Shown: piece by piece, positions 1 to 64,000 of the stretch
Position numbering within the stretch: the stretch's first letter is position 1
Layout: each line of letters begins with the position of its first letter
From: a virus
Taxonomy: Duplodnaviria > Caudoviricetes
Length of the DNA stretch: 64,000 nucleotides
Direction: 5' to 3' (one strand)
Virus record (IMG/VR): IMGVR_UViG_3300022543_000001
Coordinates: 1 to 64,000 of that record
Notes under the pieces: generated by a model
What the model was told of the DNA's origin: nothing
The model's input: only the letters and a program-made list of their open reading frames with translations
Database searches by the model: none
Position numbers and translations under genes: made by a program

Positions 1-1
1 G

Positions 2-235
2 AAAGATGCTGAGTACCTCAAGTTGAGAGAAAGGTTTCTTACTGAAAATCCAATATGTCAGGTCTCTGTAGCCGGTTGTATGCATGGTAGTACTGATGTA
101 CATCATACATATGCCGGCTCTAACAGGGATGCTTTCTATTTGGTACAGTCTACATGGAAATCTGTTTGTAGAAACTGTCACAATTATATCCATGAGCATC
201 CTGAAGATGCTAGAACAATGGGTTGGTTAAAATAA
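2..235 (+). CDS. HNH endonuclease (5'-truncated by window edge)
   Basis: CQV..GC...STDVHH...VCRNCHNYIH Zn-binding HNH pattern; the frame is open back to nt 2 (KDAEYLKLRERF). Confidence 0.8.
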   Translation, partial: KDAEYLKLRERFLTENPICQVSVAGCMHGSTDVHHTYAGSNRDAFYLVQSTWKSVCRNCHNYIHEHPEDARTMGWLK

Positions 236-249
236 CTTATAATATACTT

Positions 250-1344
250 ATGACAAAAGATGAAGTTCAATTAGAAGCATTAGAAGCTACTAAGAATAAA
301 CAAAAATGCACAATAGTTTTGGGTACTGGTGTAGGAAAGACTCTTGTGGGTTTGACTCATATTGATACCAATACTAATGGATTGATGAGAGTTCTTATTG
401 TTGCACCCAAGAAATCAATCTTCCAATCATGGAAGGATGATGCTGTAAAGTTTGGGAAAGAAGAATTATTAGGTAGAATGGTATTTACTACTTATCTAAG
501 TTTGAATAAACAAAATCCTAATGATTACGATGTTATCTATTTAGATGAATGTCATAGTTTGTTGGATAGTCACCGAGCATTCTTAGAAACCTATAAAGGT
601 AAGATACTTGGATTGACTGGTACACCACCTAAAGTCAACTATTCAGAAAAAGGTAAGTTAATAAATGAATTCTGTCCTGTAGTATATACATTCAAAGCAG
701 ATGATGCTGTAGAGAATGGAATACTAAATGATTACCAAATTGTAGTACACAAGATTAATTTATCTCATGAAAAGAATTATTTGGTTAAAATGTCAAATAA
801 ACAATTCATGACTGATGAAGAGTCTAACTATATTTATTGGTCAAGAAGAATTGATGTAGGATCTGGAAACATGCACATGCTCAGAGTTATGAGAATGAAA
901 GCTATGATGGAGTATCCAAGCAAAGAGAAGTATGCTAAAAAGTTAATGGATAGCATTGACAATAAGTGTATCTTATTTGCTAATACTCAAGCTCAATCTG
1001 ATAGATTGTGTGTACACAGTTATCATAGTAATAACAAAGATTCTGAAGATAATCTGCAGATGTTTAAAGATGGGGAAATTACAAAGTTATCTACTGTATT
1101 ACAGTTAAATGAAGGTGTAAACATTCCTAATCTTAAACAAGGTATAATCATGCATGCTTATGGGAATGAAAGAAAAGCAAGTCAAAGAATTGGGAGGTTG
1201 CTCCGTCTTAATCCTGATGATAAAGCTATTGTACATATACTTTGTTATGTAGGTACTATAGATGAAAAATGGGTTACTGAAGCTTTAGAAGGTTTTGATC
1301 AAACTAAAATTGTATGGAAAGATTTTGGGGTTAACTTGAGTTAA
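250..1344 (+). CDS. Superfamily 2 DNA helicase (UvsW/ResIII-like)
   Basis: Walker A GTGVGKT, DECH box, motif III TGT, motif VI QRIGRLLR; ATG at 250 preferred over track start 223. Confidence 0.9.
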   Translation: MTKDEVQLEALEATKNKQKCTIVLGTGVGKTLVGLTHIDTNTNGLMRVLIVAPKKSIFQSWKDDAVKFGKEELLGRMVFTTYLSLNKQNPNDYDVIYLDECHSLLDSHRAFLETYKGKILGLTGTPPKVNYSEKGKLINEFCPVVYTFKADDAVENGILNDYQIVVHKINLSHEKNYLVKMSNKQFMTDEESNYIYWSRRIDVGSGNMHMLRVMRMKAMMEYPSKEKYAKKLMDSIDNKCILFANTQAQSDRLCVHSYHSNNKDSEDNLQMFKDGEITKLSTVLQLNEGVNIPNLKQGIIMHAYGNERKASQRIGRLLRLNPDDKAIVHILCYVGTIDEKWVTEALEGFDQTKIVWKDFGVNLS

Positions 1345-1372
1345 TCCTGAAATTTCTGTATATTAGAGTAAT

Positions 1373-1627
1373 ATGGAAAACACAAAAACACATAAATTAG
1401 TTTTGTATAATGATTCTGTTAATGACTATGGTTACATCATGGCATGCTTAATTAAATTCTGTAAACATGAACCAATACAAGCTGAACAATGTGCTATTAT
1501 TGCTCATAATGTTGGTAAATGTTCTGTTAAATCAGGTGATTTCTTAGAGATGTTGGAAATAAAATCTACTTTTGAAGACTTACAGATTAAATCAGAAATA
1601 GAAGTTTATGAAAGTCATATGCATTGA
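1373..1627 (+). CDS. clpS: ClpS-like N-degron adaptor
   Basis: LVLYNDSVN..YIMACL..FCKH...QAEQCA..AH..GKCSVK.G matches the ClpS core as seen in Bacteroidota. Confidence 0.8.
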   Translation: MENTKTHKLVLYNDSVNDYGYIMACLIKFCKHEPIQAEQCAIIAHNVGKCSVKSGDFLEMLEIKSTFEDLQIKSEIEVYESHMH

Positions 1628-1880
1628 TGCAAGCAAAAAACCAAACAGAATATCTCCAGATGAATGGATAAAAGAAGGTGTAGTCTACACTGTTATTAAT
1701 GCTGTAAACATGGGTTTACAAGCTGGTAAAGTTGGTTTAGAACTCAAAGAAGTTAAATTAACTGAAAGATCATTTCCTTATGAATACTATGATGCAAGCA
1801 GATTTCTTCCTATAGAAGGAATGGTAGCTGATGCAAAAGTAGAAAAGGAAGAGATGGAATTAGAATTAGATATTATTTAA
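1608..1880 (+). CDS. Hypothetical protein
   Basis: 90-aa ORF in tightly packed co-directional operon. Confidence 0.6.
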   Translation: MKVICIDASKKPNRISPDEWIKEGVVYTVINAVNMGLQAGKVGLELKEVKLTERSFPYEYYDASRFLPIEGMVADAKVEKEEMELELDII

Positions 1881-1881
1881 T

Positions 1882-2316
1882 ATGGAAGATTACACTAAAG
1901 AAGATGTTTTAAATGAACTGATTCTTTTGGACCGTGATTCTCGTAAAAGACATCTTGTTGATCAAAGAAGTTATTTGATAGCAATACTAGCTTATAGGTT
2001 TGGAATGACTGAACATGCAATTGCTAAAGCTATCAACTTTAGAAGAGATAAAGTGCATTATAACAAAAAGATTGCTCTTCAATTTTATGCTGACAAGTCT
2101 TATAGACAAAATATATATGTTTATTCAGTTATGTTTCCCTATGAGCTTGATGTTGTTGAAGTTTCTAGAATGCACAGATCACAAAGAATTGAATTGGATT
2201 TAGATGCTAAACTTTACAAAAAACTTAGAGCAGCTAAAGCTATATTGGGTCACAAAGATATCAGAACAACCATTAAATTATTTCTTGAAAAAAGTTTATT
2301 ATTATGGGAAAAATGA
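1882..2316 (+). CDS. Putative DNA-binding protein (DnaA domain-IV-like HTH plus C-terminal ribbon-helix-helix-like region)
   Basis: DSRKRHLVDQRSYLIAIL..RFGMTEHAIAKAINFRRDKVHY resembles the DnaA C-terminal HTH; RIELDLDAKLYKKLRAAKAILGHKDIRTTIKLFL resembles CopG/RHH. Confidence 0.5.
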   Translation: MEDYTKEDVLNELILLDRDSRKRHLVDQRSYLIAILAYRFGMTEHAIAKAINFRRDKVHYNKKIALQFYADKSYRQNIYVYSVMFPYELDVVEVSRMHRSQRIELDLDAKLYKKLRAAKAILGHKDIRTTIKLFLEKSLLLWEK

Positions 2317-2564
2317 AAGAAGTCTGTATTCAGATTATGAATGCAAACGATGGTATACCAGAAGGTATGACCATTGGAGATGTAGCTAGAATGAGAGATT
2401 TAGAAATTTATAATTGGGAAGAATATGAAAGAGAAGCGGAAAGACGGAGGGTCAAGTTCATTGAATCAGAGAATTCAACAGAACTTAAGAAAGTTACTCA
2501 AGCTAACCACAAGTTCTCCTCGTTCTATGGGGAAGCAAGAGAAGAAAAGGGGGATAAACAATGA
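2313..2564 (+). CDS. Hypothetical protein
   Basis: ATGA overlap with upstream gene at 2313-2316 and with downstream gene at 2561-2564. Confidence 0.6.
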   Translation: MKEVCIQIMNANDGIPEGMTIGDVARMRDLEIYNWEEYEREAERRRVKFIESENSTELKKVTQANHKFSSFYGEAREEKGDKQ

Positions 2565-2770
2565 AGAAGGAGATTAATTATCTAATTGTTTATGCACTTA
2601 CAGTAGTTTTTGCAACTATAATTGCTATTTCAGTAGAAAGAAAAGAACCAAAAGTTACTTCTGTTAAAATAGCTAAGGTGTTTATAAAGAAACGTGAAGT
2701 TGATTGGAGTAATATTGATAATCCAAAGAAAAAAGAGTATTTGGAGCATCTTTACAACACCAGCAAATAA
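2561..2770 (+). CDS. Small membrane-anchored protein
   Basis: N-terminal hydrophobic stretch YLIVYALTVVFATIIAISV. Confidence 0.6.
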   Translation: MKKEINYLIVYALTVVFATIIAISVERKEPKVTSVKIAKVFIKKREVDWSNIDNPKKKEYLEHLYNTSK

Positions 2771-2782
2771 TCTTATAGAAAG

Positions 2783-2986
2783 ATGAAACACTTTATTAAG
2801 TATACATTGGTATGGATAAGCCAAAACTTGTCCATACCATTTTGGATGGTGGGTCATGTACACCTGATGACTTCAGTGTATGCTGATCTACATGAAATAA
2901 TCATGTCCTTTGGTATGAATATCATTGTGGCAGTAGGATTTATTATTGATTACATAGATACAAGAAAAAATGATAACAATATTTAG
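2783..2986 (+). CDS. Small membrane protein (two hydrophobic segments)
   Basis: FIKYTLVWISQNLSIPFWMV and IIMSFGMNIIVAVGFII. Confidence 0.55.
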   Translation: MKHFIKYTLVWISQNLSIPFWMVGHVHLMTSVYADLHEIIMSFGMNIIVAVGFIIDYIDTRKNDNNI

Positions 2987-3362
2987 AGGAGCATATTTGC
3001 TTATGTTAAGTTACAATCCATGTGAGGTATTTACTTACTTTAATGTAGAAGCAACTCATGGTCTTAATATTATAGACTGTGAAGCACATGCTAATACAAC
3101 AGAAAGTGCTTATATAGCAGGTTGGAGTAATTTCATACCTAAAGAATCTGGTGAGTACACAGATGATGATCCAAGATTTGTATTTATCAATCTTTCAAGA
3201 TGCACAGATTCAGTTAGTACGTTTGGATTGATAATGCATGAGTTAATGCATCAATCATTTGCACTGCATAATTTTGACGTAACTAAAGAAGAAGAAATTA
3301 TTACATGGGCAGAAGAAGAAGCTTACGAAGTATTTAAACTTATTAAAAAAGAAAATGAATAA
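2970..3362 (+). CDS. Zincin-like metallopeptidase domain protein
   Basis: LIMHELMHQ (HExxH) followed by EEEIITWAEE. Confidence 0.6.
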   Translation: MITIFRGAYLLMLSYNPCEVFTYFNVEATHGLNIIDCEAHANTTESAYIAGWSNFIPKESGEYTDDDPRFVFINLSRCTDSVSTFGLIMHELMHQSFALHNFDVTKEEEIITWAEEEAYEVFKLIKKENE

Positions 3363-3756
3363 GTATTTTAATTTTGCAGACCAAAAAATAAAGACTCTGA
3401 TTAACGACATATGTCAAGAACATTGGGATGCTTCTAAATCAGAAGATACCAACATGGGTTATTTATGGTATATGTATGCAACTGGTCATAAAAAAGGAGA
3501 CTTTAGACCTTTTATCTTTCATTCAGAAATGAATCTTTTGATGAAGACTGAATACATTACTAATGATGAAAGAGAAAACATGTTGAACATGCTGCTTAGT
3601 GAGGATAAAGAGAATGCTAATATTGTTGCATATTCTTTATTGACATTAAGAAATCTTAGAATAAAAGAAAAAGGACAATGGGTTTTGGATAATGAACATT
3701 ATAAACATTTGAATTATACATCCGATATTATAAATCCTGAATTTTTTATGAAGTAA
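3355..3756 (+). CDS. Hypothetical protein carrying the L-x-x-M-L-x-S-x-D-x-E-N helical motif
   Basis: ENMLNMLLSEDKENANIVAYSLL; overlaps upstream gene. Confidence 0.65.
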   Translation: MNKYFNFADQKIKTLINDICQEHWDASKSEDTNMGYLWYMYATGHKKGDFRPFIFHSEMNLLMKTEYITNDERENMLNMLLSEDKENANIVAYSLLTLRNLRIKEKGQWVLDNEHYKHLNYTSDIINPEFFMK

Positions 3757-3759
3757 ACA

Positions 3760-4635
3760 ATGTCTGTTATAGAGAAAGTAACTAGAAAGTCTATGATTAT
3801 TAGGCCTTCTGGTAGAAGCACAGATTTTATAAGCCCAAGTTTTGGACATGGTTGTCTTTATAATTGTAGTTACTGCTATATGAAGAGACACAAACCGGAA
3901 GGATTATCTGTAGCTACTAATACTATGGATATCCTGACAGAAGTTAATTCACATGCTTTCTTTGCTACAGTAGAGAAACCAAATCAGACTGGAGATTATA
4001 TTACATATGATATCAGTTGTAATGAGGACTTTGCTCTACATGCTAAGTATCATGAATGGGAAAAAATCTTTAAGTTTTTTAGAGATCATCCACTTGCTAT
4101 GGGTTCATTTGCTACTAAGTATGTAAATGGTGATCTTATGGAGTTTAATCCTGAAGGTAAGATAAGAATCCGGTTTAGTTTAATGCCTGAAGAATACAGA
4201 GAAGTATTGGAACCTAATACAGATACTATTTCAGATAGGTTGCATGCTGTTCAAGGATTTTTAGATGCGGGTTATGAAGTACATCTTAACTTTAGTCCAG
4301 TTGTAGTTCATGATAATTGGTTGGAAAAATATAAAATATTATTTCAATTAGTTGATACTTATGCTATTGTTATGAATTGGGGTAGCTATAATAGTCCTGT
4401 TAAAGCTGAGGTAATCTTTTTAACTCATAATCAAGACAAACATTTTTATAATTTAGCAAATGGTTTACCAGGTGAAGACTTACTTTGGGTCCCAAAAATA
4501 CAAGAAGCAAAAACCTCACAGTATGGTGGGAAAAACATAAGGTATGAACATAATAGAAAAGCAGACTACATAAAGCAGTTTGTGGAACTACATGATCAAA
4601 CAATACCTTGGAACACAATTAGATATATATTTTGA
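3760..4635 (+). CDS. splB: Spore photoproduct lyase-family radical SAM protein
   Basis: GHGCLYNCSYCYM (CxxxCxxC), ISCNED (aligns by eye to the SPL ASCTSD/Cys141 motif), ATKY, RIRFSLMP, HLNFSPVV. Confidence 0.8.
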   Translation: MSVIEKVTRKSMIIRPSGRSTDFISPSFGHGCLYNCSYCYMKRHKPEGLSVATNTMDILTEVNSHAFFATVEKPNQTGDYITYDISCNEDFALHAKYHEWEKIFKFFRDHPLAMGSFATKYVNGDLMEFNPEGKIRIRFSLMPEEYREVLEPNTDTISDRLHAVQGFLDAGYEVHLNFSPVVVHDNWLEKYKILFQLVDTYAIVMNWGSYNSPVKAEVIFLTHNQDKHFYNLANGLPGEDLLWVPKIQEAKTSQYGGKNIRYEHNRKADYIKQFVELHDQTIPWNTIRYIF

Positions 4636-4636
4636 T

Positions 4637-4723
4637 ATGGAAAATTACCCTAAATGGTTGAATAACCTTATTTACTTTTTAGCCGGAATTGGCTTTTATG
4701 GAGTTTTAATTTATTTTTTATAG
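4637..4723 (+). CDS. 28-aa hydrophobic peptide (not in ORF track)
   Basis: ATG 4637 to TAG 4721-4723: MENYPKWLNNLIYFLAGIGFYGVLIYFL; exactly fills the gap between flanking genes. Confidence 0.55.
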   Translation: MENYPKWLNNLIYFLAGIGFYGVLIYFL

Positions 4724-4726
4724 ACA

Positions 4727-4915
4727 ATGGAATGCATTAAATGTGGTGCTACAGCAACCAAAAAGTATAGTCCTGATTTAGATGTTAAAGGAATTGGAAT
4801 GTGTGATGAACATGAAGAAGAAATCAAATTAGATTTACTCATAACACAATTTGATCCTAAAGGATGGGAGAAATTTGAAAAAAAATACAATAATGACAGA
4901 AAATCAACTAGTTAA
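4727..4915 (+). CDS. Small Zn-ribbon-like protein
   Basis: MECIKCG...GMCDEH (CxxC...CxxH). Confidence 0.55.
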   Translation: MECIKCGATATKKYSPDLDVKGIGMCDEHEEEIKLDLLITQFDPKGWEKFEKKYNNDRKSTS

Positions 4916-5156
4916 GCATGGATTTAAAAAACAAATGTGCTCTGATTTAGAGAGTAATAATGGTTATGATTATTACTACTATATCTTAGAGCTTTGTGAA
5001 GGCATGTGTCTTGTTTCTACAGACAGTGATGTTGTTAAAGATGATCACTGGAAAGTTATTTCTTTTGATGTACCTGCATTGACAATTGTAACAGAAGAGA
5101 ATTTAATTAGTTTTCTTCAAGTGATGGAAGAATTAATAAATTGCGAAGATGTTTAG
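4893..5156 (+). CDS. Hypothetical protein
   Basis: ATG at 4893 (MTENQLVKHGF); overlaps both neighbours. Confidence 0.6.
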   Translation: MTENQLVKHGFKKQMCSDLESNNGYDYYYYILELCEGMCLVSTDSDVVKDDHWKVISFDVPALTIVTEENLISFLQVMEELINCEDV

Positions 5157-5502
5157 TGGTAAGTTTATTAAAAAAGATGGCAAACTTGTATTTGCACACC
5201 CACAAGATAAACTGGCTTATGAGATTTTCCTAGAGAAGATTCCAGAGGGTCAGAAAGTGGATATGTATTTAGATCTGGCTGATGCAGATCATAGTAAAGC
5301 ACAACTTGCAAAAGTACATGCTTGTATTAGAGAAATAGCAAAAGAATCTGGATATACCTTTGATGAAATGAAATGTGTCATTAAAGATGCATCTGGTATA
5401 GCAGATAAGTCTTTTGCTGACTGTAGTAAAGATGAATTGATGTTGGCTATTGAAGCTTGTATACAAATAGGAAGAGAACAGTTTAATATTAATCTAGCTT
5501 AG
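5149..5502 (+). CDS. NinB/YbcN-like protein
   Basis: HSKAQLAKVHACIREIAKESGYTFDEMK...SFADCSKDELMLAIE resembles the NinB family pattern. Confidence 0.55.
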   Translation: MFSGKFIKKDGKLVFAHPQDKLAYEIFLEKIPEGQKVDMYLDLADADHSKAQLAKVHACIREIAKESGYTFDEMKCVIKDASGIADKSFADCSKDELMLAIEACIQIGREQFNINLA

Positions 5503-5800
5503 GTGCTACATAACCTTCATCTCCTGGTTCAGGAATTTCCTTTTCATTGTACAAGTTATTTCTAGTAGCTTGAGTTTCTATTTCAGCTAGAAGAAGTGCT
5601 AAAGTATAAAAAGCTCTTTGTTGTTCATCAAGATCATTGTATTCTTTATTCATGATATCTTTAAAGTATGCATCTCCTTTTTCAGGAATATCCATATTTT
5701 GTAGAAGCACAAAAGAAGCAGCTTTAGTCATTAAGTAAAAACTTTTATTTACTTGTATGTTTATAACAACATCATCTTTTAGCTCTTTTACCTTTATCAT
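5489..5800 (-). CDS. Hypothetical protein (103 aa), sole inverted gene in the + block
   Basis: ATG at 5800 (MIKVKELKDDVVINIQVNKSFY...); the longer track version is the antisense shadow of UDG. Confidence 0.7.
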   Translation of the reverse strand: MIKVKELKDDVVINIQVNKSFYLMTKAASFVLLQNMDIPEKGDAYFKDIMNKEYNDLDEQQRAFYTLALLLAEIETQATRNNLYNEKEIPEPGDEGYVAPKLD

Positions 5801-5815
5801 AATTATAATTTTTAT

Positions 5816-5823
5816 CAAAAATA
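5816..5823 (-). promoter_or_regulatory. Bacteroidota-type -7 promoter box TATTTTTG
   Basis: Perfect TAnnTTTG 15 nt upstream of ATG 5800; no matching -33 TTG found, and the motif is frequent by chance in AT-rich DNA. Confidence 0.45.
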
Positions 5824-5831
5824 ACAAAAAA

Positions 5832-6524
5832 ATGGATTTAGAAGAAATTAAACAAAAAATGTTTGAGAAATTGAAACCAAATGGTTGGGATAGAATTCTT
5901 AAATCTTTTATATTTAGTTCTGAATTTGATGATATACTCATTAAACTTCGTACACTAAGTGAATCAGATAAAAGATTTACACCACCTCTCAAACAAGTAT
6001 TCAGAGCATTTGAAGAATGTCCATATGATGAACTCAAAGTTGTAATGATTGGTCAAGACCCGTATCCACAGTTAGGTGTTGCTGATGGTATTGCATTTAG
6101 TTGCGGAAATACTTTAACAGAGCAACCTTCATTAAGATTTATATTTAATGGAGTAGAACAAGATTATCCTGACAAATATGAAAGAAACTGTGACTTAACT
6201 AGATGGTCTAATCAAGGTATCTTGATGCTTAACACTGCTCTTACAACTGAAGTAGGTCAAATAAGTGGTCATTATGATATCTGGAAACCGTTTACTGCAT
6301 ATCTGTTAGATACTTTAAATAATTATAATAATGGATTGATATATGTGTACATGGGTAAAAAAGCTGAAGAGTGGTCTAGTCTTACCAATGATAATAATTA
6401 TAGGTTTTATGTTAAACATCCTGCTTCTGCTGCTTATAATGGCTCTAAATGGGATTGTGATGATATATTTAAAAAAATATCTGTTCTAGTAAAAGAGAAT
6501 TATAATCAAACTATAACATGGTGA
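5832..6524 (+). CDS. ung: Uracil-DNA glycosylase (family 1)
   Basis: VVMIGQDPY, ADGIAFS, WSNQGILMLNTALT, YVYMG, HPAS; ATG 5832 (MDLEEIKQK). Confidence 0.92.
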   Translation: MDLEEIKQKMFEKLKPNGWDRILKSFIFSSEFDDILIKLRTLSESDKRFTPPLKQVFRAFEECPYDELKVVMIGQDPYPQLGVADGIAFSCGNTLTEQPSLRFIFNGVEQDYPDKYERNCDLTRWSNQGILMLNTALTTEVGQISGHYDIWKPFTAYLLDTLNNYNNGLIYVYMGKKAEEWSSLTNDNNYRFYVKHPASAAYNGSKWDCDDIFKKISVLVKENYNQTITW

Positions 6525-6525
6525 T

Positions 6526-7113
6526 ATGAAAGAGATCTTTAAAAAACTTGCTGATAATGGAATAACTCCTAATGCATTCTATATACTAGACTGTGTAAAA
6601 GAAGGCATTGTTCCAAATACTTATGTTAAAGCTAGTCTTGAAGTAACCAGGTTAATTAAAGATAATTGGTTGACACAAGATTTGGAATTAACAGATAAAA
6701 GTATTATTTTTACTACTGAAATTGATGGTTATTTCAAGAGATCTAAGAAAAAAACTTCTACAGATTTACTAGGGCATAATTTTATGCAAAACATAGAGGC
6801 ATATGTACACATATTTCCTAATAAGAAGTTATCTTCTGGAAAATATGCTAGAGTACCTGCTAAAAACCTAGAAAGTGGATTTAGATGGTTTTTTGAAACC
6901 TATAATTATGATTGGGAAACTATCTTTCAAGCTACACAAAAATATGTTGGAGAATATGAATCTAAAAACTTTGAATACATGAGAACTGCTCAATATTTTT
7001 TGAGAAAGCAAAATGTAGACAAGAGTTGGGATTCTGATTTAGCAACTTATTGTGAATACTTAAAAGATAATCCTGATGATGAACAAGTACATTTTGGTGA
7101 GTTAATTGTATAA
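6526..7113 (+). CDS. Putative replication initiator/helicase-loader-like protein
   Basis: Directly upstream of DnaB; helical N-terminus plus YVHIFPNKK..SGKYAR segment; position-based inference. Confidence 0.4.
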   Translation: MKEIFKKLADNGITPNAFYILDCVKEGIVPNTYVKASLEVTRLIKDNWLTQDLELTDKSIIFTTEIDGYFKRSKKKTSTDLLGHNFMQNIEAYVHIFPNKKLSSGKYARVPAKNLESGFRWFFETYNYDWETIFQATQKYVGEYESKNFEYMRTAQYFLRKQNVDKSWDSDLATYCEYLKDNPDDEQVHFGELIV

Positions 7114-7129
7114 TTTAAATTAAAAATCT

Positions 7130-8137
7130 ATGGCTAATTTATTTAATGGTGCCCGTCATTTATTACCAGTCAGTGAAAGAGACAGTTTAGAAAAGGGTCT
7201 TATTAAAATGAAAGCTAGAAGAGAAGGTAAGTTACCATCTCTTATTAGTGCATGGCCCAAATTTAATGATGCCTTTTGTGATGGATTAGAATGGAGAACT
7301 ATTACTGTAGTTGGTGCTAGACCAGGGACAGGGAAAACTCTTTTTATGGAACAGTTGATATCTGATATCATTGATCTTAATAAAAATCAAGACTTCCGTG
7401 TTTTAAAATTCCAAATGGAAATGGTTGATGAAACAAGTGCAATAAGAAAGTTCGGTCTGAAAACAGGTGCTGATTACAATACATTAATGAGTAAAGACGG
7501 AAAATTAGTTGACAAAAGAATATTCCAGAAGTGCGTTGATTTTTATCATGAAAGTGCACAGACGGATATTGTTAATGTTGTCTATGATGTATGTACTGTC
7601 AATGAAATGTGTGCTACTATCCATCATGAATTGGAGAGACACAAAAGAGATGATGGTTCATACAGACACATGCTTGTTGCAATAGATCATTCTGCTCTAT
7701 TTAAAAATGATGTAGGACAAAAAGATAAATTTGAAATGCTGGGAGCATTGGGTGAGGCCTTGACTCAAATGAAGAAAAAATATCCAGTTGCATTTATAGT
7801 CCTAAGTCAATTAAATAGAAACATTGATGATGTTAAAAGACAAGTAGAAGGTAATTACGGTAATTATGTATTAGATTCTGATATATATGGTTCTGATGCT
7901 TTGTTACAGCATGCTGATGTGGTAATGGGTATAAATAAACCTTCTATAAGAAAAATTAAACAATATGGTCCTGAGAAGTTTCTGATTGAAGACCCGGATA
8001 CATTAGTGTTTCATTTTTTAAAGTCCAGGAATGGCACAACACGAATAAGTTTCTTTAAACTTGATAGGGTAACTATGAGGATAATAGAAATGAATACCCC
8101 TGCTAGAGCTGTAGCACAAAAAATCCAAGTAAATTAA
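7130..8137 (+). CDS. dnaB: DnaB-like replicative helicase (short, C-terminal ATPase domain only)
   Basis: GARPGTGKT, AIDH, LSQLNR, SDALLQHADVVM, KSRNG. Confidence 0.92.
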   Translation: MANLFNGARHLLPVSERDSLEKGLIKMKARREGKLPSLISAWPKFNDAFCDGLEWRTITVVGARPGTGKTLFMEQLISDIIDLNKNQDFRVLKFQMEMVDETSAIRKFGLKTGADYNTLMSKDGKLVDKRIFQKCVDFYHESAQTDIVNVVYDVCTVNEMCATIHHELERHKRDDGSYRHMLVAIDHSALFKNDVGQKDKFEMLGALGEALTQMKKKYPVAFIVLSQLNRNIDDVKRQVEGNYGNYVLDSDIYGSDALLQHADVVMGINKPSIRKIKQYGPEKFLIEDPDTLVFHFLKSRNGTTRISFFKLDRVTMRIIEMNTPARAVAQKIQVN

Positions 8138-8142
8138 TAAAT

Positions 8143-8745
8143 ATGAGTAGTAATTTAAGAAAAGAAAAAGAAAGAGAGTTCTATATGCAGCATATGGATG
8201 CTTTCAAAGCAATTGGTATTGCTGATCCTTTTTTCACAATTAAAACTGCATTCTTCAAGAAAGGAAAGTTTGGAAGACAATGTCAGTTTTTTGAGTGGGA
8301 ATTAAAGAAAGGTGAAGATATCTACATTGAGTTTTATGACAATGCCTATGATGGTAATGGTAGAACTATTGATATTGTACCAATGAACGAAGACAGAGCA
8401 CTGTTTAAACTTAAGTTCAATCCTTATTTCCAAGAGGAGTATGATGTGATTGAAGGAGTAGACAGTGAAGGAAAACCAGATAGAAAATATCTTATTCCTG
8501 TTAATGAGATGATGGTTGTATTATCTAGTGGTCAAGAGATTAGTCATTCTCTTTATGAGAAAAGAAAAGAAGATGCTAAGAATGATTTGCCTGAATTACA
8601 AAAATCATTAAGTTTGTTCCCCGATTTTGAAAAAGAATATTCTCCTAAAGTAGAGGAAGTTTCTTTGAATGAGGGAGATGAATCTGTTTCTGATATTTTG
8701 ATGAGAATAAGTGTAGAATTTGAAAAATTAGCAAAAAGGTTATGA
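8143..8745 (+). CDS. Hypothetical protein in replication module
   Basis: 200-aa ORF between DnaB and the AAA ATPase; ATGA overlap with the next gene. Confidence 0.7.
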   Translation: MSSNLRKEKEREFYMQHMDAFKAIGIADPFFTIKTAFFKKGKFGRQCQFFEWELKKGEDIYIEFYDNAYDGNGRTIDIVPMNEDRALFKLKFNPYFQEEYDVIEGVDSEGKPDRKYLIPVNEMMVVLSSGQEISHSLYEKRKEDAKNDLPELQKSLSLFPDFEKEYSPKVEEVSLNEGDESVSDILMRISVEFEKLAKRL

Positions 8746-9464
8746 GTATTGTACTTCCAACTAAAAAAGTTAAAGCAGAAAGAACTAATCCTAAGAGACT
8801 GATTATTTATTCTAAACCAAAGACTGGTAAGACCAGTGCATTTGCAGGCTTAGAAGATAATCTTATCATAGATTTAGAAAATGGTGCTGATTATGTAGAA
8901 GCTCTGAAGATTAAAGTTAATTCTCTTCAAGAGTTGTTAGAAGCAGGTAAAGCTATCAAAGAAGCTGGTAAACCATATAAGTATGTAACAGTAGATACTG
9001 TGACTGCATTAGAAGATATGGTTATGCCTCTTGCAATCAAATTATATAAACAAACCAGTATGGGTAAAAATTATGATGGAGACAATGTCTTGTCATTACC
9101 TAATGGTGCTGGTTATTTATATTTGAGACAAGCTTTCTTTCAAGTTTTAGATTTTATTGATACTTTAGCTCCCCACATTATTCTATCTGGTCACATCAAG
9201 GACAAACAGGTAGATGATAAAGGAGAAATGGTATTGGCTGCCAATATTGATTTGACAGGTAAAATCAAATCTTTGATCTGTGCAAATGCAGATGCAATTG
9301 GTTATATGTTTAGAAAAGGTAACAAAACCATTCTATCATTTAAAACTAGTGAAGAAGTGACTTGTGGTGCAAGACCAGAGCACTTAAGAAATGAAGAGAT
9401 AGTAGTTTCTGAGATGAATGAAAAAGGTGAACTAGAGTTTCACTGGGATAAAATTTATGTGTAA
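8742..9464 (+). CDS. Sak4-like / AAA_24 P-loop ATPase (ssDNA annealing)
   Basis: YSKPKTGKT, IIDLENG, VDTVTALED, ANADAIGY. Confidence 0.8.
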   Translation: MSIVLPTKKVKAERTNPKRLIIYSKPKTGKTSAFAGLEDNLIIDLENGADYVEALKIKVNSLQELLEAGKAIKEAGKPYKYVTVDTVTALEDMVMPLAIKLYKQTSMGKNYDGDNVLSLPNGAGYLYLRQAFFQVLDFIDTLAPHIILSGHIKDKQVDDKGEMVLAANIDLTGKIKSLICANADAIGYMFRKGNKTILSFKTSEEVTCGARPEHLRNEEIVVSEMNEKGELEFHWDKIYV

Positions 9465-9484
9465 TAATTAAAAAGTAAAATAAA

Positions 9485-10165
9485 ATGGCGTTAAGTACAG
9501 ATGATTTAGGTAACGGTGGATCTGGTTTACCAAAAACAATTAATCCGGGAAACAAAGTGTTAAAAATCAACAATGTTGAGTTAGAACAGTTTAAATTTAT
9601 TGACAATGCATATCATTTGATATTGCATGTAGAAACTGAACCTATTGAAGGTTTTGAAGGATTTGCTTTAGATAAAGACAATCCTGAAAGAGGTCACTTC
9701 AAAGGTCAAATTGGTAGAGTTAAAGCAAGCCAGTATGCATTTGCAGATGGTGAGACTAAAACTGGTATCAAAATACAAAGAGATAGATCAATTTTAATGT
9801 TCTTACAGAATCTTTGTAAAACAATGGGAATCAATGATTGGATGTCAGCACAACATAACAAGCATGATACTATTGAAGCTTTTGTTGAAGAATTTAATAA
9901 AACTGCACCGATTAAAGATAGATATCTTGAATTCTGTATTGCAGGTAAAGAGTATGTTGGTAGAACTGGTTATACCAATTACGATATGTGGTTACCAAAA
10001 GCAGAAAATGGAAAGTATGCATTTGGTGAAGTTGAAGAAGGTAAAGTTATTAAGTATGATGAATCTAAGCATTTGAAAAAACTTGAAGTAAACAATGTTG
10101 AAAGTTTTGGAGATGATGATTTAAACATGCCAAGCAAACCTTCTACTGATTTCTCTCTAGACTAA
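9485..10165 (+). CDS. Putative single-stranded DNA-binding protein
   Basis: Follows the Sak4-like gene; beta-rich core and acidic tail (FGDDDLNMPSKPSTDFSLD). Confidence 0.55.
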   Translation: MALSTDDLGNGGSGLPKTINPGNKVLKINNVELEQFKFIDNAYHLILHVETEPIEGFEGFALDKDNPERGHFKGQIGRVKASQYAFADGETKTGIKIQRDRSILMFLQNLCKTMGINDWMSAQHNKHDTIEAFVEEFNKTAPIKDRYLEFCIAGKEYVGRTGYTNYDMWLPKAENGKYAFGEVEEGKVIKYDESKHLKKLEVNNVESFGDDDLNMPSKPSTDFSLD

Positions 10166-10170
10166 TATAG

Positions 10171-10202
10171 TTAGGGGGAGTCAGTGATTCCCCCTAATTT
10201 TT
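10171..10202 (+). terminator. Rho-independent terminator
   Basis: TTAGGGGGA...TCCCCCTAA stem followed by TTTTT. Confidence 0.8.
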
Positions 10203-10214
10203 AAATTTTGGTAT

Positions 10215-11192
10215 ATGATTTCTACACAAACAATAATTTCTGATTTAAATGAAGTACCTAGAGAATGGGTATTTGAGTATTATTTAAACCTCACTGAAAG
10301 ACTTTGTGGTCAAAGTTTAAAAATAAAATCTGCATTCAACCCTACTGATAAAGTTCCTTCTATGTGTATATACACAGATAACAAAGGATTTTATAAGTTC
10401 AAAGATTTCTCATCTGGATTTGGTGGTGATGGTTTAAATCTAGTTATGCATTTGTTTAATCTAGATGGAAGAGGTAAAGCTTCTTTTAAAATCATGGCTG
10501 ATTATGATGCATACATTTCTAATAACACATACGTTCCACTAGATTATGTTCCACAAAGTAAATACACTGTCTCAGATTATGAAATCAGACACTGGAATAC
10601 TTTAGATCAATCATATTGGAAAGGTTTTAAATTAAGTTCTAGTATATTAGAGCATTATAATGTGCATCCTTTAGAGTTTTATAACATGGTAAAGGAAGAT
10701 GATGGTCAAATTCTTGATACTGTTAATATAAAAGGTAATTTTATTTATGGCTTCTTTAGGGAAGACGGTAGTTTGTATAAAATATACACACCGAAAGTAA
10801 AAGATAACAAGTTTATTAAAGTAAAAGATTACATCCAGGGTTCTGATCAACTTGAGTTCAAATCTAAATATTTAATTATTACTTCTTCTTTAAAAGACTT
10901 AATGTGTTTTAAGAAGTTAGGAATAAATGGTATTGAAAGTATTGCTCCAGACAGTGAGAACAGTGTTATTCCGGAAAACTTCATGCAACCTCTCCTAAGT
11001 AAGTATCAAAAGATAATTGTACTGTTTGATAATGATGATCCTGGTCTTAAATCTGCTCAGAGATACAAAGAAAAGTATGGTTTTAATTTTGTAGTACTTA
11101 AAATGTCTAAAGATCTTTCTGATTCTGTAAGAGATCATGGTGTTGAAGCTGTGAGAGATGTATTGTTTCCATTATTAAAACAAGCATTATGA
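10215..11192 (+). CDS. dnaG: DnaG-like TOPRIM primase
   Basis: FKDFSSGFGGDG N-terminal domain; LIITSSLKDLM and VLFDNDDPG TOPRIM motifs; KDLSD. Confidence 0.8.
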   Translation: MISTQTIISDLNEVPREWVFEYYLNLTERLCGQSLKIKSAFNPTDKVPSMCIYTDNKGFYKFKDFSSGFGGDGLNLVMHLFNLDGRGKASFKIMADYDAYISNNTYVPLDYVPQSKYTVSDYEIRHWNTLDQSYWKGFKLSSSILEHYNVHPLEFYNMVKEDDGQILDTVNIKGNFIYGFFREDGSLYKIYTPKVKDNKFIKVKDYIQGSDQLEFKSKYLIITSSLKDLMCFKKLGINGIESIAPDSENSVIPENFMQPLLSKYQKIIVLFDNDDPGLKSAQRYKEKYGFNFVVLKMSKDLSDSVRDHGVEAVRDVLFPLLKQAL

Positions 11193-11455
11193 GTTTAGAA
11201 AAAACAATGGATGAACTTGAAAGACATATTGATTATGCTGCAAGTTATTTTGCTGATGTAAAATTAGAATTTGAGAATCTAGAAGGTGAATACATTGATG
11301 AGATTGCTGAGTTAAAAGATGAAGTAGAAAAACTTGAAGAACAGAATTACTTACTTGAAGAGCAAGTAGATGACTTATCTAAGAAACTGGCTATATTTGA
11401 GTTAGAGAATATGGAATTAAGGTTAAGAATAGATGTTTATGCCTTGGATATATAA
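11189..11455 (+). CDS. Acidic coiled-coil protein
   Basis: Heptad pattern IAELKDEVEKLEEQNYLLEEQVDDLSKKL. Confidence 0.6.
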   Translation: MSLEKTMDELERHIDYAASYFADVKLEFENLEGEYIDEIAELKDEVEKLEEQNYLLEEQVDDLSKKLAIFELENMELRLRIDVYALDI

Positions 11456-11864
11456 AGGAAAAGAGTTTGATGAATTGTGTATCCCAGAAGGTGCTATTGG
11501 ATTTATCTACAATATGACTGCTATCATAGATGGCAAGTCTGTTGCATACATTGGCAAGAAGAACTTCTTTGCTAATATAAAAAGACCTATGGGTAAGAAA
11601 GCTTTGGCTATGTCTACAGACAAAAGACTAAAGAAATATACCCGGGAGCTTAAACCTGACTTTATGAGATACTATAGTAGTAACAAGACTCTTAAAGAAG
11701 CTCACAAAGCAGGTGTTGTAATTAAAAGGGAAATTCTAATGATTTGCTACTCAGCAATGGAATTGACTTATCAAGAAGTAAAGCACCAGTTTAAGTATGA
11801 GGTGCTTGAAAAAGAAGAATATCTGAATGCCAACATTCTTGGCAGGTTTTACAAAACAAAATAG
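11439..11864 (+). CDS. GIY-YIG-family nuclease
   Basis: GFIYNMT...YIGKK...YYSS...REIL...E..Q...N.NI. Confidence 0.7.
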   Translation: MPWIYKGKEFDELCIPEGAIGFIYNMTAIIDGKSVAYIGKKNFFANIKRPMGKKALAMSTDKRLKKYTRELKPDFMRYYSSNKTLKEAHKAGVVIKREILMICYSAMELTYQEVKHQFKYEVLEKEEYLNANILGRFYKTK

Positions 11865-11866
11865 TT

Positions 11867-12289
11867 ATGACAGAAAATGATATGACAGGCCTTCTTTTAC
11901 AGTTGGCTGACCGTGGTGTGACCGGAATTAGAGTACACTATGCAGGTGGTGGAGACAGTGGTTGTATTGAAGATATTAATTATACTACTCAAACTTTAGA
12001 TAAAGATGAAGAAAAAGCATTTGATTATATTTCACAATTATCTACATATGGTACTGATGCTGCACCAAATTTAAAAGATCTTGATAGCGGAATCTATTCT
12101 GATATTGAAGACTTTGCCCAAGACAGAATTCTTAATGATATTGAGGATTGGTGGAATAATGATGGAGGCTATGGTGTACTGTGTATTATGGTTCCTTCTG
12201 GTAAGTATAAAATTGAAAACACAATTTATATTACTAATACAGAAGAGTATTATCATGAAGGTAGTTTAATTGATCAAAGCTTGAACTAA
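11867..12289 (+). CDS. Conserved hypothetical protein (DUF6878-like)
   Basis: IRVHYAGGGDSGCIEDI...WWNNDGGYG. Confidence 0.6.
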   Translation: MTENDMTGLLLQLADRGVTGIRVHYAGGGDSGCIEDINYTTQTLDKDEEKAFDYISQLSTYGTDAAPNLKDLDSGIYSDIEDFAQDRILNDIEDWWNNDGGYGVLCIMVPSGKYKIENTIYITNTEEYYHEGSLIDQSLN

Positions 12290-12630
12290 TGTCACATCCA
12301 TATGAACATGCTAAATCCAGTGCCCGTAAATGGGGTGGAGAACCATTAGAATACATACATATTCATGAATGGTTTGATGCTACTAAGGCTTGGATTGGTC
12401 ACAGTAAACATAGAATGTTCCGTCACCATAGTGAGGGTATATTTGAATGTGAAAAAGCATTTGGTATTTATTTTGTAAATTCTGTAGGCAAAAGAGTCTA
12501 CATAAGATATGTTGGAGAACAACATGTAAAAGAAGATTGCAATGGGTATATTCCTAGTGCAAAAGAATGGGTTGATAATATTAATAAACCCACAGAATGG
12601 ATGATTAAGACACTTAAAATTGAAGACTAG
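12289..12630 (+). CDS. Conserved His-rich protein (DUF6915-like)
   Basis: HPYEHAKSSARKWGG...IHEWFDATK...HRMFRHHSEGIF...EQHVKED. Confidence 0.7.
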   Translation: MSHPYEHAKSSARKWGGEPLEYIHIHEWFDATKAWIGHSKHRMFRHHSEGIFECEKAFGIYFVNSVGKRVYIRYVGEQHVKEDCNGYIPSAKEWVDNINKPTEWMIKTLKIED

Positions 12631-12631
12631 T

Positions 12632-13057
12632 ATGATTTTTAACAAAGAAGAAACAAAGAATCTGTTGAACATGTTACGTTCTACAGATAATGAAAATGCT
12701 GTGGTGGCATTTGAAGCTCTTAAAGGAGTTGACACAGAAAAATATTTAGGTGAACTTATTGTACTGTACAAGTATGGTAAGAGATCTATAACAGAATGGG
12801 GATCAGCATGTTCTAGTTGTGAAATAGCAATTAGAAATGCTGTGAGTAAATTCACTAAAGAAGATGGTGTTGAGTTAAGCACCGGTTCTTGTCTATCAGC
12901 AATGACAGAAGGTAAAGCTAGTTATCAATCTATTGAACTTTTCATGGAATTGTTTACAGAGAATATGATTGGTTTCCTAGGTCAGATGGGATACCCAGCT
13001 GAAAAATTTGAAATTAATATAAAACTTAAAGATGATGGACAAGTCACAAAGTCTTAG
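12632..13057 (+). CDS. Helical-repeat hypothetical protein
   Basis: Starts with KNLLNMLRSTDNENAVVAFEAL; ATG 12632 lies just after the upstream TAG. Confidence 0.7.
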   Translation: MIFNKEETKNLLNMLRSTDNENAVVAFEALKGVDTEKYLGELIVLYKYGKRSITEWGSACSSCEIAIRNAVSKFTKEDGVELSTGSCLSAMTEGKASYQSIELFMELFTENMIGFLGQMGYPAEKFEINIKLKDDGQVTKS

Positions 13058-14345
13058 TAAAACAGCTAAAGACTTAATGTTGAAAGAGCCCTATTATGGG
13101 TTCTTTCTTATTATGTTGAATAAATTGTGGAACAAAAGAGTACCTACTGCAGGTGTTAGTAAGAACGGTATCAATTATCAGTTAGTGATAAATGAAGAGT
13201 TCTGGGGGAGTTTATCTGAATTAGAGAGGTTAGGTTTGCTCAAGCATGAATTATTACATATTGCATTTGGACATCTTACAGCTGTATTTAAGTTTAGTGA
13301 CAGAAAGTTGGCAAATGTAGCAATGGATATGGAAATCAATCAGTATATTGATGCTTCCTGGCTTCCAGGTGGAGAGTTATCTTCAGACCAATTTAAACAA
13401 CTTAAAGAATCTGTTAAAGCTGAATTAGAAACAGCTAAAGAGAATGGTGCATCTGTTGAAGATCTTCTTGCTATCAGTAAGAAACTTCCTTCAAGAGGTA
13501 TCATGATTGATGATTATGCTGAACTAAATTTAGATAGAAAAGCAGGTGCTAGATACTATTATGACAAACTTAAAGAAGCAAAAGATAAGAAAGACCAGAC
13601 TGGTACCAGTGGTTCTCCAAGCTTTGATGATCTTTGTGATCAAATGGATTCTGGTGACAATGATGGTTTGCCTGACCATGCTACTTGGGATGACTTTGAA
13701 GATCTTAGTGAAGCTGAACAAAAGTTAATTGATAAACAATTACAAAAAGTTCTATCTGATGCCAAGGAACAGACTGTTAAGAAAAGAGGAACTGTACCTG
13801 GTGAAATTGAAGGAGTCATTGTAATAGAGGAAATAGTACCACCTAAGTTTGATTGGCGTGGATACATTAGAAGATTCACAGGAATCAGTACTAAAGTCTT
13901 TACTAAAAAGATTAGACGTAAAGAAAACCGAAGATTTGAAGCTAATCCAGGATTAAAAGTAAAAATGAGACAACACATGTTGTTGGCTATTGATACTTCA
14001 GGTTCTGTAAGTGATTCTGAATTAAAGGAGTTTATGTTAGAAATGCATCATATCTATAAATGTGGTGTAGATATTACTATAATTCAGTGTGATACCAGAA
14101 TTAGGTCAGTTGAACCTTACAAAGGTAAACACGAATTAAATGTACAAGGAAGAGGAGGAACAGAATTTGATCCTGTCTTAGAGTATTTTAATGAGAATTT
14201 AGGTAAATATACTAGTCTAGTATATTTTACTGATGGAGAATGTTATGCAGATGTAAAACCTAGAGGTAATGTACTATGGGTTTTGTCAGAAAGATCACAA
14301 ATGAATGATAGCCTTCCAGGAAAGGTGATTAAGTTAGAATTATAA
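13032..14345 (+). CDS. Metallopeptidase-vWA protein (DUF2201-type)
   Basis: LLKHELLHI (HExxH), NVAMDMEINQ; MIDAS AIDTSGSV, GGTEF, FTDG. Confidence 0.88.
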   Translation: MMDKSQSLSKTAKDLMLKEPYYGFFLIMLNKLWNKRVPTAGVSKNGINYQLVINEEFWGSLSELERLGLLKHELLHIAFGHLTAVFKFSDRKLANVAMDMEINQYIDASWLPGGELSSDQFKQLKESVKAELETAKENGASVEDLLAISKKLPSRGIMIDDYAELNLDRKAGARYYYDKLKEAKDKKDQTGTSGSPSFDDLCDQMDSGDNDGLPDHATWDDFEDLSEAEQKLIDKQLQKVLSDAKEQTVKKRGTVPGEIEGVIVIEEIVPPKFDWRGYIRRFTGISTKVFTKKIRRKENRRFEANPGLKVKMRQHMLLAIDTSGSVSDSELKEFMLEMHHIYKCGVDITIIQCDTRIRSVEPYKGKHELNVQGRGGTEFDPVLEYFNENLGKYTSLVYFTDGECYADVKPRGNVLWVLSERSQMNDSLPGKVIKLEL

Positions 14346-14356
14346 AAATTAAAGTT

Positions 14357-15526
14357 ATGAGTCAAGTTCAATTAAATGTAGAAGAATTAAAAAGTTTTAT
14401 TAAACACATGGTTAATAATAACCAACACATTCAGTCTGAAGGAAAAGTTCCTGTGGCTATTAATATTGAAGGTGATGCCGGTCTAGGTAAAACTTCTGCT
14501 ATTATGCAGTTGGGTAAAGAGATGGGTATGGAAGTTGTAAAACTTAATTTATCTCAGTTAGAAGAATTAGGTGATTTAGTAGGTTTTCCTGTGAAAGAAT
14601 TTCAAATTCAAAATGCTGAAGGTAAGACTACATGGATTAATGAATCTCAGATATCTGCAGCAAGTGCAAAAGGTTATAAAGTTGTAGATAAGAGAATGTC
14701 ACATGCTGCTCCTGAATGGATTCAGGGTAAAGGAGAAGGTGGATTCTTGATTTTAGATGATTATACTCGTGCTGATCAAAGATTTATGCAAGCTACCATG
14801 GAAATCTTAGATAGACAAGAATATGTTTCTTGGAAGTTACCTAAGAACTGGCATGTTATCTTAACAACCAATCCAGACAATGGTGATTATAATGTCACAA
14901 GTCTAGATGTAGCTCAGAAGACTAGATTTATCTCTGTTGAGTTAAAGTATGATTCTGAAGTATGGGCTAAGTGGGCAGAGAGTGCAAACATTGATGGTAG
15001 ATGTATTAACTTCATGTTGATGCACCCGGAATTGGTAACTCAAAGAATTAATCCAAGAGCTATCACTACGTTCTTTAATGCTATTAGTTCTATTCCTAAG
15101 TTTGAAAGTGACTTACCTCTAATTCAGATGATTGGTGAGGGTTCAGTAGGAGTAGACTTTAGTTCTATGTTCACTATGTTTATTAATAACAAACTAGATA
15201 GAATTATTAGTCCTGCAGATATCTTAACTAAAGATGAGACATATGTGTTAGGTTCTTTGACTTCTGCAGTAGGGGAAGATAATGATTTCCGTGCAGATAT
15301 CTCTAGTGTGATTGCAACCAGAATTATTAATTATTCTCTTGCTTTAGCTGATAAGACATCTATTAGTAAACCAATTATTGATAGAATTGCTAAGTTGACT
15401 ACAGACTGTAAAGCATTCACAGATGATTTGAGATATTACATGGTGAAGGAGATAGTTAATGGTAATAAAATTAAATTCTCACAATTGATGATGAATCAAA
15501 ACGTGGTGAAGATGGCTGTAAAGTAA
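14357..15526 (+). CDS. MoxR-type AAA+ ATPase
   Basis: GDAGLGKT, ILDDYTRA, TTNP, QKTRF, INPRA. Confidence 0.88.
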   Translation: MSQVQLNVEELKSFIKHMVNNNQHIQSEGKVPVAINIEGDAGLGKTSAIMQLGKEMGMEVVKLNLSQLEELGDLVGFPVKEFQIQNAEGKTTWINESQISAASAKGYKVVDKRMSHAAPEWIQGKGEGGFLILDDYTRADQRFMQATMEILDRQEYVSWKLPKNWHVILTTNPDNGDYNVTSLDVAQKTRFISVELKYDSEVWAKWAESANIDGRCINFMLMHPELVTQRINPRAITTFFNAISSIPKFESDLPLIQMIGEGSVGVDFSSMFTMFINNKLDRIISPADILTKDETYVLGSLTSAVGEDNDFRADISSVIATRIINYSLALADKTSISKPIIDRIAKLTTDCKAFTDDLRYYMVKEIVNGNKIKFSQLMMNQNVVKMAVK

Positions 15527-15583
15527 ATCTAACGTAGAAGGTTTCCACTTTAAAAACCCATTATTTTAATTAAATACAAACAT

Positions 15584-15609
15584 AGGGAGAGGTAATACTC
15601 TCCCTTTTT
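15584..15609 (+). terminator. Rho-independent terminator
   Basis: AGGGAGAG-GTAATA-CTCTCCCT-TTTT. Confidence 0.8.
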
Positions 15610-15621
15610 AATATTTTGAAC

Positions 15622-16983
15622 ATGAATATTATAAAAATAACATCAGATATTCCAAGACACAGTGAAAACTATGATCGTCTTCCAGATGTAACATTTGACA
15701 TTAATATCCTAACAGGAGGTTTTGATACGGAAGTTATTGATTCATTTAACTTGATTAAAACACCGTATACCCCTAATAAAGGAGATAAAATCTATTTTTT
15801 ACCCGGTGTAAATGTACCTAGAGTAAAATTCAAAAATGTATGTGTAGAACATGGCATTAAAACTATACGAGATGTAGAACAAGCAACTGTCATATTTGCT
15901 TCTAAGAAAAGTATAAGTGATCTTACTACATCTCATTGGGCATACAAATGTAATACTCAGGAGTTCAAAGATTTTATTAAACATTACGAGTCTGATATAG
16001 ATAATCACGATCTTGATAAAATAGAAACTGCATTGGAGTTTTATAATCAAGAGTTTATTGCAGTAGATTATAATCTATTTGATTGGATTGTAAACACAAT
16101 CCCTGCAACAAATTCTAGTAGATACAGTGAAAGATTATCTATGATTAAAGATGAGTATGTTGATTTATTTAATTCAATTCAAGGTAAAGAAATTCTTGAT
16201 GAATCAAGTGTAATCAATGTATTGAATGGTGAAGATGCTGCTGAGATTGATAAAAGTATGTTTGAACATCTTTCAGACATGTTTGAGAGTTCAGATACAG
16301 ATAACCATGTTCTGGCTATGGAAATCATGGCCAACTCTAAGTATGTAGAAAGTTTGATTTATTTAGAACTTTTATTCTATAAATACTCTCATAAGATATA
16401 TGATAGACATACTAAGAATCATGTTAATTTTAAATCTTTAATTAGTTATTTAGGTAAAGATAAAAGTTATCTTAACACTGATATTGATGGTATTGCTCAT
16501 AGTTTAGTTAATAAAGATCAGTTTACTACAGATAAATTAGAAATTATCATGGAGTATTTAAGTAGTGATATCCAAGCTAGAGGTGACAGCCAATATTTTA
16601 CTGTAAAAACTATAACTGTGCATCCTGATCATATTGCAAAACTAAATTCTAATTATACTTATGAGGTGCAAAAAGATTATGTTCCTACAGTAGAGGAGAT
16701 TGCTGAAGTAGAAGAGTTACCAGCTTATGAGGGGTCAGAGGGACCGATAGGACCACAAGGACATGCTGATCCAGTAGGAGAACTTGGAGCCCCAGGAGTA
16801 GATGGAATTGAATCTGTAGAGTCTGAATTTGCAGTTGAAGATAACTTTGATATCTCAACTGAAGAGGGAGAAGAAGATGACACAGATGTATTAGAGCCAG
16901 AACCTATTTCAGAAGTTTCCGAATCCCAATCAAATAACAATCAAATAGAAACAAATGACACTAATGACTTTGAATGGTTCTGA
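15622..16983 (+). CDS. Hypothetical protein with BRCT-like segment, shared helical motif and acidic tail
   Basis: KIYFLPGVNVPRVKFK...GIKTIRDVEQATVIF; LSDMFESSDTDNHVLAMEIM; Gly-X-Y stretch; D/E-rich C-terminus. Confidence 0.7.
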   Translation: MNIIKITSDIPRHSENYDRLPDVTFDINILTGGFDTEVIDSFNLIKTPYTPNKGDKIYFLPGVNVPRVKFKNVCVEHGIKTIRDVEQATVIFASKKSISDLTTSHWAYKCNTQEFKDFIKHYESDIDNHDLDKIETALEFYNQEFIAVDYNLFDWIVNTIPATNSSRYSERLSMIKDEYVDLFNSIQGKEILDESSVINVLNGEDAAEIDKSMFEHLSDMFESSDTDNHVLAMEIMANSKYVESLIYLELLFYKYSHKIYDRHTKNHVNFKSLISYLGKDKSYLNTDIDGIAHSLVNKDQFTTDKLEIIMEYLSSDIQARGDSQYFTVKTITVHPDHIAKLNSNYTYEVQKDYVPTVEEIAEVEELPAYEGSEGPIGPQGHADPVGELGAPGVDGIESVESEFAVEDNFDISTEEGEEDDTDVLEPEPISEVSESQSNNNQIETNDTNDFEWF

Positions 16984-17962
16984 TGAACTTGAGCTTTTCT
17001 ACAAAAAGAAGTTCTATTTTAGTTACAGTGGGATCAATAAGCTATTGTTCTCCCCTGTAATGTTCTACAATCATTATGTGCTCAACCAAAGAGAAGACAG
17101 TACAGACACGCACCTGGTAGCAGGTCGTGTCTTACACTGCCTCCTATTGGAGGAGGACAACTTTGATAAACAATTTTTAATATTACCTGGCAAATTACCA
17201 ACAGACAGCCAGAAGAAAATTATAGATAATATTTTCAAATATCATTTGACATTAGGAAATAATACCTTAAATTTGTCTGATTACTCTCAGGAAATACTTA
17301 CACAACTACTTACAGTTAACTTATATCAGAATCTCAAGACTGATCAACAAAGAATTGACAAGCTTTTAACTCAGGAGAACCTTGATTATTTTGAATTCCT
17401 CAAATCTAGTTTAGATAAAACAGTGGTTGATGAGCCTACATTGACAGCATGTAAAATGTCTGTAGATGTCCTTAGAGCTAATCAGGATGTAAGAGCACTG
17501 TTACAATTAGACAAAGATGAAGATGACAAAACTATTGAGGTTTACAATGAGTTATTTATTAAAGCCGAACCAAGTGAACAAACATTTGGCTTTCATGGAA
17601 TGCTTGACAATATTGTTATAGATCACAATACAAAAACTATCTTTATTAATGACTTAAAGACTCTTGGTAAGTCTATACAAGATTTTCCAGATTCTGTGGA
17701 GTATTATAGATATTGGATTCAAGCCATTATTTATATACAATTAGCAAAACATCATTTCACAGCATTTGCAGATTATGATTTTCAGATTACATTTATTGTA
17801 ATTGATAAATATAATCAGGTATATCCTTATCAAGTATCTTCAGAAACACTAATCAAATGGAAATCTGATTTTGATACTGTAATTACCAAAGTTGCTTGGC
17901 ATTATAATAACAAAAAATATGATCTTCCATATGAATTAGCATTAGGTAATGTAAAACTATAA
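16955..17962 (+). CDS. PD-(D/E)XK exonuclease (RecE/ExoVIII-like)
   Basis: FSYSGINKL, GRVLHCLLLE, GMLDNIVID..INDLKT, YWIQAIIY; start codon uncertain. Confidence 0.82.
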   Translation: MTLMTLNGSDELELFYKKKFYFSYSGINKLLFSPVMFYNHYVLNQREDSTDTHLVAGRVLHCLLLEEDNFDKQFLILPGKLPTDSQKKIIDNIFKYHLTLGNNTLNLSDYSQEILTQLLTVNLYQNLKTDQQRIDKLLTQENLDYFEFLKSSLDKTVVDEPTLTACKMSVDVLRANQDVRALLQLDKDEDDKTIEVYNELFIKAEPSEQTFGFHGMLDNIVIDHNTKTIFINDLKTLGKSIQDFPDSVEYYRYWIQAIIYIQLAKHHFTAFADYDFQITFIVIDKYNQVYPYQVSSETLIKWKSDFDTVITKVAWHYNNKKYDLPYELALGNVKL

Positions 17963-17967
17963 AGAGT

Positions 17968-18549
17968 ATGGCTTTAAATTCTGTTTATAAGAAGTATTTT
18001 CAAAAATCCAAGGTGTTTTTATATCCGCTCCTTGGAATAAAAAGAGGTGTAAGTGTTGTTCCAGTTGAAACTTATTTCAGTTGGGAGGGTTACTATAACT
18101 CTGAGGATATGAAATTGATATGTGTATATGATATAAGAACAGATGAAGAGTACGTTTTATTTGAGAAAAATACTTTGTTGAAACACAATAGACTTTGTGA
18201 TTATATAAAAGTAAACTCTCAAGCTATATTTACATTTGATTTTTCCGACATGGAAGATGATTGGTTCCATTTAATTAATGGAAGATATAGTAAAATACGT
18301 TTAGAATTAAAGCAAAAAATCCTTGGCTTTTTTGATAAATACAGTGGCAATTATGCATACATACATAGTTATTTGATACCTGAAAAGTATTTTAGTAACT
18401 ATGCTGAACTTTTAGATGTTGAGCCTGAGATGTTGATAAAAGTTGGAGAACTATGCAGCAAACCAGATACTGCTAAAGAAACTTTAGTAATTGAAATAGC
18501 AGATTTGGATAATATAAATGAAAAATTGTTAAATTTGTCAAAACCATAA
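17968..18549 (+). CDS. Hypothetical protein
   Basis: 193-aa ORF, co-directional and tightly packed. Confidence 0.7.
   Translation: MALNSVYKKYFQKSKVFLYPLLGIKRGVSVVPVETYFSWEGYYNSEDMKLICVYDIRTDEEYVLFEKNTLLKHNRLCDYIKVNSQAIFTFDFSDMEDDWFHLINGRYSKIRLELKQKILGFFDKYSGNYAYIHSYLIPEKYFSNYAELLDVEPEMLIKVGELCSKPDTAKETLVIEIADLDNINEKLLNLSKP
18505..18537 (+). promoter_or_regulatory. Bacteroidota-type promoter (TTG ... TAAATTTG)
   Basis: TAAATTTG at 18530-18537, 15 nt before ATG 18553; TTG at 18505-18507 (22-nt spacer). Confidence 0.45.
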
Positions 18550-18552
18550 GAA

Positions 18553-18909
18553 ATGAATAAATCAATGATGCTTGTACAAGCAACTTGGCAAGAAAGCCAA
18601 ACTTTTAGAATGATTCCTACTAGCACAGACTGTCCATATGTAGAATGTATCTTTGACCCTACTAGTAATGTATTTGTAGTGATCTCTAATATTAAGAAAA
18701 CAACATTACACATGTTGCCAAAATTAGATGAATACGGTCAACCTTCTACAGGAAGTAAAGGAATGAAACAAGAAAGACATAAATTGGAAGTTTTTCAAGA
18801 ATTCTATGTTGAAGATAAAAAAGCAACAGAAGAATTAATTAAAGGATTTGCAATTAATGCAGATAGTTTTGATTACAAGAAGTTTATGAAAGAAGCTAAA
18901 AAAGCATAA
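18553..18909 (+). CDS. Hypothetical protein
   Basis: 118-aa ORF followed by a terminator. Confidence 0.7.
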   Translation: MNKSMMLVQATWQESQTFRMIPTSTDCPYVECIFDPTSNVFVVISNIKKTTLHMLPKLDEYGQPSTGSKGMKQERHKLEVFQEFYVEDKKATEELIKGFAINADSFDYKKFMKEAKKA

Positions 18910-18926
18910 ATTAATTATCACTTGAG

Positions 18927-18955
18927 AAGGGTGAGTATATGCTCACCCTTTTTTT
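18927..18955 (+). terminator. Rho-independent terminator
   Basis: AAGGGTGAGT-ATAT-GCTCACCCTT-TTTTT. Confidence 0.85.
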
Positions 18956-18994
18956 ATTTACTAAAAGGGGGGAACAGCTTAACTGAACTAGCCT

Positions 18995-20899
18995 ATGAGA
19001 ACACATTGGGTAATGGACTATGAAACTCTTAGAAATTGTTTTATAGGAGTGTTTGAAGATGTAAAATCTGAACACCAAGAAGTGTTTGTATGTCACAAGT
19101 CTCAAAATGATATTGTGGACTTAATACACTTTCTAAAAAGAAATCAAAATTTAAATGAATGGCATATATCCTTTAATGGATTAGCATTTGACAGTCAAAT
19201 AACTGAACACATTCTTCGTAATGAAGATCAGTTGATTTATGGTTATGGGGATGGTGAAGAAATTGCTAGATGGATTTATCAGAAAGCACAAGAAACTATC
19301 CAGAGAAGTAACGATAGAGAGTTTGCTTTGTTTAGTCCTAGAGATTTAAGCATTAGACAAATTGATATCTTTAAACTTAACCATTGGGATAATCCTGCTA
19401 AGAGAAGTTCATTAAAGTGGATTCAGTACACGATGGATTGGAAGAACATTATGGACATGCCAATACATCATACTACTGAAGTAGAGAGTTCTCAGATTCC
19501 CGAAATCATCAAGTATTGTATTAATGATGTTAAGTCTACTAAGAAGATTATGCACTTAAGTAAAGAGCAAATTAATCTTAGAAAAGCATTAACAGAAGAA
19601 TATGATATAGATTTGTTTTCAGCTTCTGAGCCTCGTATATCTAAAGAATTGTTTTTACATTTCTTGAGTAAATCTACAGGTATTAAAAAGTATGATTTGA
19701 AACAGTTAAGAACACAACGTGATCAAATTGTTTTTAAAGATATTATACTGCCTTATATTGAATTTAAAACAGCTACGTTTCAAAATCTTCTTAAGAAATT
19801 TCAGGAAGTAGTTTTATACACTGGGCAAACTAAAGGGACTTTTAAATATTCTGTACAATATAAAGGTGTAAAGACTGATTATGGTCTTGGTGGTATTCAT
19901 GGTGCTAGAGCAAGTAAGGTTTATAATTCTAACGAAGATATGATCATTATGAGCTCTGATGTTGTAAGTTTCTATCCTAATTTAGCTATTAGAAACAATT
20001 GGGCACCAGCACATTTACCAAAACAAGAATTTTCTCAACTGTATGAGTGGTTCTTTGAAGAAAGAAAAAAGATTCCCAAAAAAGATCCTAAGAATTATGT
20101 ATACAAGATTATCCTAAACTCAACCTATGGGTTGAGTAATGATGAGAATAGCTTCTTGTATGATCCTCAGTTTACAATGAGCATTACTATTAATGGTCAG
20201 TTGAGTCTGAGTATGTTGTATGAGATGATTTGTGAGGAGATTCCTAATGCAATTCCTCTTATGCAGAATACAGATGGTCTTGAGACAATGATTCCGAGAG
20301 AGTATGAAGCTAAGTATATGGAGATTTGTGAAAGATGGGAGAAGATGACTAATCTTTTATTAGAACATGACAAGTATTCTAAGATTGTTCTGGGTGATGT
20401 AAATAACTACATTGCTGTAAATGAAGATGGCAAGTCTAAATGTAAAGGTAGATTTGAGTATGACAATTTAGCTCTTCATAAAAATAAGAGTTTTTTGATT
20501 ATACCAAAAGCTTTGCATGCATATTTTGTAGATGGTATTAAACCTGAAAAGTTTATAAAGGAAAATTTAAACATTTTTGATTTTTGTGGTGGTGTAAAAA
20601 TTAAGGGAGACTGGAAGTTTACAGAACACAAAGTAGAAGATGGTCTTTATAAAGAGGAACCTCTGCAGCACACAATAAGGTATTATATCTCTAAGACAGG
20701 TTCTAAGATTATTAAGAAAAATAACTCAGACCGTAGAGAAATCCAGGTAGAAGCTGGGAAATGGATGCAGAGTCTAATGATTGACTATGTAGAAAAACCA
20801 TTTGAAGAATACAATATTAATTATGATTACTATTTAGAGAAAATAAGAAAAGAAATAAATTCTCTAGAACCAAGTTCAAACCAATTAAGTTTATTTTAA
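18995..20899 (+). CDS. polB: Family B DNA polymerase with 3'-5' exonuclease
   Basis: ExoI MDYET, ExoII FNGLAFD, ExoIII YCINDV; polymerase motifs SSDVVSFYP, KIILNSTYG, NTDG; C-terminus QLSLF. Confidence 0.95.
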   Translation: MRTHWVMDYETLRNCFIGVFEDVKSEHQEVFVCHKSQNDIVDLIHFLKRNQNLNEWHISFNGLAFDSQITEHILRNEDQLIYGYGDGEEIARWIYQKAQETIQRSNDREFALFSPRDLSIRQIDIFKLNHWDNPAKRSSLKWIQYTMDWKNIMDMPIHHTTEVESSQIPEIIKYCINDVKSTKKIMHLSKEQINLRKALTEEYDIDLFSASEPRISKELFLHFLSKSTGIKKYDLKQLRTQRDQIVFKDIILPYIEFKTATFQNLLKKFQEVVLYTGQTKGTFKYSVQYKGVKTDYGLGGIHGARASKVYNSNEDMIIMSSDVVSFYPNLAIRNNWAPAHLPKQEFSQLYEWFFEERKKIPKKDPKNYVYKIILNSTYGLSNDENSFLYDPQFTMSITINGQLSLSMLYEMICEEIPNAIPLMQNTDGLETMIPREYEAKYMEICERWEKMTNLLLEHDKYSKIVLGDVNNYIAVNEDGKSKCKGRFEYDNLALHKNKSFLIIPKALHAYFVDGIKPEKFIKENLNIFDFCGGVKIKGDWKFTEHKVEDGLYKEEPLQHTIRYYISKTGSKIIKKNNSDRREIQVEAGKWMQSLMIDYVEKPFEEYNINYDYYLEKIRKEINSLEPSSNQLSLF

Positions 20900-20901
20900 T
20901 T

Positions 20902-22035
20902 ATGCCAAAGAAAATTCAACACACAACAAAAGCAAATCTACTTGCTGTAGATTTACCTCAACATGGAGCTAGTTACACTGTAATTAGTCATGAATTTATT
21001 ATTGATTATGCACAACAAGCCCTTGCAAATGCGGGGTTTATAGTTTTAGAAGAGGAGTACAGATGTACTGCAGATGGTCAGATTGCTCAAGGAGTTTATA
21101 AACTAAACTACAATAATGATCCAGAATTAGCTATGATGTTTGCATGGACAAACAGTTATAACAAACAAGTAAAGTTTAAATGTGTAATTGGTGCTTATGT
21201 AAATAAGACCGGTTCAGTTATGATTTCAGGAGATATTGGTAGTTGGGTTAGAAAACATACAGGAACTGCAGATACAGAAACACAGGATACAATAGATTCT
21301 TACATTTCTAATGCTCACATGTACTACAATCAATTGTGTAGTGACAAAGCTGCTATGGAAACAATCTCCCTAAATAAGAGAAAACAATCACAGCTATTGG
21401 GTGTATTATTTGCAGAGTATGAAATTCTAACAACTGAGCAAGCTAGTATGGTTAGAGATCAAATGAAGAAGCCTTATCACGTATTTACTAATACAGATAG
21501 TTTATGGGCCTTCTACAACTATATAACCATTGCTCTTCAGTCATCACATCCTAAAACATGGATGGAGGATCAAAGAATATTACACTATTTCATTTCTAGT
21601 ATTAATAACTTTGCACAAGCTCCAGCTGTTGTTGTAGTTCCTGAAGTAGAAGAGGCAGTTGTGCCGGTGGTCTATTCAGATCCTAATCAAACAAACTTGT
21701 TAGATCAAATTGCAGAAGTAGAAGCTGAAGAAGTCATTGATCGTAATATTACGATAGATGAAGTAATTGATGAAGAAGTACAGGAGTATGAAGTCAAGGA
21801 AGAACAGGAAGACAAGGTATGTGATGAAACCATCATTTACACTGATCCAATGGGTAATACATTTGAGACAACTTCAATTGCTCCATGTGCTGGTCATGAT
21901 GCTGAAACAGAAAAGGAAATTGAAAAAGAAACTATTGAAGACACTAAAGATGAATTTGCATTAGCAGATAATTTTGATTTAGATTTCAATGAAGAAACTA
22001 ATGAAGAAACGGATAGTATCCCAGACTTCTTTTAG
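20902..22035 (+). CDS. DUF932-like protein with long acidic tail
   Basis: SYTVISH...GF.V..E.Y...DGQ...FAWTNSYNKQVKFKC..GAYV; E/D-rich C-terminal third. Confidence 0.6.
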   Translation: MPKKIQHTTKANLLAVDLPQHGASYTVISHEFIIDYAQQALANAGFIVLEEEYRCTADGQIAQGVYKLNYNNDPELAMMFAWTNSYNKQVKFKCVIGAYVNKTGSVMISGDIGSWVRKHTGTADTETQDTIDSYISNAHMYYNQLCSDKAAMETISLNKRKQSQLLGVLFAEYEILTTEQASMVRDQMKKPYHVFTNTDSLWAFYNYITIALQSSHPKTWMEDQRILHYFISSINNFAQAPAVVVVPEVEEAVVPVVYSDPNQTNLLDQIAEVEAEEVIDRNITIDEVIDEEVQEYEVKEEQEDKVCDETIIYTDPMGNTFETTSIAPCAGHDAETEKEIEKETIEDTKDEFALADNFDLDFNEETNEETDSIPDFF

Positions 22036-22055
22036 TAATGAATAATTTATCAATT

Positions 22056-22086
22056 AAGGGGTGGTGAAAACTACCCCTTTTTTTTT
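22056..22086 (+). terminator. Rho-independent terminator with GAAA tetraloop
   Basis: AAGGGGTGGT-GAAA-ACTACCCCTT followed by a T-run. Confidence 0.88.
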
Positions 22087-22098
22087 ATCTTTAGCCCT

Positions 22099-22230
22099 AT
22101 GAAAAAGTACAATCAACCAGAGGATCAAAGATCTAGAGAAAAGTATGAGTTTACAATGGCAGCAACTAGTATATCTGCTGTTGCTATAATTCTTATACTG
22201 ATTGTTTATGCGTTATATTCTGCATTATGA
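22099..22230 (+). CDS. 43-aa C-terminally hydrophobic peptide (not in ORF track)
   Basis: MKKYNQPEDQRSREKYEFTMAATSISAVAIILILIVYALYSAL; ATGA overlap with the 22227 gene. Confidence 0.6.
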   Translation: MKKYNQPEDQRSREKYEFTMAATSISAVAIILILIVYALYSAL

Positions 22231-22526
22231 AAGATTCAGAATGGTCTGGACTTATGAAAATTCCTGATGAAGTTCTCATAAGTCAACTTAGAATTAAAGT
22301 TGGACAACTTGAGTCTTATGTTCAAGAACTAGAAGAACAAGTAAAAGAAAAAGTTCTTAAAACTGTAAAGATTACTAAGTTAGAACATCTAGAAAGAGAC
22401 AATGAAAGACTTAAAGCTTTATTAATAGATACTAGAAATAGGCTTGGTGATCTTGGTGCAAGAAATCAAAGATTGGAAAAAGAATTATTTAAACACTTAA
22501 AACAACAAAATGAAAAAACAGATTGA
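22227..22526 (+). CDS. Coiled-coil hypothetical protein
   Basis: Heptad-rich 99-aa ORF overlapping both neighbours. Confidence 0.6.
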   Translation: MKDSEWSGLMKIPDEVLISQLRIKVGQLESYVQELEEQVKEKVLKTVKITKLEHLERDNERLKALLIDTRNRLGDLGARNQRLEKELFKHLKQQNEKTD

Positions 22527-22896
22527 AGCAGTAGAAGCATTTCATAATGCATTTGGACAAGACAATGGTAAATACCCAAGACCATTAACTACAGAAGAAT
22601 ATGAACTCAGACATGCTCTTATGCAAGAAGAGAATGATGAGTACTTAGATGCATGTGATGAAAATTCATTAGTAGACATTGCTGATGCTTTAGGTGATCA
22701 ATTGTATATACTGTGTGGAACTATTCTTAGACATGGTATGCAGCATATTATAGAAGATGTATTTGATGAAATTCAAGCAAGTAATATGAGCAAACTAGGT
22801 GAAGATGGAAAACCAGTACTTAGAGAAGATGGAAAAATCTTGAAAGGCCCTGGATTCTTTAAACCAGACCTTAATAAATTTATTAAAGAAGAGTGA
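22510..22896 (+). CDS. MazG-like / PRA-PH-family nucleotide pyrophosphohydrolase
   Basis: LMQEENDEYLDA...IADALGDQLYILCG...EIQASNMSK. Confidence 0.85.
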   Translation: MKKQIEAVEAFHNAFGQDNGKYPRPLTTEEYELRHALMQEENDEYLDACDENSLVDIADALGDQLYILCGTILRHGMQHIIEDVFDEIQASNMSKLGEDGKPVLREDGKILKGPGFFKPDLNKFIKEE

Positions 22897-22898
22897 GT

Positions 22899-23510
22899 AT
22901 GTTTAAAATTAACTCAAATCTTAACAAAAGATTCTTTGTAGTAGATGATTTCTATGAGGATCCTATGGCTGTAAGAGAACATGCCTTAGCACAAACATAC
23001 TTTCCAGGTGAGGGTGCTGTTGGTGAAAGAACCCGTGAGCAGTTTTTATTTGAAGGTCTTAAAGAAAAGTTTGAAGACATTATGCAAGTTAAAATTGCTG
23101 ATCTTACAGAAGATGGTTTTGGTTGGTATAACATAGGTATTAATGGTAGATTTCAATCTTGTATAGGTGGTGTACCTCAAGTATTTCACTGTGATGCACA
23201 AAAGTGGGCAGCAGTTATATTTCTTACACCAGATGCTCCACCTCAATCAGGTACAAGTTTTTATAGAAACAAACAGTCTAAAGTGTATCATAATGAGCAA
23301 ATAGACTGGTCTGTTGGTGAGAATGGTAATGCATTTTCTAAACATACATTTCTTGATCCAACTCCTTTTGAAAGACAGGACACGGTAGGAAATGTATTTA
23401 ATAGACTAGTTATTTTTGACGGAGGTCTGATTCATTCAGGCAATGATTATTTTGGTCACAATAGAGAAACTGGAAGACTATTCCAGATTTTCTTTTTTAA
23501 TGAAGCATGA
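22899..23510 (+). CDS. 2OG-Fe(II) oxygenase (DUF6445-like)
   Basis: VVDDFYEDP; FHCD (HxD), AAVIFLTP..SGTSF, NRLVIFD..IHS, RLFQIFF. Confidence 0.82.
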   Translation: MFKINSNLNKRFFVVDDFYEDPMAVREHALAQTYFPGEGAVGERTREQFLFEGLKEKFEDIMQVKIADLTEDGFGWYNIGINGRFQSCIGGVPQVFHCDAQKWAAVIFLTPDAPPQSGTSFYRNKQSKVYHNEQIDWSVGENGNAFSKHTFLDPTPFERQDTVGNVFNRLVIFDGGLIHSGNDYFGHNRETGRLFQIFFFNEA

Positions 23511-23878
23511 TGGAAGAAACTGAAAAAATATCTCAAGATCTGATTACTTACATTACTTTATTATCAGCCATGCAAGTAGTACAAAATTGTACTCTTGAAT
23601 TAGAGGGCAGCATTTATGATCAAGGTAAAGTAAAAGTAAAAACAAAAGAAGCTCTTATAGCAATGACTCATGCTAATGATAAAAGAAAAAGACAAATGTG
23701 GGAAAATGATTCCCTTATGTCAGCTACATTTATGCAAGCTATTCATATCATAGGAGAACAATTAGCAAAAGGTGATGGTACTGCATTAGCAAACATCACA
23801 GCTCTGACAAGACAAGGTATTGATTTATCTAAATACAAACTGGTAGAAATAGAAGAAGATGAACAAAGCAATGATTAA
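23507..23878 (+). CDS. Hypothetical protein
   Basis: ATGA overlap with the upstream gene. Confidence 0.65.
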   Translation: MMEETEKISQDLITYITLLSAMQVVQNCTLELEGSIYDQGKVKVKTKEALIAMTHANDKRKRQMWENDSLMSATFMQAIHIIGEQLAKGDGTALANITALTRQGIDLSKYKLVEIEEDEQSND

Positions 23879-24044
23879 AAAGCTTATTATTGAAGCTTAT
23901 CTCTCTGGTGCAGAATCTATGTACTGTGGGTGTTATCAAAGACCAACAAAAGCTGAGGCTAGAGATTGGTATGACCAAGAATATGGTGTAGAAGATGCAG
24001 AAATCACGGAAGATTGTGATTGTTGTGAAGAAGAAGATGATTAA
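23859..24044 (+). CDS. Small Cys-containing hypothetical protein
   Basis: YCGCY...DCDCCEE; last + strand gene before the terminator. Confidence 0.55.
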   Translation: MNKAMIKKLIIEAYLSGAESMYCGCYQRPTKAEARDWYDQEYGVEDAEITEDCDCCEEEDD

Positions 24045-24078
24045 AATAAGGGGAACTTAACGGTTCCCCTTTTTTTTT
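24042..24078. terminator. Bidirectional terminator between the convergent early and virion blocks
   Basis: AAGGGGAAC-TTAACG-GTTCCCCTT with a T-run on + and TTATTTT on -. Confidence 0.85.
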
Positions 24079-24083
24079 CCTTG

Positions 24084-24224
24084 TTACCTTCCTTGAGAAT
24101 TATACTTCTTTTTATAATTCTTTGAAGATTTAAGTTTTGATGATTTAGTTTTTGCATGTATCCCAGGACGTGATACCTTTACTTTATCATACGTTTTTGC
24201 CGATCCTGTTGTTGTTTTTGCCAT
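24084..24224 (-). CDS. 46-aa highly basic peptide (not in ORF track)
   Basis: MAKTTTGSAKTYDKVKVSRPGIHAKTKSSKLKSSKNYKKKYNSQGR; starts 2 nt after the stop of the 1978-aa gene. Confidence 0.7.
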   Translation of the reverse strand: MAKTTTGSAKTYDKVKVSRPGIHAKTKSSKLKSSKNYKKKYNSQGR

Positions 24225-24226
24225 TT

Positions 24227-27200
24227 TTAACTTCCTCTTTTAGAACTGTTTTTAACCATATTTTCAAATTGTGTTACTGGATCACCAGTGCCTCCGGATA
24301 AACCAAATATCTTACCTAGTTTACTCCAAATCTTTAATTCCCCTTCTGCTTTCCAAGAATAAGGTCCTGAATCTCTTTTATATCTATCCATTTCTGAGAA
24401 TGTTACAAAGTCTAATACATCTCCAAAAATATCAATATAAAGCACAACTGTGTTATACCAAGATGTTGTTGTTTGTGTAATCATTTTTACATAGTCATCT
24501 GATCCAAAGTTTATTCCTTTTACATTAGGTAGTGGAATAAATGCACTAGACTCTGCTTGTACACCCATTGCTAATAACAACATGTGGTTTGCTAAGAACC
24601 CATATGTATTAAAGCTATCTTCATTGATGGCACCAGATTTAGCTCTTAGTTTTTTCCATTTCTCATCATCATCCGGATCAAATCCAAATAACATTAATGA
24701 TAATAAAGCAAGACCAATTGCAAAGAATCCTTCTCCAGCCATTTTTCTTACAGCACCTTTTTCCTGGTCTGTTAAATAACTATAGTTTTTAAAACCAGAT
24801 TTCATAGTTTTCAACATTGTTTGAAATGCTGTTATATAAAAACCTTTACCGTAAGATGTTGTAGCCCAGTCATATCTGTCACCACCATTAGTCCATGTAA
24901 TAGTCTTAGCATCAAAACCAAATCTATTCATCAACATTGGTGTAAACCATTTTCTCATGAAGAAGAACATTCTGTAGAGTAATAACTTATTACCTTCAGG
25001 TTGTCCCATTTCATCATATGCACCAAATAGTTTTCGTGAGGTACCTTGAATTCTATTCTTAAGTCCCATGAATAACTCTGACTTAGCAATAATAAGTTCT
25101 TGACCATCTTCAAGCTGCACTTCAGACTTAATCCTATTCTTAGCTTTAAGTTCATCAACAGTTATGTAATACTTTTTAGCAATTTCTGCTAAAGTTTCAC
25201 CTTTAACATACTCATGATAAACTGCAAGATTATTCCATCCTGGGTGTACTCCTTTTTTAAGTCTAATGATTCCATCTTCATCTTTTTCCCAAGCTTCAAT
25301 GTATCTCATTGCTTTCTTAGTACCGTCACCAAGAATTTGATCTACTTTTTGTCCGTACATAAATGCACCAAATAATGAAACTGCAACTTGCATCTCACCA
25401 AATTTTCTGTGCATATACATCCACTCCATATTAACTAGATCTTTTACTAGTGATCTCTCCACCTCTCTACCAAATTGGTCTTTAGATTTAAAGTTAGGAT
25501 CAAAGATCTGAATCAACTGTGTAGATATAGCTCCAGGTCCTGTTTGATAGATACCTTTAGTTGACCATTCTAACATAGCTTTTTCTGCCCAAGGTCTTGC
25601 TAGTGCAATATCTTTAAGATTGATAAACTCAGCACCTGCACCTTCAATAATTAACTGAACGTAACCACCGTATTTATTCTTTAAATCAGAAGGAATATTA
25701 ACAGCTAATGAACCCATAGCAGATAAACCTTGAAGTTGATTTATCCATTTACCAAATCCAGGGTGAGTTTCCTCAATACCCTCAACCATCTTACCATAGT
25801 ACTCTCTTTCAATTAAAGATTTTACTTGACCAAGTCTGTTGTTGGTAGCAAACTTTTTCTTTGCATTTGTAAGGGCCCCTTTTAGACTATAGATGTTCTT
25901 ATCAAACTTCTCTAATTCTTTAGGAGCGTTATCAGGATCCTCTAGAGTATCTAAGATACTTTGTACAAGTGGTAAACTTTCTAATAGTTTACCCTGTGTT
26001 TGTACAGACAATGCATATCTAAATAATCCTTGGAAAATATCAGCATCTTGTACATTGATATCTAAGTTATAGATACCAGATACCGGTACATATGATATTT
26101 GATTTCCATCAAGATCAGTATTCACTAAGTTGTTTTCAGGATTATAGTTTAAGTCATTCTCAGCATCCATTACAGATTTACCTAATGCTTGATTGTACCA
26201 CTCCTTTACATTTGCCCCTAATTCAGAAAACCTCTGACCATAAGCACCTTTTTGCATTGCTTGGTATATATCTCCTTTTTTAAGAGCATATCTAGGCAGG
26301 TCAAGATATAACTTACTATAACTGCTTTGACCCTTTTGATTATCTAAATGATATTCTTTAATTGCTTCAAGTAACTTAAACTCATTACTATTAGCAGCTT
26401 GCATTTGGAAATACTTCTCATTCATGAATCTGCTGTCAACAGCACTGTATTTTGAAGACGGATCAAAAAGTCTTGGAAGCCATTGATTTTTATTGTCAAT
26501 GTATTTACCTACGTAATCTGATTTTGCTTCACCAAACGGAATTGTTCTGAATTGATCTTTAACCTGATATCTAGAATGTCTTGCATTTGGAACACCCATA
26601 AGAACAACCTCTTCTCCGTTTCTATCTAAGATTCTAGTAAACTTAATGTTACTCTCATCTTTAGGTACAGAAACAGTATTAGCTTTTGTTCTTTTATATC
26701 TAGCAATATAACTTCTAGTTGGTTTATCATACTGTTGCACAACATAGTGATTAGTATTAAACCAACTTTTAAATGCATCATCAGCTTCTAAAATTTCTTC
26801 AAACTCTTCAGAATTGATAAAGTCATCAATCTCATCAATCTCCAGCTCTTTAATATTTTGCTTAGACAAATTATAATTTAATGTCTCTACATAATATGTA
26901 GTGGGCATGTTTACAGATAAGTCAGATAACTCAGAGAAGATATCTTGAATTCTAGCTGCATCTTCAGGACTGATTCCTTGGTCGTTTAATAAGTCTAATA
27001 GATACATGTATCTTTTAGATTCTGCAGACCCGGCTTGTAGTAATCCTTTTCTAGCTTTTTCTGATAGTTCTCTCAACTCTTCGGAGTCTTCTTTAGAGAG
27101 GCCTGTGGAGGAATCAAATCTAAATTTGAAATCTGCAATAGACTGTTCTAAATCTCTGATTCTTTCAAGTCTTGTTTTACCCATAGCATTGCTATCAGGT

Positions 27201-30163
27201 TCTCCTTGCTCATCTCTGTAACTATAGATTAGATCATTAATAGTTTGGAATGCTTCAGCTACATCAAATTTAGATTTAGCAGCTTCATTCATCCTAGCTT
27301 GTAGTTCTCTAAGTTCTGTTACTAATGCATTTCTGCTCTCCCAGTAACTAGGATCATACTCCATTCTTAGGTTCTGTCTTCTCCATTTCTCTAACTCAGC
27401 TTTAAAGTCTGCTGAACCAGGATAGATTCCTTTAGCTTCTAATAAATCTGAGAATTCATTGTATGCACTTTGTAGCAATCCTTCAATAGGTCTCCACTCA
27501 TAGAATCCTTTTGTAGCTGCTCTGTGCTCTTGTAAAACTTCAGCAATACTTAAGTCATAAACTCCGTTCTCTGGATCATCTACTTTAGAAGTACCATCTT
27601 CATACGTAAGAGAATACAATTGTTGGAACTCTCTGAAAGCAGCTTGAATACTAGAGTATTTTTCAAATCTCTCGTACTCATTCTCCATACTGTTTAATAA
27701 GTTATTATAAGCTTGTAGCTTTTGTTTTCTTACAAAGTATGCTAATTTACCTACCTCAGACTTTTTAAAGATATCATCTTTCTCATAGAACTCTGGTACA
27801 TATTCTTGCCACATGAAGTCTCTTTTGAATTGTTCAAACTCCATGATTGCATCAGCAATTTTTGTTTGGTCTTCTGACTTCTTAGCTTCTTCTATATTCC
27901 ACTCTAATAAATCATAGTGATATCTATAATCCTTATATTTATCCAAGTAAGAGTAAACTTCTTTTTCAATAGGCTTACCAGTTTCTTTATCAAAGTATAG
28001 TATTTTATCTTTGAATGCAAGCTTTTCTCTTAACTGAATAGAGTTTAGTTTGCTAAATCCTACTTTAGGTAAAAGCTCTTCTAGTTTCTTTCTGAATTTC
28101 ATTGATTGTTCCCAAACAACATTTTGTACCTGGGTTCTTTCATTCTGAATAAACATTGCTAATGGTCCTACTATAACATCATTACTTGAACTATAGCTCT
28201 CTAACCATCTGTTAAACCAAGTAACATCTTGAGCTCCTCCTGTAAGAGCTGCTCTAATCTTATCTTCATCAACAACTAGATCCTTGTATTCCTTGAGGAA
28301 CCCTTTTAATACATCCGCGGGAACACCTCGTTGCACTAATGCATCTACATCAGCATCAGTAAGAGTTTGTTGAACAACTTTATTATATAAGTCATCTACT
28401 GTTTTCTCTAATTGATCTGCAGGGAATGTTTGTTTTAATGCAATACCAAGGTTACCTTTAAGTCTATCTTGAATATACTTAGACATGTATCCAGTAATTT
28501 CTACATAGAACTGCACATTGTTATTCTTAAGAATGTTTGCAATGTTTGTATTGATTCGTGTAATGTTTAATACAATCTCATTTAATGTTTGATAGAAAGG
28601 ATTATTACTCTCAATTAACTTACCCTCTGGTGAAAGTGACTCATCAATTGCTTGAATCATTTTTAACCAAGCTTTAGAGTTTTGTTTATAAAGCATCAAT
28701 AAAGCAATAGTACTTCTATTGTTTATATTGGTAGTGCTGATTCTTGAAACATCAAGTAACATGTTTTGGGTCATGCTGTTGATAGTATCTAATGTATTTA
28801 CCAATGCTACTGCTCTTTGAAGATCTACATCTAGGGCCCCTTTAGCAGCATCTAATGCATTTTGAATCATCTCATCTTCTGTGAAACTTTCAGTGTCTAC
28901 ATTAAGATTGTCTTTTAGTGTGCTAACTACCTCACGTAAGTATCTGTTGGTTCCTTTTTCAAATAATGAATCCTTTAAGAATTTTTTTGATGCTTTGTCT
29001 CCTTTAAAGTTTTCAGCCTCAGTAAGAACTCTTCTATTGGTTTCATATATTTCCCGGACCACTTTGAGTTGTGACTCAGCATTGGAAAACTTGTTAAGTT
29101 CTTTTGCTCGGTCAACAACATTCCGTGAAAACATAACCAAATCCTCCTCTGTAATGTTGTCAGTTTTAAACTCAAAGTCTTTATCTAAGAGCATATCTGA
29201 CAACTCCTCTAATGTAGTATCAACATCTAGTTTTGCCACGTTCACTTTTGATCCAAACAAGCCTCTCAACAACTGTTTGATAGCAGCCATTAACTTGTTC
29301 ATGAAACTTTGGTAACCTTCTGTCTCTAGTTCATTATTGATTCTATTCAATGCTCTTAACTGCATAGCATAGGCAAGAACTTCTTCTTTAAATAAATCAG
29401 AGTTCTCTTCTAGTTCAGGATAGTTATTTAGTACATAGTACTTAATACCTTGACCTTCTTCTGTAGCTAATGCTTGATCATATAGTTTCTGAAATAGGAT
29501 GTTGTTTGTTTTTCTCAGTCCCTGTAACACTGGGTGAGAAAATTCATGAAGTACAGTTCTTACATTTACATTATCACCTACTATATAAACAGTACCAGCA
29601 TAATAAAATGCGGGTTCTCCATTGTATTTAACGGCTCTATTCTTTAAAATGTTTGCTGCTTCTTCTTGTGTAATAGTTTCAAATTGTGCACCAATACCTT
29701 TAGATAATCTTTGTGCAAGTACTTCAGCAATTTCTCTTGATCTTTCGTTTTGTAACTCATCAAGTTTTACATCCATAAATAATACACCATTAATCTCTTG
29801 TAAAGATTGATCTACTTTAGGATTATCTAAAGCTGGCATATCTTTAATCATCATTGCATCATCTGGTCTTGCATTATACAATTCCTGCAATCTTTCAAAA
29901 AGTTTTACATTAGGTTCAGCTCTAAGTACTCTATACTTTGCATCTCTCCAGTATGTAGATCTTTGTGGATCTACATGCTCAGACATATTAGTACTAAATA
30001 ACTTAGTACCATCAGTTTTTAGACCATACTTTGTTTCAGCCAATGCTGTTATCTGATCATTTAACTTATTAAAAAGATCTTCATTGATGATTCTTCTTAC
30101 ATCATTTGTAGCTCCTTTATCTTGTAAAAACTTTATTGAATTTAATTGTACTTGACAAACCAT
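24227..30163 (-). CDS. Large internal virion/ejection protein (zincin-like HExxH, LysM, C-terminal membrane helices)
   Basis: TVLHEFSH...EEVLAYA; LysM YVKGETLAEIAKKYYITVDELKAKNRI..LEDGQELII; FFAIGLALLSLMLFGF; adjacent to the virion RNAP. Confidence 0.75.
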   Translation of the reverse strand: MVCQVQLNSIKFLQDKGATNDVRRIINEDLFNKLNDQITALAETKYGLKTDGTKLFSTNMSEHVDPQRSTYWRDAKYRVLRAEPNVKLFERLQELYNARPDDAMMIKDMPALDNPKVDQSLQEINGVLFMDVKLDELQNERSREIAEVLAQRLSKGIGAQFETITQEEAANILKNRAVKYNGEPAFYYAGTVYIVGDNVNVRTVLHEFSHPVLQGLRKTNNILFQKLYDQALATEEGQGIKYYVLNNYPELEENSDLFKEEVLAYAMQLRALNRINNELETEGYQSFMNKLMAAIKQLLRGLFGSKVNVAKLDVDTTLEELSDMLLDKDFEFKTDNITEEDLVMFSRNVVDRAKELNKFSNAESQLKVVREIYETNRRVLTEAENFKGDKASKKFLKDSLFEKGTNRYLREVVSTLKDNLNVDTESFTEDEMIQNALDAAKGALDVDLQRAVALVNTLDTINSMTQNMLLDVSRISTTNINNRSTIALLMLYKQNSKAWLKMIQAIDESLSPEGKLIESNNPFYQTLNEIVLNITRINTNIANILKNNNVQFYVEITGYMSKYIQDRLKGNLGIALKQTFPADQLEKTVDDLYNKVVQQTLTDADVDALVQRGVPADVLKGFLKEYKDLVVDEDKIRAALTGGAQDVTWFNRWLESYSSSNDVIVGPLAMFIQNERTQVQNVVWEQSMKFRKKLEELLPKVGFSKLNSIQLREKLAFKDKILYFDKETGKPIEKEVYSYLDKYKDYRYHYDLLEWNIEEAKKSEDQTKIADAIMEFEQFKRDFMWQEYVPEFYEKDDIFKKSEVGKLAYFVRKQKLQAYNNLLNSMENEYERFEKYSSIQAAFREFQQLYSLTYEDGTSKVDDPENGVYDLSIAEVLQEHRAATKGFYEWRPIEGLLQSAYNEFSDLLEAKGIYPGSADFKAELEKWRRQNLRMEYDPSYWESRNALVTELRELQARMNEAAKSKFDVAEAFQTINDLIYSYRDEQGEPDSNAMGKTRLERIRDLEQSIADFKFRFDSSTGLSKEDSEELRELSEKARKGLLQAGSAESKRYMYLLDLLNDQGISPEDAARIQDIFSELSDLSVNMPTTYYVETLNYNLSKQNIKELEIDEIDDFINSEEFEEILEADDAFKSWFNTNHYVVQQYDKPTRSYIARYKRTKANTVSVPKDESNIKFTRILDRNGEEVVLMGVPNARHSRYQVKDQFRTIPFGEAKSDYVGKYIDNKNQWLPRLFDPSSKYSAVDSRFMNEKYFQMQAANSNEFKLLEAIKEYHLDNQKGQSSYSKLYLDLPRYALKKGDIYQAMQKGAYGQRFSELGANVKEWYNQALGKSVMDAENDLNYNPENNLVNTDLDGNQISYVPVSGIYNLDINVQDADIFQGLFRYALSVQTQGKLLESLPLVQSILDTLEDPDNAPKELEKFDKNIYSLKGALTNAKKKFATNNRLGQVKSLIEREYYGKMVEGIEETHPGFGKWINQLQGLSAMGSLAVNIPSDLKNKYGGYVQLIIEGAGAEFINLKDIALARPWAEKAMLEWSTKGIYQTGPGAISTQLIQIFDPNFKSKDQFGREVERSLVKDLVNMEWMYMHRKFGEMQVAVSLFGAFMYGQKVDQILGDGTKKAMRYIEAWEKDEDGIIRLKKGVHPGWNNLAVYHEYVKGETLAEIAKKYYITVDELKAKNRIKSEVQLEDGQELIIAKSELFMGLKNRIQGTSRKLFGAYDEMGQPEGNKLLLYRMFFFMRKWFTPMLMNRFGFDAKTITWTNGGDRYDWATTSYGKGFYITAFQTMLKTMKSGFKNYSYLTDQEKGAVRKMAGEGFFAIGLALLSLMLFGFDPDDDEKWKKLRAKSGAINEDSFNTYGFLANHMLLLAMGVQAESSAFIPLPNVKGINFGSDDYVKMITQTTTSWYNTVVLYIDIFGDVLDFVTFSEMDRYKRDSGPYSWKAEGELKIWSKLGKIFGLSGGTGDPVTQFENMVKNSSKRGS

Positions 30164-30164
30164 A

Positions 30165-33100
30165 TTATGAACATTTAAACGGATCTTCTTCTAATTCCAA
30201 TTGTGTTAATATTTCAGCATCTGAAATTCCTTGACTTGCACTCACTAAGTCTCTCATTTGGTCATACATAGTAGAACCTGGATTAACATATTGAAACTCT
30301 TCAAATAACCTCTTACTTAAATATACAAATAATTCTTGAGGCATGGTATTAGGATCACCAAATCCATACTCTGGAAATGCAATTTTACCATCTTTTTCTT
30401 GAATTTGTTTGATTATATTTATTCTTTTTTCCCAAATGTTTTTTAGTGTTTGGTATTGGTCAGGACTAAGGTCAACCTGTTTACCATTTACAACACTTGC
30501 AAATAAATTAGTTGGAAAATTAATAGACATGCTAGGTACTTCTGACATAAAGTTAGATGCACCACCTAGATTAGTACCTTTTGCAATTTGCTCAGGTTTA
30601 ATCTCATAGACACTTGTGTTGTGTACAAAGACTACGTCCGGATTATTTTTACCTATGTTAGTGTAATAGTATATGTTTTTAGCATTGCTATCATTATACA
30701 TAAATACTCCTTCCTTATCTGTAGATCGTAAACCAAGTCTTTTTACTTCAGCTGTAGTATCTAGATTTGTAGAATCTTCTTCAGCTACTTGCTGACCTCT
30801 TTGTGGTGTAGGTGCAACTGTAGGACTTATTCTTTCAGGATTAGCATAATCCATACCTGATAGATAGTCTTTGAATCTATTTTTATTTAGATTAGTAACT
30901 GAGTTTTGTCTAATAAACTGATCATAGAAATTGTCCAATACAGTAAATCCTTTTTTGTCTAAAGCATCTGTAAATTTACCAACTTCATCTTCTACAATAT
31001 TTAAGAAGTCTGTATAGTCAACAACATTTGTAAAGCTTAATTTAGTTTTGTTGAGACCTGTTTGTAAGAAAGCAAATGTGCTTAAGTATTTAAACATGTC
31101 ACTAATTCTAGCATTCTCTTGTGGATCACTAACTTTTTGTACAGTTGGATCAGCCAATCTTTTTAGATCATTGCTATAAAGATTTGACTTATCACTATCA
31201 AAACTCTTCTCAGCTAATAAGATGTTGAATGCCGTTTCAGTTTTATCTGAATCAAGTTTCAGTCTACCCAATACTGGATAGTCTTTTGCAAGCTCAGGAT
31301 TGTTTTGCAACAACTTAGACATTCTTACAGCAAAAGCATTGTCACTGTCTTGGAATAAGTGGAAGAAGTTATATGAATTATCTAGAGCTTTGATAGCTAA
31401 TAGTTTTTCATACGTATATCTTACAGCTTTTTCATTAGATAAGTCAGGGAAGAGTTCTTTTGTAGTTTTTAGTTCCTCTTGGAATTCTACTGATGTAGAG
31501 TAGTCCGTTGTAAGAGGGTAGACTGATCTTAAGTACTCTCGTTCTGAAACAAATTTTTGATACTCACTAAAGTTTGTTTCTTCATTATTCATAAATGTTG
31601 ATGGATGTAGTGGGTATAAGCCTCTATCTTCATAACTATTTTCTGCATCTGATCCTTCAATCCAAGCCTGTGATTTAAATTCTTTTTGTAACTGTTTAAC
31701 ATCTACATATAAAGTACCACCTTTGACAAATGCACCTCTCTTAAGTTCTTTTACAAGTGCAGTAGGAATTTTAGTCTCCATGTTTAAAGACATAAATCCT
31801 TCTTCAGCTTTATATTTTCTAAGAGCATTCTGTAAAATAAAACTTACAATATCATTTCTGAAGACATTGCTAAACATTTCAATGTTCTTACCAGGGAAAG
31901 TTGTTTCAAGATCATTTCTGATTTGATTCTTTCTTGCAATTAAGTAATCACTAATTTGCTTGTGATATCTTAATTTAAATAATGGTCTACTTACAGCTAA
32001 GGCCATAGGTCCGTTAAAGAAAGAACTGATGATAGAGTCATTCATCATACTATTCAAAATTTCTCTTGGAATTCTTGAATCAAACTCTAACTCCTCAATG
32101 TTAGCTTCACTTTGCTCTACATCAGAAAGAGTAGACTTAGTAGCCGTATCTGGATTAGAACTCATTTTAAGTGCTGTGTATCCAGAAATTTGTTGTTCTA
32201 ACTCAAGATAATGTAAGAACATAGCTTTTGCAATATCACTGTCTTTATCATTGCTGTTGATAAGATCTTCCATTTCCGTTAAAGTAAATGTTTTCTCTTT
32301 TCTATCTTTAAAGTGATCATTTAATAGCTCTTGTCCTTTCAAGTATCTAGCATCATTACTAGAATTTTTAGCTAACTCAGCCTTATCAAAATGGTTTTTA
32401 ATAACCTCAGATGCAGCTTTGTATTTTGCTAACCCTGGACTATCTGGTTTCTTATTAAGTACATCAGCAAATGTAGACTTAGCAAGACGTTGTTCATCTA
32501 CATACTCTCTTACCAATGGATTGGATACAAAATAGATTGCTTCTTGAACAGGTACACCTGCTTTAACTAAATAAAGCAATGTTGGAGCTACCTCATAGTT
32601 TCCTTGGATAAAGAAGATCCAAGCATCTTTTTCAACATCCACCCATCCATTCATCATTTGAGAAATAACATCCCCTACTTTATTGATACCATCAACATCA
32701 TATAAATCTGACATAGAGATAACTTCTTTGCCGTCAGCAGTCATCTTGTTATGTCTCAATCTCATGTTGCTCTTTCTCAACTCTCTTTTTAAAGTATATT
32801 CATCTGGCATATAAGCACCAAGTGAATTCATAATAACATTGAAAGTGTTTTCAATAGCACCAAGACCTAGAGTTTTCTTACCTACAATATTAGATTCGTG
32901 TTTGTATATATTATACATTGCTTCTAATACTCTTGTAGGACTGATTTCTCCAGTATTTTCTGTCATTTTATTATTCTTAGGATTGTACTCTGAAACTTTA
33001 TCTGATAATTTATCAGCAATATCCTTAAGAATAAATGTACCATTTGGCATGATAAGAGATGCATAGTTATCAGGAAGTTCAAGAATGTTTTTGATATCTT

Positions 33101-36100
33101 CTATAAGTTCATTTTCTAATGCAGCTTTTTGTTCTTTAACAGCTTTGGCAAAATTGTCAGTACCTCTAAGATTTTTTATTGTTTGATTGTCTTTATAACT
33201 ACGTTTAATCACATTACCATCCTCATCAAGTGTGTTCATGAAAATTGTAAGTTTATCAATATCAAAGTCACCCCCTGACTTAGCAACAATCTCTGCTGGT
33301 GGAATAATGATATTACCAGCTTGTGGTGGTAAGAATTCAAATACTTCAGCAAACTCCATAGAGTTAAGACCTTGTACAGGAATACGTACACCAACAAGAG
33401 TGATTGCTTTTCTAACAGCTCCTTCATTTGCATCTAACCAAGAGTCATCTTTAATTTTTTCATTCAGTCTTGCCAATGATTTGTCCATATCAAGTGTACC
33501 ATCTTCTAGGTAAACTCCTACAGTTTCATCATTAGCATATTCTAAGTTGAATAAATTATAATATGATCCTTGCATTGCTATCATAACTTTTGCAGCAGCA
33601 GTATAACCATTTGCTTTTTTATGATATGTAGGTAACAAGTAAGTTGTAGAGGCCCATTTTTTGATCTCATCTTTACTTGCTTTTCTTAAATCAGGCTCTG
33701 TAAATTGATTTGCATACAAACCAACAGATACTTGAATCAATGGTTCTCCTGTAACCTTTTGCTTGATTACTCTCTTGTTAATCATAGAAAGTAATAACTT
33801 CTCTATTTTAGCAGCTTCAGGATGGAAAGAAAGATCATGAACTAAATCACCATTGTTGTCAAATACATCTATAAACTCAATAAGATCATCACTCAGAACT
33901 TCTTCTCTTTCAAGATTAGTTCTGATCATGTTTACTAGTTTTGCAATGCTTGACTTATCTTTAGCTTTGTATTCACCAGGAGTAGTTTCTTCATAACCCA
34001 TTTCTTCAAGAAGCTCTATCTTTAATAGGTTAGTGTATTCTTCTACGTGGTCAATGTATTTCTTAACTCTTTCTTCTGTAATGTCTTGATATTTTGTAGA
34101 CTTGATTTTACCTTGTTGGTAAAGACCTTCAAGGATCAACTTTCTCAACTGTGTAGAGAAGATTGATTTACCTTTATAAGTTGCATTTACCTCTGTCTGA
34201 TTTTTCAAAAACTCAGCATAAATAGTATTAATTGTAAATTTTGAGTTTTTATCAAACGTACCATCAGGATTTAATACAACATCACCTTTTCCAATATGAC
34301 TTACTTTAGAACCAGATTCAAATAGAACATAGTCTATTTGATCTTTCATCATCTTTTCATGTAAGTCATACATCGGTGTACCCTCTTTCCCTACTCCAGG
34401 AATAATAGGAGCAAGTGAGAACTTATGGAAAGAGTTTACAGGAAGACCTGTTGATTCTATATTTCCAAAATACTGTAACTTGTAAGGAGGGAAAAACTCT
34501 ACTACATCTTCTGCAGTAATGTTTTGACCCATAGATACTTTTCTATACAACAACTCTTGTTGATCACTCCAGTTACCTTCTAGATGTTTTAATCTTCTAT
34601 AAGTCTCAAATCCTACAATACCTTGACCATCAGCAATTTTCATCTGTGGTTTATCAGTAGAAAAATACTCAGATGCTGCTTTATCAGCATTTTCTTTTGC
34701 TAATTTTCTATTTTTAGTTCTTGCATAGATTGCTTCTTCAATTTCATCTCTGTACTCTTTGTACATGACAGAATTAAATTGCATTTCTTTTATGATTGCT
34801 GTTTGTAAAGTACCATCATAATTTCTTACAGCATAGCCTCTTCTATCAGCATAGTAGTTCTTCAAAGAACTAACATAAATCTGTGCTCTTTTGTCTGCTC
34901 TAAATCCTTTACCACCAGATGCAAGACCAGCATTACGTTTATGGAATTCTTCTTTAGCATGATTGTATTGTACTAAATCTCCATATGCAATAATAACAGT
35001 CTCCATTTTGTGAATGAAGGAGTTATAGGTATAAGCTTTTACTAATGCAGTTTCTATGTCTTTTTCAGTAAGATCTTCATTTGTAACTTTGATTCTTTCT
35101 ATTAATCCTTTATCTACATACTTAGCTTTTTGAAGTCTAGTATAGTTAGCAGCTGTATCAATATCAAAGTATTTTTCAACATCTTTTCTAATTAAGTCTC
35201 TTAAAGTTGGATTGTTATCCAACTCAGTCATTAGATCAAAATCAGATAGTTTATTATCTGAAGCTGCATCAATTATAGAATACAATTCTTTTTGTGTAGT
35301 TGGTGAAAGGATATCATCAAATGCAGTAAATGCTTGTCCAGCCATAACTGCAGTTTTCTTACCATCTTTTCTTTTCACTTTTCTATTGTATCCAGCATAA
35401 TTTTCAAACTTATCAATATCCTGTTGGAATCTGAAAATTCTATTAGCTTCACCAGCTAGATAACCTTCAATAATATCATATGACTTGATTGTACCATCAG
35501 CATAAGGTAAGAAAGACTCCATATCAACATAAAGTTTAGAAGCTTTTTTACCATTATATGTTTTGATATCACCATCAATAGTCATACCCATAGCAGTGTT
35601 TTTAGAAGCATGTCTCATAAATTCCTCAACACCACTTAATAACATCGTATGGAACTCTTGTAGATATTTACTAGTAGCATCCATTGATGCTGTAGAAGTA
35701 CCTCCTTCATTTCTACGGCTTACCATCTGAGTACCGGCTACATTTTGTAATGTAATTTTTGCATCAGAAATCTTTTGACCATACGTTGGAGACATAGGAT
35801 CTAAATCAAATATAGAATTTAAAAGTTTTGAGAATGGGCTAAGTGTATTATTAGATTCATTCAACCATCTCATGTGTTTAAATCTTCCATTTGGATCAGC
35901 CTCAGCTGTTGTAAGTTGTTGCCAGTTGTCTGCGTAATTGATAGCTGTAACTATTCTTGTAATAGTATTATCAACCATGTGCTCCCATACTCTGTTTCCT
36001 TCAGGAGTTTGCACACTAAAGTTTGAATAACTGTCAGAGAATGCATTTTGTAGTCCTGCTAAAGCTCTGATTCTACCTCTTACTTCATCACTTTGTGATT

Positions 36101-39100
36101 GACTATCTCTAAGTGATTCTGGAAGACCATTAAGTAAATATGTAAGTGGATCCTTTTTAAATAAGAATGCATCTGCTGATGAACTTTTATTTACTTTTTT
36201 GATCACCTCGTACATTCTATCAATACCAAATGTTGTACTGAATGGAGTAGTTCTGTTGTTAACAATCTCTTTGATAGCAGAACTAGACTGATCTAATACA
36301 ATACCAATTGCTTGTAAAAACTCATTAGCTTTTCTGTAGTTAAATCTACCATCTGTACCAAACTCTTTTACAATTTTGCTTGTGTTTAGTATGTTATTAC
36401 CATACTTATCTTTTGATACATATGGATTAATTGTACTATCTGCAGTAACAAAGTTAGATTTCCAATCTTGGATTACTTGGTATACATCAAAGTTAGCTTT
36501 TGCAACACGGGCTTCAAAAGATTTATTTATACCTTCCTCACTTCTAGCTTCTTCCTTGTTTAAGTTAAGCTGTACATAAGGGATTCTTGGTTTCTTAAAG
36601 TCTTGCCAGAAATTAGTTTCAGAAGAGAACTCCATTGGAGTATACTGACCTAGGGCAGTTTTCTCATTAAAGAAAGGATTTGGTAATAACTTTTGTAATT
36701 GTTCAAGCTCAGGATAATTTTCAGAATTCTCAAAGATTCTTGAATACATATCCATTTCATCAAATGAACCTTCTAGTATTTTAGCAAGTCTATTCCATGT
36801 AATGTCAACATCTTGTAATACAGGGAGGCCAAAAAGACCATCTCTATTAGTTACAATCTCACCATTTTCTTTAGATACTTTAAAGATACTAGCTAATAAC
36901 ATCATAGTGTCTTCACTAGCAAGTTCTTTAGAAGAAATAGTGTTACCATCATTTAACTTAAACAAGTTACTCTTCTCAATATTACTTGGATCTTCAATCT
37001 CAATATACTGATCTCTCAATACACGGTATCTAGACTTCTCAAGATGATATGCTATAACATTGTTTTTCTCTCTACCGTCTAAACTGTCTGTTAGATTACC
37101 AAAATTAGATGTAATTTTATCTAACAGCTCTAACTCTTCAAGAAATTTAGGATCAGTAAGTAACTCATCATCTGCCTCTAAATCAGCAACATAAGCAATT
37201 CTTAATCTTTCAAATCTATCATAGATATCTCTGTAAAGATCTTTCTTATTCTCAGGATCCTTAAGAAGTTTTAATGCTGCAGCTGTAGTATTAAAGTCTC
37301 TATTATGAGCTTGGAATATAACAGACATCATACTGTCCATTGCATCAGCAATTTTCTTAGACTCTTCTAATGTAAAATTATCATTGATGATTTTGCTTCT
37401 GTTCAGTTTCCCAAACATAACATTATCCATAGAAGGTTTTAAACTTGATAGAATGCTAGGATTTTCTGAGGCTCTGTACAATTTGTCAAATAATTCTTTA
37501 ACAGACTCTACATCTTGCAAGCTTGTAGCAGCTTGTTGTTTAGTAACTTTACCAAAAAGCTTTTGGATAAACTGATAAATCTTATCAAATAACTTACCTA
37601 AGATTCCTCTGACTTCTTTTTTACCTTTTGATTTAGCATATGCTCTAAACTCTTCAGCCAAAGACTCTTCTATATCAAAGAAACTTTTTCCTTTGTACTT
37701 AGCTAATGTTTGTACTTCTTCATAAAGTTTGATCTTCTCATCCTTAGTTAAAAGTAATTGAGAGAAACCGTGCCATGCTTCATGATAAACATCAACCATA
37801 GTACCACCATCAGCTTCGTATAAAGTAATACCATAACCAGACCAGGTAGCAAATGCATCTGAGTTTACAATCTCCGTAACTCTTTCAAGACTAATGAACT
37901 TACTCAAAGGAGAGTTATTCCACCATGATTCAGCTTTTTGTCTGTCAGACTTAGATGTAAATACTTTGTCTAGGAATCTATCACGTAGCTTAGATCTATC
38001 TAACCCTTTCTTTTTATATAAAGCACTGTTAGATGAACCGTTAATGATATCATCTAGTAAGCTTACTCTTGTTGATGGATTGTTTCTAATGTTTGTTTCT
38101 TTAGCTTCAGCTTCTGTTTTAGAAGGTGTCTGTGCTGCAGTTACTGGTTTAGTACGTGTTTGTTTTTTAGGAGCAGGCTTTGGTGCTTCTTTATCAACCT
38201 TTGCTTTAGGAGCAGGTTTTGATTGAGTAGGTTTTGGTCTACCAACAGGAATAATCCCATCAAACTCAACAGTACCATCAGGTATTGCATAAGTAAGATA
38301 AGCATTCATACCATTCTCATAAGCATTAGTCTCAGTTGTATAAGTAACTTTGACATATGGTTTAATAGCTTCAAAATAATCTTTAGAAGATTCAGTTATC
38401 TTATCACCTTCAATAGAGTATTCTGTAAAAGTTTTACCCTTGTATTTATTATTGTATTGTACGTTAGCTGGCCAAAATTCATCTTTAACTTTGTCTTTTG
38501 GTCTAGCACTCAATAAATGATCTACAATAAGTTTTTTACCAGTTTCTGTATAAAGAACATCTTGAGGTATCTCTTTACCATTTAGTTCTACAAAGAATGT
38601 TTTCTCATTATTTACAATAAGAACTTTTGCTCTAATTCTATCTCTGTTATATGGAAGATTTGTTTTGTATCCTGTTTTAGGATCCTTCATTAAAGCATTA
38701 TTGATAAAGATTTCAAAGTATGCTTTTCTTTCATCTGGTGTTAACTCTCTACCTTTTAACTTTGCTGTAGTAGTTAATACTGTTGCAAGTTGTTCAGCTA
38801 AAGACTGATCAATGTCTGATCTTTGTAAAAATACTTCTTGGTCAACATTTAATCCTCCAGCTTTAGTTTTCTGAATGATAACATATTGTTTACCAGTATC
38901 TTTACCAGTTGTTATACCAGTATAGTTTTTAATATCTTCTTCAGTAAGACCTGCTTCTTCCAAAGTCATAGTCTTAACTGCAGTTCTTGGTATACCAAAT
39001 GTTCCTCCTAGTATTGGAAGAATGATTTGTAAATCACCATTTGACTCTTCAATTAATTTTCTTAACTGATAAAGCTCATTCATTTCTCTGTCTTGACGAT

Positions 39101-40112
39101 CTTTGATAGTCTTAACTAATTTTTTAAAGTCAGTTTCAGTTACTTTTACTTTACCATTGCTTTCTTCTTCAATGATGTCTGCTTGTCTTCTAGCAATAAC
39201 TTCTGGTTGTACAAGATTATAATGACGATTGCTTCTGTTAGACAATAATAATTTACCGTCAACAAGGTTTACTTTTCTAAGGTACTGATAAACAATCCTA
39301 CCTTCTGCAGGGTTGTCTGTAATTGTACCATCCGGTTTAAAGTATACAAGACCTCCTTTTGAATCTGTAACAACAGCAGCTATACCATTATCATTTGGAT
39401 TCTTCTCTAGGAATGCTCTATCATCAGCAGTTAATAGTTCAGGAGAAATATTTCTTGTTAACTGTGTAGTCAAAGCAAGTATTACTCCATTATATTCAAT
39501 CTCTTCTGTACCCGTTCTTTGTTTAGCTATCTCTACTATAGCTTTAACTACTTCAGAAAATAGTTTCTTTTCAGGATCTATGTTGTTTCTTTCTTCCTCA
39601 GATAAAGTTTCTGGATTTCCAGCATATGCAATTTGAATAGATGTAGCCCAAGGGGTTGATACCTTAGCACCATTGTCTTCATTAAATGACCAGAACTCCT
39701 TCTCGTCTACTTCAGGAACAAAGTCTTTTTTACCTTTGTTTGTATTTTTAATCTCAGAATCAATCTGCTGCTTGCTCTTTTTTTTAGTTGCAATATCCTT
39801 TCCTACCTCAGTAAGATCAGCATATCTTTTTCTCATTTGTGCAAGAGCAGTAAAATCAAAACCATTATCAACTAGATAATCATTAGCTTCATTGTCTTGA
39901 GTAACTAAATGGAATACATCAGGAATAGCTTGTGCATATAACATAGCTTTAACTTGATCTCCTGTAGCTTCTTTTACAACATTGTATGTGTCTTGAACAA
40001 TTTTATTCAAGTCAATTGCAGGTAATTCAGAATTACCTAATCTATCAGTTACTTCACCATAAAGTACTTCATATAAATCTAATACCTGCTCTCTATTTAA
40101 ACTACATGCCAT
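30165..40112 (-). CDS. Virion-packaged crAss-like single-chain RNA polymerase with N-terminal zincin-like domain
   Basis: VRIPVQGLNSM...EIVAKSGGDFDIDKL (DxDxD at 33255-33269; DFDID as in phi14:2 gp66), IADGQG, and VYHEAWH...EESLAEEF. Confidence 0.9.
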   Translation of the reverse strand: MACSLNREQVLDLYEVLYGEVTDRLGNSELPAIDLNKIVQDTYNVVKEATGDQVKAMLYAQAIPDVFHLVTQDNEANDYLVDNGFDFTALAQMRKRYADLTEVGKDIATKKKSKQQIDSEIKNTNKGKKDFVPEVDEKEFWSFNEDNGAKVSTPWATSIQIAYAGNPETLSEEERNNIDPEKKLFSEVVKAIVEIAKQRTGTEEIEYNGVILALTTQLTRNISPELLTADDRAFLEKNPNDNGIAAVVTDSKGGLVYFKPDGTITDNPAEGRIVYQYLRKVNLVDGKLLLSNRSNRHYNLVQPEVIARRQADIIEEESNGKVKVTETDFKKLVKTIKDRQDREMNELYQLRKLIEESNGDLQIILPILGGTFGIPRTAVKTMTLEEAGLTEEDIKNYTGITTGKDTGKQYVIIQKTKAGGLNVDQEVFLQRSDIDQSLAEQLATVLTTTAKLKGRELTPDERKAYFEIFINNALMKDPKTGYKTNLPYNRDRIRAKVLIVNNEKTFFVELNGKEIPQDVLYTETGKKLIVDHLLSARPKDKVKDEFWPANVQYNNKYKGKTFTEYSIEGDKITESSKDYFEAIKPYVKVTYTTETNAYENGMNAYLTYAIPDGTVEFDGIIPVGRPKPTQSKPAPKAKVDKEAPKPAPKKQTRTKPVTAAQTPSKTEAEAKETNIRNNPSTRVSLLDDIINGSSNSALYKKKGLDRSKLRDRFLDKVFTSKSDRQKAESWWNNSPLSKFISLERVTEIVNSDAFATWSGYGITLYEADGGTMVDVYHEAWHGFSQLLLTKDEKIKLYEEVQTLAKYKGKSFFDIEESLAEEFRAYAKSKGKKEVRGILGKLFDKIYQFIQKLFGKVTKQQAATSLQDVESVKELFDKLYRASENPSILSSLKPSMDNVMFGKLNRSKIINDNFTLEESKKIADAMDSMMSVIFQAHNRDFNTTAAALKLLKDPENKKDLYRDIYDRFERLRIAYVADLEADDELLTDPKFLEELELLDKITSNFGNLTDSLDGREKNNVIAYHLEKSRYRVLRDQYIEIEDPSNIEKSNLFKLNDGNTISSKELASEDTMMLLASIFKVSKENGEIVTNRDGLFGLPVLQDVDITWNRLAKILEGSFDEMDMYSRIFENSENYPELEQLQKLLPNPFFNEKTALGQYTPMEFSSETNFWQDFKKPRIPYVQLNLNKEEARSEEGINKSFEARVAKANFDVYQVIQDWKSNFVTADSTINPYVSKDKYGNNILNTSKIVKEFGTDGRFNYRKANEFLQAIGIVLDQSSSAIKEIVNNRTTPFSTTFGIDRMYEVIKKVNKSSSADAFLFKKDPLTYLLNGLPESLRDSQSQSDEVRGRIRALAGLQNAFSDSYSNFSVQTPEGNRVWEHMVDNTITRIVTAINYADNWQQLTTAEADPNGRFKHMRWLNESNNTLSPFSKLLNSIFDLDPMSPTYGQKISDAKITLQNVAGTQMVSRRNEGGTSTASMDATSKYLQEFHTMLLSGVEEFMRHASKNTAMGMTIDGDIKTYNGKKASKLYVDMESFLPYADGTIKSYDIIEGYLAGEANRIFRFQQDIDKFENYAGYNRKVKRKDGKKTAVMAGQAFTAFDDILSPTTQKELYSIIDAASDNKLSDFDLMTELDNNPTLRDLIRKDVEKYFDIDTAANYTRLQKAKYVDKGLIERIKVTNEDLTEKDIETALVKAYTYNSFIHKMETVIIAYGDLVQYNHAKEEFHKRNAGLASGGKGFRADKRAQIYVSSLKNYYADRRGYAVRNYDGTLQTAIIKEMQFNSVMYKEYRDEIEEAIYARTKNRKLAKENADKAASEYFSTDKPQMKIADGQGIVGFETYRRLKHLEGNWSDQQELLYRKVSMGQNITAEDVVEFFPPYKLQYFGNIESTGLPVNSFHKFSLAPIIPGVGKEGTPMYDLHEKMMKDQIDYVLFESGSKVSHIGKGDVVLNPDGTFDKNSKFTINTIYAEFLKNQTEVNATYKGKSIFSTQLRKLILEGLYQQGKIKSTKYQDITEERVKKYIDHVEEYTNLLKIELLEEMGYEETTPGEYKAKDKSSIAKLVNMIRTNLEREEVLSDDLIEFIDVFDNNGDLVHDLSFHPEAAKIEKLLLSMINKRVIKQKVTGEPLIQVSVGLYANQFTEPDLRKASKDEIKKWASTTYLLPTYHKKANGYTAAAKVMIAMQGSYYNLFNLEYANDETVGVYLEDGTLDMDKSLARLNEKIKDDSWLDANEGAVRKAITLVGVRIPVQGLNSMEFAEVFEFLPPQAGNIIIPPAEIVAKSGGDFDIDKLTIFMNTLDEDGNVIKRSYKDNQTIKNLRGTDNFAKAVKEQKAALENELIEDIKNILELPDNYASLIMPNGTFILKDIADKLSDKVSEYNPKNNKMTENTGEISPTRVLEAMYNIYKHESNIVGKKTLGLGAIENTFNVIMNSLGAYMPDEYTLKRELRKSNMRLRHNKMTADGKEVISMSDLYDVDGINKVGDVISQMMNGWVDVEKDAWIFFIQGNYEVAPTLLYLVKAGVPVQEAIYFVSNPLVREYVDEQRLAKSTFADVLNKKPDSPGLAKYKAASEVIKNHFDKAELAKNSSNDARYLKGQELLNDHFKDRKEKTFTLTEMEDLINSNDKDSDIAKAMFLHYLELEQQISGYTALKMSSNPDTATKSTLSDVEQSEANIEELEFDSRIPREILNSMMNDSIISSFFNGPMALAVSRPLFKLRYHKQISDYLIARKNQIRNDLETTFPGKNIEMFSNVFRNDIVSFILQNALRKYKAEEGFMSLNMETKIPTALVKELKRGAFVKGGTLYVDVKQLQKEFKSQAWIEGSDAENSYEDRGLYPLHPSTFMNNEETNFSEYQKFVSEREYLRSVYPLTTDYSTSVEFQEELKTTKELFPDLSNEKAVRYTYEKLLAIKALDNSYNFFHLFQDSDNAFAVRMSKLLQNNPELAKDYPVLGRLKLDSDKTETAFNILLAEKSFDSDKSNLYSNDLKRLADPTVQKVSDPQENARISDMFKYLSTFAFLQTGLNKTKLSFTNVVDYTDFLNIVEDEVGKFTDALDKKGFTVLDNFYDQFIRQNSVTNLNKNRFKDYLSGMDYANPERISPTVAPTPQRGQQVAEEDSTNLDTTAEVKRLGLRSTDKEGVFMYNDSNAKNIYYYTNIGKNNPDVVFVHNTSVYEIKPEQIAKGTNLGGASNFMSEVPSMSINFPTNLFASVVNGKQVDLSPDQYQTLKNIWEKRINIIKQIQEKDGKIAFPEYGFGDPNTMPQELFVYLSKRLFEEFQYVNPGSTMYDQMRDLVSASQGISDAEILTQLELEEDPFKCS

Positions 40113-40113
40113 T

Positions 40114-43100
40114 TTAACAAGTTTTTGAATTTTCAGCTAATTTATCTAATCTTGATTTTTTATCAGATGCTTTTGATTTTTCTTTTGCTTCAGCAAGTGC
40201 TGCTGCATCATTTTGAATATCCTTGATAGTATCTTTTGATTCATTAGAATCTTCGATATCTACAGGAGTTATTTCTACATTTGCTTCAGGTTGTGTTGCT
40301 TCCATAGTTGTTTTTTCAAAATTTTCTATAAGTTCTGCTTCAGTAAAATCTCTTGATTCTTCAGTCTTAATATTTTTCAATTTAACCGAATCTTTATTCT
40401 TTTTTACCACGATAACTTCCTCACCAGAGAAGTCTGTAAAGATAGGATTTTTACTTATAAGATACTCATCCACAGCAATATTTTGAATAGAAACAATTGT
40501 TTTTAATTCCTGTAATCTATTGGTATAAGCATCTCTTATAGCAGTTGTATCTTGATCATTTTTTACAGCATCCAGAAATGCTTCTTCATAAACTTGCTCA
40601 ATAGTATCTAACGTAGCATTGTTTATTTTTTCAACAGAATCTAACACCTCTTCAAACTCTACAGGTTCTTCAAATGTTTCACCTAAACTTTCTTCTCTTG
40701 CTTGTTTGACAAGGTCTTCAAGTTCCGTTCTTGTAGCTGGTCTAGAAACTGTTTCTGCTGGTTTTCTGCTAGACCTTTCATTCTGAGGTACACTAGACCC
40801 TTTCTGTACTTCTGCTGATCCTGGCCCAAAGACTTGGTCGGCTGCTTCTTGTTTTTTGCTGATTCTTCCATTCTTAGTTAAATTAATTAATTGCATGTCA
40901 TTAAGTAAATCATTCAATGCATTAATTTGATTAGTAATATCATCTACTATATCTCCACGATTAATTACAGTGTAACCTAATGACTCTAATTTTTGAATAG
41001 TGTCTTTAGCCCATTTTGTAATAGTGTTTAGATCTGACTTCTTTAAAGCTTGCACTCCACTCTCTATCAAAGTATCTAATGCATCTGGATATTCAGCACT
41101 CAGTATTTCTGTTATTGCTGTACCAATATTACGTGATAAAGATAAGTTATCTATTGCTTTTAAGTCTTGTGTTTCATTTGCTTTTGTAGTATTTCTAGTT
41201 AATCTCTGAAAACTATTTGGCAATCTATTCAAAGCAAAAATGTAATCATCTGCATTCTCTCCATAGACAAACATTTTTTTGTTTGATTCAGCAAGAGAAA
41301 CTCTTTTATTATTAAGTTGTTTAATTTGATCTTGTAGTTTGGCAATCCTGGTAATCAAAGCATCTCTTTTATCAGAGTCTATATCTTCTGTAGAGACAAT
41401 ATTACGGAGGTCTCCAATTTTTTGAGATAACCCACCGATCTGTTTATCAATTTTACTTATTGCTTCATCATTAGACATATAACTTAAGACAGTTATAGTT
41501 CCAGTTTTGTCTCTTAATACATCATACCTTACACCATTTATTGTTGCAATAGTATCATCATTATTAGAGAATGCTGCATTAACTACTTTACCGTTTACAG
41601 TTGAAACTTGACCAATAGATTCAGTTGGTACAACCATACCTAGTCCAGCAGCACTTAATTTTAATAAACCATTAGATACATTTTTACCATCAATCTTTAT
41701 TGGAAAAACTTCAATAACTCCTTCAGTTGATTTAATAGCTTCAGAAATCTTTTTAATATTACTTTCAAGTTCAGCAATATAATCTGGATTACCAAACTCA
41801 CCTTTTTCTACAGCTAAGTTTGCTTCTAATGCATCTAGTGTAAGTTGTAATGTAGATATGTCATCATTAATAACAATCTCAACTCCAAATTCTGCATTTG
41901 GCATTAGTACTAATTTACCAACTCGACCATTATAAATAACAGCTTTATTTACATTTTCTCCAATTCCATTTTTAGTAGGGTCAGATTCTTCAATACCCAC
42001 AGTTACAGAAGATGGTTTTGCTTCTTCTCTCTTAATAGGTGCTTTAATATCTGGCGTTGTTTTAGTGATACCGTAGTTTTCAATTTCCGGTAAGTATTCT
42101 AAATCAATTGTGTCCTTTCCATCCTCTACAATAGAAGCAAGTTCGATGTCATTAATGTAACCATCAATAGTTACATCAATTTCAAACGGCATTAACTTCA
42201 AGTCAGGTGTAATAGCAGTATTATTGTGGAACATGTAACCATATATAGACTGTTGAGCACGGAAATATGTAGACTTATCTTTAAGTTTACCTGTTCCAAA
42301 TGCTGTCCATTTATCTTTACCTGCAGTTTTAATATCCACAATAGCAACTGAACCATCTTCTCTTACTAAAAGTAAGTCAAGCTCTCCTGTTACACCATTA
42401 CCGTCTCGTAAATTTTTATCAAATAGTTTTACGTTCTCTGATAAGATAGTGTATGTACCATCTACTATACCAAGTCTAAACTTAGTGACAATACCTCCAG
42501 GGTTACTTGGTGTAACTGGTGCAAATAGTTTATCAAAAACTTTTCTTGCCATTACATCAGATATCTTAACCGGTCTACCTTTTATCTCTACTTCAGAATC
42601 ATAATCAAATTCTGAGAAATTAGATTTAGTTCCTGCATTAGGGGTAAGGAATACTCTGATTAGGTTATCCACCACGTCTCCAGCATCTGCAAACTCTCTG
42701 AATGCTGTTTTTGAAACAACATTTTTTAAATTTTCATATGTAGGTCTATTACCTAATGCATTCTCAATTGTTTTTAATTTCTTTTCTGATCTAAATACTT
42801 TCCATCCACCTTGTGATTGATAAACTTTTCTTTTAAAAGCTTCCATAAATAATCGTACTCTATCTTCAAGTACAATATCTGGATCATTAAAGAATTGATT
42901 AAACAAATTCTCAAGTGGAGCAGCAGTAGGATTACCATCTGCATCAACACCCGGTTTCAATGGATTGTAAATAAAAGGATCTTTACCTAACATCTCAGTC
43001 TCAACTTCTTCAGCAACTTGAGTAGATCTAGCTGGCATAGGATCATTAGGACCTCTATCTCTAAAAGTTCTACCTATGACATTACCATCTTCATCAGTTA

Positions 43101-46100
43101 CATCAACAAGTTCATCTTGTTTGTTAATAACATACTCTTGTATGATATTAATAGTTTGTTCTGCAATGTTTCTAGGTTCTGATGCAGTTACTCTTGCATT
43201 AAGATATCCAGTTAAACCTTCTATATCATCTTTAATGTTTGAAATATCTTCTGGAGTCAACTGTATATATTCACCCTTCTTTTTAGGATTAGGATACTGA
43301 CCATCTTCTAAAAACTTTTGGAATCTTTTTACTATACTTGATATAGTATATGTAGTTGTTTGAGCATTGATTTTTGTATCAATAAACTTTAGAGCAGGAG
43401 GTTGAGCCAATCTTTGAGCTTTATCTAATGCATTTTGTTTAGACTGCTCATTAAATGATTCAATTAAAGAACCTTGTGTTTCTAACCAGTTACTTCTAAG
43501 TCTATCATACTCAATTGGATTATTTACTTTAATCTCTAATGGTTCCATTAGAACATTGACTAAATAATCATCAAATGCTTTTGTTATTTCATCTTGAAAT
43601 TCTAAATCAAAATCCTCAAACTCAGTTTTAGTTGTGTAAGTATCAGGAGTATTTTCATCAACACCTTTCTTTTTGAAATCATTTTTTACTTCAGCAATAA
43701 GGTTATCATACTTATCATTAATAGCATCTATTGCTTCTTGATAAGCTAAAAATTCTCTTGTGTTTTTTACATCAATAGTTGGAGCTGCTGGTTTTTTACT
43801 TAACTCAGTTTCAATTTCAGAAAGTCTTGCTGCAGCATATTCACCATATATAACAGATTTAAGAGCAGCATCAATTCTTGTATTAAATGCTTCTTGTTGA
43901 TCATCTATATCAGAAGTGTCATACTTTTGAGATACATCAAAAATGTTTTTATTTTTTTGTCTATCATTCTTTTGTATTTCTTCTTGCTCACTAAAAAATT
44001 CTTGAGCATTAAGACCTTGTTTTTCTAAAACTTCTGTAGCAAGAACTTCAGCAGCTGCTTGAACATCTACATAATTATCAGAAGCTAATTTATCAATAGC
44101 TTTTGTAACTAATTCTTTTTCTTTCTCAAGTGCTTTTCTTTCTTCGTCTGTAAGTTCTTCACTAGCAATACGTTCTGATTCTTGTTGTAAGTATTCTTCT
44201 TCAGTTAAACCGTATTTTTCTTTGAACCTATTCTCATATTTAGATCGTTCAGCATCTAATAAATCAGCTCTTTCATCCTCAAGTGTTTGAATTCTTTTAT
44301 CAAGTACTTGTTTTTGTGTAAGAGGATCACCAGCTGGTTTTTTCTCAGAAAGTTCAGCAGCTTTTATAAATAATTCAATGTAGTCTTCATAAACAATAGA
44401 ACCTTTGTTAATCATTCTATTATTTGTGACGTCAATAAAATACTCAGGTAAATACCTTGGATCTTCTGACCATTTAGAAAACTCTTCTAAGTCAACAAAT
44501 ATTCCTTGATCAGCCAATGTATTTAACAAAGTGTTTTTTTCAATAGCTGATATCTCTTGATTTACAATGTTTTTAATAACTTCTTCTCTATTATTATAAA
44601 GATCCTTCATAAACTTGAAGTTTCTCATAATGTGCTCATAGAACTCTCTTGGATTAGATAATAAATTTACATGTTCAGCAAGTCTTGCTGATTCATTTCT
44701 TAATACATGTGTATCAAGTAAACTATCAAATAAATCATCAATACCACCTAACTCTTGCAATTCTTGTTCTAACTGCATTCTTTTATCAAAACCACCAGCT
44801 AAACCATTTAATAAATTAGCAAATGATTCTTTATAATCTAAGAACTCATTACTTTCTCCATTGTCATACTGTTTTACAATTTCATCAATACTTGCTAAAG
44901 AAGCATCTTGATCTGACATGTCTGGATTTTCTCTTAATATTTCATTTTTAATATTATCAAGCAATGTCTTATTGACAAATAAATCTACAAGACTTTCTTG
45001 TCTTTCTTGGAAATTAGAATATAATTCAAGAAGTTCTCTTTTTCTTGATGCTTCAGCAATTGATTCTGAAGTGTTAAAAGATTCTAAGTTCTCTATCTCA
45101 GTCTTCAACATCTCAACTTCTCTTTGTAATTTATTAGGATCCGTCAATGTTGTAAAGTCAGAGAAGTTAGATTCTCTAATTGCTGATAGAGAAGATAAAG
45201 TTTCGTATAACTTCTTTTCTCTTTTTACATTGTTATCAAATGACTCGTGTAAGAAAACATAATTATATAATGCTTGATTATATGCTTTATTGTAAATCTG
45301 AGCCATTCTATATTCTTCAGTATCTTTTTCATAGTCATCTAAGTTGGCCATGAATTTCATTTTAGATTTAGCAGTGTCCCATCTAGTAGCAATCTTTTTA
45401 GCATTCTCTAGTGACTGATCAAATCTTTCTAATGCCTTAGTACCTTGACCAGGAGCTAGACCCCATGCCTCTTCTAAGTCAGTTGCTGAAGCTTGTTTGT
45501 AATTTTCATAATGGTTTAAGAATGAATTAAAGGTTCCATTTTGTAATGAACCTAATACTGCAGATTGAAAAGCAGCAAACTCAGTATCTCTAATTTCTTT
45601 TGTAGTTTGATTTTCTGGATCATCTATTATTTTTCCTAACAGAGATTGATTAACATAGTTGTTGATTCTGTCATCAAAGAAATACTGTGGATTTTTATAC
45701 ATAGTATTTAATTGATCTACTACAGTATCAGCTAGTTCTTCTCTACCATCTAAGTACTCTTTATAAGCAGCATCTTTTTTAAGATAATCATTGTATCCAA
45801 CAGTTGCATATTTTTTAATATGACCAGGAGCTTGTAAGATAGAACCCATTAAGAATCCAGACAAGAATGTTTCAAGTCCTTGAGAACTGAATTGTTTTTT
45901 TACTGAGTCACCTAATAAAGCAGCACCGTATCTAAAACTTCTTGCATCAGGATTATTATATGTTTCTACATAATAGTTTTGTGTAGCTTCCTGTAATACA
46001 TCTTGAGCTATTTCTTGACCACCTTCTACAACATTTGCTTTAAAATAATTTAAACCAACTTTACCGTATGTACCAGGTTTAGCCAAAGACTTAATAGCAT

Positions 46101-47508
46101 TGACTAAGTTTACTCTTTGTTTAACAAACGTACCTTCTAGTGCAGTCTTACCTGGTTGGAAAAGGATTTGGAAATCTTTCCCTACATTAGTAACCACTTT
46201 ACCAAAACTAAACTTTGGTGCTCCTTTTAAGAAACTAGCATTAGTAATTGAAGGAAACACAAGTTTGTTAGAAAGAAATATAAGAGCAGTATTAGAAGCT
46301 GTATTTAAAAATGCACCTTCAGATGATTGTCTCATCATACTCTCTTGTTCTTCTAGAGTAGGTCCTTTACCATTATGGTCTTGTACAAATTTATTGTACA
46401 ATCTATCATATGTCTGAGCTCTTGTGAATCCTCCCTCAAGTTTACCTTCAGAAAGAGCCATGTTCAAGTTCATCATGTCATGCCACAATGCACCTGCAGT
46501 TGTTGCACTCCTTGCTAAGTTTGTAAGGTTGTCAGTATTCTTTAACTGATTGTATGCTTGTAATGTATTCCCTAAAGGGTTAATGAAGTTACCAAAGTTT
46601 TTAGCTGAAGCACCAAACAACTCTTTTGCTTTACTTAAGTTAGAATAGTTCTTTACACTTGCTAATAATTCTTTTGTACCTTTAGCAGCTTCAACTAATG
46701 ATTTAGGAAGGCTTCCTAGTTTGTTTAGGAAAGTAGATCCTCCCTCAACAACTCCAGTAGCAGCATTTCCACCACTAAATAAACCACCTATCAGAGCTCC
46801 TTCTACAGCACCTTCCATTAGGATACCCATAGAATAAGCTGCTGAGTTAAATAAGTTTACTGTAAACCCACCAACACCACCTTTTGATGATGCTCCAATA
46901 GCATTAAAGTATTCATAGTCTCTTGCACTTTCAGCACTAGCTTCAAATAAACCATTACCGTCCATGATACTTTTGTAAGAATCAATAGGATCCATGAATC
47001 CTTTAGTCAACATTGGCCATGCAGCATGTGTGGCCCATCTTGTTATATCATCTCCAAATGTTGTATTCTGATTGAATAGAGCTTCATTATCAATAAGTGG
47101 ATGGAATCCAATCTTATTGTATGTATCCTGACCATAAGCTTTATACCTTGCTCTAAATGTTCCTTTAGGAGATGCATCAAAAGCATAAGGTTCAGCATAG
47201 TTACCTACGTCTGTCTTACTGTTTATTTCAGACATACCTCTATCAAGCATAGCACCAAAACCACCTTGACTAACACCGTTTATTCTATCTGCTTTTACAG
47301 AAGAAGGGTAATAGTCTGAAGATATACCTGCTGTATTATCTTTAATATAATTTGTAGGATTAGCAAAATTGTCTTTCCAATTGATCTTTGGAGCAAGAGG
47401 TTGATCTACAGATGCTGGGTTTAAGAAATCACTTTTAGCCATCAACTCATTAAAAGCAGATGGTTGATTGTCTAAATTCTCTACAGTATTTAAGGTTTCT
47501 TCAGCCAT
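40114..47508 (-). CDS. Large internal virion/ejection protein with PD-(D/E)XK nuclease domain
   Basis: Gly-rich hydrophobic N-terminal helices; GELDLLLV..DG.VAIVDIKT...AQQSIYG; long coiled coils. Confidence 0.72.
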   Translation of the reverse strand: MAEETLNTVENLDNQPSAFNELMAKSDFLNPASVDQPLAPKINWKDNFANPTNYIKDNTAGISSDYYPSSVKADRINGVSQGGFGAMLDRGMSEINSKTDVGNYAEPYAFDASPKGTFRARYKAYGQDTYNKIGFHPLIDNEALFNQNTTFGDDITRWATHAAWPMLTKGFMDPIDSYKSIMDGNGLFEASAESARDYEYFNAIGASSKGGVGGFTVNLFNSAAYSMGILMEGAVEGALIGGLFSGGNAATGVVEGGSTFLNKLGSLPKSLVEAAKGTKELLASVKNYSNLSKAKELFGASAKNFGNFINPLGNTLQAYNQLKNTDNLTNLARSATTAGALWHDMMNLNMALSEGKLEGGFTRAQTYDRLYNKFVQDHNGKGPTLEEQESMMRQSSEGAFLNTASNTALIFLSNKLVFPSITNASFLKGAPKFSFGKVVTNVGKDFQILFQPGKTALEGTFVKQRVNLVNAIKSLAKPGTYGKVGLNYFKANVVEGGQEIAQDVLQEATQNYYVETYNNPDARSFRYGAALLGDSVKKQFSSQGLETFLSGFLMGSILQAPGHIKKYATVGYNDYLKKDAAYKEYLDGREELADTVVDQLNTMYKNPQYFFDDRINNYVNQSLLGKIIDDPENQTTKEIRDTEFAAFQSAVLGSLQNGTFNSFLNHYENYKQASATDLEEAWGLAPGQGTKALERFDQSLENAKKIATRWDTAKSKMKFMANLDDYEKDTEEYRMAQIYNKAYNQALYNYVFLHESFDNNVKREKKLYETLSSLSAIRESNFSDFTTLTDPNKLQREVEMLKTEIENLESFNTSESIAEASRKRELLELYSNFQERQESLVDLFVNKTLLDNIKNEILRENPDMSDQDASLASIDEIVKQYDNGESNEFLDYKESFANLLNGLAGGFDKRMQLEQELQELGGIDDLFDSLLDTHVLRNESARLAEHVNLLSNPREFYEHIMRNFKFMKDLYNNREEVIKNIVNQEISAIEKNTLLNTLADQGIFVDLEEFSKWSEDPRYLPEYFIDVTNNRMINKGSIVYEDYIELFIKAAELSEKKPAGDPLTQKQVLDKRIQTLEDERADLLDAERSKYENRFKEKYGLTEEEYLQQESERIASEELTDEERKALEKEKELVTKAIDKLASDNYVDVQAAAEVLATEVLEKQGLNAQEFFSEQEEIQKNDRQKNKNIFDVSQKYDTSDIDDQQEAFNTRIDAALKSVIYGEYAAARLSEIETELSKKPAAPTIDVKNTREFLAYQEAIDAINDKYDNLIAEVKNDFKKKGVDENTPDTYTTKTEFEDFDLEFQDEITKAFDDYLVNVLMEPLEIKVNNPIEYDRLRSNWLETQGSLIESFNEQSKQNALDKAQRLAQPPALKFIDTKINAQTTTYTISSIVKRFQKFLEDGQYPNPKKKGEYIQLTPEDISNIKDDIEGLTGYLNARVTASEPRNIAEQTINIIQEYVINKQDELVDVTDEDGNVIGRTFRDRGPNDPMPARSTQVAEEVETEMLGKDPFIYNPLKPGVDADGNPTAAPLENLFNQFFNDPDIVLEDRVRLFMEAFKRKVYQSQGGWKVFRSEKKLKTIENALGNRPTYENLKNVVSKTAFREFADAGDVVDNLIRVFLTPNAGTKSNFSEFDYDSEVEIKGRPVKISDVMARKVFDKLFAPVTPSNPGGIVTKFRLGIVDGTYTILSENVKLFDKNLRDGNGVTGELDLLLVREDGSVAIVDIKTAGKDKWTAFGTGKLKDKSTYFRAQQSIYGYMFHNNTAITPDLKLMPFEIDVTIDGYINDIELASIVEDGKDTIDLEYLPEIENYGITKTTPDIKAPIKREEAKPSSVTVGIEESDPTKNGIGENVNKAVIYNGRVGKLVLMPNAEFGVEIVINDDISTLQLTLDALEANLAVEKGEFGNPDYIAELESNIKKISEAIKSTEGVIEVFPIKIDGKNVSNGLLKLSAAGLGMVVPTESIGQVSTVNGKVVNAAFSNNDDTIATINGVRYDVLRDKTGTITVLSYMSNDEAISKIDKQIGGLSQKIGDLRNIVSTEDIDSDKRDALITRIAKLQDQIKQLNNKRVSLAESNKKMFVYGENADDYIFALNRLPNSFQRLTRNTTKANETQDLKAIDNLSLSRNIGTAITEILSAEYPDALDTLIESGVQALKKSDLNTITKWAKDTIQKLESLGYTVINRGDIVDDITNQINALNDLLNDMQLINLTKNGRISKKQEAADQVFGPGSAEVQKGSSVPQNERSSRKPAETVSRPATRTELEDLVKQAREESLGETFEEPVEFEEVLDSVEKINNATLDTIEQVYEEAFLDAVKNDQDTTAIRDAYTNRLQELKTIVSIQNIAVDEYLISKNPIFTDFSGEEVIVVKKNKDSVKLKNIKTEESRDFTEAELIENFEKTTMEATQPEANVEITPVDIEDSNESKDTIKDIQNDAAALAEAKEKSKASDKKSRLDKLAENSKTC

Positions 47509-47513
47509 TTTAA

Positions 47514-50500
47514 TTATTTGTTATATTGCCAAAAAGGACTAGTAGTTATACCACTGAAATTTTGTTGAGCATTTTGAATAGCTTTTTGATCTCCTGTTTG
47601 ATGGATTCTTCTAAACATATCAAAATTCATAGCAGCTGCTTGATTTAAAATTGAATTCATATTTTGTTCTTTTCCTTCAATTTCTCTACCACTTCTAACA
47701 TCTACTCCAAAATATTTATAATGTGTTTTTTTAGAACCATCAGGCATCATCTCATAGAATTCTCCTACACCTGAGTAATCTCCAACTCCTGGTGTTTTCT
47801 CAATAGTATATCTACCATTACCAGCAGGATCAGTATACTTAATTGGCCCCTGTCTTAGGAGGACTTCTGTTGGAGTTGGGAACTGTTTTGAAAATAATGG
47901 ATTGCTGTCCCAAATATTTTTAGGTGCAACGAATGTAATACCATTTTGGTAAATAGCATCAATCTTATTTTTAAGAGCTTTTTCATCTCCACCATCTGCC
48001 ATACCTTTAATAACCTTTTCAATTACATCTCTCGGAGCTGTAAGTTTCATAGATCCAAGCTTAGTACTTTCCATTGACATAGTTGTAGCATGAACCATAA
48101 AAGGTTTTAATTCAGGATCTGAATTTAATCTTGATTGAAGTTCTCTTACAATAGCCGTTGCTTCATTTTGTGTAACACCTGTATTTTCCCAATCCTCATC
48201 TGAACCAGGTAGTTTATTTCCATTAATAGAAATTCTAAACTTGTTTTTATCTTGATTCCAGTTTGTACTTAAAATAGTATTAAACATTTGAGAAGCTGAC
48301 TGATTTCCTGGATCCCAAGCAATACCTGGAGCAACCATCATAGTACCGGTTTCTGCAGCTAAAGCTACTTTATTACCAGATCTTTGAGTTCCACTAATAG
48401 GATATGTTTGTAAACCTGTTTCAGGATTCATATCTTTTGCAAGTTCTTCAAATGATTGATCAAATACATCAGCTACCCAAGAAGCTTTATCTTTTACAGT
48501 TTCTCTACCATCACCTAACATTCTTGGAAGTGCTGTTAATGGAACAACATAGTTATACCATTTTGAATCAGCTTTTTGATTTGTAGATTTTCCAACACTA
48601 AAACCTAGAATAGATGATATTTGTGCATCTACTTCAGGAGCCATTGCTTTAAATTCATCTGTATTACCATGACTATCTAAAGCATATTTAGACATCATCA
48701 AGTTTACAGCTTGTTGAATTTTAGCATCATTAATATTTCTGTATGCTTCTGGATCTTTAGTTTTTACATTACTTACAATGTACTTTAAATCCTCTGTAAA
48801 TTTATTTCTGATTTTATCATAATTGTTATTTCTAACAACATTCAAAGCATCATCAGTTCTAGCAAGTTGATCTAACTTAATCATAGACTGATCTTTAAAA
48901 TACTCTTGTGCCAATCCACTTCCAGAGTGTTGAGCAGTCCAACTTTGCATCAAATTATTTACATTGTATATCTGACCTGAGTTAACAGTTCTAGTTGTAA
49001 ATCCATTAGGATCAGCTTTATAGCCACTCCAAATTTGATTCCATACTTTAACAATGTCTGGTTTGTAATTTTTACTTCCTTCTTTTAAAATTCTTTTTGC
49101 AGTTGGTTCACTTGGATTTAATTTTAATACAAATTGAGCTAACTGAGCAGCAGTAAATGAATCACTAGTCACACCATTATTGATAAACTTCATCAAGTTG
49201 TTTACCGGTTCAGTAGCATTTTGACTAATCATTTGATCTCTCATGTATTTATTTGCTGCATCAAGAGACATTTCTTCAGCTGTTGTTCCATCTGGTGTAA
49301 CCATGTTAATATTAAAACCTTGACTTTGAGGGTTTGTGTTTAATTGACCATCTTTAGTAAAGCCCCAATATCCTTTTTTAACATTGTAGTCTACAGCTTT
49401 TTGATACATTTTTGCTTGATTTGCCCTATCTATTTCAGACTCTCTATCAAGGTGAGCTTGTTGTTGTCTAGCTCTAGCATGTTTGTCTCTTAAAAACTCT
49501 AAACCTACAGGATTAGCTTTGTATTCAATTTCTTGATTAAGTGTTGCATAATTACCAGATGCTCTCATTATATCTTGTTCTGCAAAAACAGAAGCAAAAC
49601 CAGCATCTACTTTTAATCTAGCTAATTCTATGTCACTTAAAATATCTTCATCATAACCTTGTGCTGCACTTGTAGATTGTTTATCATTAATCTGATCATT
49701 TAACTTTTGTGTATTATCAGCTACAGCAGTGTTAACAGCAAACAAATCTTCTAATGATCTACCATAGTTACTTTGTTGTGGATTTACATTACCATTATTC
49801 ACATCTTTTTCAAGATTACCTTGCAAACTTTTGGTAGTATTTAAGTCATCTTGAGCCTTAACATTTTTATCAGAAGCATAATTTTTTAACCAATCATATT
49901 TTTCTTTAATGTATTGTTTCTCTGCTTCTGATTTATTACCTCCAAACTTAGATGCATTTTGATTAGCATAGTTCATTCTTTCTACAAATGCTCTTTCTCT
50001 ATACATATCTTGTATATCTGGTCTATTTGCATACTCAGCCATGAACATATTCTGAAGTGTTGGTAATATTAACTCTCCATTTTTCTTTCTTACTAAATAT
50101 AAACCAGATTGATCTGGAAGTTGTGATACAGCTCCTACATTAAACTTTTTAGCTAAGTCCATGTATTCTTGAACAGCATTTACAAAAGGTGTATACTGAG
50201 CATTAGTCATATTTAAAGTACCTTCTAAATCAGCATCTTTAAACATTTGTCTTCTTAACTCTAAACCTTGAATACCAGTTCCCCACCATTGTTTTCTTTG
50301 CTTTTCATCTTGAGAATTTTTTAATGCATTAGCTGAATTGTAAGTATTCTTCCAATTTTTAGTCCAAGCCATATCTTTCATAAGATACTTATCTTCATAA
50401 AAAGGTTTGAATACTTGCATAGCTTGATTTACATTCTGCTCTAGAGAAAGGTCAAGTCCGGATACTCTTTTTAAATTAAAGTCAATTTGTTTTAAAAGCT

Positions 50501-50696
50501 CATCTTTTTTCTTGATGTTTAAATCATGTGTTAAGTCAGCACCATAAAGTTGACCATATAGATTATTCAGTGATTGCCAGTTTGAATCATACTGAGTTTG
50601 TTTAGTCTGCATCAAGCTTCCGTAGAAGTTTAAGTCAGGCTGAAACGGCTGATAATCTGGTATATAATCTGTAACCCCTTGTAAATACGTTGCCAT
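47514..50696 (-). CDS. Internal virion/ejection-type protein
   Basis: 1060 aa, no Cys seen, N-terminus YIPDYQPFQPDLNF; first gene of the giant ejection cluster. Confidence 0.6.
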   Translation of the reverse strand: MATYLQGVTDYIPDYQPFQPDLNFYGSLMQTKQTQYDSNWQSLNNLYGQLYGADLTHDLNIKKKDELLKQIDFNLKRVSGLDLSLEQNVNQAMQVFKPFYEDKYLMKDMAWTKNWKNTYNSANALKNSQDEKQRKQWWGTGIQGLELRRQMFKDADLEGTLNMTNAQYTPFVNAVQEYMDLAKKFNVGAVSQLPDQSGLYLVRKKNGELILPTLQNMFMAEYANRPDIQDMYRERAFVERMNYANQNASKFGGNKSEAEKQYIKEKYDWLKNYASDKNVKAQDDLNTTKSLQGNLEKDVNNGNVNPQQSNYGRSLEDLFAVNTAVADNTQKLNDQINDKQSTSAAQGYDEDILSDIELARLKVDAGFASVFAEQDIMRASGNYATLNQEIEYKANPVGLEFLRDKHARARQQQAHLDRESEIDRANQAKMYQKAVDYNVKKGYWGFTKDGQLNTNPQSQGFNINMVTPDGTTAEEMSLDAANKYMRDQMISQNATEPVNNLMKFINNGVTSDSFTAAQLAQFVLKLNPSEPTAKRILKEGSKNYKPDIVKVWNQIWSGYKADPNGFTTRTVNSGQIYNVNNLMQSWTAQHSGSGLAQEYFKDQSMIKLDQLARTDDALNVVRNNNYDKIRNKFTEDLKYIVSNVKTKDPEAYRNINDAKIQQAVNLMMSKYALDSHGNTDEFKAMAPEVDAQISSILGFSVGKSTNQKADSKWYNYVVPLTALPRMLGDGRETVKDKASWVADVFDQSFEELAKDMNPETGLQTYPISGTQRSGNKVALAAETGTMMVAPGIAWDPGNQSASQMFNTILSTNWNQDKNKFRISINGNKLPGSDEDWENTGVTQNEATAIVRELQSRLNSDPELKPFMVHATTMSMESTKLGSMKLTAPRDVIEKVIKGMADGGDEKALKNKIDAIYQNGITFVAPKNIWDSNPLFSKQFPTPTEVLLRQGPIKYTDPAGNGRYTIEKTPGVGDYSGVGEFYEMMPDGSKKTHYKYFGVDVRSGREIEGKEQNMNSILNQAAAMNFDMFRRIHQTGDQKAIQNAQQNFSGITTSPFWQYNK

Positions 50697-50710
50697 AATT
50701 TATCTTTGTG

Positions 50711-50755
50711 TAAATCTATTAAAATTTTTTAAGTTTACTAAACCTTTAAAGTTTA
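50711..50755 (-). promoter_or_regulatory. Candidate promoter (TAAACTTT ... TAGATTTA)
   Basis: Same layout as 58537-58581; -7-like box 14 nt before ATG 50696. Confidence 0.45.
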
Positions 50756-53700
50756 TAGTAAAAATGGAAGCCATGAACTGATGTCAATATAACCACTATT
50801 GTTACCTATTGAACCACCTCTTTTTGCTTCTTGTTGTGTTCCATACATAGTGTTTGCCATATTTGGATCTGGTGCAGTACTTGTTTTACCTGACTTACCT
50901 TGTGAATTCATAACTCTTGACATACATGCTGAATGATCTGTTGCATTAGGATTGTTTTGTTTACACCAATCCATTGCTTCTTGCATTGTCATTGCACTAC
51001 TAGCACCTTGTCCATTAACTGTTTTAGGAGTTGGATTAAAAGCCATTCTTCCACCTACAGTAGGATCAACTTTATAGTTAGGATACATCTGATTTAATGC
51101 ATCTGTTTTCCACTTATTAGTAATACCTTGAGTATAATAGTTTCTAACATTGTTTCTCATTGCTAATTTAGCATTGTCAAACTGTTGATTAGCAACTGTA
51201 TTTTGATCATATAATCTTTGATTAGTTGCTTGATTCAACATACTACTTTGATTCCTAATGTCATTTGCTTTTAACTCAAATTGATTAGCAATATTAACAT
51301 TAGCATTATTATACTTAGACAATATATCAGCAGCATTTTTAGCAGCAGCACCCTGAACACTTGATGATCTAGCAGACAAAGCTTGAGGTCCAGCAAACTG
51401 TGCCATAGCATTTGTTTGAATAGCTGCTTGTTCAGCATTAGCACCAAGTTCTCTTGTAGGATCTTGAAATACTGGTCTTGGTACACCCAATGCTACTGGA
51501 GGTGCAGCTGGCATTCTTTTCTTAAGACCCATTAGATCTCCAAATGCTCCTGTAGTTTTGATAGTATCTTGTAACCACATTCCAGGAGGTTGTCCTGGTA
51601 CAGGGATAGTTGAATCTTCTTGACAAGGAGGACAATTACCATTTGCATCAGCAGTCATCTCTATTACAGTACCATCAGCTTTTTGACATGGACATGGTTT
51701 ACCTTTTGGTGGTTCACATGTACAGTTACCTTGAGCATCTTTTGGTTTATAATTAGGTTTATTTGGATCATCACATTGACATGGTTCTTCTCCAGGTACA
51801 TCCTCAAATTTTAAATCATGTACAGCTTGAATTTCTCCTTGTGTTGTGTTTGTATAGTATGCATCAATAGGAGAAATGTTTGTTACATTCATTCCTTTCT
51901 CATCACTGAAACCAACTTGTTTACCATAAGGATTAAATCCGGAGAAACTTGTAATACCTAATAATGCTGTTTGTGTATCTTCATCATAGTTACCTGGATT
52001 TGCATCAAGGTCTTTCATTAATTTATCAGCTGCAATAAACCCAGCCTGTTGTATATAGGCTTCTTCAGCATAAGCATCATCAGCTGAACCTGATAAGTAT
52101 TTATTACCAGCTTTATCAGTTTTTACTTTTCTTTCCATAGGTAAACCCATGTCTTTTGAAAGCTTATCTAATGAAGTAAAACCAGATGACTCAACTTTTT
52201 TATACATCTCTGTGATCTCTTGATCAGTTGCATTTGGATTTGTTTGTTTTATAATACTCTTAAATCCTAATTCATCTCCATCAATTTTACCATTTTTATT
52301 TTTATCTGGTTGATCTTCCATTGGTCTTAATTCACCATTTCCATCTTTGTACAAATGAGGACCAAAACCTTTTACTCCAAGTTTATCACCGTAAGTTGTA
52401 GTTTTCAAGTTACGTTCTTGCATTCTAAGATACTTAGATACAATCTCGTCATCAGTTAAGTCGTTAGGATCTTTTTTAAATTTCTTTTGATAAGTTTCAG
52501 AATATGAATCTCTTTTTCCTTTGTATGCTTCTTGATCAGCTAATGTTCCTCTTACTTGTTTTGCAAATGCAGCTTTAGCTTTAGGATCATTAAATGTTTG
52601 TTGCATTGCTTGAAATGTAGCAGCAGCAACTTGGTTACCATTCCATTTATCTAAATCAGTTCCTGTATATTTATCAAAACCTGTAGCAGAAACTTTTTGC
52701 TCTACTCTTCTACCATCAGGTTGTATAACATAAATTTTTTCTTTACCTCTACCTCCTTGAACATAAGCTCTTCTTAATGCTTGTTTAAACTCTTCATCTG
52801 TTTTATAATCAGCACGTTTAACTTCAACACCATCTCTAGCTTTAACCATACGTGTTATAGGACCAGATCCAGGAATTCTTTTTGGTCTACCTTGATAGTT
52901 TTGAGACATACCTGCACCCATTGACATACCATACTCTGCTTCTGGTATATCATAGAAAGGCATATCATAACCACCCATAGACATTCCATAGGCAGCCATT
53001 GGTGGTGCCATTTGTTCTTCTTCCATAGGAGGTTGTTGACCCATTCCTTGTTCTTGTCCACCTTGACCTTGAGACATAACTTCTTGAATAAGACCTACAG
53101 CCTCTTCTTGAGCTACACCCATTTGAGTAAATATTTGCACTATAGCTTCAGGTGGAAGACCATTCTGTAATAAACTCATAACAACTTCAGCAGGTTCAGC
53201 ACCTCTTTGTAGAGCACCTTGAACTTCTTGCATAATCTGCATCATCTCATCTTGACCACCACCTTGTTGTTGACCTTGAGCTTGTTGTTCCATCATTGCC
53301 ATTTCTTCAGGAGATGGTTGTTGCATACCTTCTGCAGCTCTTCTTAATCTTCTCATACCACCACCATACATCATCATCATCTCTTGTTGAGACATAGGTT
53401 GTTCTTGAGCTTGTGCAACTGGTTGACCTTGATTCATTTCTTGAGCTTGCATCATTTGATTTTGCTCATTCTCTGATTCCATTGTCTGATCTGAATTCTC
53501 CTGTTGTTTCATTTGTTTCTTCAACTGGTCATTCAATACACTAATCTCTTTAGATGGTAAGATCTGTTCTTCTGTAAGACCTCTAGCTTCCATACAAGGT
53601 TTAGCAACAGCAGGAATTCCTTGAGGAAAACCTTTCATTGATTCTTGTGCCAAAGCTAAACATCCTAACTTAATGACATATTTTTTCATCATTAATTCAG

Positions 53701-54178
53701 CAGACTTTCTTTCTATAGCATCAGTATCAGGATCTTCTAAGATTTTTCTGTACTTCTGGATATCATATTGTTTAGCAAGTTCTGCAGGAGTAAAAGATTT
53801 ACCTTTACCTGTTTTACCAAACATAGAAAGTACATTAGGATCTTTTATCAGCATACCTCTAGTATCACTGAAAATAAAAGTATCTTCTGGTAAGTTTAAT
53901 GGAACACCGCCTGCACTATGTCTTGGACCTTTAATGATTTGTTGTTCCGGCATTCCATCACCATTGATGTCTCCGTATACAGTTTCACCACCCTCTGCTT
54001 CCAAGTTAGCCTCATCTCTAGGTACTGCAGTAATGTATTTACTTGCAATAAGTTTTGGTTTTCCTATATAAGCATTATAATCTGCTCCACCCATTGCTGG
54101 AACATCATTTACTAAAGCACCTTGGACTTGGTATCCAGTTTTTGCTTGAGGTACTTTTTTAATTCTAACTTTTATCAT
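50753..54178 (-). CDS. Modular putative virion cargo protein (Q/M-rich, Cys module)
   Basis: N-terminus KVRIKKVPQAKTG; NLEAEGGET...GPRHSAGGVP domain; low-complexity Q/M region; PCQC..CTC module. Confidence 0.65.
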   Translation of the reverse strand: MIKVRIKKVPQAKTGYQVQGALVNDVPAMGGADYNAYIGKPKLIASKYITAVPRDEANLEAEGGETVYGDINGDGMPEQQIIKGPRHSAGGVPLNLPEDTFIFSDTRGMLIKDPNVLSMFGKTGKGKSFTPAELAKQYDIQKYRKILEDPDTDAIERKSAELMMKKYVIKLGCLALAQESMKGFPQGIPAVAKPCMEARGLTEEQILPSKEISVLNDQLKKQMKQQENSDQTMESENEQNQMMQAQEMNQGQPVAQAQEQPMSQQEMMMMYGGGMRRLRRAAEGMQQPSPEEMAMMEQQAQGQQQGGGQDEMMQIMQEVQGALQRGAEPAEVVMSLLQNGLPPEAIVQIFTQMGVAQEEAVGLIQEVMSQGQGGQEQGMGQQPPMEEEQMAPPMAAYGMSMGGYDMPFYDIPEAEYGMSMGAGMSQNYQGRPKRIPGSGPITRMVKARDGVEVKRADYKTDEEFKQALRRAYVQGGRGKEKIYVIQPDGRRVEQKVSATGFDKYTGTDLDKWNGNQVAAATFQAMQQTFNDPKAKAAFAKQVRGTLADQEAYKGKRDSYSETYQKKFKKDPNDLTDDEIVSKYLRMQERNLKTTTYGDKLGVKGFGPHLYKDGNGELRPMEDQPDKNKNGKIDGDELGFKSIIKQTNPNATDQEITEMYKKVESSGFTSLDKLSKDMGLPMERKVKTDKAGNKYLSGSADDAYAEEAYIQQAGFIAADKLMKDLDANPGNYDEDTQTALLGITSFSGFNPYGKQVGFSDEKGMNVTNISPIDAYYTNTTQGEIQAVHDLKFEDVPGEEPCQCDDPNKPNYKPKDAQGNCTCEPPKGKPCPCQKADGTVIEMTADANGNCPPCQEDSTIPVPGQPPGMWLQDTIKTTGAFGDLMGLKKRMPAAPPVALGVPRPVFQDPTRELGANAEQAAIQTNAMAQFAGPQALSARSSSVQGAAAKNAADILSKYNNANVNIANQFELKANDIRNQSSMLNQATNQRLYDQNTVANQQFDNAKLAMRNNVRNYYTQGITNKWKTDALNQMYPNYKVDPTVGGRMAFNPTPKTVNGQGASSAMTMQEAMDWCKQNNPNATDHSACMSRVMNSQGKSGKTSTAPDPNMANTMYGTQQEAKRGGSIGNNSGYIDISSWLPFLL

Positions 54179-54186
54179 CGGGTTCT

Positions 54187-57100
54187 TTATAAATATTCAA
54201 CTTGTCCTCCTGCTGCTAAGAATTGTTCTAATTCTTCTGGAGTCATATATACTTCTTCGTCATCCATGTAGCCACCATTTTGCATGTAACCACCATATTG
54301 AGCAGCATTACTATTTGCATAATTACCAAATGTTGCTCTACTGTTTCTGTCGGATCCCATTTCATCATATCTAAACATACCTGTTTTAGAACCAATATCT
54401 CCCCAGTCACCTTTATCAGTTTGAGTAGATGCCATTACATTAGCCATTGGATCAAACTTGTCTAACAACATGTTATTTTCAATAGGTGCATTCTGTGCTC
54501 TTTCATACATACCTAATCCAAAATTAGCTGCACTATTAAAAGCATTAACTCCTGCTTCACCATCAAAGTTTCTAGCTGTTTTACGTTGTCTTTCTACACC
54601 AACATATTGATTTTGATTAGGTGCAGGTGTGGGTTCAGGTGCTTGTGGAATAATTTGTTGACCTTGACTACCTACTGTATTACCAGTATTTGCAGTTTCA
54701 GCATAAGAACCTGTTCCAGTCTGAGTTATAAAACTAAATGGGTTTTGTTGTTGAGGCATTTTATTTGGTGCAGGAGCTCCAAACAAATCATTTTCAAATT
54801 GAGATTGTTGAGAATATGGATTATAGCCTGATTGATTTTGACCAGCACCCATACCAAAGCCAGTACCAACTTCAAAAGCACCACCCATTCTTTTAAAAGA
54901 AGGATTTTTAACTCTATCCACTAAACTTTTTAATGTACCATATGCATTCTTTACATTATCAACTGCATCTCTAGCACCATAATAAGCTTGATCAGTCTTG
55001 TATCTAGCACCACGTCCTTGTTCATATCTCTCTGCTTGTCTTAGATTTCTTTGACCACGTCTAGTTTGTTCATCCCATTCTTGATCACTAAATTGAAATC
55101 TTTCTTTTGCTGCATCTTCTAAACGATCTCTTCTACTTGTCTTTTCAGGTTTCTCATTATCCTTGTAATTAACCATAGACCAACCATCTTGAAGTGCATC
55201 TTTTACCATTCTTTTAGTAATACGACCAGGATTAGATTTGTTTCCTGAACCTCTACGGTTATCTAACATACCTTCAAGTTGTGCTAAATCACCCATAGGA
55301 ACTCCAGTACCATCACCATCAACTTGATAGATATCAATCCATTTTTTTCTACCACCTAGCAAACCTTTCTTGGTTGTATAACTAGCAACAGGTTTATCTG
55401 GAATAAGACCATTGTAAGATCTACCATCATTTAAATAATATGGAGTACCCTTTTGTTTAACCCAAGATCCAGCTGATCCAACTATTGGATTCCATGGTAA
55501 TAAGTTACGTCCGTAACTACCTGGATTTGGAACTTGTGTAAAGTTATAATTCATTTTTGCTATAGGAATACACATTTTATATTTATCATTCCAAACAGTA
55601 CCAGGACCACACTGAGTCTTTTTTGGTTGCAAGCTTGCACTTGAGTTTAATACACAAGCACTTCCATTCCAGGTATATCCTGCTGGACACTTCTCAGTAC
55701 TTCCTTCTTCTTCTTCCTCTTGACCTTCTCCACTGTAAGCAGCATAATCATTCAAAGTCTTATTATAGAAGTCAAGATAGTTATCATAATCTTCTTTTCT
55801 AGAAGGGTCACTTTTCCATGATTCAAAATCTCCTTCTGGATTTGCAGCTTGCCAATCTTCTTTTTCTCCTTCTGCCCACTGATCAAATGGTAATTCATCA
55901 GCCACTGTTCTATGTTCTCCAGCTTGATTTAAAATATTTATACCATCTCTAGCTTGTTCTAGATCATATGGTTCATAGTATTCACTCTCATCACCACCAT
56001 ATATAAATCTAACAAGTGGTTCTTTAGCATCCATATCCACAAATCCTCCAAATGCTGCAGTAAAATCTGTATTCATTTGTTCTTCTTCAGCAAGATTTTC
56101 TTTATAACCATCTTGCATCAGCATGTTTAAAATCTTTGGATTGTTCTGAGCATTCTTGTAAATATCTTTTGATATAGCTTTATTAGAATTATTTTTTAAT
56201 GTACTAATAAAAGAAGATTTCATGTTAGCAACATCATTTGTCAAAGTATCTTTTCTATTACCTTGACCTAAAGTTGCATCTCCACCTTCAGCATACATAG
56301 AAACCATTCTATCAATAAATCTATTTTTAGAAACACCACCTTTTGCAAAGTCATTTGGCAAAGCTACATTTTGTGTATTTGGATTTACAATATTTGAATC
56401 TTGATATCTATAGTAATTATAATCACTTGGAGTTTGTCCTTTTAAGAACTTCATACTATCAGGTGTCTGTAATGTATTTGGATCAACAGTAACTCCTTCT
56501 CTAATAGGAGTAGGATCTAAAACTCTACTTGGTCCTACATCAGTACCACATGTACATTTACCAAGAGCATTTTTAGGTTGGAAGTTTGGTGCATTAGGAT
56601 CCTCACATTGACAAGGATGTGCTAATGCATCATAAGTATTATAACCAACATAACCTAAACCACCACCAATAAGTGTAGTCTTTAAACCTAATCTATACTT
56701 ATAGTTAATAGCATTCTTAATATCAGATGCTGTTTGTGAATAAGGAATAGCAGCAGGATCTTGAATGTTTGGTCCAAGAGCCATGTTTGCATAACCATAT
56801 ACAGGTTGATCAATATTTTCAATTCCTTTTGCACCAGTTCTGAATAATTGGTTTAATCCAGTTGTTCCATATGTTTCTAAACCTCTACCAATTTTTCCTC
56901 TATTACTTAAATCATTCCATGTAGTTGGAGGTAAACCTGTTATATCAGTTCTTCTTACACCATTTATATCATCAAAATAATTAGGAAATGGAGTACGATT
57001 CATATCTTTTAAAGTTATATCACCCAACATTCCTGTTAATGAAGAACCAATTGGTCTTGTAACTTTTGATTTTGTTTGAACACCTGTTGTTAATGGATTA

Positions 57101-58521
57101 CCTAATGGATCAAATACATTTAAACCACCAGTTTCAGGATTTTGATTATAATAGAATCTGTTTTTAAATGTAACCTCTTTAGCTTTTGGAGGAGTTGTAC
57201 CAAAAGGTAAACTTTGATTAGGACCAAAAGTATATTTTAATTCAAAAAATTTATTTCCTGACTCATCTTCCCCACCAATAACTTTTGTTTGTGGAGGATA
57301 TACACCACTAACTAAGCCCTCATGTCTAGACATAATGCTGTTAAGCTCTTCTAATGTAAAAGGTTCATTATTACCGTACTGTAATTTACTAATTAAATCT
57401 TTAACATCTGCTTGATCTAATACTAACCTATCAGCTTGTAAGCTACCATCAGTTCCACCAGCATATGTTCCGTTCTGACTAAACACTCCTGTTTTTGGAG
57501 TAGCTCCATTAATAACATTCCAAAGTTCAGTTCTATTCTGTGTAAATGGAGTAGCTAATTTTGGAGCAAACTTTCCTCCTACATAAGGTAACCTAGTCAT
57601 TGCATCACCAATACCAGTAAATACAGGTAAAGCTTTACGTACTGTAGATATATTAGATAAAGGATTAGCTTTGTTAGCATATCCAACAGTTGGTATGTAC
57701 TCAGCTAATTTTTGAAGTGCTGATTTAACAGGAGGTGTTTCTAATCCTAATCGTGCTTGTGGTAAATATTCTTGTGGTTGATAAGAATCAGATGAACTTC
57801 TGTAGTCACCCAGATAAGATGCTAGATCTGGAAATGCTTGCATCTCTTGTGTACCTGGTGTCATAGCAATTAAATCTTCCATAGAGAAAGGTTTTTCTTC
57901 AGGTGTTCTTCCTGGAGTACCATACTGACTCATTACAGCTTGTTCTTTACTTGGTTCTTGATTAGGATTCATATCTTCAAATTCAGGATACTCTCCACCA
58001 TCATCAAAGTAACCACCATATTTAAAAGCTTCTTCCTCTTCATCCTGTGTCATTTCCAAAGCAGAATTCTGATTCATCTGTGCATCTTCTTCATCATATA
58101 GACCACCATCAGATATTGCTAATTCTTCTTGTTCTGCATCTGAAGCTGCTCTTTCATTTTCTTCATCTGCTTGTTGTTGTGGATCAACACCTGGTTCTGG
58201 TTGAGCTTTATCTTTAACTACTTCAGGATCTACATAACCTTCTTCAGCAAGTTTAGACATAGCAGATTTAATAAGCATCACAGATGTATTCTCATCTAAT
58301 GCATACTCATTAATAAGTTGATTATATAAAATATCAGGTGTAGCATCATTTTTTAATGATATATAAACCTGATCATATATTTGATTTAGTTTAGCTGGAT
58401 CCATACTTGGAGCTGCTACTTCCATACCCATTGCTGCTTTTTTTAAAAACTCAGCAGTTTTGTTATAGTACCCTGGAGTTTCACCTGGAAGTGCTTTTCT
58501 AATCCTTACTTGTTTCTTCAT
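54187..58521 (-). CDS. Modular putative virion cargo protein (multiple xxGG motifs, Cys modules)
   Basis: 1444 aa; FKYGG, FAKGG, YAEGG, AAFGG, AQYGG; CPAGYTWNGSAC and CGPGTVWNDKYKMC. Confidence 0.65.
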   Translation of the reverse strand: MKKQVRIRKALPGETPGYYNKTAEFLKKAAMGMEVAAPSMDPAKLNQIYDQVYISLKNDATPDILYNQLINEYALDENTSVMLIKSAMSKLAEEGYVDPEVVKDKAQPEPGVDPQQQADEENERAASDAEQEELAISDGGLYDEEDAQMNQNSALEMTQDEEEEAFKYGGYFDDGGEYPEFEDMNPNQEPSKEQAVMSQYGTPGRTPEEKPFSMEDLIAMTPGTQEMQAFPDLASYLGDYRSSSDSYQPQEYLPQARLGLETPPVKSALQKLAEYIPTVGYANKANPLSNISTVRKALPVFTGIGDAMTRLPYVGGKFAPKLATPFTQNRTELWNVINGATPKTGVFSQNGTYAGGTDGSLQADRLVLDQADVKDLISKLQYGNNEPFTLEELNSIMSRHEGLVSGVYPPQTKVIGGEDESGNKFFELKYTFGPNQSLPFGTTPPKAKEVTFKNRFYYNQNPETGGLNVFDPLGNPLTTGVQTKSKVTRPIGSSLTGMLGDITLKDMNRTPFPNYFDDINGVRRTDITGLPPTTWNDLSNRGKIGRGLETYGTTGLNQLFRTGAKGIENIDQPVYGYANMALGPNIQDPAAIPYSQTASDIKNAINYKYRLGLKTTLIGGGLGYVGYNTYDALAHPCQCEDPNAPNFQPKNALGKCTCGTDVGPSRVLDPTPIREGVTVDPNTLQTPDSMKFLKGQTPSDYNYYRYQDSNIVNPNTQNVALPNDFAKGGVSKNRFIDRMVSMYAEGGDATLGQGNRKDTLTNDVANMKSSFISTLKNNSNKAISKDIYKNAQNNPKILNMLMQDGYKENLAEEEQMNTDFTAAFGGFVDMDAKEPLVRFIYGGDESEYYEPYDLEQARDGINILNQAGEHRTVADELPFDQWAEGEKEDWQAANPEGDFESWKSDPSRKEDYDNYLDFYNKTLNDYAAYSGEGQEEEEEGSTEKCPAGYTWNGSACVLNSSASLQPKKTQCGPGTVWNDKYKMCIPIAKMNYNFTQVPNPGSYGRNLLPWNPIVGSAGSWVKQKGTPYYLNDGRSYNGLIPDKPVASYTTKKGLLGGRKKWIDIYQVDGDGTGVPMGDLAQLEGMLDNRRGSGNKSNPGRITKRMVKDALQDGWSMVNYKDNEKPEKTSRRDRLEDAAKERFQFSDQEWDEQTRRGQRNLRQAERYEQGRGARYKTDQAYYGARDAVDNVKNAYGTLKSLVDRVKNPSFKRMGGAFEVGTGFGMGAGQNQSGYNPYSQQSQFENDLFGAPAPNKMPQQQNPFSFITQTGTGSYAETANTGNTVGSQGQQIIPQAPEPTPAPNQNQYVGVERQRKTARNFDGEAGVNAFNSAANFGLGMYERAQNAPIENNMLLDKFDPMANVMASTQTDKGDWGDIGSKTGMFRYDEMGSDRNSRATFGNYANSNAAQYGGYMQNGGYMDDEEVYMTPEELEQFLAAGGQVEYL

Positions 58522-58536
58522 AACATGTTATATATA

Positions 58537-58581
58537 TAAATATACTAAATTTTAATTTAATCAATACACTTTAAAAGTTTA
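58537..58581 (-). promoter_or_regulatory. Candidate promoter (TAAACTTT ... TATATTTA)
   Basis: -7-like box 15 nt before ATG 58521; upstream TAAACTTT at the same distance as in 50711-50755. Confidence 0.45.
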
Positions 58582-61500
58582 CACATCTTCAATAATGTAA
58601 CCATCTTCAATGTACTTATCTATTTCTTTTTTAGATAAATTAGTTACCACACCACCTTTTTTATAATCTCCTCTAAACCCTGTATTCCATCTGTTCATTA
58701 AAGACTTTTTATATGCTTCCATATCTAAATAATCTTCAGCAGACATATTCTTCAAATCATTAAATTTAAAAGTGGGATCAATAATTCCAATTTGATTACC
58801 TTTACCACCAGCCCATATACGCATATCTAATCCAGAACCTTCAATACCCTTTCTACCTGGATCAGCAAAATAAACCTTATTAGGATCTAAATTATGACGT
58901 ACTCTTCCATCTTGATTATATATACGGTTTTTACCAAGTATATACTGCTCAAATAAATCTTGCCAGTTTCCTGAATCAAGATCCATATCTTGTTTTACTT
59001 TAAACTGATAACGACCATATTGTTGTGGATTAGGAGTACCTGCAAAATATAAACCATCCATTCTAGACATATCTGGTAAACCTGCTCTATAACCATATTG
59101 ATCCATAGGAACACTTGTAGCTTGATAAGCAGCTAAAGAAAGAGGATCTTCCATATTAACACCTTTAGCAATCATGTTTTCATATTCACTTAAAGGATTA
59201 CCACTTGCTATTTCATACATATTATATTGACCATGGTTTCCATAATTATCTAATCTATTCCCTATAGGATGAAATTGTCCAGATACTTGTCTAAAACCTG
59301 TTCTATCATAGTCAATTGCACTTTGCATAAATTTCTTCAAACTCTCATCTGACTTAGCAGCTTTTAACATATCTGCTCCCATAGTCTGAGGTCCTGCATA
59401 ACCTAATTCTTTTAAACCCTGAATAATATTTCTTCTTTCTGTAAAACCAGGTAAAGTATTTATAATAGGAGTGACTATTTTTGTTGAAGGTTTGATAGTA
59501 CCACTTAAACTTTCTGCAATAACTGGTAAACCAGTTCTAGCTTTAACTAAACCACCATTATCATAACCAAGTAATGGATAACTACCTGTTCCAAGATAAC
59601 CTTTGGGATTTTGTTCTAGTATAGAAAACTCTCCTAAACCTAATCTTTTACCTACTTTATTTATAGGATTGGTTATAGATTCATAAATTGGTTTTGCTCC
59701 AGTAATATTTGGATTACCTAGAACAAGACCAGAACCAGGTGTGGCTGCATTGTATACACCTGTAAATCTAGAAGGTATATTACCAACTGCTACAGTACCA
59801 GGAGTACGTAATGAGTTTAATGTTTGTAATGTACCTACAGCAGGTTTTATACCTTTTATAATAGGAGCTGCACCCAATGCTCCTTCAAATGCATTTAAAG
59901 CAGCAGTTCCGTAATTACCTTGTTGAAAATTATCATAGGCATTAGAAATATTTTCTGGAGTTTTTGCTACAAACCCTGCAGTAAACAAAGGACTATTAAA
60001 TGCTTGTAATCCTTGTTTCAATCCTTGCTTTAATCCTGGTGCTGAACCTAATGCATTAAAGCCTTTCATGATACCTCTTTTTGTACCTATATCAAATAAC
60101 TCATCTCCTACAGCACTTAAAAATTCTCCTTTGTCATAACCTTTTCTTAAATTGGTTCCAATCTTAAAAGGATTTAAAGCTTGAAGCAAAGTATAATCTC
60201 TAATTATAGCAAGAGGATTATCATTAGGCATAAGTCCTGCATTCTCATCACCAAATTTTTTTGCAATATCTTTTCTTGTTTCATAACTTTGTGCATTATT
60301 TCCCCACATTTCTTCACGAGGATTCATTGCAAAATATGCAGCATCAAATGGATTAGCTAATACATCTCTTATTTTAGAAGCTGTAGTGTTTTCATTAATA
60401 CCAGTTCCTTGTTTTATTGTGTCAGGATTTAGTTCACGCATAAGCATAGCATCCACACTACTGTTTAATATATCATTGTAGGTTTCCTTTTTATTACCAG
60501 TTTTTTGTGTTAGTAATTTTTGCATTGCTTCATCAGGGTTCTCTTGAAATGATTTTAATATTTCAAGTTTACCTTGTTGTGTAGAACCTACTTTATCTAA
60601 TGCTTGTTTAAGAACTTGTTTAGTAGCATCTGATCCAAAATTACCAATGTATGCTGCATAAGCATCATTAAAGTCTTTAGCTTTAGCTGTGTTTGCAGCT
60701 GCTAGTGCATTCTTTTGATTTAAAGTTTGGTTTAATGATGCATTGTTTTGTCTAACATTAGCCATAGCATCATCTTTTGCAAAAGTAAGTCCATCATACT
60801 GACCTGCTTTTCCATACTTATCCATCCAATCTGAATAAGCTTTTTCACCTCTTTCAGTTTTTTGAGATTGATAATTAATAAAGTCTCCTAAGTTATTTGT
60901 ACCACTATGATATCTTTTCTCCCATGCAGCCATTGGATCATCAGATTCTAAAAATATTTTACGATCCTGATCAACCTTAGCTCTATCAGTTCCAGGTAGA
61001 GAATCCATACTTGAAACAAGACTTGCATATGCATCATCTATTATTTTATTTGTAGGTTTTTCAAATGTAGACTTAAGTCCAGATTGTGTTCCTATTTTAG
61101 GAGAGAGTTCTTTTATAACTTTGTCTACGGGTTTACCTTGCTCAATAGCTTTTGTTAGTATACTTTTAGTTACTTCAGCTTCATAGTTAGCTTTAGCTGC
61201 TCCCATTAAATCTCCAAGTTGTTCTTTAACTTGTTTAGGATCTAAACCCCAGTAGTTTTTAAATTGATCTGCTTGAAAACCATTTGTAATAATTCTATCT
61301 TTAACTATGTTTAAAGGATATAATTCAACAAAGCCATCTTTCTTATGGACTAGAAAATTTTTCTTAAGTTCCTCTAATGTTTCTGGTGAATACTTAGATT
61401 CAGATTCCCTTACATAAGGTTCTATTTTATCTTGTTTCTTAGATTTAGCAAATGTATCTAGATATCTAGCACTGTCATCTGCAACCCATCTATTATGTTC

Positions 61501-61818
61501 TTCATTTGTTTTACTACGTATATCATTTATGTCTTTAACTAAACTTATTTTTCTTGCTAAAGATTTAGCTTCAAAGTCTTCTTGTTCTTTTTTCATCTCT
61601 GCTTTAGAAGCAGCAATATATTCTGATTCAGGTAAACATTGTCCATTAAACTCATACATACCTGGAGGACATCCTTCACCTCTCATATAACCTGGCAATG
61701 ATTCATTCCAATATGATGGTTGCTGTACTCCTTGTACTTCTACCATAGGGGTATTATCTGATTTGACAATCTTACCTTTTTTAGCTTGTGGAATACTTGT
61801 TATTCTGTACTTTGCCAT
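58579..61818 (-). CDS. Modular putative virion cargo protein
   Basis: N-terminus KYRITSIPQAKKG; YDNGGLVKARTG; C-terminal tag YKKGGVVTNLSKKEIDKYIEDGYIIEDV. Confidence 0.65.
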   Translation of the reverse strand: MAKYRITSIPQAKKGKIVKSDNTPMVEVQGVQQPSYWNESLPGYMRGEGCPPGMYEFNGQCLPESEYIAASKAEMKKEQEDFEAKSLARKISLVKDINDIRSKTNEEHNRWVADDSARYLDTFAKSKKQDKIEPYVRESESKYSPETLEELKKNFLVHKKDGFVELYPLNIVKDRIITNGFQADQFKNYWGLDPKQVKEQLGDLMGAAKANYEAEVTKSILTKAIEQGKPVDKVIKELSPKIGTQSGLKSTFEKPTNKIIDDAYASLVSSMDSLPGTDRAKVDQDRKIFLESDDPMAAWEKRYHSGTNNLGDFINYQSQKTERGEKAYSDWMDKYGKAGQYDGLTFAKDDAMANVRQNNASLNQTLNQKNALAAANTAKAKDFNDAYAAYIGNFGSDATKQVLKQALDKVGSTQQGKLEILKSFQENPDEAMQKLLTQKTGNKKETYNDILNSSVDAMLMRELNPDTIKQGTGINENTTASKIRDVLANPFDAAYFAMNPREEMWGNNAQSYETRKDIAKKFGDENAGLMPNDNPLAIIRDYTLLQALNPFKIGTNLRKGYDKGEFLSAVGDELFDIGTKRGIMKGFNALGSAPGLKQGLKQGLQAFNSPLFTAGFVAKTPENISNAYDNFQQGNYGTAALNAFEGALGAAPIIKGIKPAVGTLQTLNSLRTPGTVAVGNIPSRFTGVYNAATPGSGLVLGNPNITGAKPIYESITNPINKVGKRLGLGEFSILEQNPKGYLGTGSYPLLGYDNGGLVKARTGLPVIAESLSGTIKPSTKIVTPIINTLPGFTERRNIIQGLKELGYAGPQTMGADMLKAAKSDESLKKFMQSAIDYDRTGFRQVSGQFHPIGNRLDNYGNHGQYNMYEIASGNPLSEYENMIAKGVNMEDPLSLAAYQATSVPMDQYGYRAGLPDMSRMDGLYFAGTPNPQQYGRYQFKVKQDMDLDSGNWQDLFEQYILGKNRIYNQDGRVRHNLDPNKVYFADPGRKGIEGSGLDMRIWAGGKGNQIGIIDPTFKFNDLKNMSAEDYLDMEAYKKSLMNRWNTGFRGDYKKGGVVTNLSKKEIDKYIEDGYIIEDV

Positions 61819-61820
61819 TA

Positions 61821-63974
61821 CTATATTTTTTCAAACGTATAACCTAATTTTTGTAACTTCTTCATAGTAGCTTCATCTATCTCATCTCCAAGTTCATAAT
61901 CAATAGAACCTCCTTGTTGAGCATATTGCATATCTTCTTGAGAATCATTTTTTGCAATATAGTTAAATAGATCTTTTAATCCTTGATCATCTTTTACAAC
62001 TTTAAAAAGATTGTATAATGCATTATCATAGTTAGGATTATTTCTATCTAAAGCACCACTCTTCTCTGCCTCAGATCTCCAAGCCTTAATATCTTCATCT
62101 GTAATAACCTGTGTTGGTTGAAGACCTTTGCTTTGTCTTACTTCAAATATTAAAGACTGTATGTTATCTTGACTAGGATCTGTAAGATAATCGTAATCCT
62201 CACGAGCTTGTCTTTTTTCATCACCTTTTAAATGACCCCAACCTTCTTCAAAAGATTTTAAATTAGGTTGAATAATAATTTGTTCAGCAGGTAATATTTT
62301 ATCACCATATTTATCCCAAAGTCTAGTTCTTTCCTCATGTGCAATAGTTGCATTTAATTCTTTTGGATCGGACTTTAAACTTTCTTTTAGTAATATTTTT
62401 GAAGCTTCACCATCATCATTATAAACCAATTCTCCCATTACACTTGGATCATCAGCAATTATATCTGTGTATTCATATGGTACAGATTGATTTAACTCTT
62501 CCAATAGTGGAGATTCAGGATTATATGCAGGTAAAAATTGTTTTAATGTACGTTCATATGATTTATTACCTATTTGATCAAAAGGTAATTGTCTATTGCT
62601 ATACCAGTTGCTAAAATAAGAATTTGCATTTATAGGTACTATATTAGGAATATCCTCTACCATAGGTGAATCAGACTCAATTGGTGCAGGTCCTCCATTT
62701 CTTGCTTGGTTTAAAGCACCTCCATATTTTCTTTCAGCATCTATTAACTTTTGTTTATTACCAGTAGTTAAATATTCTTCAAATGATTTTACTATTTTCT
62801 TTTCAGCTTCGTTTTGTTGTTCTTGATTTTTTGAAGCAGCTTTCAAATATGACATTATCAAAGCATCATCAAGATCTTTATATAACTCATGCTGTTTTAT
62901 TTTATTTACATCACTCTCATCAAAAACTGTTATCTCTCTTGGATCAAAAGCACCTGTAAAACCTTTATCTCTTAATGCATCAGCAGCTTGCATTTGACTT
63001 GTTCTAATCAAATCTTCATTACCTGTTGGATTAAAACTAGTTCTTAAAGCTTGTTCATATTCATATGCATTTTGATAATTTCTTGGATCTACACGATTTA
63101 TTAAACCTACTTTTTTTATAAAATCATTTGTCAATGGTGCATTATAATTTATAAAGTTTTCAGGATTATTAAATAAAGCTTCTGAAACATATGGTGTAAA
63201 TGTCTTAGTTTGAGGCACTAAACCATAACCACCTAAACTACTCACTCTAGCGGCAGATGTAGCAAAGTCAGGATGTGGTGTTAAATACACACCACCTTCT
63301 TGATTACCCAAACCACTACCTCTAAAAGATCTATCAAAATTTTTAAATGATGTTTTATGTCCAGTTAAACCACCAGTTATTATTGGTTGATTACCATCAA
63401 ACCTGATTGGATTGTATCCACTATACTGAGTTAAGAAATCACTCTCTAACATAGGAACTGTTTCCAATAGTTTTTTTGTTTGCTGTAAATCTAACTTAGG
63501 CAATTCAAACTGAGCACCTGGTATAGCAGCTGGTAGATTAATCTGATTTGATAAACCTTTTAAATAATTATCAGCTACATAGTTTAAAGCAGGTAGATTT
63601 TTACTTACAGATCCTAAACTTCTAAGTGATTTTATTAAATTAGAATTTACTGCTACACCTAATTCAGGCCCAACTACTTTAGCAACACCACCTAAATTAT
63701 ATCTTCTAGTAAGTTTATAATTTGGAATTCTTATTTCACCTGTATTACTTCCTGGAATAAGTTCTAAATAAGCTTTATCTGTTAAACCTCTACCTTGTAA
63801 ATCTGCATTCAGTCTACTAATCATTTCTTCAGCAGCCTTTGGATTCCATTGTCTTACTGAACGAAATCCTTGTGGTACTCCTTCAATACCATCAAATAAT
63901 TTACTGTGTTCAGCTGTAAAATTTAAAGGGATATGATTTTCAAATTTCATGTCCCAATCTTTTTTATTTGCCAT
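61821..63974 (-). CDS. Modular polyvalent-like protein (ADP-ribosyltransferase-like and degenerate zincin-like segments)
   Basis: Segments bounded by YNLGG, KYGG..QARNGG, YAQQGG; FKNFD..GSGLG..GGVYLT..LRDKGFTG..EITVFD; IAHEERT. Confidence 0.65.
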   Translation of the reverse strand: MANKKDWDMKFENHIPLNFTAEHSKLFDGIEGVPQGFRSVRQWNPKAAEEMISRLNADLQGRGLTDKAYLELIPGSNTGEIRIPNYKLTRRYNLGGVAKVVGPELGVAVNSNLIKSLRSLGSVSKNLPALNYVADNYLKGLSNQINLPAAIPGAQFELPKLDLQQTKKLLETVPMLESDFLTQYSGYNPIRFDGNQPIITGGLTGHKTSFKNFDRSFRGSGLGNQEGGVYLTPHPDFATSAARVSSLGGYGLVPQTKTFTPYVSEALFNNPENFINYNAPLTNDFIKKVGLINRVDPRNYQNAYEYEQALRTSFNPTGNEDLIRTSQMQAADALRDKGFTGAFDPREITVFDESDVNKIKQHELYKDLDDALIMSYLKAASKNQEQQNEAEKKIVKSFEEYLTTGNKQKLIDAERKYGGALNQARNGGPAPIESDSPMVEDIPNIVPINANSYFSNWYSNRQLPFDQIGNKSYERTLKQFLPAYNPESPLLEELNQSVPYEYTDIIADDPSVMGELVYNDDGEASKILLKESLKSDPKELNATIAHEERTRLWDKYGDKILPAEQIIIQPNLKSFEEGWGHLKGDEKRQAREDYDYLTDPSQDNIQSLIFEVRQSKGLQPTQVITDEDIKAWRSEAEKSGALDRNNPNYDNALYNLFKVVKDDQGLKDLFNYIAKNDSQEDMQYAQQGGSIDYELGDEIDEATMKKLQKLGYTFEKI

Positions 63975-64000
63975 ATTTAGTAAAAGATTGTATGAATCTA

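Follow-up and report, generated by a model that had tools for sequence, protein, structure and literature searches.

The window analysed here comprises the 64,000 nt at positions 1 to 64,000 of the IMG/VR record IMGVR_UViG_3300022543_000001 (Caudoviricetes), which belongs to a 90,203-bp phage genome. On its minus strand lies a series of giant genes, among which one for an RNA polymerase (RNAP) stands between two other giant and co-oriented genes, so that the products follow each other in the order 2464-3315-1978 aa (Table 1). In the 90,203-bp genome, the genes of the portal (phrog_6547, E 2.5e-66) and of the major head protein (phrog_11589, E 5.9e-32) are located upstream of this tail and cargo block.

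Table 1. Cargo genes, motifs and gene junctions in the window
Feature	Positions	Strand	Remarks
First-link cargo protein, 2464 aa	40114..47508	(-)	Sole Cys is the last residue (TGT codon 40117-40119)
Middle link, virion RNA polymerase, 3315 aa	30165..40112	(-)	Only Cys are Cys3 (40104-40106) and Cys3314 (30171-30173)
Catalytic metal-binding motif DFDID (two-barrel RNAP, residues 2282-2286)	33255..33269	(-)	Its three Asp are invariant in alignment A1
Last-link cargo protein, 1978 aa	24227..30163	(-)	Sole Cys is Cys3 (30155-30157)
LysM domain of the 1978-aa protein	25088-25204	(-)	
1060-aa protein without Cys, directly upstream of the 2464-aa gene	47514..50696	(-)	
Junction 1, 2464-aa C-terminus / RNAP N-terminus (candidate link)	40104..40119	(-)	Cys-stop, 1 nt, Met-Ala-Cys
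Junction 2, RNAP C-terminus / 1978-aa N-terminus (candidate link)	30155..30173	(-)	Cys-Ser-stop, 1 nt, Met-Val-Cys

The catalytic region of the RNAP gave tblastn matches at 22-26% identity in 106 phage records, many of them crAss-like and phi14:2 g066 included, and its metal-binding motif has the form DFDxD, which the abstract of the phi14:2 preprint names as the motif of crAss-like RNAPs. The three aspartates (D2282, D2284 and D2286) are invariant in our alignment A1, as are M1 and C3. The C-terminal domain is also conserved and terminates in ..EEDPFKC, and the protein holds an invariant zincin-like motif, HEAWH. As for the last link, its N-terminal ~120 aa resemble phi14:2 gp65 (N-terminal family profile against gp65 residues 1-148, E 4.7e-28). 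Other searches gave little. No match was obtained in Pfam for the RNAP and the 2464-aa protein, in the PDB (by sequence) for the RNAP, or by tblastn of the C-terminal 1000 aa of the RNAP against phage records, and when seven large minus-strand proteins other than the RNAP were compared with PHROGs, six had no match and the 1978-aa protein had LysM/endolysin matches only.

The same order, with a giant DFDxD-bearing protein between two other giants, occurs in two cultured crassviruses, Cellulophaga phage phi14:2 (gp67-gp66-gp65) and Bacteroides phage crAss001 (gp47-gp50-gp49); gp66 of phi14:2 is homologous to the RNAP of the window, and gp65 has its N-terminal domain in common with the last link. 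The trio is probably a crAss-like RNA-polymerase cargo block of the kind packed in virions, where the 2464-aa protein is the positional counterpart of phi14:2 gp67 and crAss001 gp47, and the 1978-aa protein is the counterpart of gp65 and gp49. The window differs from both phages in the length of its RNAP (3315 aa versus 2180-2412 aa, at the mentioned 22-26% identity in the catalytic region) and in the HEAWH motif within it. The cargo proteins of phi14:2 and crAss001 have been detected in virions by proteomics (phi14:2 preprint; PMC10172136), and to judge from homology those of the window would also be packed in the particle and ejected from it.

Taken together, the 1060-, 2464-, 3315- and 1978-aa proteins contain four Cys in 8,817 residues (0, 1, 2 and 1, respectively). 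An earlier note on this DNA, made by eye, had given the same counts and coordinates, and our recount agrees with it throughout, down to the two junction strings (TGT TAA A ATG GCA TGT and TGT TCA TAA T ATG GTT TGT) and the 634-aa PolB, which has 7 Cys where about seven had been estimated. In the remaining ORFs of the 90,203-bp genome Cys makes up 1.43% of the residues, a rate that predicts ~126 for the 8,817 (Poisson P(<=4) = 2e-48), and in tail and fibre proteins of the same phage it reaches 6.5%. The chance that all four Cys would fall within three residues or fewer of the four facing termini is ~2e-12. Since this arrangement is kept in hundreds of homologues, it has been selected and is not a product of chance.

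Two protein homologue searches were run with 600-aa regions as queries. Both terminal Cys of the RNAP are present in all 110 full-length close homologues, which have 8 internal Cys in 380,994 residues, and in a diverse set of 131 cluster representatives (catalytic region 36-79% identical) the N-terminal Cys is found in 118 and the C-terminal one in 130. Full-length homologues of the first link carry the C-terminal Cys in 114 cases out of 117 and an N-terminal one in none (1 internal Cys in 291,911 residues). The last link shows the opposite polarity, with an N-terminal Cys in 108/116 and a C-terminal one in a single protein, a probable frameshift artefact (6 internal Cys in 258,877 residues). 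Internal Cys thus account for <=0.011% of these sets. The exact position varies between relatives, from residues 3-7 at the N-terminus to -1 to -10 at the C-terminus, and over more than 500 proteins the terminal Cys always lies within ~10 residues of the chain end. Co-conservation within orthologous trios, which the earlier note had put forward as a check, holds in 73 IMG/VR loci, where every complete trio follows the rule; the apparent exceptions turned out to be mis-picked ORFs or contig ends.

The terminal-Cys pattern of phi14:2 (gp67 Cys -1; gp66 Cys3 and Cys -2; gp65 Cys3) and crAss001 (gp47 Cys -3; gp50 Cys5 and Cys -9; gp49 Cys5) is identical to that of the window, and it is present in DAC15 too. 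In crAss001 and DAC15 the gene of the first link is on the opposite strand, far from the start of the RNAP gene, yet its product still ends in Cys, so the Cys pairs are not an artefact of gene junctions. Where the genes are contiguous, their spacing across relatives goes from -11 to +18 nt at junction 1 and from -10 to +30 nt at junction 2.

The Cys follow the physical ends of the chains through natural splits and fusions of the cargo genes and through that gene rearrangement. Four loci (L066, L074, L075 and L076) encode a free-standing protein of 242-261 aa with exactly two Cys, at residue 3 and at the last residue, and the protein after it begins MYC. In two other loci (L067 and L068), the C-terminal ~120 aa of this module are the extreme C-terminus of the RNAP, and these fused RNAPs keep two terminal Cys only. 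In a further locus (L058), the last-link gene is interrupted by an ORF for a GIY-YIG homing endonuclease, and the new ends read ...DCG and MAC.... At fusions the pairs are absent. The phi14:2 preprint reports that the three proteins form a single polyprotein in some crAss-like phages, and in cr118_1, cr125_1 and cr108_1, where a single fused protein comprises the first link and the RNAP, there is no Cys near the mapped junction, whereas the junction of the RNAP with the last link, still separate, retains its pair. This joint loss and joint retention fit a pairing of adjacent ends with each other, and do not fit one of the RNAP N-terminus with the RNAP C-terminus. Cys and junctions rise in number together, with two Cys in fused forms, four in trios and six in four-link chains.

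Since profiles built on the four terminal regions failed to recover the termini of gut crassviruses, except for the last-link N-domain in phi14:2, the junctions of the fused gut forms were placed only approximately, with crAss001 and phi14:2 proteins as BLAST queries. A candidate junction Cys of cr108_1 (..KKTC-LTSD) was discarded, since this mapping places it ~680 residues inside the RNAP part. Other candidate exceptions were also set aside: two proteins with a Cys at an odd C-terminus (P0068 and P0310) overlap the next ORF and are probable frameshifts, two more without an N-terminal Cys (P0396 and P0399) start at contig ends, and the apparent splits of L050 and L035 are frameshift or deletion breaks inside otherwise colinear alignments. 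One case counts against a chain. In L070, the last-link protein is broken into 128 and 2025 aa with no Cys at the break, either through a real split or through an assembly error. A search of Rfam detected no introns at the L050 and L070 breaks.

From these observations we consider it rather probable that each pair of facing termini is joined, probably through a disulfide, and that the proteins form a single linear chain. The cargo proteins have been purged of Cys, like other ejected phage proteins, except for one Cys retained within a few residues of each chain end that faces the next protein. Covalent links in the particle, most likely disulfides, would join the C-terminus of the 2464-aa protein to the N-terminus of the RNAP, and the C-terminus of the RNAP to the N-terminus of the 1978-aa protein. 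Proteins made separately would in this way become one unbranched N-to-C thread, a functional equivalent of the fused polyprotein encoded by some crassviruses. The fused forms have the same modules in the same N-to-C order in one covalent chain, but there the join is a peptide bond across a Cys-free junction, and in the window it would be post-translational, through a Cys pair. Linkage at the extreme ends would make the thread no thicker than one polypeptide, so that it could traverse the narrow tail channel as one string, and the reducing cytoplasm of the host could then part the linked proteins.

The head-to-tail order 2464-RNAP-1978 had already been proposed in the earlier note. Its pairing of ends is strongly supported, with pairs that are gained at breaks, absent at fusions and kept when the genes are not adjacent, while the disulfide comes by analogy with cyanophage A4. 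The link would most likely be a disulfide. It could form by oxidation after lysis, as the earlier note had it, and it may order ejection or time the release of the RNAP rather than only stabilise the packed cargo. Because the cytoplasm in which particles are assembled is reducing, a disulfide could not arise until later, which counts against the chain. Disulfides are otherwise an established feature of crassvirus particles, as the tail and gp57 of crAss001 carry them (PMC10172136). Of the seven small ORFs with Cys motifs that were examined in the window, none encodes a thioredoxin-like, glutaredoxin-like or sulfhydryl-oxidase-like protein. Gut crassviruses keep the terminal Cys despite their anoxic habitat, an observation that counts against a disulfide.

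The closest known arrangement is that of cyanopodophage A4 (Anabaena phage A-4L), whose consecutive giant ejection proteins also have lone facing terminal Cys: the only Cys of gp27 (1717 aa) is at -3 and that of gp26 (1114 aa) at residue 5. Cryo-EM shows gp27 Cys1715 and gp26 Cys5 joined by a disulfide in the pre-ejectosome (PNAS 2025, PMC12002296). A4 is T7-like, has no virion RNAP and forms one link, whereas the proposed crassvirus chains would have two or three; no comparative rule on splits and fusions has been described for A4. By blastp, the window proteins have no significant similarity to A4 gp26 or gp27 (best E 0.07), and the resemblance is one in the way of working, not in family membership. 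Ejection proteins of other phages share only the purge. N4 vRNAP (3500 aa), gp51 and gp52, and T7 gp15 and gp16, have 0 Cys each, and the suppression of Cys in ejected proteins of Schitoviridae (N4 gp50-52, DEV gp71-73) has been explained by their transit through a periplasm with disulfide-forming enzymes (PMC11445570). Schitoviridae and T7 ejection proteins are Cys-purged like those of the window, but without conserved terminal Cys pairs; in N4 the three functional parts make up one polypeptide and require no link.

The A4 structure also supplies the main competing explanation, where the terminal disulfides would only lock the folded internal core, or pre-ejectosome, of the mature particle, with no thread, no ejection order and no timing of the RNAP. 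The A4 authors interpret their disulfide as a stabiliser of a folded, fivefold pre-ejectosome with a mortise-and-tenon core around the portal axis (PMC12002296), a reading from which no role in threading follows. In crAss001, the cargo proteins are predicted to be folded and helical and to be kept in a cargo zone of the capsid (PMC10172136), and the crAss001 structure paper holds that the order of ejection is probably set by packing and mutual protein interactions. A stabilising bond, however, could be anywhere in an interface, whereas here it stays near the chain ends in more than 500 proteins and moves with splits and fusions. Such end placement is a requirement of a linear, unbranched topology, and internal Cys have been almost fully purged, so we regard a core lock without threading as unlikely.

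Another explanation is that the facing Cys bind a metal (Zn, or Fe/Fe-S), either in one four-Cys clasp that gathers all four termini or with one bridge per junction. A site of this kind needs no oxidation step and could be built in the reducing cytoplasm, the four Cys of the window would suit a tetrathiolate exactly, and acidic or His residues often adjoin the C-terminal Cys (..EEDPFKC, ..DFMKHC). The scaling of Cys number with junctions (2/4/6) means, however, that a single four-Cys site is not conserved, and the Zn clasp that the earlier note had offered as an alternative fits poorly, since relatives function with one pair when fused or three pairs in four-link forms. A pair of thiolates at each junction would be a poor metal site, the family has no additional conserved ligand, and the matching signature of A4 is a disulfide by cryo-EM, all of which makes metal binding quite improbable.

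Very improbable, in our opinion, is that the terminal Cys are not mutual partners at all but lone anchors to the portal, capsid or tail, redox sensors, or targets of a host or phage enzyme. The partners are predicted from sequence patterns, and the portal and tail proteins of the same phage do contain Cys. But the terminal Cys are gained and lost as facing pairs and never singly, and independent anchors would not show the parity described above, where an N-terminal Cys is absent from every first link and a C-terminal one occurs among last links in that sole, probably frameshifted, protein. Finally, the idea that the TGT codons act as a nucleotide signal at tight junctions (translational coupling, stop-start context), the amino acid being incidental, has the form TGT..TAA N ATG NNN TGT of both window junctions and the use of TGT in 238 of 251 cases on its side, but its probability is close to nil, as it is effectively refuted by the Cys-ended first link on the other strand in crAss001 and DAC15, while spacers of -11 to +30 nt, variable Cys positions and the occurrence of TGC also oppose it, and the predominance of TGT fits 33% GC; a codon-level test carries no information, as TGT dominates in this AT-rich genome.

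Returning to the disulfide-linked chain, the earlier note had regarded it as not yet described. This stands for crassviruses, for which we found no description of terminal-Cys chaining in the literature, nor any mention of the cysteines of the cargo proteins in the literature found on phi14:2 and crAss001; it does not stand for the components, as both Cys suppression (PMC11445570) and one terminal disulfide between ejection proteins (PMC12002296) have been published. A broader proposal, which we put forward as tentative and somewhat doubtful, is that terminal Cys pairs could be a general, modular means in short-tailed phages to stitch separately encoded ejected proteins into one thread, with a disulfide across each break in the polypeptide and a fixed N-to-C exit. 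Host cytoplasmic reductases would cut this string and release, perhaps switch on, the virion RNAP only inside the cell, and the device would have an independent or a very ancient origin in Crassvirales and A4-like cyanophages.

No phages are more abundant in the human gut than the crassviruses, which are also common in sea water. The question addressed here is how an RNA-polymerase cargo of ~700 kDa is stored, ordered and ejected through their narrow tail, and the rule that a Cys pair flanks each break of the cargo chain is a concrete hypothesis, cheaply testable in cultured phi14:2 and crAss001. If true, it would explain how cargo genes fuse and split freely in some lineages, it would give the known Cys purge of ejected proteins a positive function, and it could explain the release of a self-inhibited virion polymerase only in a reducing cytoplasm. 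In annotation, a terminal Cys pair marks a protein end as genuine and the protein as part of the cargo chain, and helps to separate real gene splits from frameshift errors.

Two minor results concern the surroundings of the chain. A predicted complex between the C-terminal 150 aa of the RNAP and the N-terminal 120 aa of the 1978-aa protein scored 0.44 (one control, 0.28), values that carry no weight either way on binding. The 1060-aa protein has no family match and is likely a further cargo or ejection protein, outside the Cys-linked chain; the ORF that precedes the first link also has 0 Cys in related loci.

Judged by its sequence, this region of giant minus-strand genes belongs to a crAss-like phage and encodes its virion RNA-polymerase cargo block. 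The 3315-aa protein carries a DFDID motif at residues 2282-2286, and its catalytic region matched 106 phage records at 22-26% identity, many of them crAss-like and one of them gp66, the catalytic RNAP subunit of phi14:2. The downstream 1978-aa protein contains a LysM domain and an N-terminal domain related to phi14:2 gp65 (E 5e-28), and genes for the portal and the major head protein were found further along the same contig. The crAss001 counterparts gp47, gp50 and gp49 are virion proteins with a combined mass of about 694 kDa; they are thought to be stored in the cargo zone of the capsid and to exit in a partly unfolded state by way of a tail whose constrictions measure less than 50 Å (PMC10172136). 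The RNAP protein also holds a zincin-like HExxH motif (HEAWH), invariant across 25 aligned homologues, in which Glu is also conserved some 35 residues further downstream; in phi14:2, in contrast, it is gp65 that is reported to carry the zincin-like domain.

The ORF listing and a scripted count reproduced every cysteine number and position of the earlier note, which had counted only four in the 8,817 residues of the four proteins, all beside the two gene junctions, and both junction strings match the sequence as it gave them. The window covers the first 64 kb of a contig of 90,203 bp. Its remaining ORFs contain 1.43% Cys, so that about 126 cysteines would be expected in these residues (probability of four or fewer, ~2e-48), and the chance of all four falling beside facing termini is ~2e-12. 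Since tail or fibre proteins encoded on the same contig reach 6.5% Cys, the purge is specific to the cargo block.

Features of the contig and of the compared genomes, with cysteine content where counted
Feature	Coordinates	Strand	Remarks
1060-aa protein	47514-50696	minus	0 Cys
2464-aa protein (first link)	40114-47508	minus	single Cys, the final residue
3315-aa protein (RNAP)	30165-40112	minus	Cys3 and Cys3314
1978-aa protein (last link)	24227-30163	minus	Cys3, its only Cys
HEAWH motif of the RNAP	37770-37784	minus	residues 777-781
84-aa ORF	1373-1627	plus	ClpS match
291-aa ORF	3760-4635	plus	CxxxCxxC
1141-aa protein	50753-54178	minus	CxC pairs
1444-aa protein	54187-58521	minus	CxC pairs
1178-aa protein	61821-65357		CxxC...CxxC (169, 172, 188, 191)
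Cys-rich structural-module proteins, past the window	70900-81350	minus	982 aa/64 Cys (6.5%); 601 aa/22; 560 aa/19; 282 aa/12; 345 aa/11
90-aa head-module ORF	83496-83768	minus	Cys at 61 and final residue
Major head protein	85217-86833		0 Cys
Neighbour of the major head protein	86861-88117		0 Cys
GIY-YIG ORF, locus L058	19937-20545	plus	PF01541, 31 bits (Pfam)
Break in last-link protein, locus L070	18833-19396		128-aa ORF (MAC...) and 2025-aa ORF
Interruption of RNAP gene, cr108_1	15824-16115		~290 nt
Cargo genes of cr125_1	904-23017		many in-frame stops under table 11
T7 gp14, internal virion protein	1729-2319		lone Cys at residue 2

The terminal cysteines proved to be general beyond this genome. 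The best 120 RNAP homologues (44-96% identity) include 110 of full length (at least 3000 aa), and every one of these carries a Cys no later than residue 7 and another among its last 10 residues; together they hold only 8 internal cysteines in 380,994 residues. A wider survey of 1.84 billion cluster representatives returned 1,965 related clusters, and the full-length RNAPs from the best 145 of these keep the N-terminal Cys in 118/131 cases and the C-terminal one in 130/131. The first-link family (that of the 2464-aa protein) has a C-terminal Cys in 114 of 117 members, an N-terminal one in none of the 117 and a single internal Cys in 291,911 residues, while an N-terminal Cys is present in 108 of 116 members of the last-link family (that of the 1978-aa protein). 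The comparison of orthologous trios proposed in the earlier note bore out the pattern, which is kept in every complete trio of 73 IMG/VR loci (30-94% identity); the ORF preceding the first link in these loci has no Cys, and the exceptions examined in detail were contig ends or frameshifts. Cultured crassviruses follow suit: phi14:2 gp67 (1797 aa) has a lone Cys as its final residue, gp66 has Cys3 and Cys -2 (counted from the C-terminal end) and gp65 Cys3 alone; crAss001 gp47 has a lone Cys at -3, gp50 Cys5, Cys -9 and one internal Cys, and gp49 Cys5 alone; and the DAC15 cargo trio shows the same arrangement.

Natural splits and fusions of these genes are informative. At locus L058, the last-link gene is divided into two ORFs by a free-standing GIY-YIG homing-endonuclease ORF, and the ends formed at this split have the sequences ...DCG (Cys -2) and MAC... 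(Cys3). Four other loci (L066, L074, L075 and L076) encode, directly after the RNAP, a separate protein of 242-261 aa with only two cysteines, at residue 3 and at the final residue, and the protein that follows starts MYC (MLRISC in L066); this four-link arrangement is stable, given an identity of only 47% between L066 and L074. At L067 and L068, the RNAP itself ends in the C-terminal ~120 aa of this module, and these RNAPs have Cys at their two termini only. The first link and the RNAP form one fused protein in three gut phages, cr118_1, cr125_1 and cr108_1, with junctions mapped by BLAST at about residues 1760-1920, 2080-2200 and 1500-1720, respectively (in-frame stops of cr125_1 read as Q); the nearest Cys lies at least 120 residues away, and the unfused RNAP/last-link junction retains its Cys pair. 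As pairs appear at splits and are absent at fusions, these sequences indicate that cysteines are gained and lost as facing pairs, tracking the physical ends of the chain. The C-terminal Cys of the first link and the N-terminal Cys of the RNAP are lost together while the other pair stays, which fits pairing of adjacent ends and not closure of the RNAP on itself.

Some of these genes carry other interruptions. The L070 last-link protein is broken at a point without Cys, where no Rfam intron was found; the break may stem from faulty assembly, or the locus may truly depart from the rule. The cr108_1 insertion falls exactly within the catalytic motif of the RNAP (upstream ORF ending ..IVAKAGSD, downstream ORF starting LYDIDK..., both ends without Cys) and looks like an intron or a similar element. 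Stop-codon recoding is known in some gut crAss-like phages, and the in-frame stops of cr125_1, 78 of them in the fused RNAP ORF, fit it.

A precedent for the chemistry comes from the cyanophage A4, where cryo-EM resolved a disulfide between gp27 Cys1715 and gp26 Cys5 in the pre-ejectosome (PMC12002296). In the genome of A-4L, the lone Cys of gp27 (1717 aa) is at -3 and that of gp26 (1114 aa) at 5, the same terminal signature as in the cargo proteins of the window, although sequence similarity is absent. On the best reading, each facing pair of the crassvirus proteins would be linked in the particle, probably by a disulfide that forms either when cytoplasmic reductants can no longer reach the particle or outside the cell. 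The product would be a linear first-link/RNAP/last-link thread, kept unbranched by the location of the cysteines at the extreme ends and free of loops by the purge of internal ones, and equivalent to the single polyprotein that some crassviruses encode as cargo (phi14:2 preprint). Ordered ejection and reductive release would, we infer, follow. Of the head-to-tail disulfide chain first proposed, the pairing of facing ends is thus upheld by comparative evidence, while its chemistry is argued by analogy with A4. The earlier note also considered a four-Cys inter-protein Zn clasp; a single metal clasp of this kind fits poorly, because the number of pairs ranges from one to three among relatives. 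A nucleotide-level signal as the cause of the junction cysteines is ruled out, because crAss001 and DAC15 encode the first link on the other strand and away from the start of the RNAP gene, and spacers between cargo genes vary from -11 to +30 nt among relatives.

The novelty claimed for the pattern holds in part. Our literature search found no published account of it in crassviruses, and the crAss001, phi14:2 (preprint) and N4 papers searched do not mention cargo cysteines; however, Cys suppression in ejected proteins has been published for Schitoviridae (PMC11445570), as has the terminal disulfide of A4. N4 gp50, gp51 and gp52 have no Cys, nor do T7 gp15 and gp16; T7 gp14 has a single one.

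Elsewhere on the contig, the extremely Cys-rich minus-strand proteins of the structural module, five of which had no match in a PHROG search, suggest from their composition that external parts of the tail or fibres are held by many disulfide bonds. The terminal Cys of the 90-aa head-module ORF may be chance. Adjoining the cargo block, the 1141-aa and 1444-aa proteins, for which no family match was found, contain several CxC pairs each (such as 800/802, 819/821, 829/831 and 637/639, 656/658, respectively). An N-degron adaptor is an unusual gene product for a phage, and the 84-aa ORF matches the Clp protease adaptor ClpS (Pfam PF02617, E 2e-11). For the 291-aa ORF the match is to spore photoproduct lyase (PF20903, E 8e-20), and its score against radical SAM PF04055 falls below the threshold (23 bits; cut-off 29.5).

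Follow-up and report, generated by a model that had tools for sequence, protein, structure and literature searches.

The window analysed here (i.e., the whole stretch of 64,000 nucleotides) belongs to a genome that, judged from its gene content, is that of a crAss-like phage, uncultured and known from its metagenomic genome alone. Profiles for Crass_capsid, crAss_MUZ and CrAss_Ring_1/2 match genes upstream of four large genes, which together encode 4842 aa and, within a virion module of crAss type, stand next downstream of the muzzle gene. The crAss_MUZ match is a protein of 1846 aa (genome 65357-70897), with Ring_1, Ring_2, Crass_capsid and the portal further upstream. In crAss001 it is the cargo proteins gp45 and gp46 that come after the muzzle gene gp44 (PMC10172136), and the assignment of the four genes to virion cargo, made in an earlier note on this DNA, agrees with that position. 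None of the four proteins matched PF25725 (crAss_CARG1) or PF25712 (crAss_CARGO2) in hmmscan at E <= 5, where the positive controls crAss001 gp45 and gp46 match at 2e-66 and 6e-219, and nothing at E <= 10 came up when the whole genome was searched in six frames with cargo Pfam profiles (including PF25725). Their glycine content is 9-10%, in a genome of 32% GC.

The four cargo proteins are almost certainly strings of swappable modules. At the joints and at the ends stands one short conserved peptide with a final glycine (the tag), of which we found no description in the published literature. Half 1 of the tag is an aromatic residue or Met, followed by zero to two residues and Gly-Gly; half 2 is [LIV]-P/x-x-Ala-x-x-Gly, usually with a hydrophobic residue next; and the two halves, with an acidic/aromatic spacer of 1-10 residues between them, make up one composite junction tag. 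Gene boundaries split it, the C-termini bearing half 1 and a tail of 5-6 residues, and the N-termini a basic head and half 2. All the peptides listed in the earlier note are present where it placed them, and the contrast that it drew with the four downstream ejection/RNAP giants holds in the motif counts: [QK]A[KR]xG occurs seven times in the four cargo proteins, where about 0.5 are expected, and a single time in those four giants. For aromatic-x0-2-GG, the 1444-aa protein has 11 copies where 3.4 would be expected (p = 0.003). In two of three families a hydrophobic residue comes next after half 2 in 80-92% of cases (background 26-28%), and in the 1178-aa family in 46%; after half 1 this holds for only 43-49%.

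Cargo gene 1 (61821-64000; this and all features below are on the minus strand) enters the window with its C-terminal 726 codons, so that the ‘717-aa protein’ of the earlier note is only the window-truncated C-terminal part of a protein of 1178 aa (P0103; genome 61821-65357). The ‘ART-like’ and ‘zincin-like’ segments claimed for it match no Pfam family, and the peptide IAHEERT in it does not fit the HExxH pattern. The N-terminal SET domain (27.1 bits, cut-off 22.4) lies outside the window. This family is hypervariable (716-2062 aa), with SET, Amidase_2, YkuD and ART cassettes; relatives carry PF01510, PF03734, PF03496 and PF18760 (named domains including ADPrib_exo_Tox and ART-PolyVal), and combine the cell-wall enzymes Amidase_2 or YkuD with SET or ART domains in a single chain. 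The half-1 tag YNLGG (residues 553-557; 63687-63701) is followed in the relatives P0268, P0281 and P0301 directly by the C-terminal tag, so that the roughly 590 aa after it in this phage are a cassette. Within these lies the composite tag YGG-A-LNQARNGG (YGGALNQARNGG; residues 878-889; 62691-62726), the starts of BLAST HSPs clustering at residue 880, and the protein ends in the tag YAQQGG-SIDYELGDEIDEATMKKLQKLG-YTFEKI-stop (61824-61925), of which distant relatives keep ..GYTFEKI-stop. Cargo gene 2 (58579-61818; 1079 aa; P0002), whose tags are all kept in a relative of 67% identity, opens with a head and half-2 tag, MAKYRITSIPQAKKG (61774-61818). Its composite tag YDNGG-LVKARTG (YDNGGLVKARTG; 59530-59565) is, at the DNA level, 76% identical over 33 nt to a cargo 4 tag at 52819-52851. 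At its C-terminus stands YKKGG-VVTNLSKKEIDKYIEDG-YIIEDV-stop (58582-58665), and in fused relatives GG-YIIED is followed by LPKAQLG.

Cargo gene 3 (54187-58521; 1444 aa; P0003; 96 homologues) starts with a 32-aa leader ending in KKAAMG/MEV (58426-58521), nearly invariant in 97 sequences. In a 69-sequence alignment of residues 1-900, which is also the part covered by the AF2 model, tag residues account for nine of the 25 invariant columns (G169, G170, G728, G746, G747, G842, G843, A857 and G860). The first two of these belong to the double half-1 tag AFKYGG-YFDDGG (57994-58029), where relatives have insertions. The half-2 tag YLPQARLG (57745-57768), with a conservation of 90% or more at L253, P254 and G259, is the site of a 349-aa insertion in P0092, and the half-1 tags FAKGG and YAEGG (residues 725-747; 56281-56349), which hold G728, G746 and G747, receive insertions of 155-379 aa at FAKGG, with tag copies on the flanks. 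The commonest insertion site is the region of FGG (824-826) and the composite FIYGG-DESEYYEPYD-LEQARDG (839-860; together 55942-56052), which supplies the remaining four columns; the flanking HSPs (q1-826 and q825-1444) overlap at the tag. The C-terminal tag QYGG-YMQNGG-...-AAGG-QVEYL-stop (54190-54300) is conserved to the last residue, also at distant loci. Cargo gene 4 (50753-54178; 1141 aa; P0004), with more than 1500 homologues and an AF2 model of its own, has the N-terminal head MIKVRIKKVPQAKTG (54134-54178; A12, T14 and G15 invariant in 41 sequences), the internal tags MMYGGG-MRR-LRRAAEG (269-284), MAAYG-MSMGG-YDMPFYD-IPEAEYG (394-417) and VKARDG (445-450), which span 52829-53374 and are all at least 90% conserved, and the C-terminal tag AKRGG-SIGNNSG-YIDISSWLPFLL-stop (50756-50827; G1121 and G1122 invariant). 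Among 41 homologues, each of the seven motifs that had been listed for this protein is either invariant or conserved to 90% or more. Directly after KARDG, at residue 451, its pLDDT goes up from 43 to 86, and indels in its relatives fall at 364-408 and at 451.

Both half-motifs are near-invariant in about 100 homologues with identities down to about 30%. Every tag falls in an AlphaFold2 stretch with pLDDT below 50, and these stretches are about as conserved as the folded parts (0.56 vs 0.55). Going by the models, the tag segments very probably do not fold on their own, and they are among the best-conserved parts of the cargo proteins. The comparison of relatives supports a shuffling of cassettes at the tags, and bears out the segment boundaries proposed in the earlier note; modules have been gained, lost or swapped at precisely these points: 47% of 102 indel junction ends lie no more than five residues from a tag, compared to 8.8% at random (maximum 20.6% in 5000 random trials). 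Indels fall at tags likewise in the 1141-aa and 1178-aa families, and each inserted cassette carries a tag copy of its own. The cargo 3 leader is built like that of a family of small head-module proteins (72 representatives), in which an invariant 34-aa leader ending at a tag precedes a divergent body. In 69 representatives the leader is 70-100% conserved, identity drops to 20-50% right after G34, and 44 of the 69 end in ..KKGG and a basic tail; this is a conserved N-terminal leader on proteins with unrelated bodies, of the T4 type. The genome also holds an 80-aa Lys-rich ORF with MAKGG/SI and MKKGG/TV, comparable to the GG/X sites of adenovirus and ASFV core precursors.

That a linker conserved in sequence recurs at over 30 junctions, in six proteins or more, suggests one common partner that reads the tag in trans. 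Protease cleavage is our slight favourite over an uncut docking joint, and we give it a little less than an even chance. The favoured model combines targeting with processing, after the manner of the T4 internal proteins: terminal leaders and tails would carry the precursors into the particle, and a virion-associated protease would cut after the tag glycine, before the hydrophobic residue, in the head or after ejection, and so free the modules. The only candidate proteases would be two neighbouring, co-packaged giants of virion type with HExxH (HEFSH at residue 206 of a 1978-aa protein, HEAWH at residue 777 of a 3315-aa protein), bare motifs which prove nothing by themselves. HExxH does not occur in the four cargo proteins, and Pfam gave no peptidase match. 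The cysteine or serine protease gene looked for near the capsid, as the earlier note proposed, did not turn up in Pfam and PHROGs scans of the capsid/tail module and the giant proteins, nor did any recognisable protease family in Pfam and/or PHROGs scans of about 40 proteins out of some 67 in the genome. Between the portal and capsid genes lies that of a 427-aa protein which belongs to no family, and for which the protein atlas has weak leads to a scaffold (0.83) and, at 0.81 each, to T7 capsid assembly and Prp protease. Processing by zincin-type peptidases has been proposed for polyvalent proteins (PMC5512222) and for crAss RNAP polyproteins (bioRxiv 10.1101/2020.03.07.982082); it counts against cleavage, however, that the RNAP subunits of crAss001 run at full length. 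The cryo-EM model of crAss001 gp45 runs unbroken through a tag, its piece 425-552 starting at residue 425 with AFGG(426-428)-W429 (PMC10172136), and since AFGG-W429 lies within continuous density this tag would be uncut in virions. The text of that paper gives no gp45 band or terminus.

The tags, and chiefly the terminal half-tags, could instead be uncut docking handles or joints that bind a partner, which we regard as a serious possibility, if a less probable one than cleavage. Either the acidic C-tails (YIIEDV-stop, QVEYL-stop, YTFEKI-stop) would pair with the basic N-head of the next protein (MKKQVRIRKA, MIKVRIKKV, MAKYRITSI), so that the four proteins would line up as a single colinear string, with its anchor at the portal, and be threaded out one after another, or the tags would dock on the portal, the ring or the capsid interior. 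Encapsulin cargo-loading peptides, which are short, contain glycine and sit on disordered cargo ends, dock inside an HK97-fold shell in this second manner; those, however, are terminal and single, whereas the tags stand at every module boundary and share no sequence similarity with them. Terminal tags suit a binding role better than cleavage, because cuts there would free only peptides of 5-15 residues, yet the termini are conserved from first to last residue, each gene position keeping its own tail/head pair in relatives of about 30-35% identity. Natural fusions hold GG-YIIED-LPKAQLG or GG-FIVEDISVPK-LTKANLG at the joint, and the lack of a protease family in the scanned proteins points the same way. 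In gp45, the portal-bound domain has one tag where its ordered part begins, tags bracket both resolved pieces (P about 0.01-0.02) with none inside, and the published model is an uncut chain across tail and capsid, read by its authors as one chain threaded through the portal (PMC10172136). On the other hand, the ordered docking elements of gp45 are the segments between tags, those other than AFGG not being resolved, and the text of PMC10172136 reports no peptide density left unassigned on the inside of the capsid. Moreover, one or two handles per protein would be enough, yet every cassette brings its own tag.

It is rather improbable that the tags are passive Gly-Gly hinges and recombination joints read by no partner, i.e., linkers kept for tolerating the insertion of domains, with shared codons (TAT GGT GGT and similar) as microhomology for cassette exchange. 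The tags do lie in disordered linkers, GGT GGT is the dominant codon pair at them, the DNA of tags in different genes agrees at 76-77% of positions over 33-35 nt, and in the T-even adhesin gp38 glycine-rich motifs delimit hypervariable segments. But GGT and GGA are just what a genome of 32% GC prefers for glycine, DNA repeats so short and so diverged would serve homologous exchange poorly, and hinges would need neither the aromatic-x-x-GG and L-P-x-A-x-x-G consensus, nor the conserved acidic/aromatic spacer, nor the invariant 34-aa leader. That chance, or the composition of Gly-rich proteins, produced the pattern is very unlikely indeed. The enrichment over shuffled sequences that the earlier note proposed as a check fails for its loose [AYF]xxG (observed/shuffled 7/7.6, 18/16.4, 32/23.0 and 18/16.1 in the four proteins) and stands for the two narrower sub-motifs only, and in three of the four proteins GG alone shows no enrichment; however, tag glycines are invariant in sets of 97, 69 and 41 homologues, indel junctions fall at tags and the small-protein leader ends at one, and we reject this explanation.

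Precedents exist for parts of the cleavage model. In T4, the internal proteins IPI-III and Alt carry a capsid-targeting sequence removed by the prohead protease gp21; like the 34-aa leader family, T4 internal proteins have a short conserved leader with a fixed motif at its end and unrelated, fast-evolving bodies. The T4 site is (L/I)-x-E, cut after the Glu, whereas here it would be ..A-x-x-G or GG, and T4 has a known prohead protease and no repeats of the site between cassettes, whilst no prohead protease was identified here. Adenain of adenovirus and pS273R of ASFV cleave behind Gly-Gly in the precursors of virion core proteins, among them small, basic proteins that bind DNA, and a hydrophobic residue stands a few positions before the site; in the tags the upstream residue is aromatic and variable in position. 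Those viruses are eukaryotic and their enzymes clan CE cysteine proteases, a family not found among the proteins scanned here.

The nearest parallel by position is gp45 itself (C1, PF25725; Bayfield et al. 2023, PMC10172136), whose gene is right after the muzzle and which has a basic N-terminus and an enrichment of aromatic-x0-2-GG (10 against 2.9 expected, p = 0.0003), with tags on either side of its tail-barrel piece (214-245) and portal-bound domain (425-552). Even so, it is a single gene of 842 aa compared to four genes here, half 2 is not evident, no similarity was detectable by sequence or by profile (hhalign probability 0.3%; Smith-Waterman z = 2.2 and 1.2), and its publication mentions neither motif nor processing. 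Polyvalent proteins (Iyer, Burroughs, Anand, de Souza, Aravind 2017, PMC5512222) are likewise large, multi-domain and delivered with DNA, with extensive shuffling of effector domains, here SET, and Amidase_2, YkuD, ADPrib_exo_Tox and ART-PolyVal in relatives. That paper does not treat crAss phages, nor does it report a conserved tag between domains (a count of ‘linker’ in its text gives 0), and, unlike in the zincin processing proposed for polyvalent proteins, there is no peptidase domain inside the four cargo proteins. In the cargo 1 family, however, several unrelated effector-type domains share one polypeptide in an architecture that varies among relatives, and the four large proteins of this phage are probably a modular, polyvalent-type virion cargo.

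The four genes concerned here (1178, 1079, 1444 and 1141 codons) lie on the minus strand of a genome of 90,203 bp, the first 64 kb of which make up the window. On the same strand, the genes for the portal, the Crass_capsid major capsid protein, CrAss_Ring_1, CrAss_Ring_2 and the crAss_MUZ muzzle protein (1846 aa) lie upstream of them, the muzzle gene preceding them directly, and four giants of 1060, 2464, 3315 and 1978 codons follow. Since in crAss001 the muzzle gp44 is followed by the cargo genes gp45 and gp46 and then by the RNAP-associated giants (PMC10172136), 'cargo genes' is, by position, a fair reading here too. What the earlier note took for a 717-aa protein is cargo gene 1 truncated by the window edge; its true product has 1178 residues and a SET domain at its start. 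Apart from this SET domain, Pfam and PHROGs gave nothing on the four proteins, a sequence search of solved structures gave no match, and megablast and tblastn of the region and its proteins against 50,697 phage records gave none either, the phage collection holding no cultured relative of the clade. The search for a link between the cargo proteins and gp45 or gp46 by sequence, profile or fold found none: for gp45, BLASTP, hhalign (0.3% probability), a search of the genome with PF25725 (crAss_CARG1) and shuffled Smith-Waterman alignment (z = 2.2) were all negative. Genes 2 and 3 are in one frame, but read-through fusing them was rejected, several stops standing within their 57-nt spacer. In a distant relative (locus L007, positions 9181-12542) the homologue of the 1141-aa protein is broken into ORFs of 60 and 1043 aa inside the conserved N-terminal domain, likely by a frameshift or an assembly error.

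The loose consensus [AYF]xxG, which the earlier note had believed to punctuate these proteins, is as frequent as in shuffled sequence. Enrichment is seen for two narrower patterns. The four cargo proteins hold 7 copies of [QK]A[KR]xG where about 0.5 would be expected, and the rest of the genome has only two, one in a 142-aa head-module protein and the other within a helical stretch of the 1978-aa protein; the 1444-aa protein has 11 copies of aromatic-x0-2-GG (3.4 expected). The two make up one composite tag as its halves, in which half 1 (aromatic/Met-x0-2-G-G) is followed by a spacer of 1, 5, 7 or 10 residues and half 2 ([LIV]-[P/x]-x-A-x-x-G), as in FIYGG-DESEYYEPYD-LEQARDG, SMGG-YDMPFYD-IPEAEYG, YDNGG-LVKARTG and YGG-A-LNQARNG. 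In relatives half 2 can be swapped for x-x-GG in the same place (KARDG/VEV for MDLGG/EVTV, KKAQDG for KKSMGG; the slash follows the last tag glycine). In the 1444-aa and 1141-aa families a hydrophobic residue follows half 2 in 80-92% of cases, against a background of 26-28%; the 1178-aa family has one there in 46%. Half 1 is followed by one in 43-49%. Gene ends divide the tag, C-termini consisting of GG or G plus a terminal YTFEKI, YIIEDV or QVEYL, and the N-termini next in line being MAKYRITSIPQAKKG, MKKQVRIRKA...KKAAMG and MIKVRIKKVPQAKTG. Each tail/head pair is specific to its gene position and kept in distant relatives. Both kinds of element stand in tandem at residues 322-343 of the 1178-aa protein (YAKGG-FIVEDISVPK-LTKANLG), and relatives show a GG-YIIED-LPKAQLG joint, which matches what is expected of fused genes.

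The decisive sign that the motif is more than chance is its conservation. Among 96 homologues of the 1444-aa protein, of 92% down to 29% identity, its tag glycines are present in 90-97 of the 97 sequences while their surroundings vary, and in a 69-sequence alignment of residues 1-900 tag residues make up 9 of the 25 invariant columns. All seven motifs that the earlier note had listed in the 1141-aa protein proved invariant or at least 90% conserved across 41 homologues, and a phage at 67% identity retains the tags, as do two loci at ~30-35%. The 1060-aa protein just past the cargo genes (window 47514-50696, minus strand) has an untagged N-terminus, MATYLQGVTDYIPDYQPF, and both half-tag patterns are absent from its counterpart in a relative (locus L006); the protein serves as a built-in negative control.

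Homologues gain and lose sequence at the tags. BLASTP comparison of the 1444-aa protein with its homologues gave 76 indel junctions in 51 classes, and 47% of the 102 junction ends have one of 13 tags no more than 5 residues away, where random positions give 8.8% (maximum 20.6% in 5000 trials). The alignments on either side often run into each other at the tag (q1-826 and q825-1444), and since the junction reads ...QFGG/VPSWYT...[139-416 aa]...DQGG/FVDMD, each inserted cassette terminates in a tag of its own. The idea of cassettes between fixed linkers, put forward in the earlier note, is thus supported. The 1141-aa family shows the same pattern, and cargo 1 is the most striking case: its relatives, 716 to 2062 aa long, carry SET, Amidase_2, YkuD, ADPrib_exo_Tox or ART-PolyVal domains, and their homology blocks end at GG tags. 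In five of them ...NYKLTRxxxxGG is joined directly to the C-terminal tag, and therefore the ~590 residues between GG557 and GG1150 here are a cassette. Judged by its domains, cargo gene 1 is a polyvalent protein as PMC5512222 uses the term. A Pfam scan for inserted cassettes, covering five relatives, gave only a sub-threshold CBM_14. Recombination through extended DNA homology was rejected, only repeats of 33-35 nt at 76-77% identity being present. Two Cys modules recur as well: a Cys-rich one, CQC..D-P-N-x-P-N-[YF]..C-T-C, has duplicate copies in the 1141-aa gene (window 51715-51791) and the 1444-aa gene (56547-56623), over 77 nt at 77% identity, and a second, C-P-x-G-x-x-[WF]..C, is common to the 1079-aa N-terminus and residues 944-986 of the 1444-aa protein, reappearing at cassette edges in relatives.

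In the 1444-aa protein, AlphaFold2 models from deep alignments are confident for residues 40-100 and 290-620, and in the 1141-aa protein for 451-760. All tags fall in stretches where pLDDT stays below 50; the confident 1141-aa cassette starts one residue past KARDG, with a rise in pLDDT from 43 to 86. Conservation is 0.56 in the low-confidence stretches versus 0.55 in the folded ones, and the conserved columns of the former cluster in the tags. Such features are typical of short linear motifs that a partner recognizes. Foldseek and VIA-align searches with both models, the cassettes 290-620 and 451-760 included, gave nothing above noise. The most conserved parts of the 1141-aa protein (window 50753-54178, minus strand), residues 1-109 and 855-1062, themselves have pLDDT below 50, and its variable middle (451-760) has 80-93. 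To fold, the conserved ends probably need a partner.

Tags also occur outside these four genes. The 142-aa head-module protein (genome 82647-83075, minus strand, outside the window; positions 4647-5075 of locus L004) has KARNG/IEV at residues 30-34 and ends in ..KQKQGG-AVKRKK. Searched in full with HMMER, 1.84 billion representatives yielded 72 relatives of it, of 51-279 aa, with a near-invariant leader of 34 residues (MKKTNKENPxTFFRKANEARQxxVKKSLKKAQDG) and a hypervariable body diverging right past the leader's final glycine; ..KKGG plus a basic tail (..KKGG-SVKRKK) closes 44 of 69. The family shares the build of T4 internal proteins, a leader and a variable body, and the 32-residue leader of the 1444-aa protein is built like that of the family. 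An adjoining lysine-rich ORF of 80 aa has MAKGG/SI and MKKGG/TV, and its end, ..GAKRKAKKK, resembles an alternative tail of the leader family. It is one of five tightly packed, very lysine-rich ORFs of 51-90 aa (genome 83077-84096, minus strand, outside the window; L004 positions 5077-6096), which possibly encode internal DNA-binding proteins. In crAss001 gp45 half-1 tags number 10 against 2.9 expected (p = 0.0003), and they flank both cryo-EM-resolved pieces (214-245, tail barrel, and 425-552, portal) with none inside; with the two pieces placed at random, such bracketing has P ~ 0.01-0.02.

What could the tags be for? That they are a product of chance is scarcely credible, their conservation in aligned homologues being decisive against it. 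A passive hinge or recombination joint is improbable. More than 30 junctions, in six or more proteins, conserve the sequence of this linker, which implies that a single partner reads them all. That the tag is cleaved at some stage is close to an even bet, though a little short of it. One tag per cassette, an invariant small residue followed mostly by a hydrophobic one after half 2, and the combination of cell-wall enzymes and cytoplasmic-type modifiers in single chains would all suit a protease. So would the presence of leaders, which the head protease takes off in the case of T4 internal proteins. Candidates, and only candidates, for such an enzyme would be the HExxH motifs of two neighbouring giants: HEFSH at residue 206 of the 1978-aa protein (window 24227-30163, minus strand), which also has LysM at residues 1654-1692, and HEAWH at residue 777 of the 3315-aa protein (30165-40112, minus strand). 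Both may correspond to the zincin-like domain that has been reported in phi14:2 gp65. Zincin-type peptidases have been proposed to process polyvalent proteins (PMC5512222) and crAss RNAP polyproteins (bioRxiv 10.1101/2020.03.07.982082). Against cleavage, no protease family was detected in Pfam and/or PHROGs scans of about 40 of the genome's roughly 67 proteins (Pfam has no peptidase match in either giant), no cut product is known, and the gp45 model of crAss001 is continuous through AFGG-W at its start. In the crAss001 text and supplements covered, no gel band is assigned to gp45. A Prp-type protease lead for a 427-aa protein was rejected, its score of 0.81 being within the chance range. In the replication module (window 13032-15526, plus strand), a 437-aa protein with HELLHIAFGH, of the PHROGs family 'HNH endonuclease', adjoins a MoxR/AAA-type ATPase, and together they suggest a metallopeptidase-like/ATPase couple, not a nuclease.

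Somewhat less probable than cleavage, and still a serious contender, is that the tags are uncut docking handles, charge-complementary C-tails and N-heads linking the four proteins into a portal-anchored string. This accounts for the conserved termini, whose conservation to the last residue fits binding better than a leaving peptide, and agrees with the published threaded-chain model of gp45, but gives no reason why every cassette needs a tag. The two could be combined, the string staying uncut in the particle and being cut after ejection. The boldest version of cleavage, in which crAss-type cargo proteins, gp45 included, are true polyproteins cut after the tag glycines by a virion-packaged protease, within a crAss-wide load-and-cut system that takes in the leader-tagged small proteins, is rather unlikely. 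If true, the tail-barrel and portal pieces of gp45 would be separate fragments and not one portal-threaded chain, and the SET, ART and wall-hydrolase effector modules would be freed singly in the host after injection.

crAss phages are the most abundant of the human gut, with marine relatives. How they load and eject ~5 MDa of protein cargo was left as an open question by the only virion structure, and the paper describing it (PMC10172136) nowhere mentions cleavage or proteolysis. The polyvalent-protein paper (PMC5512222) mentions no linker; we found no published description of the tag, and nothing relevant in the literature on crAss polyvalent proteins, processing or cargo. Placed at every module boundary, as caps at gene ends and at the end of the common leader of small head proteins, the tag gives a rule for recognizing injected effector cassettes in metagenomes (a cassette is the sequence between two tags) and predicts the places in crAss001 gp45 at which cut termini or docking contacts should be sought. 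Should it prove to signal loading or cutting, foreign proteins could be brought into phage particles by means of it. Being invariant in hundreds of relatives, all of them uncultured, the tag offers a concrete, mutable handle on the loading and ejection of cargo.
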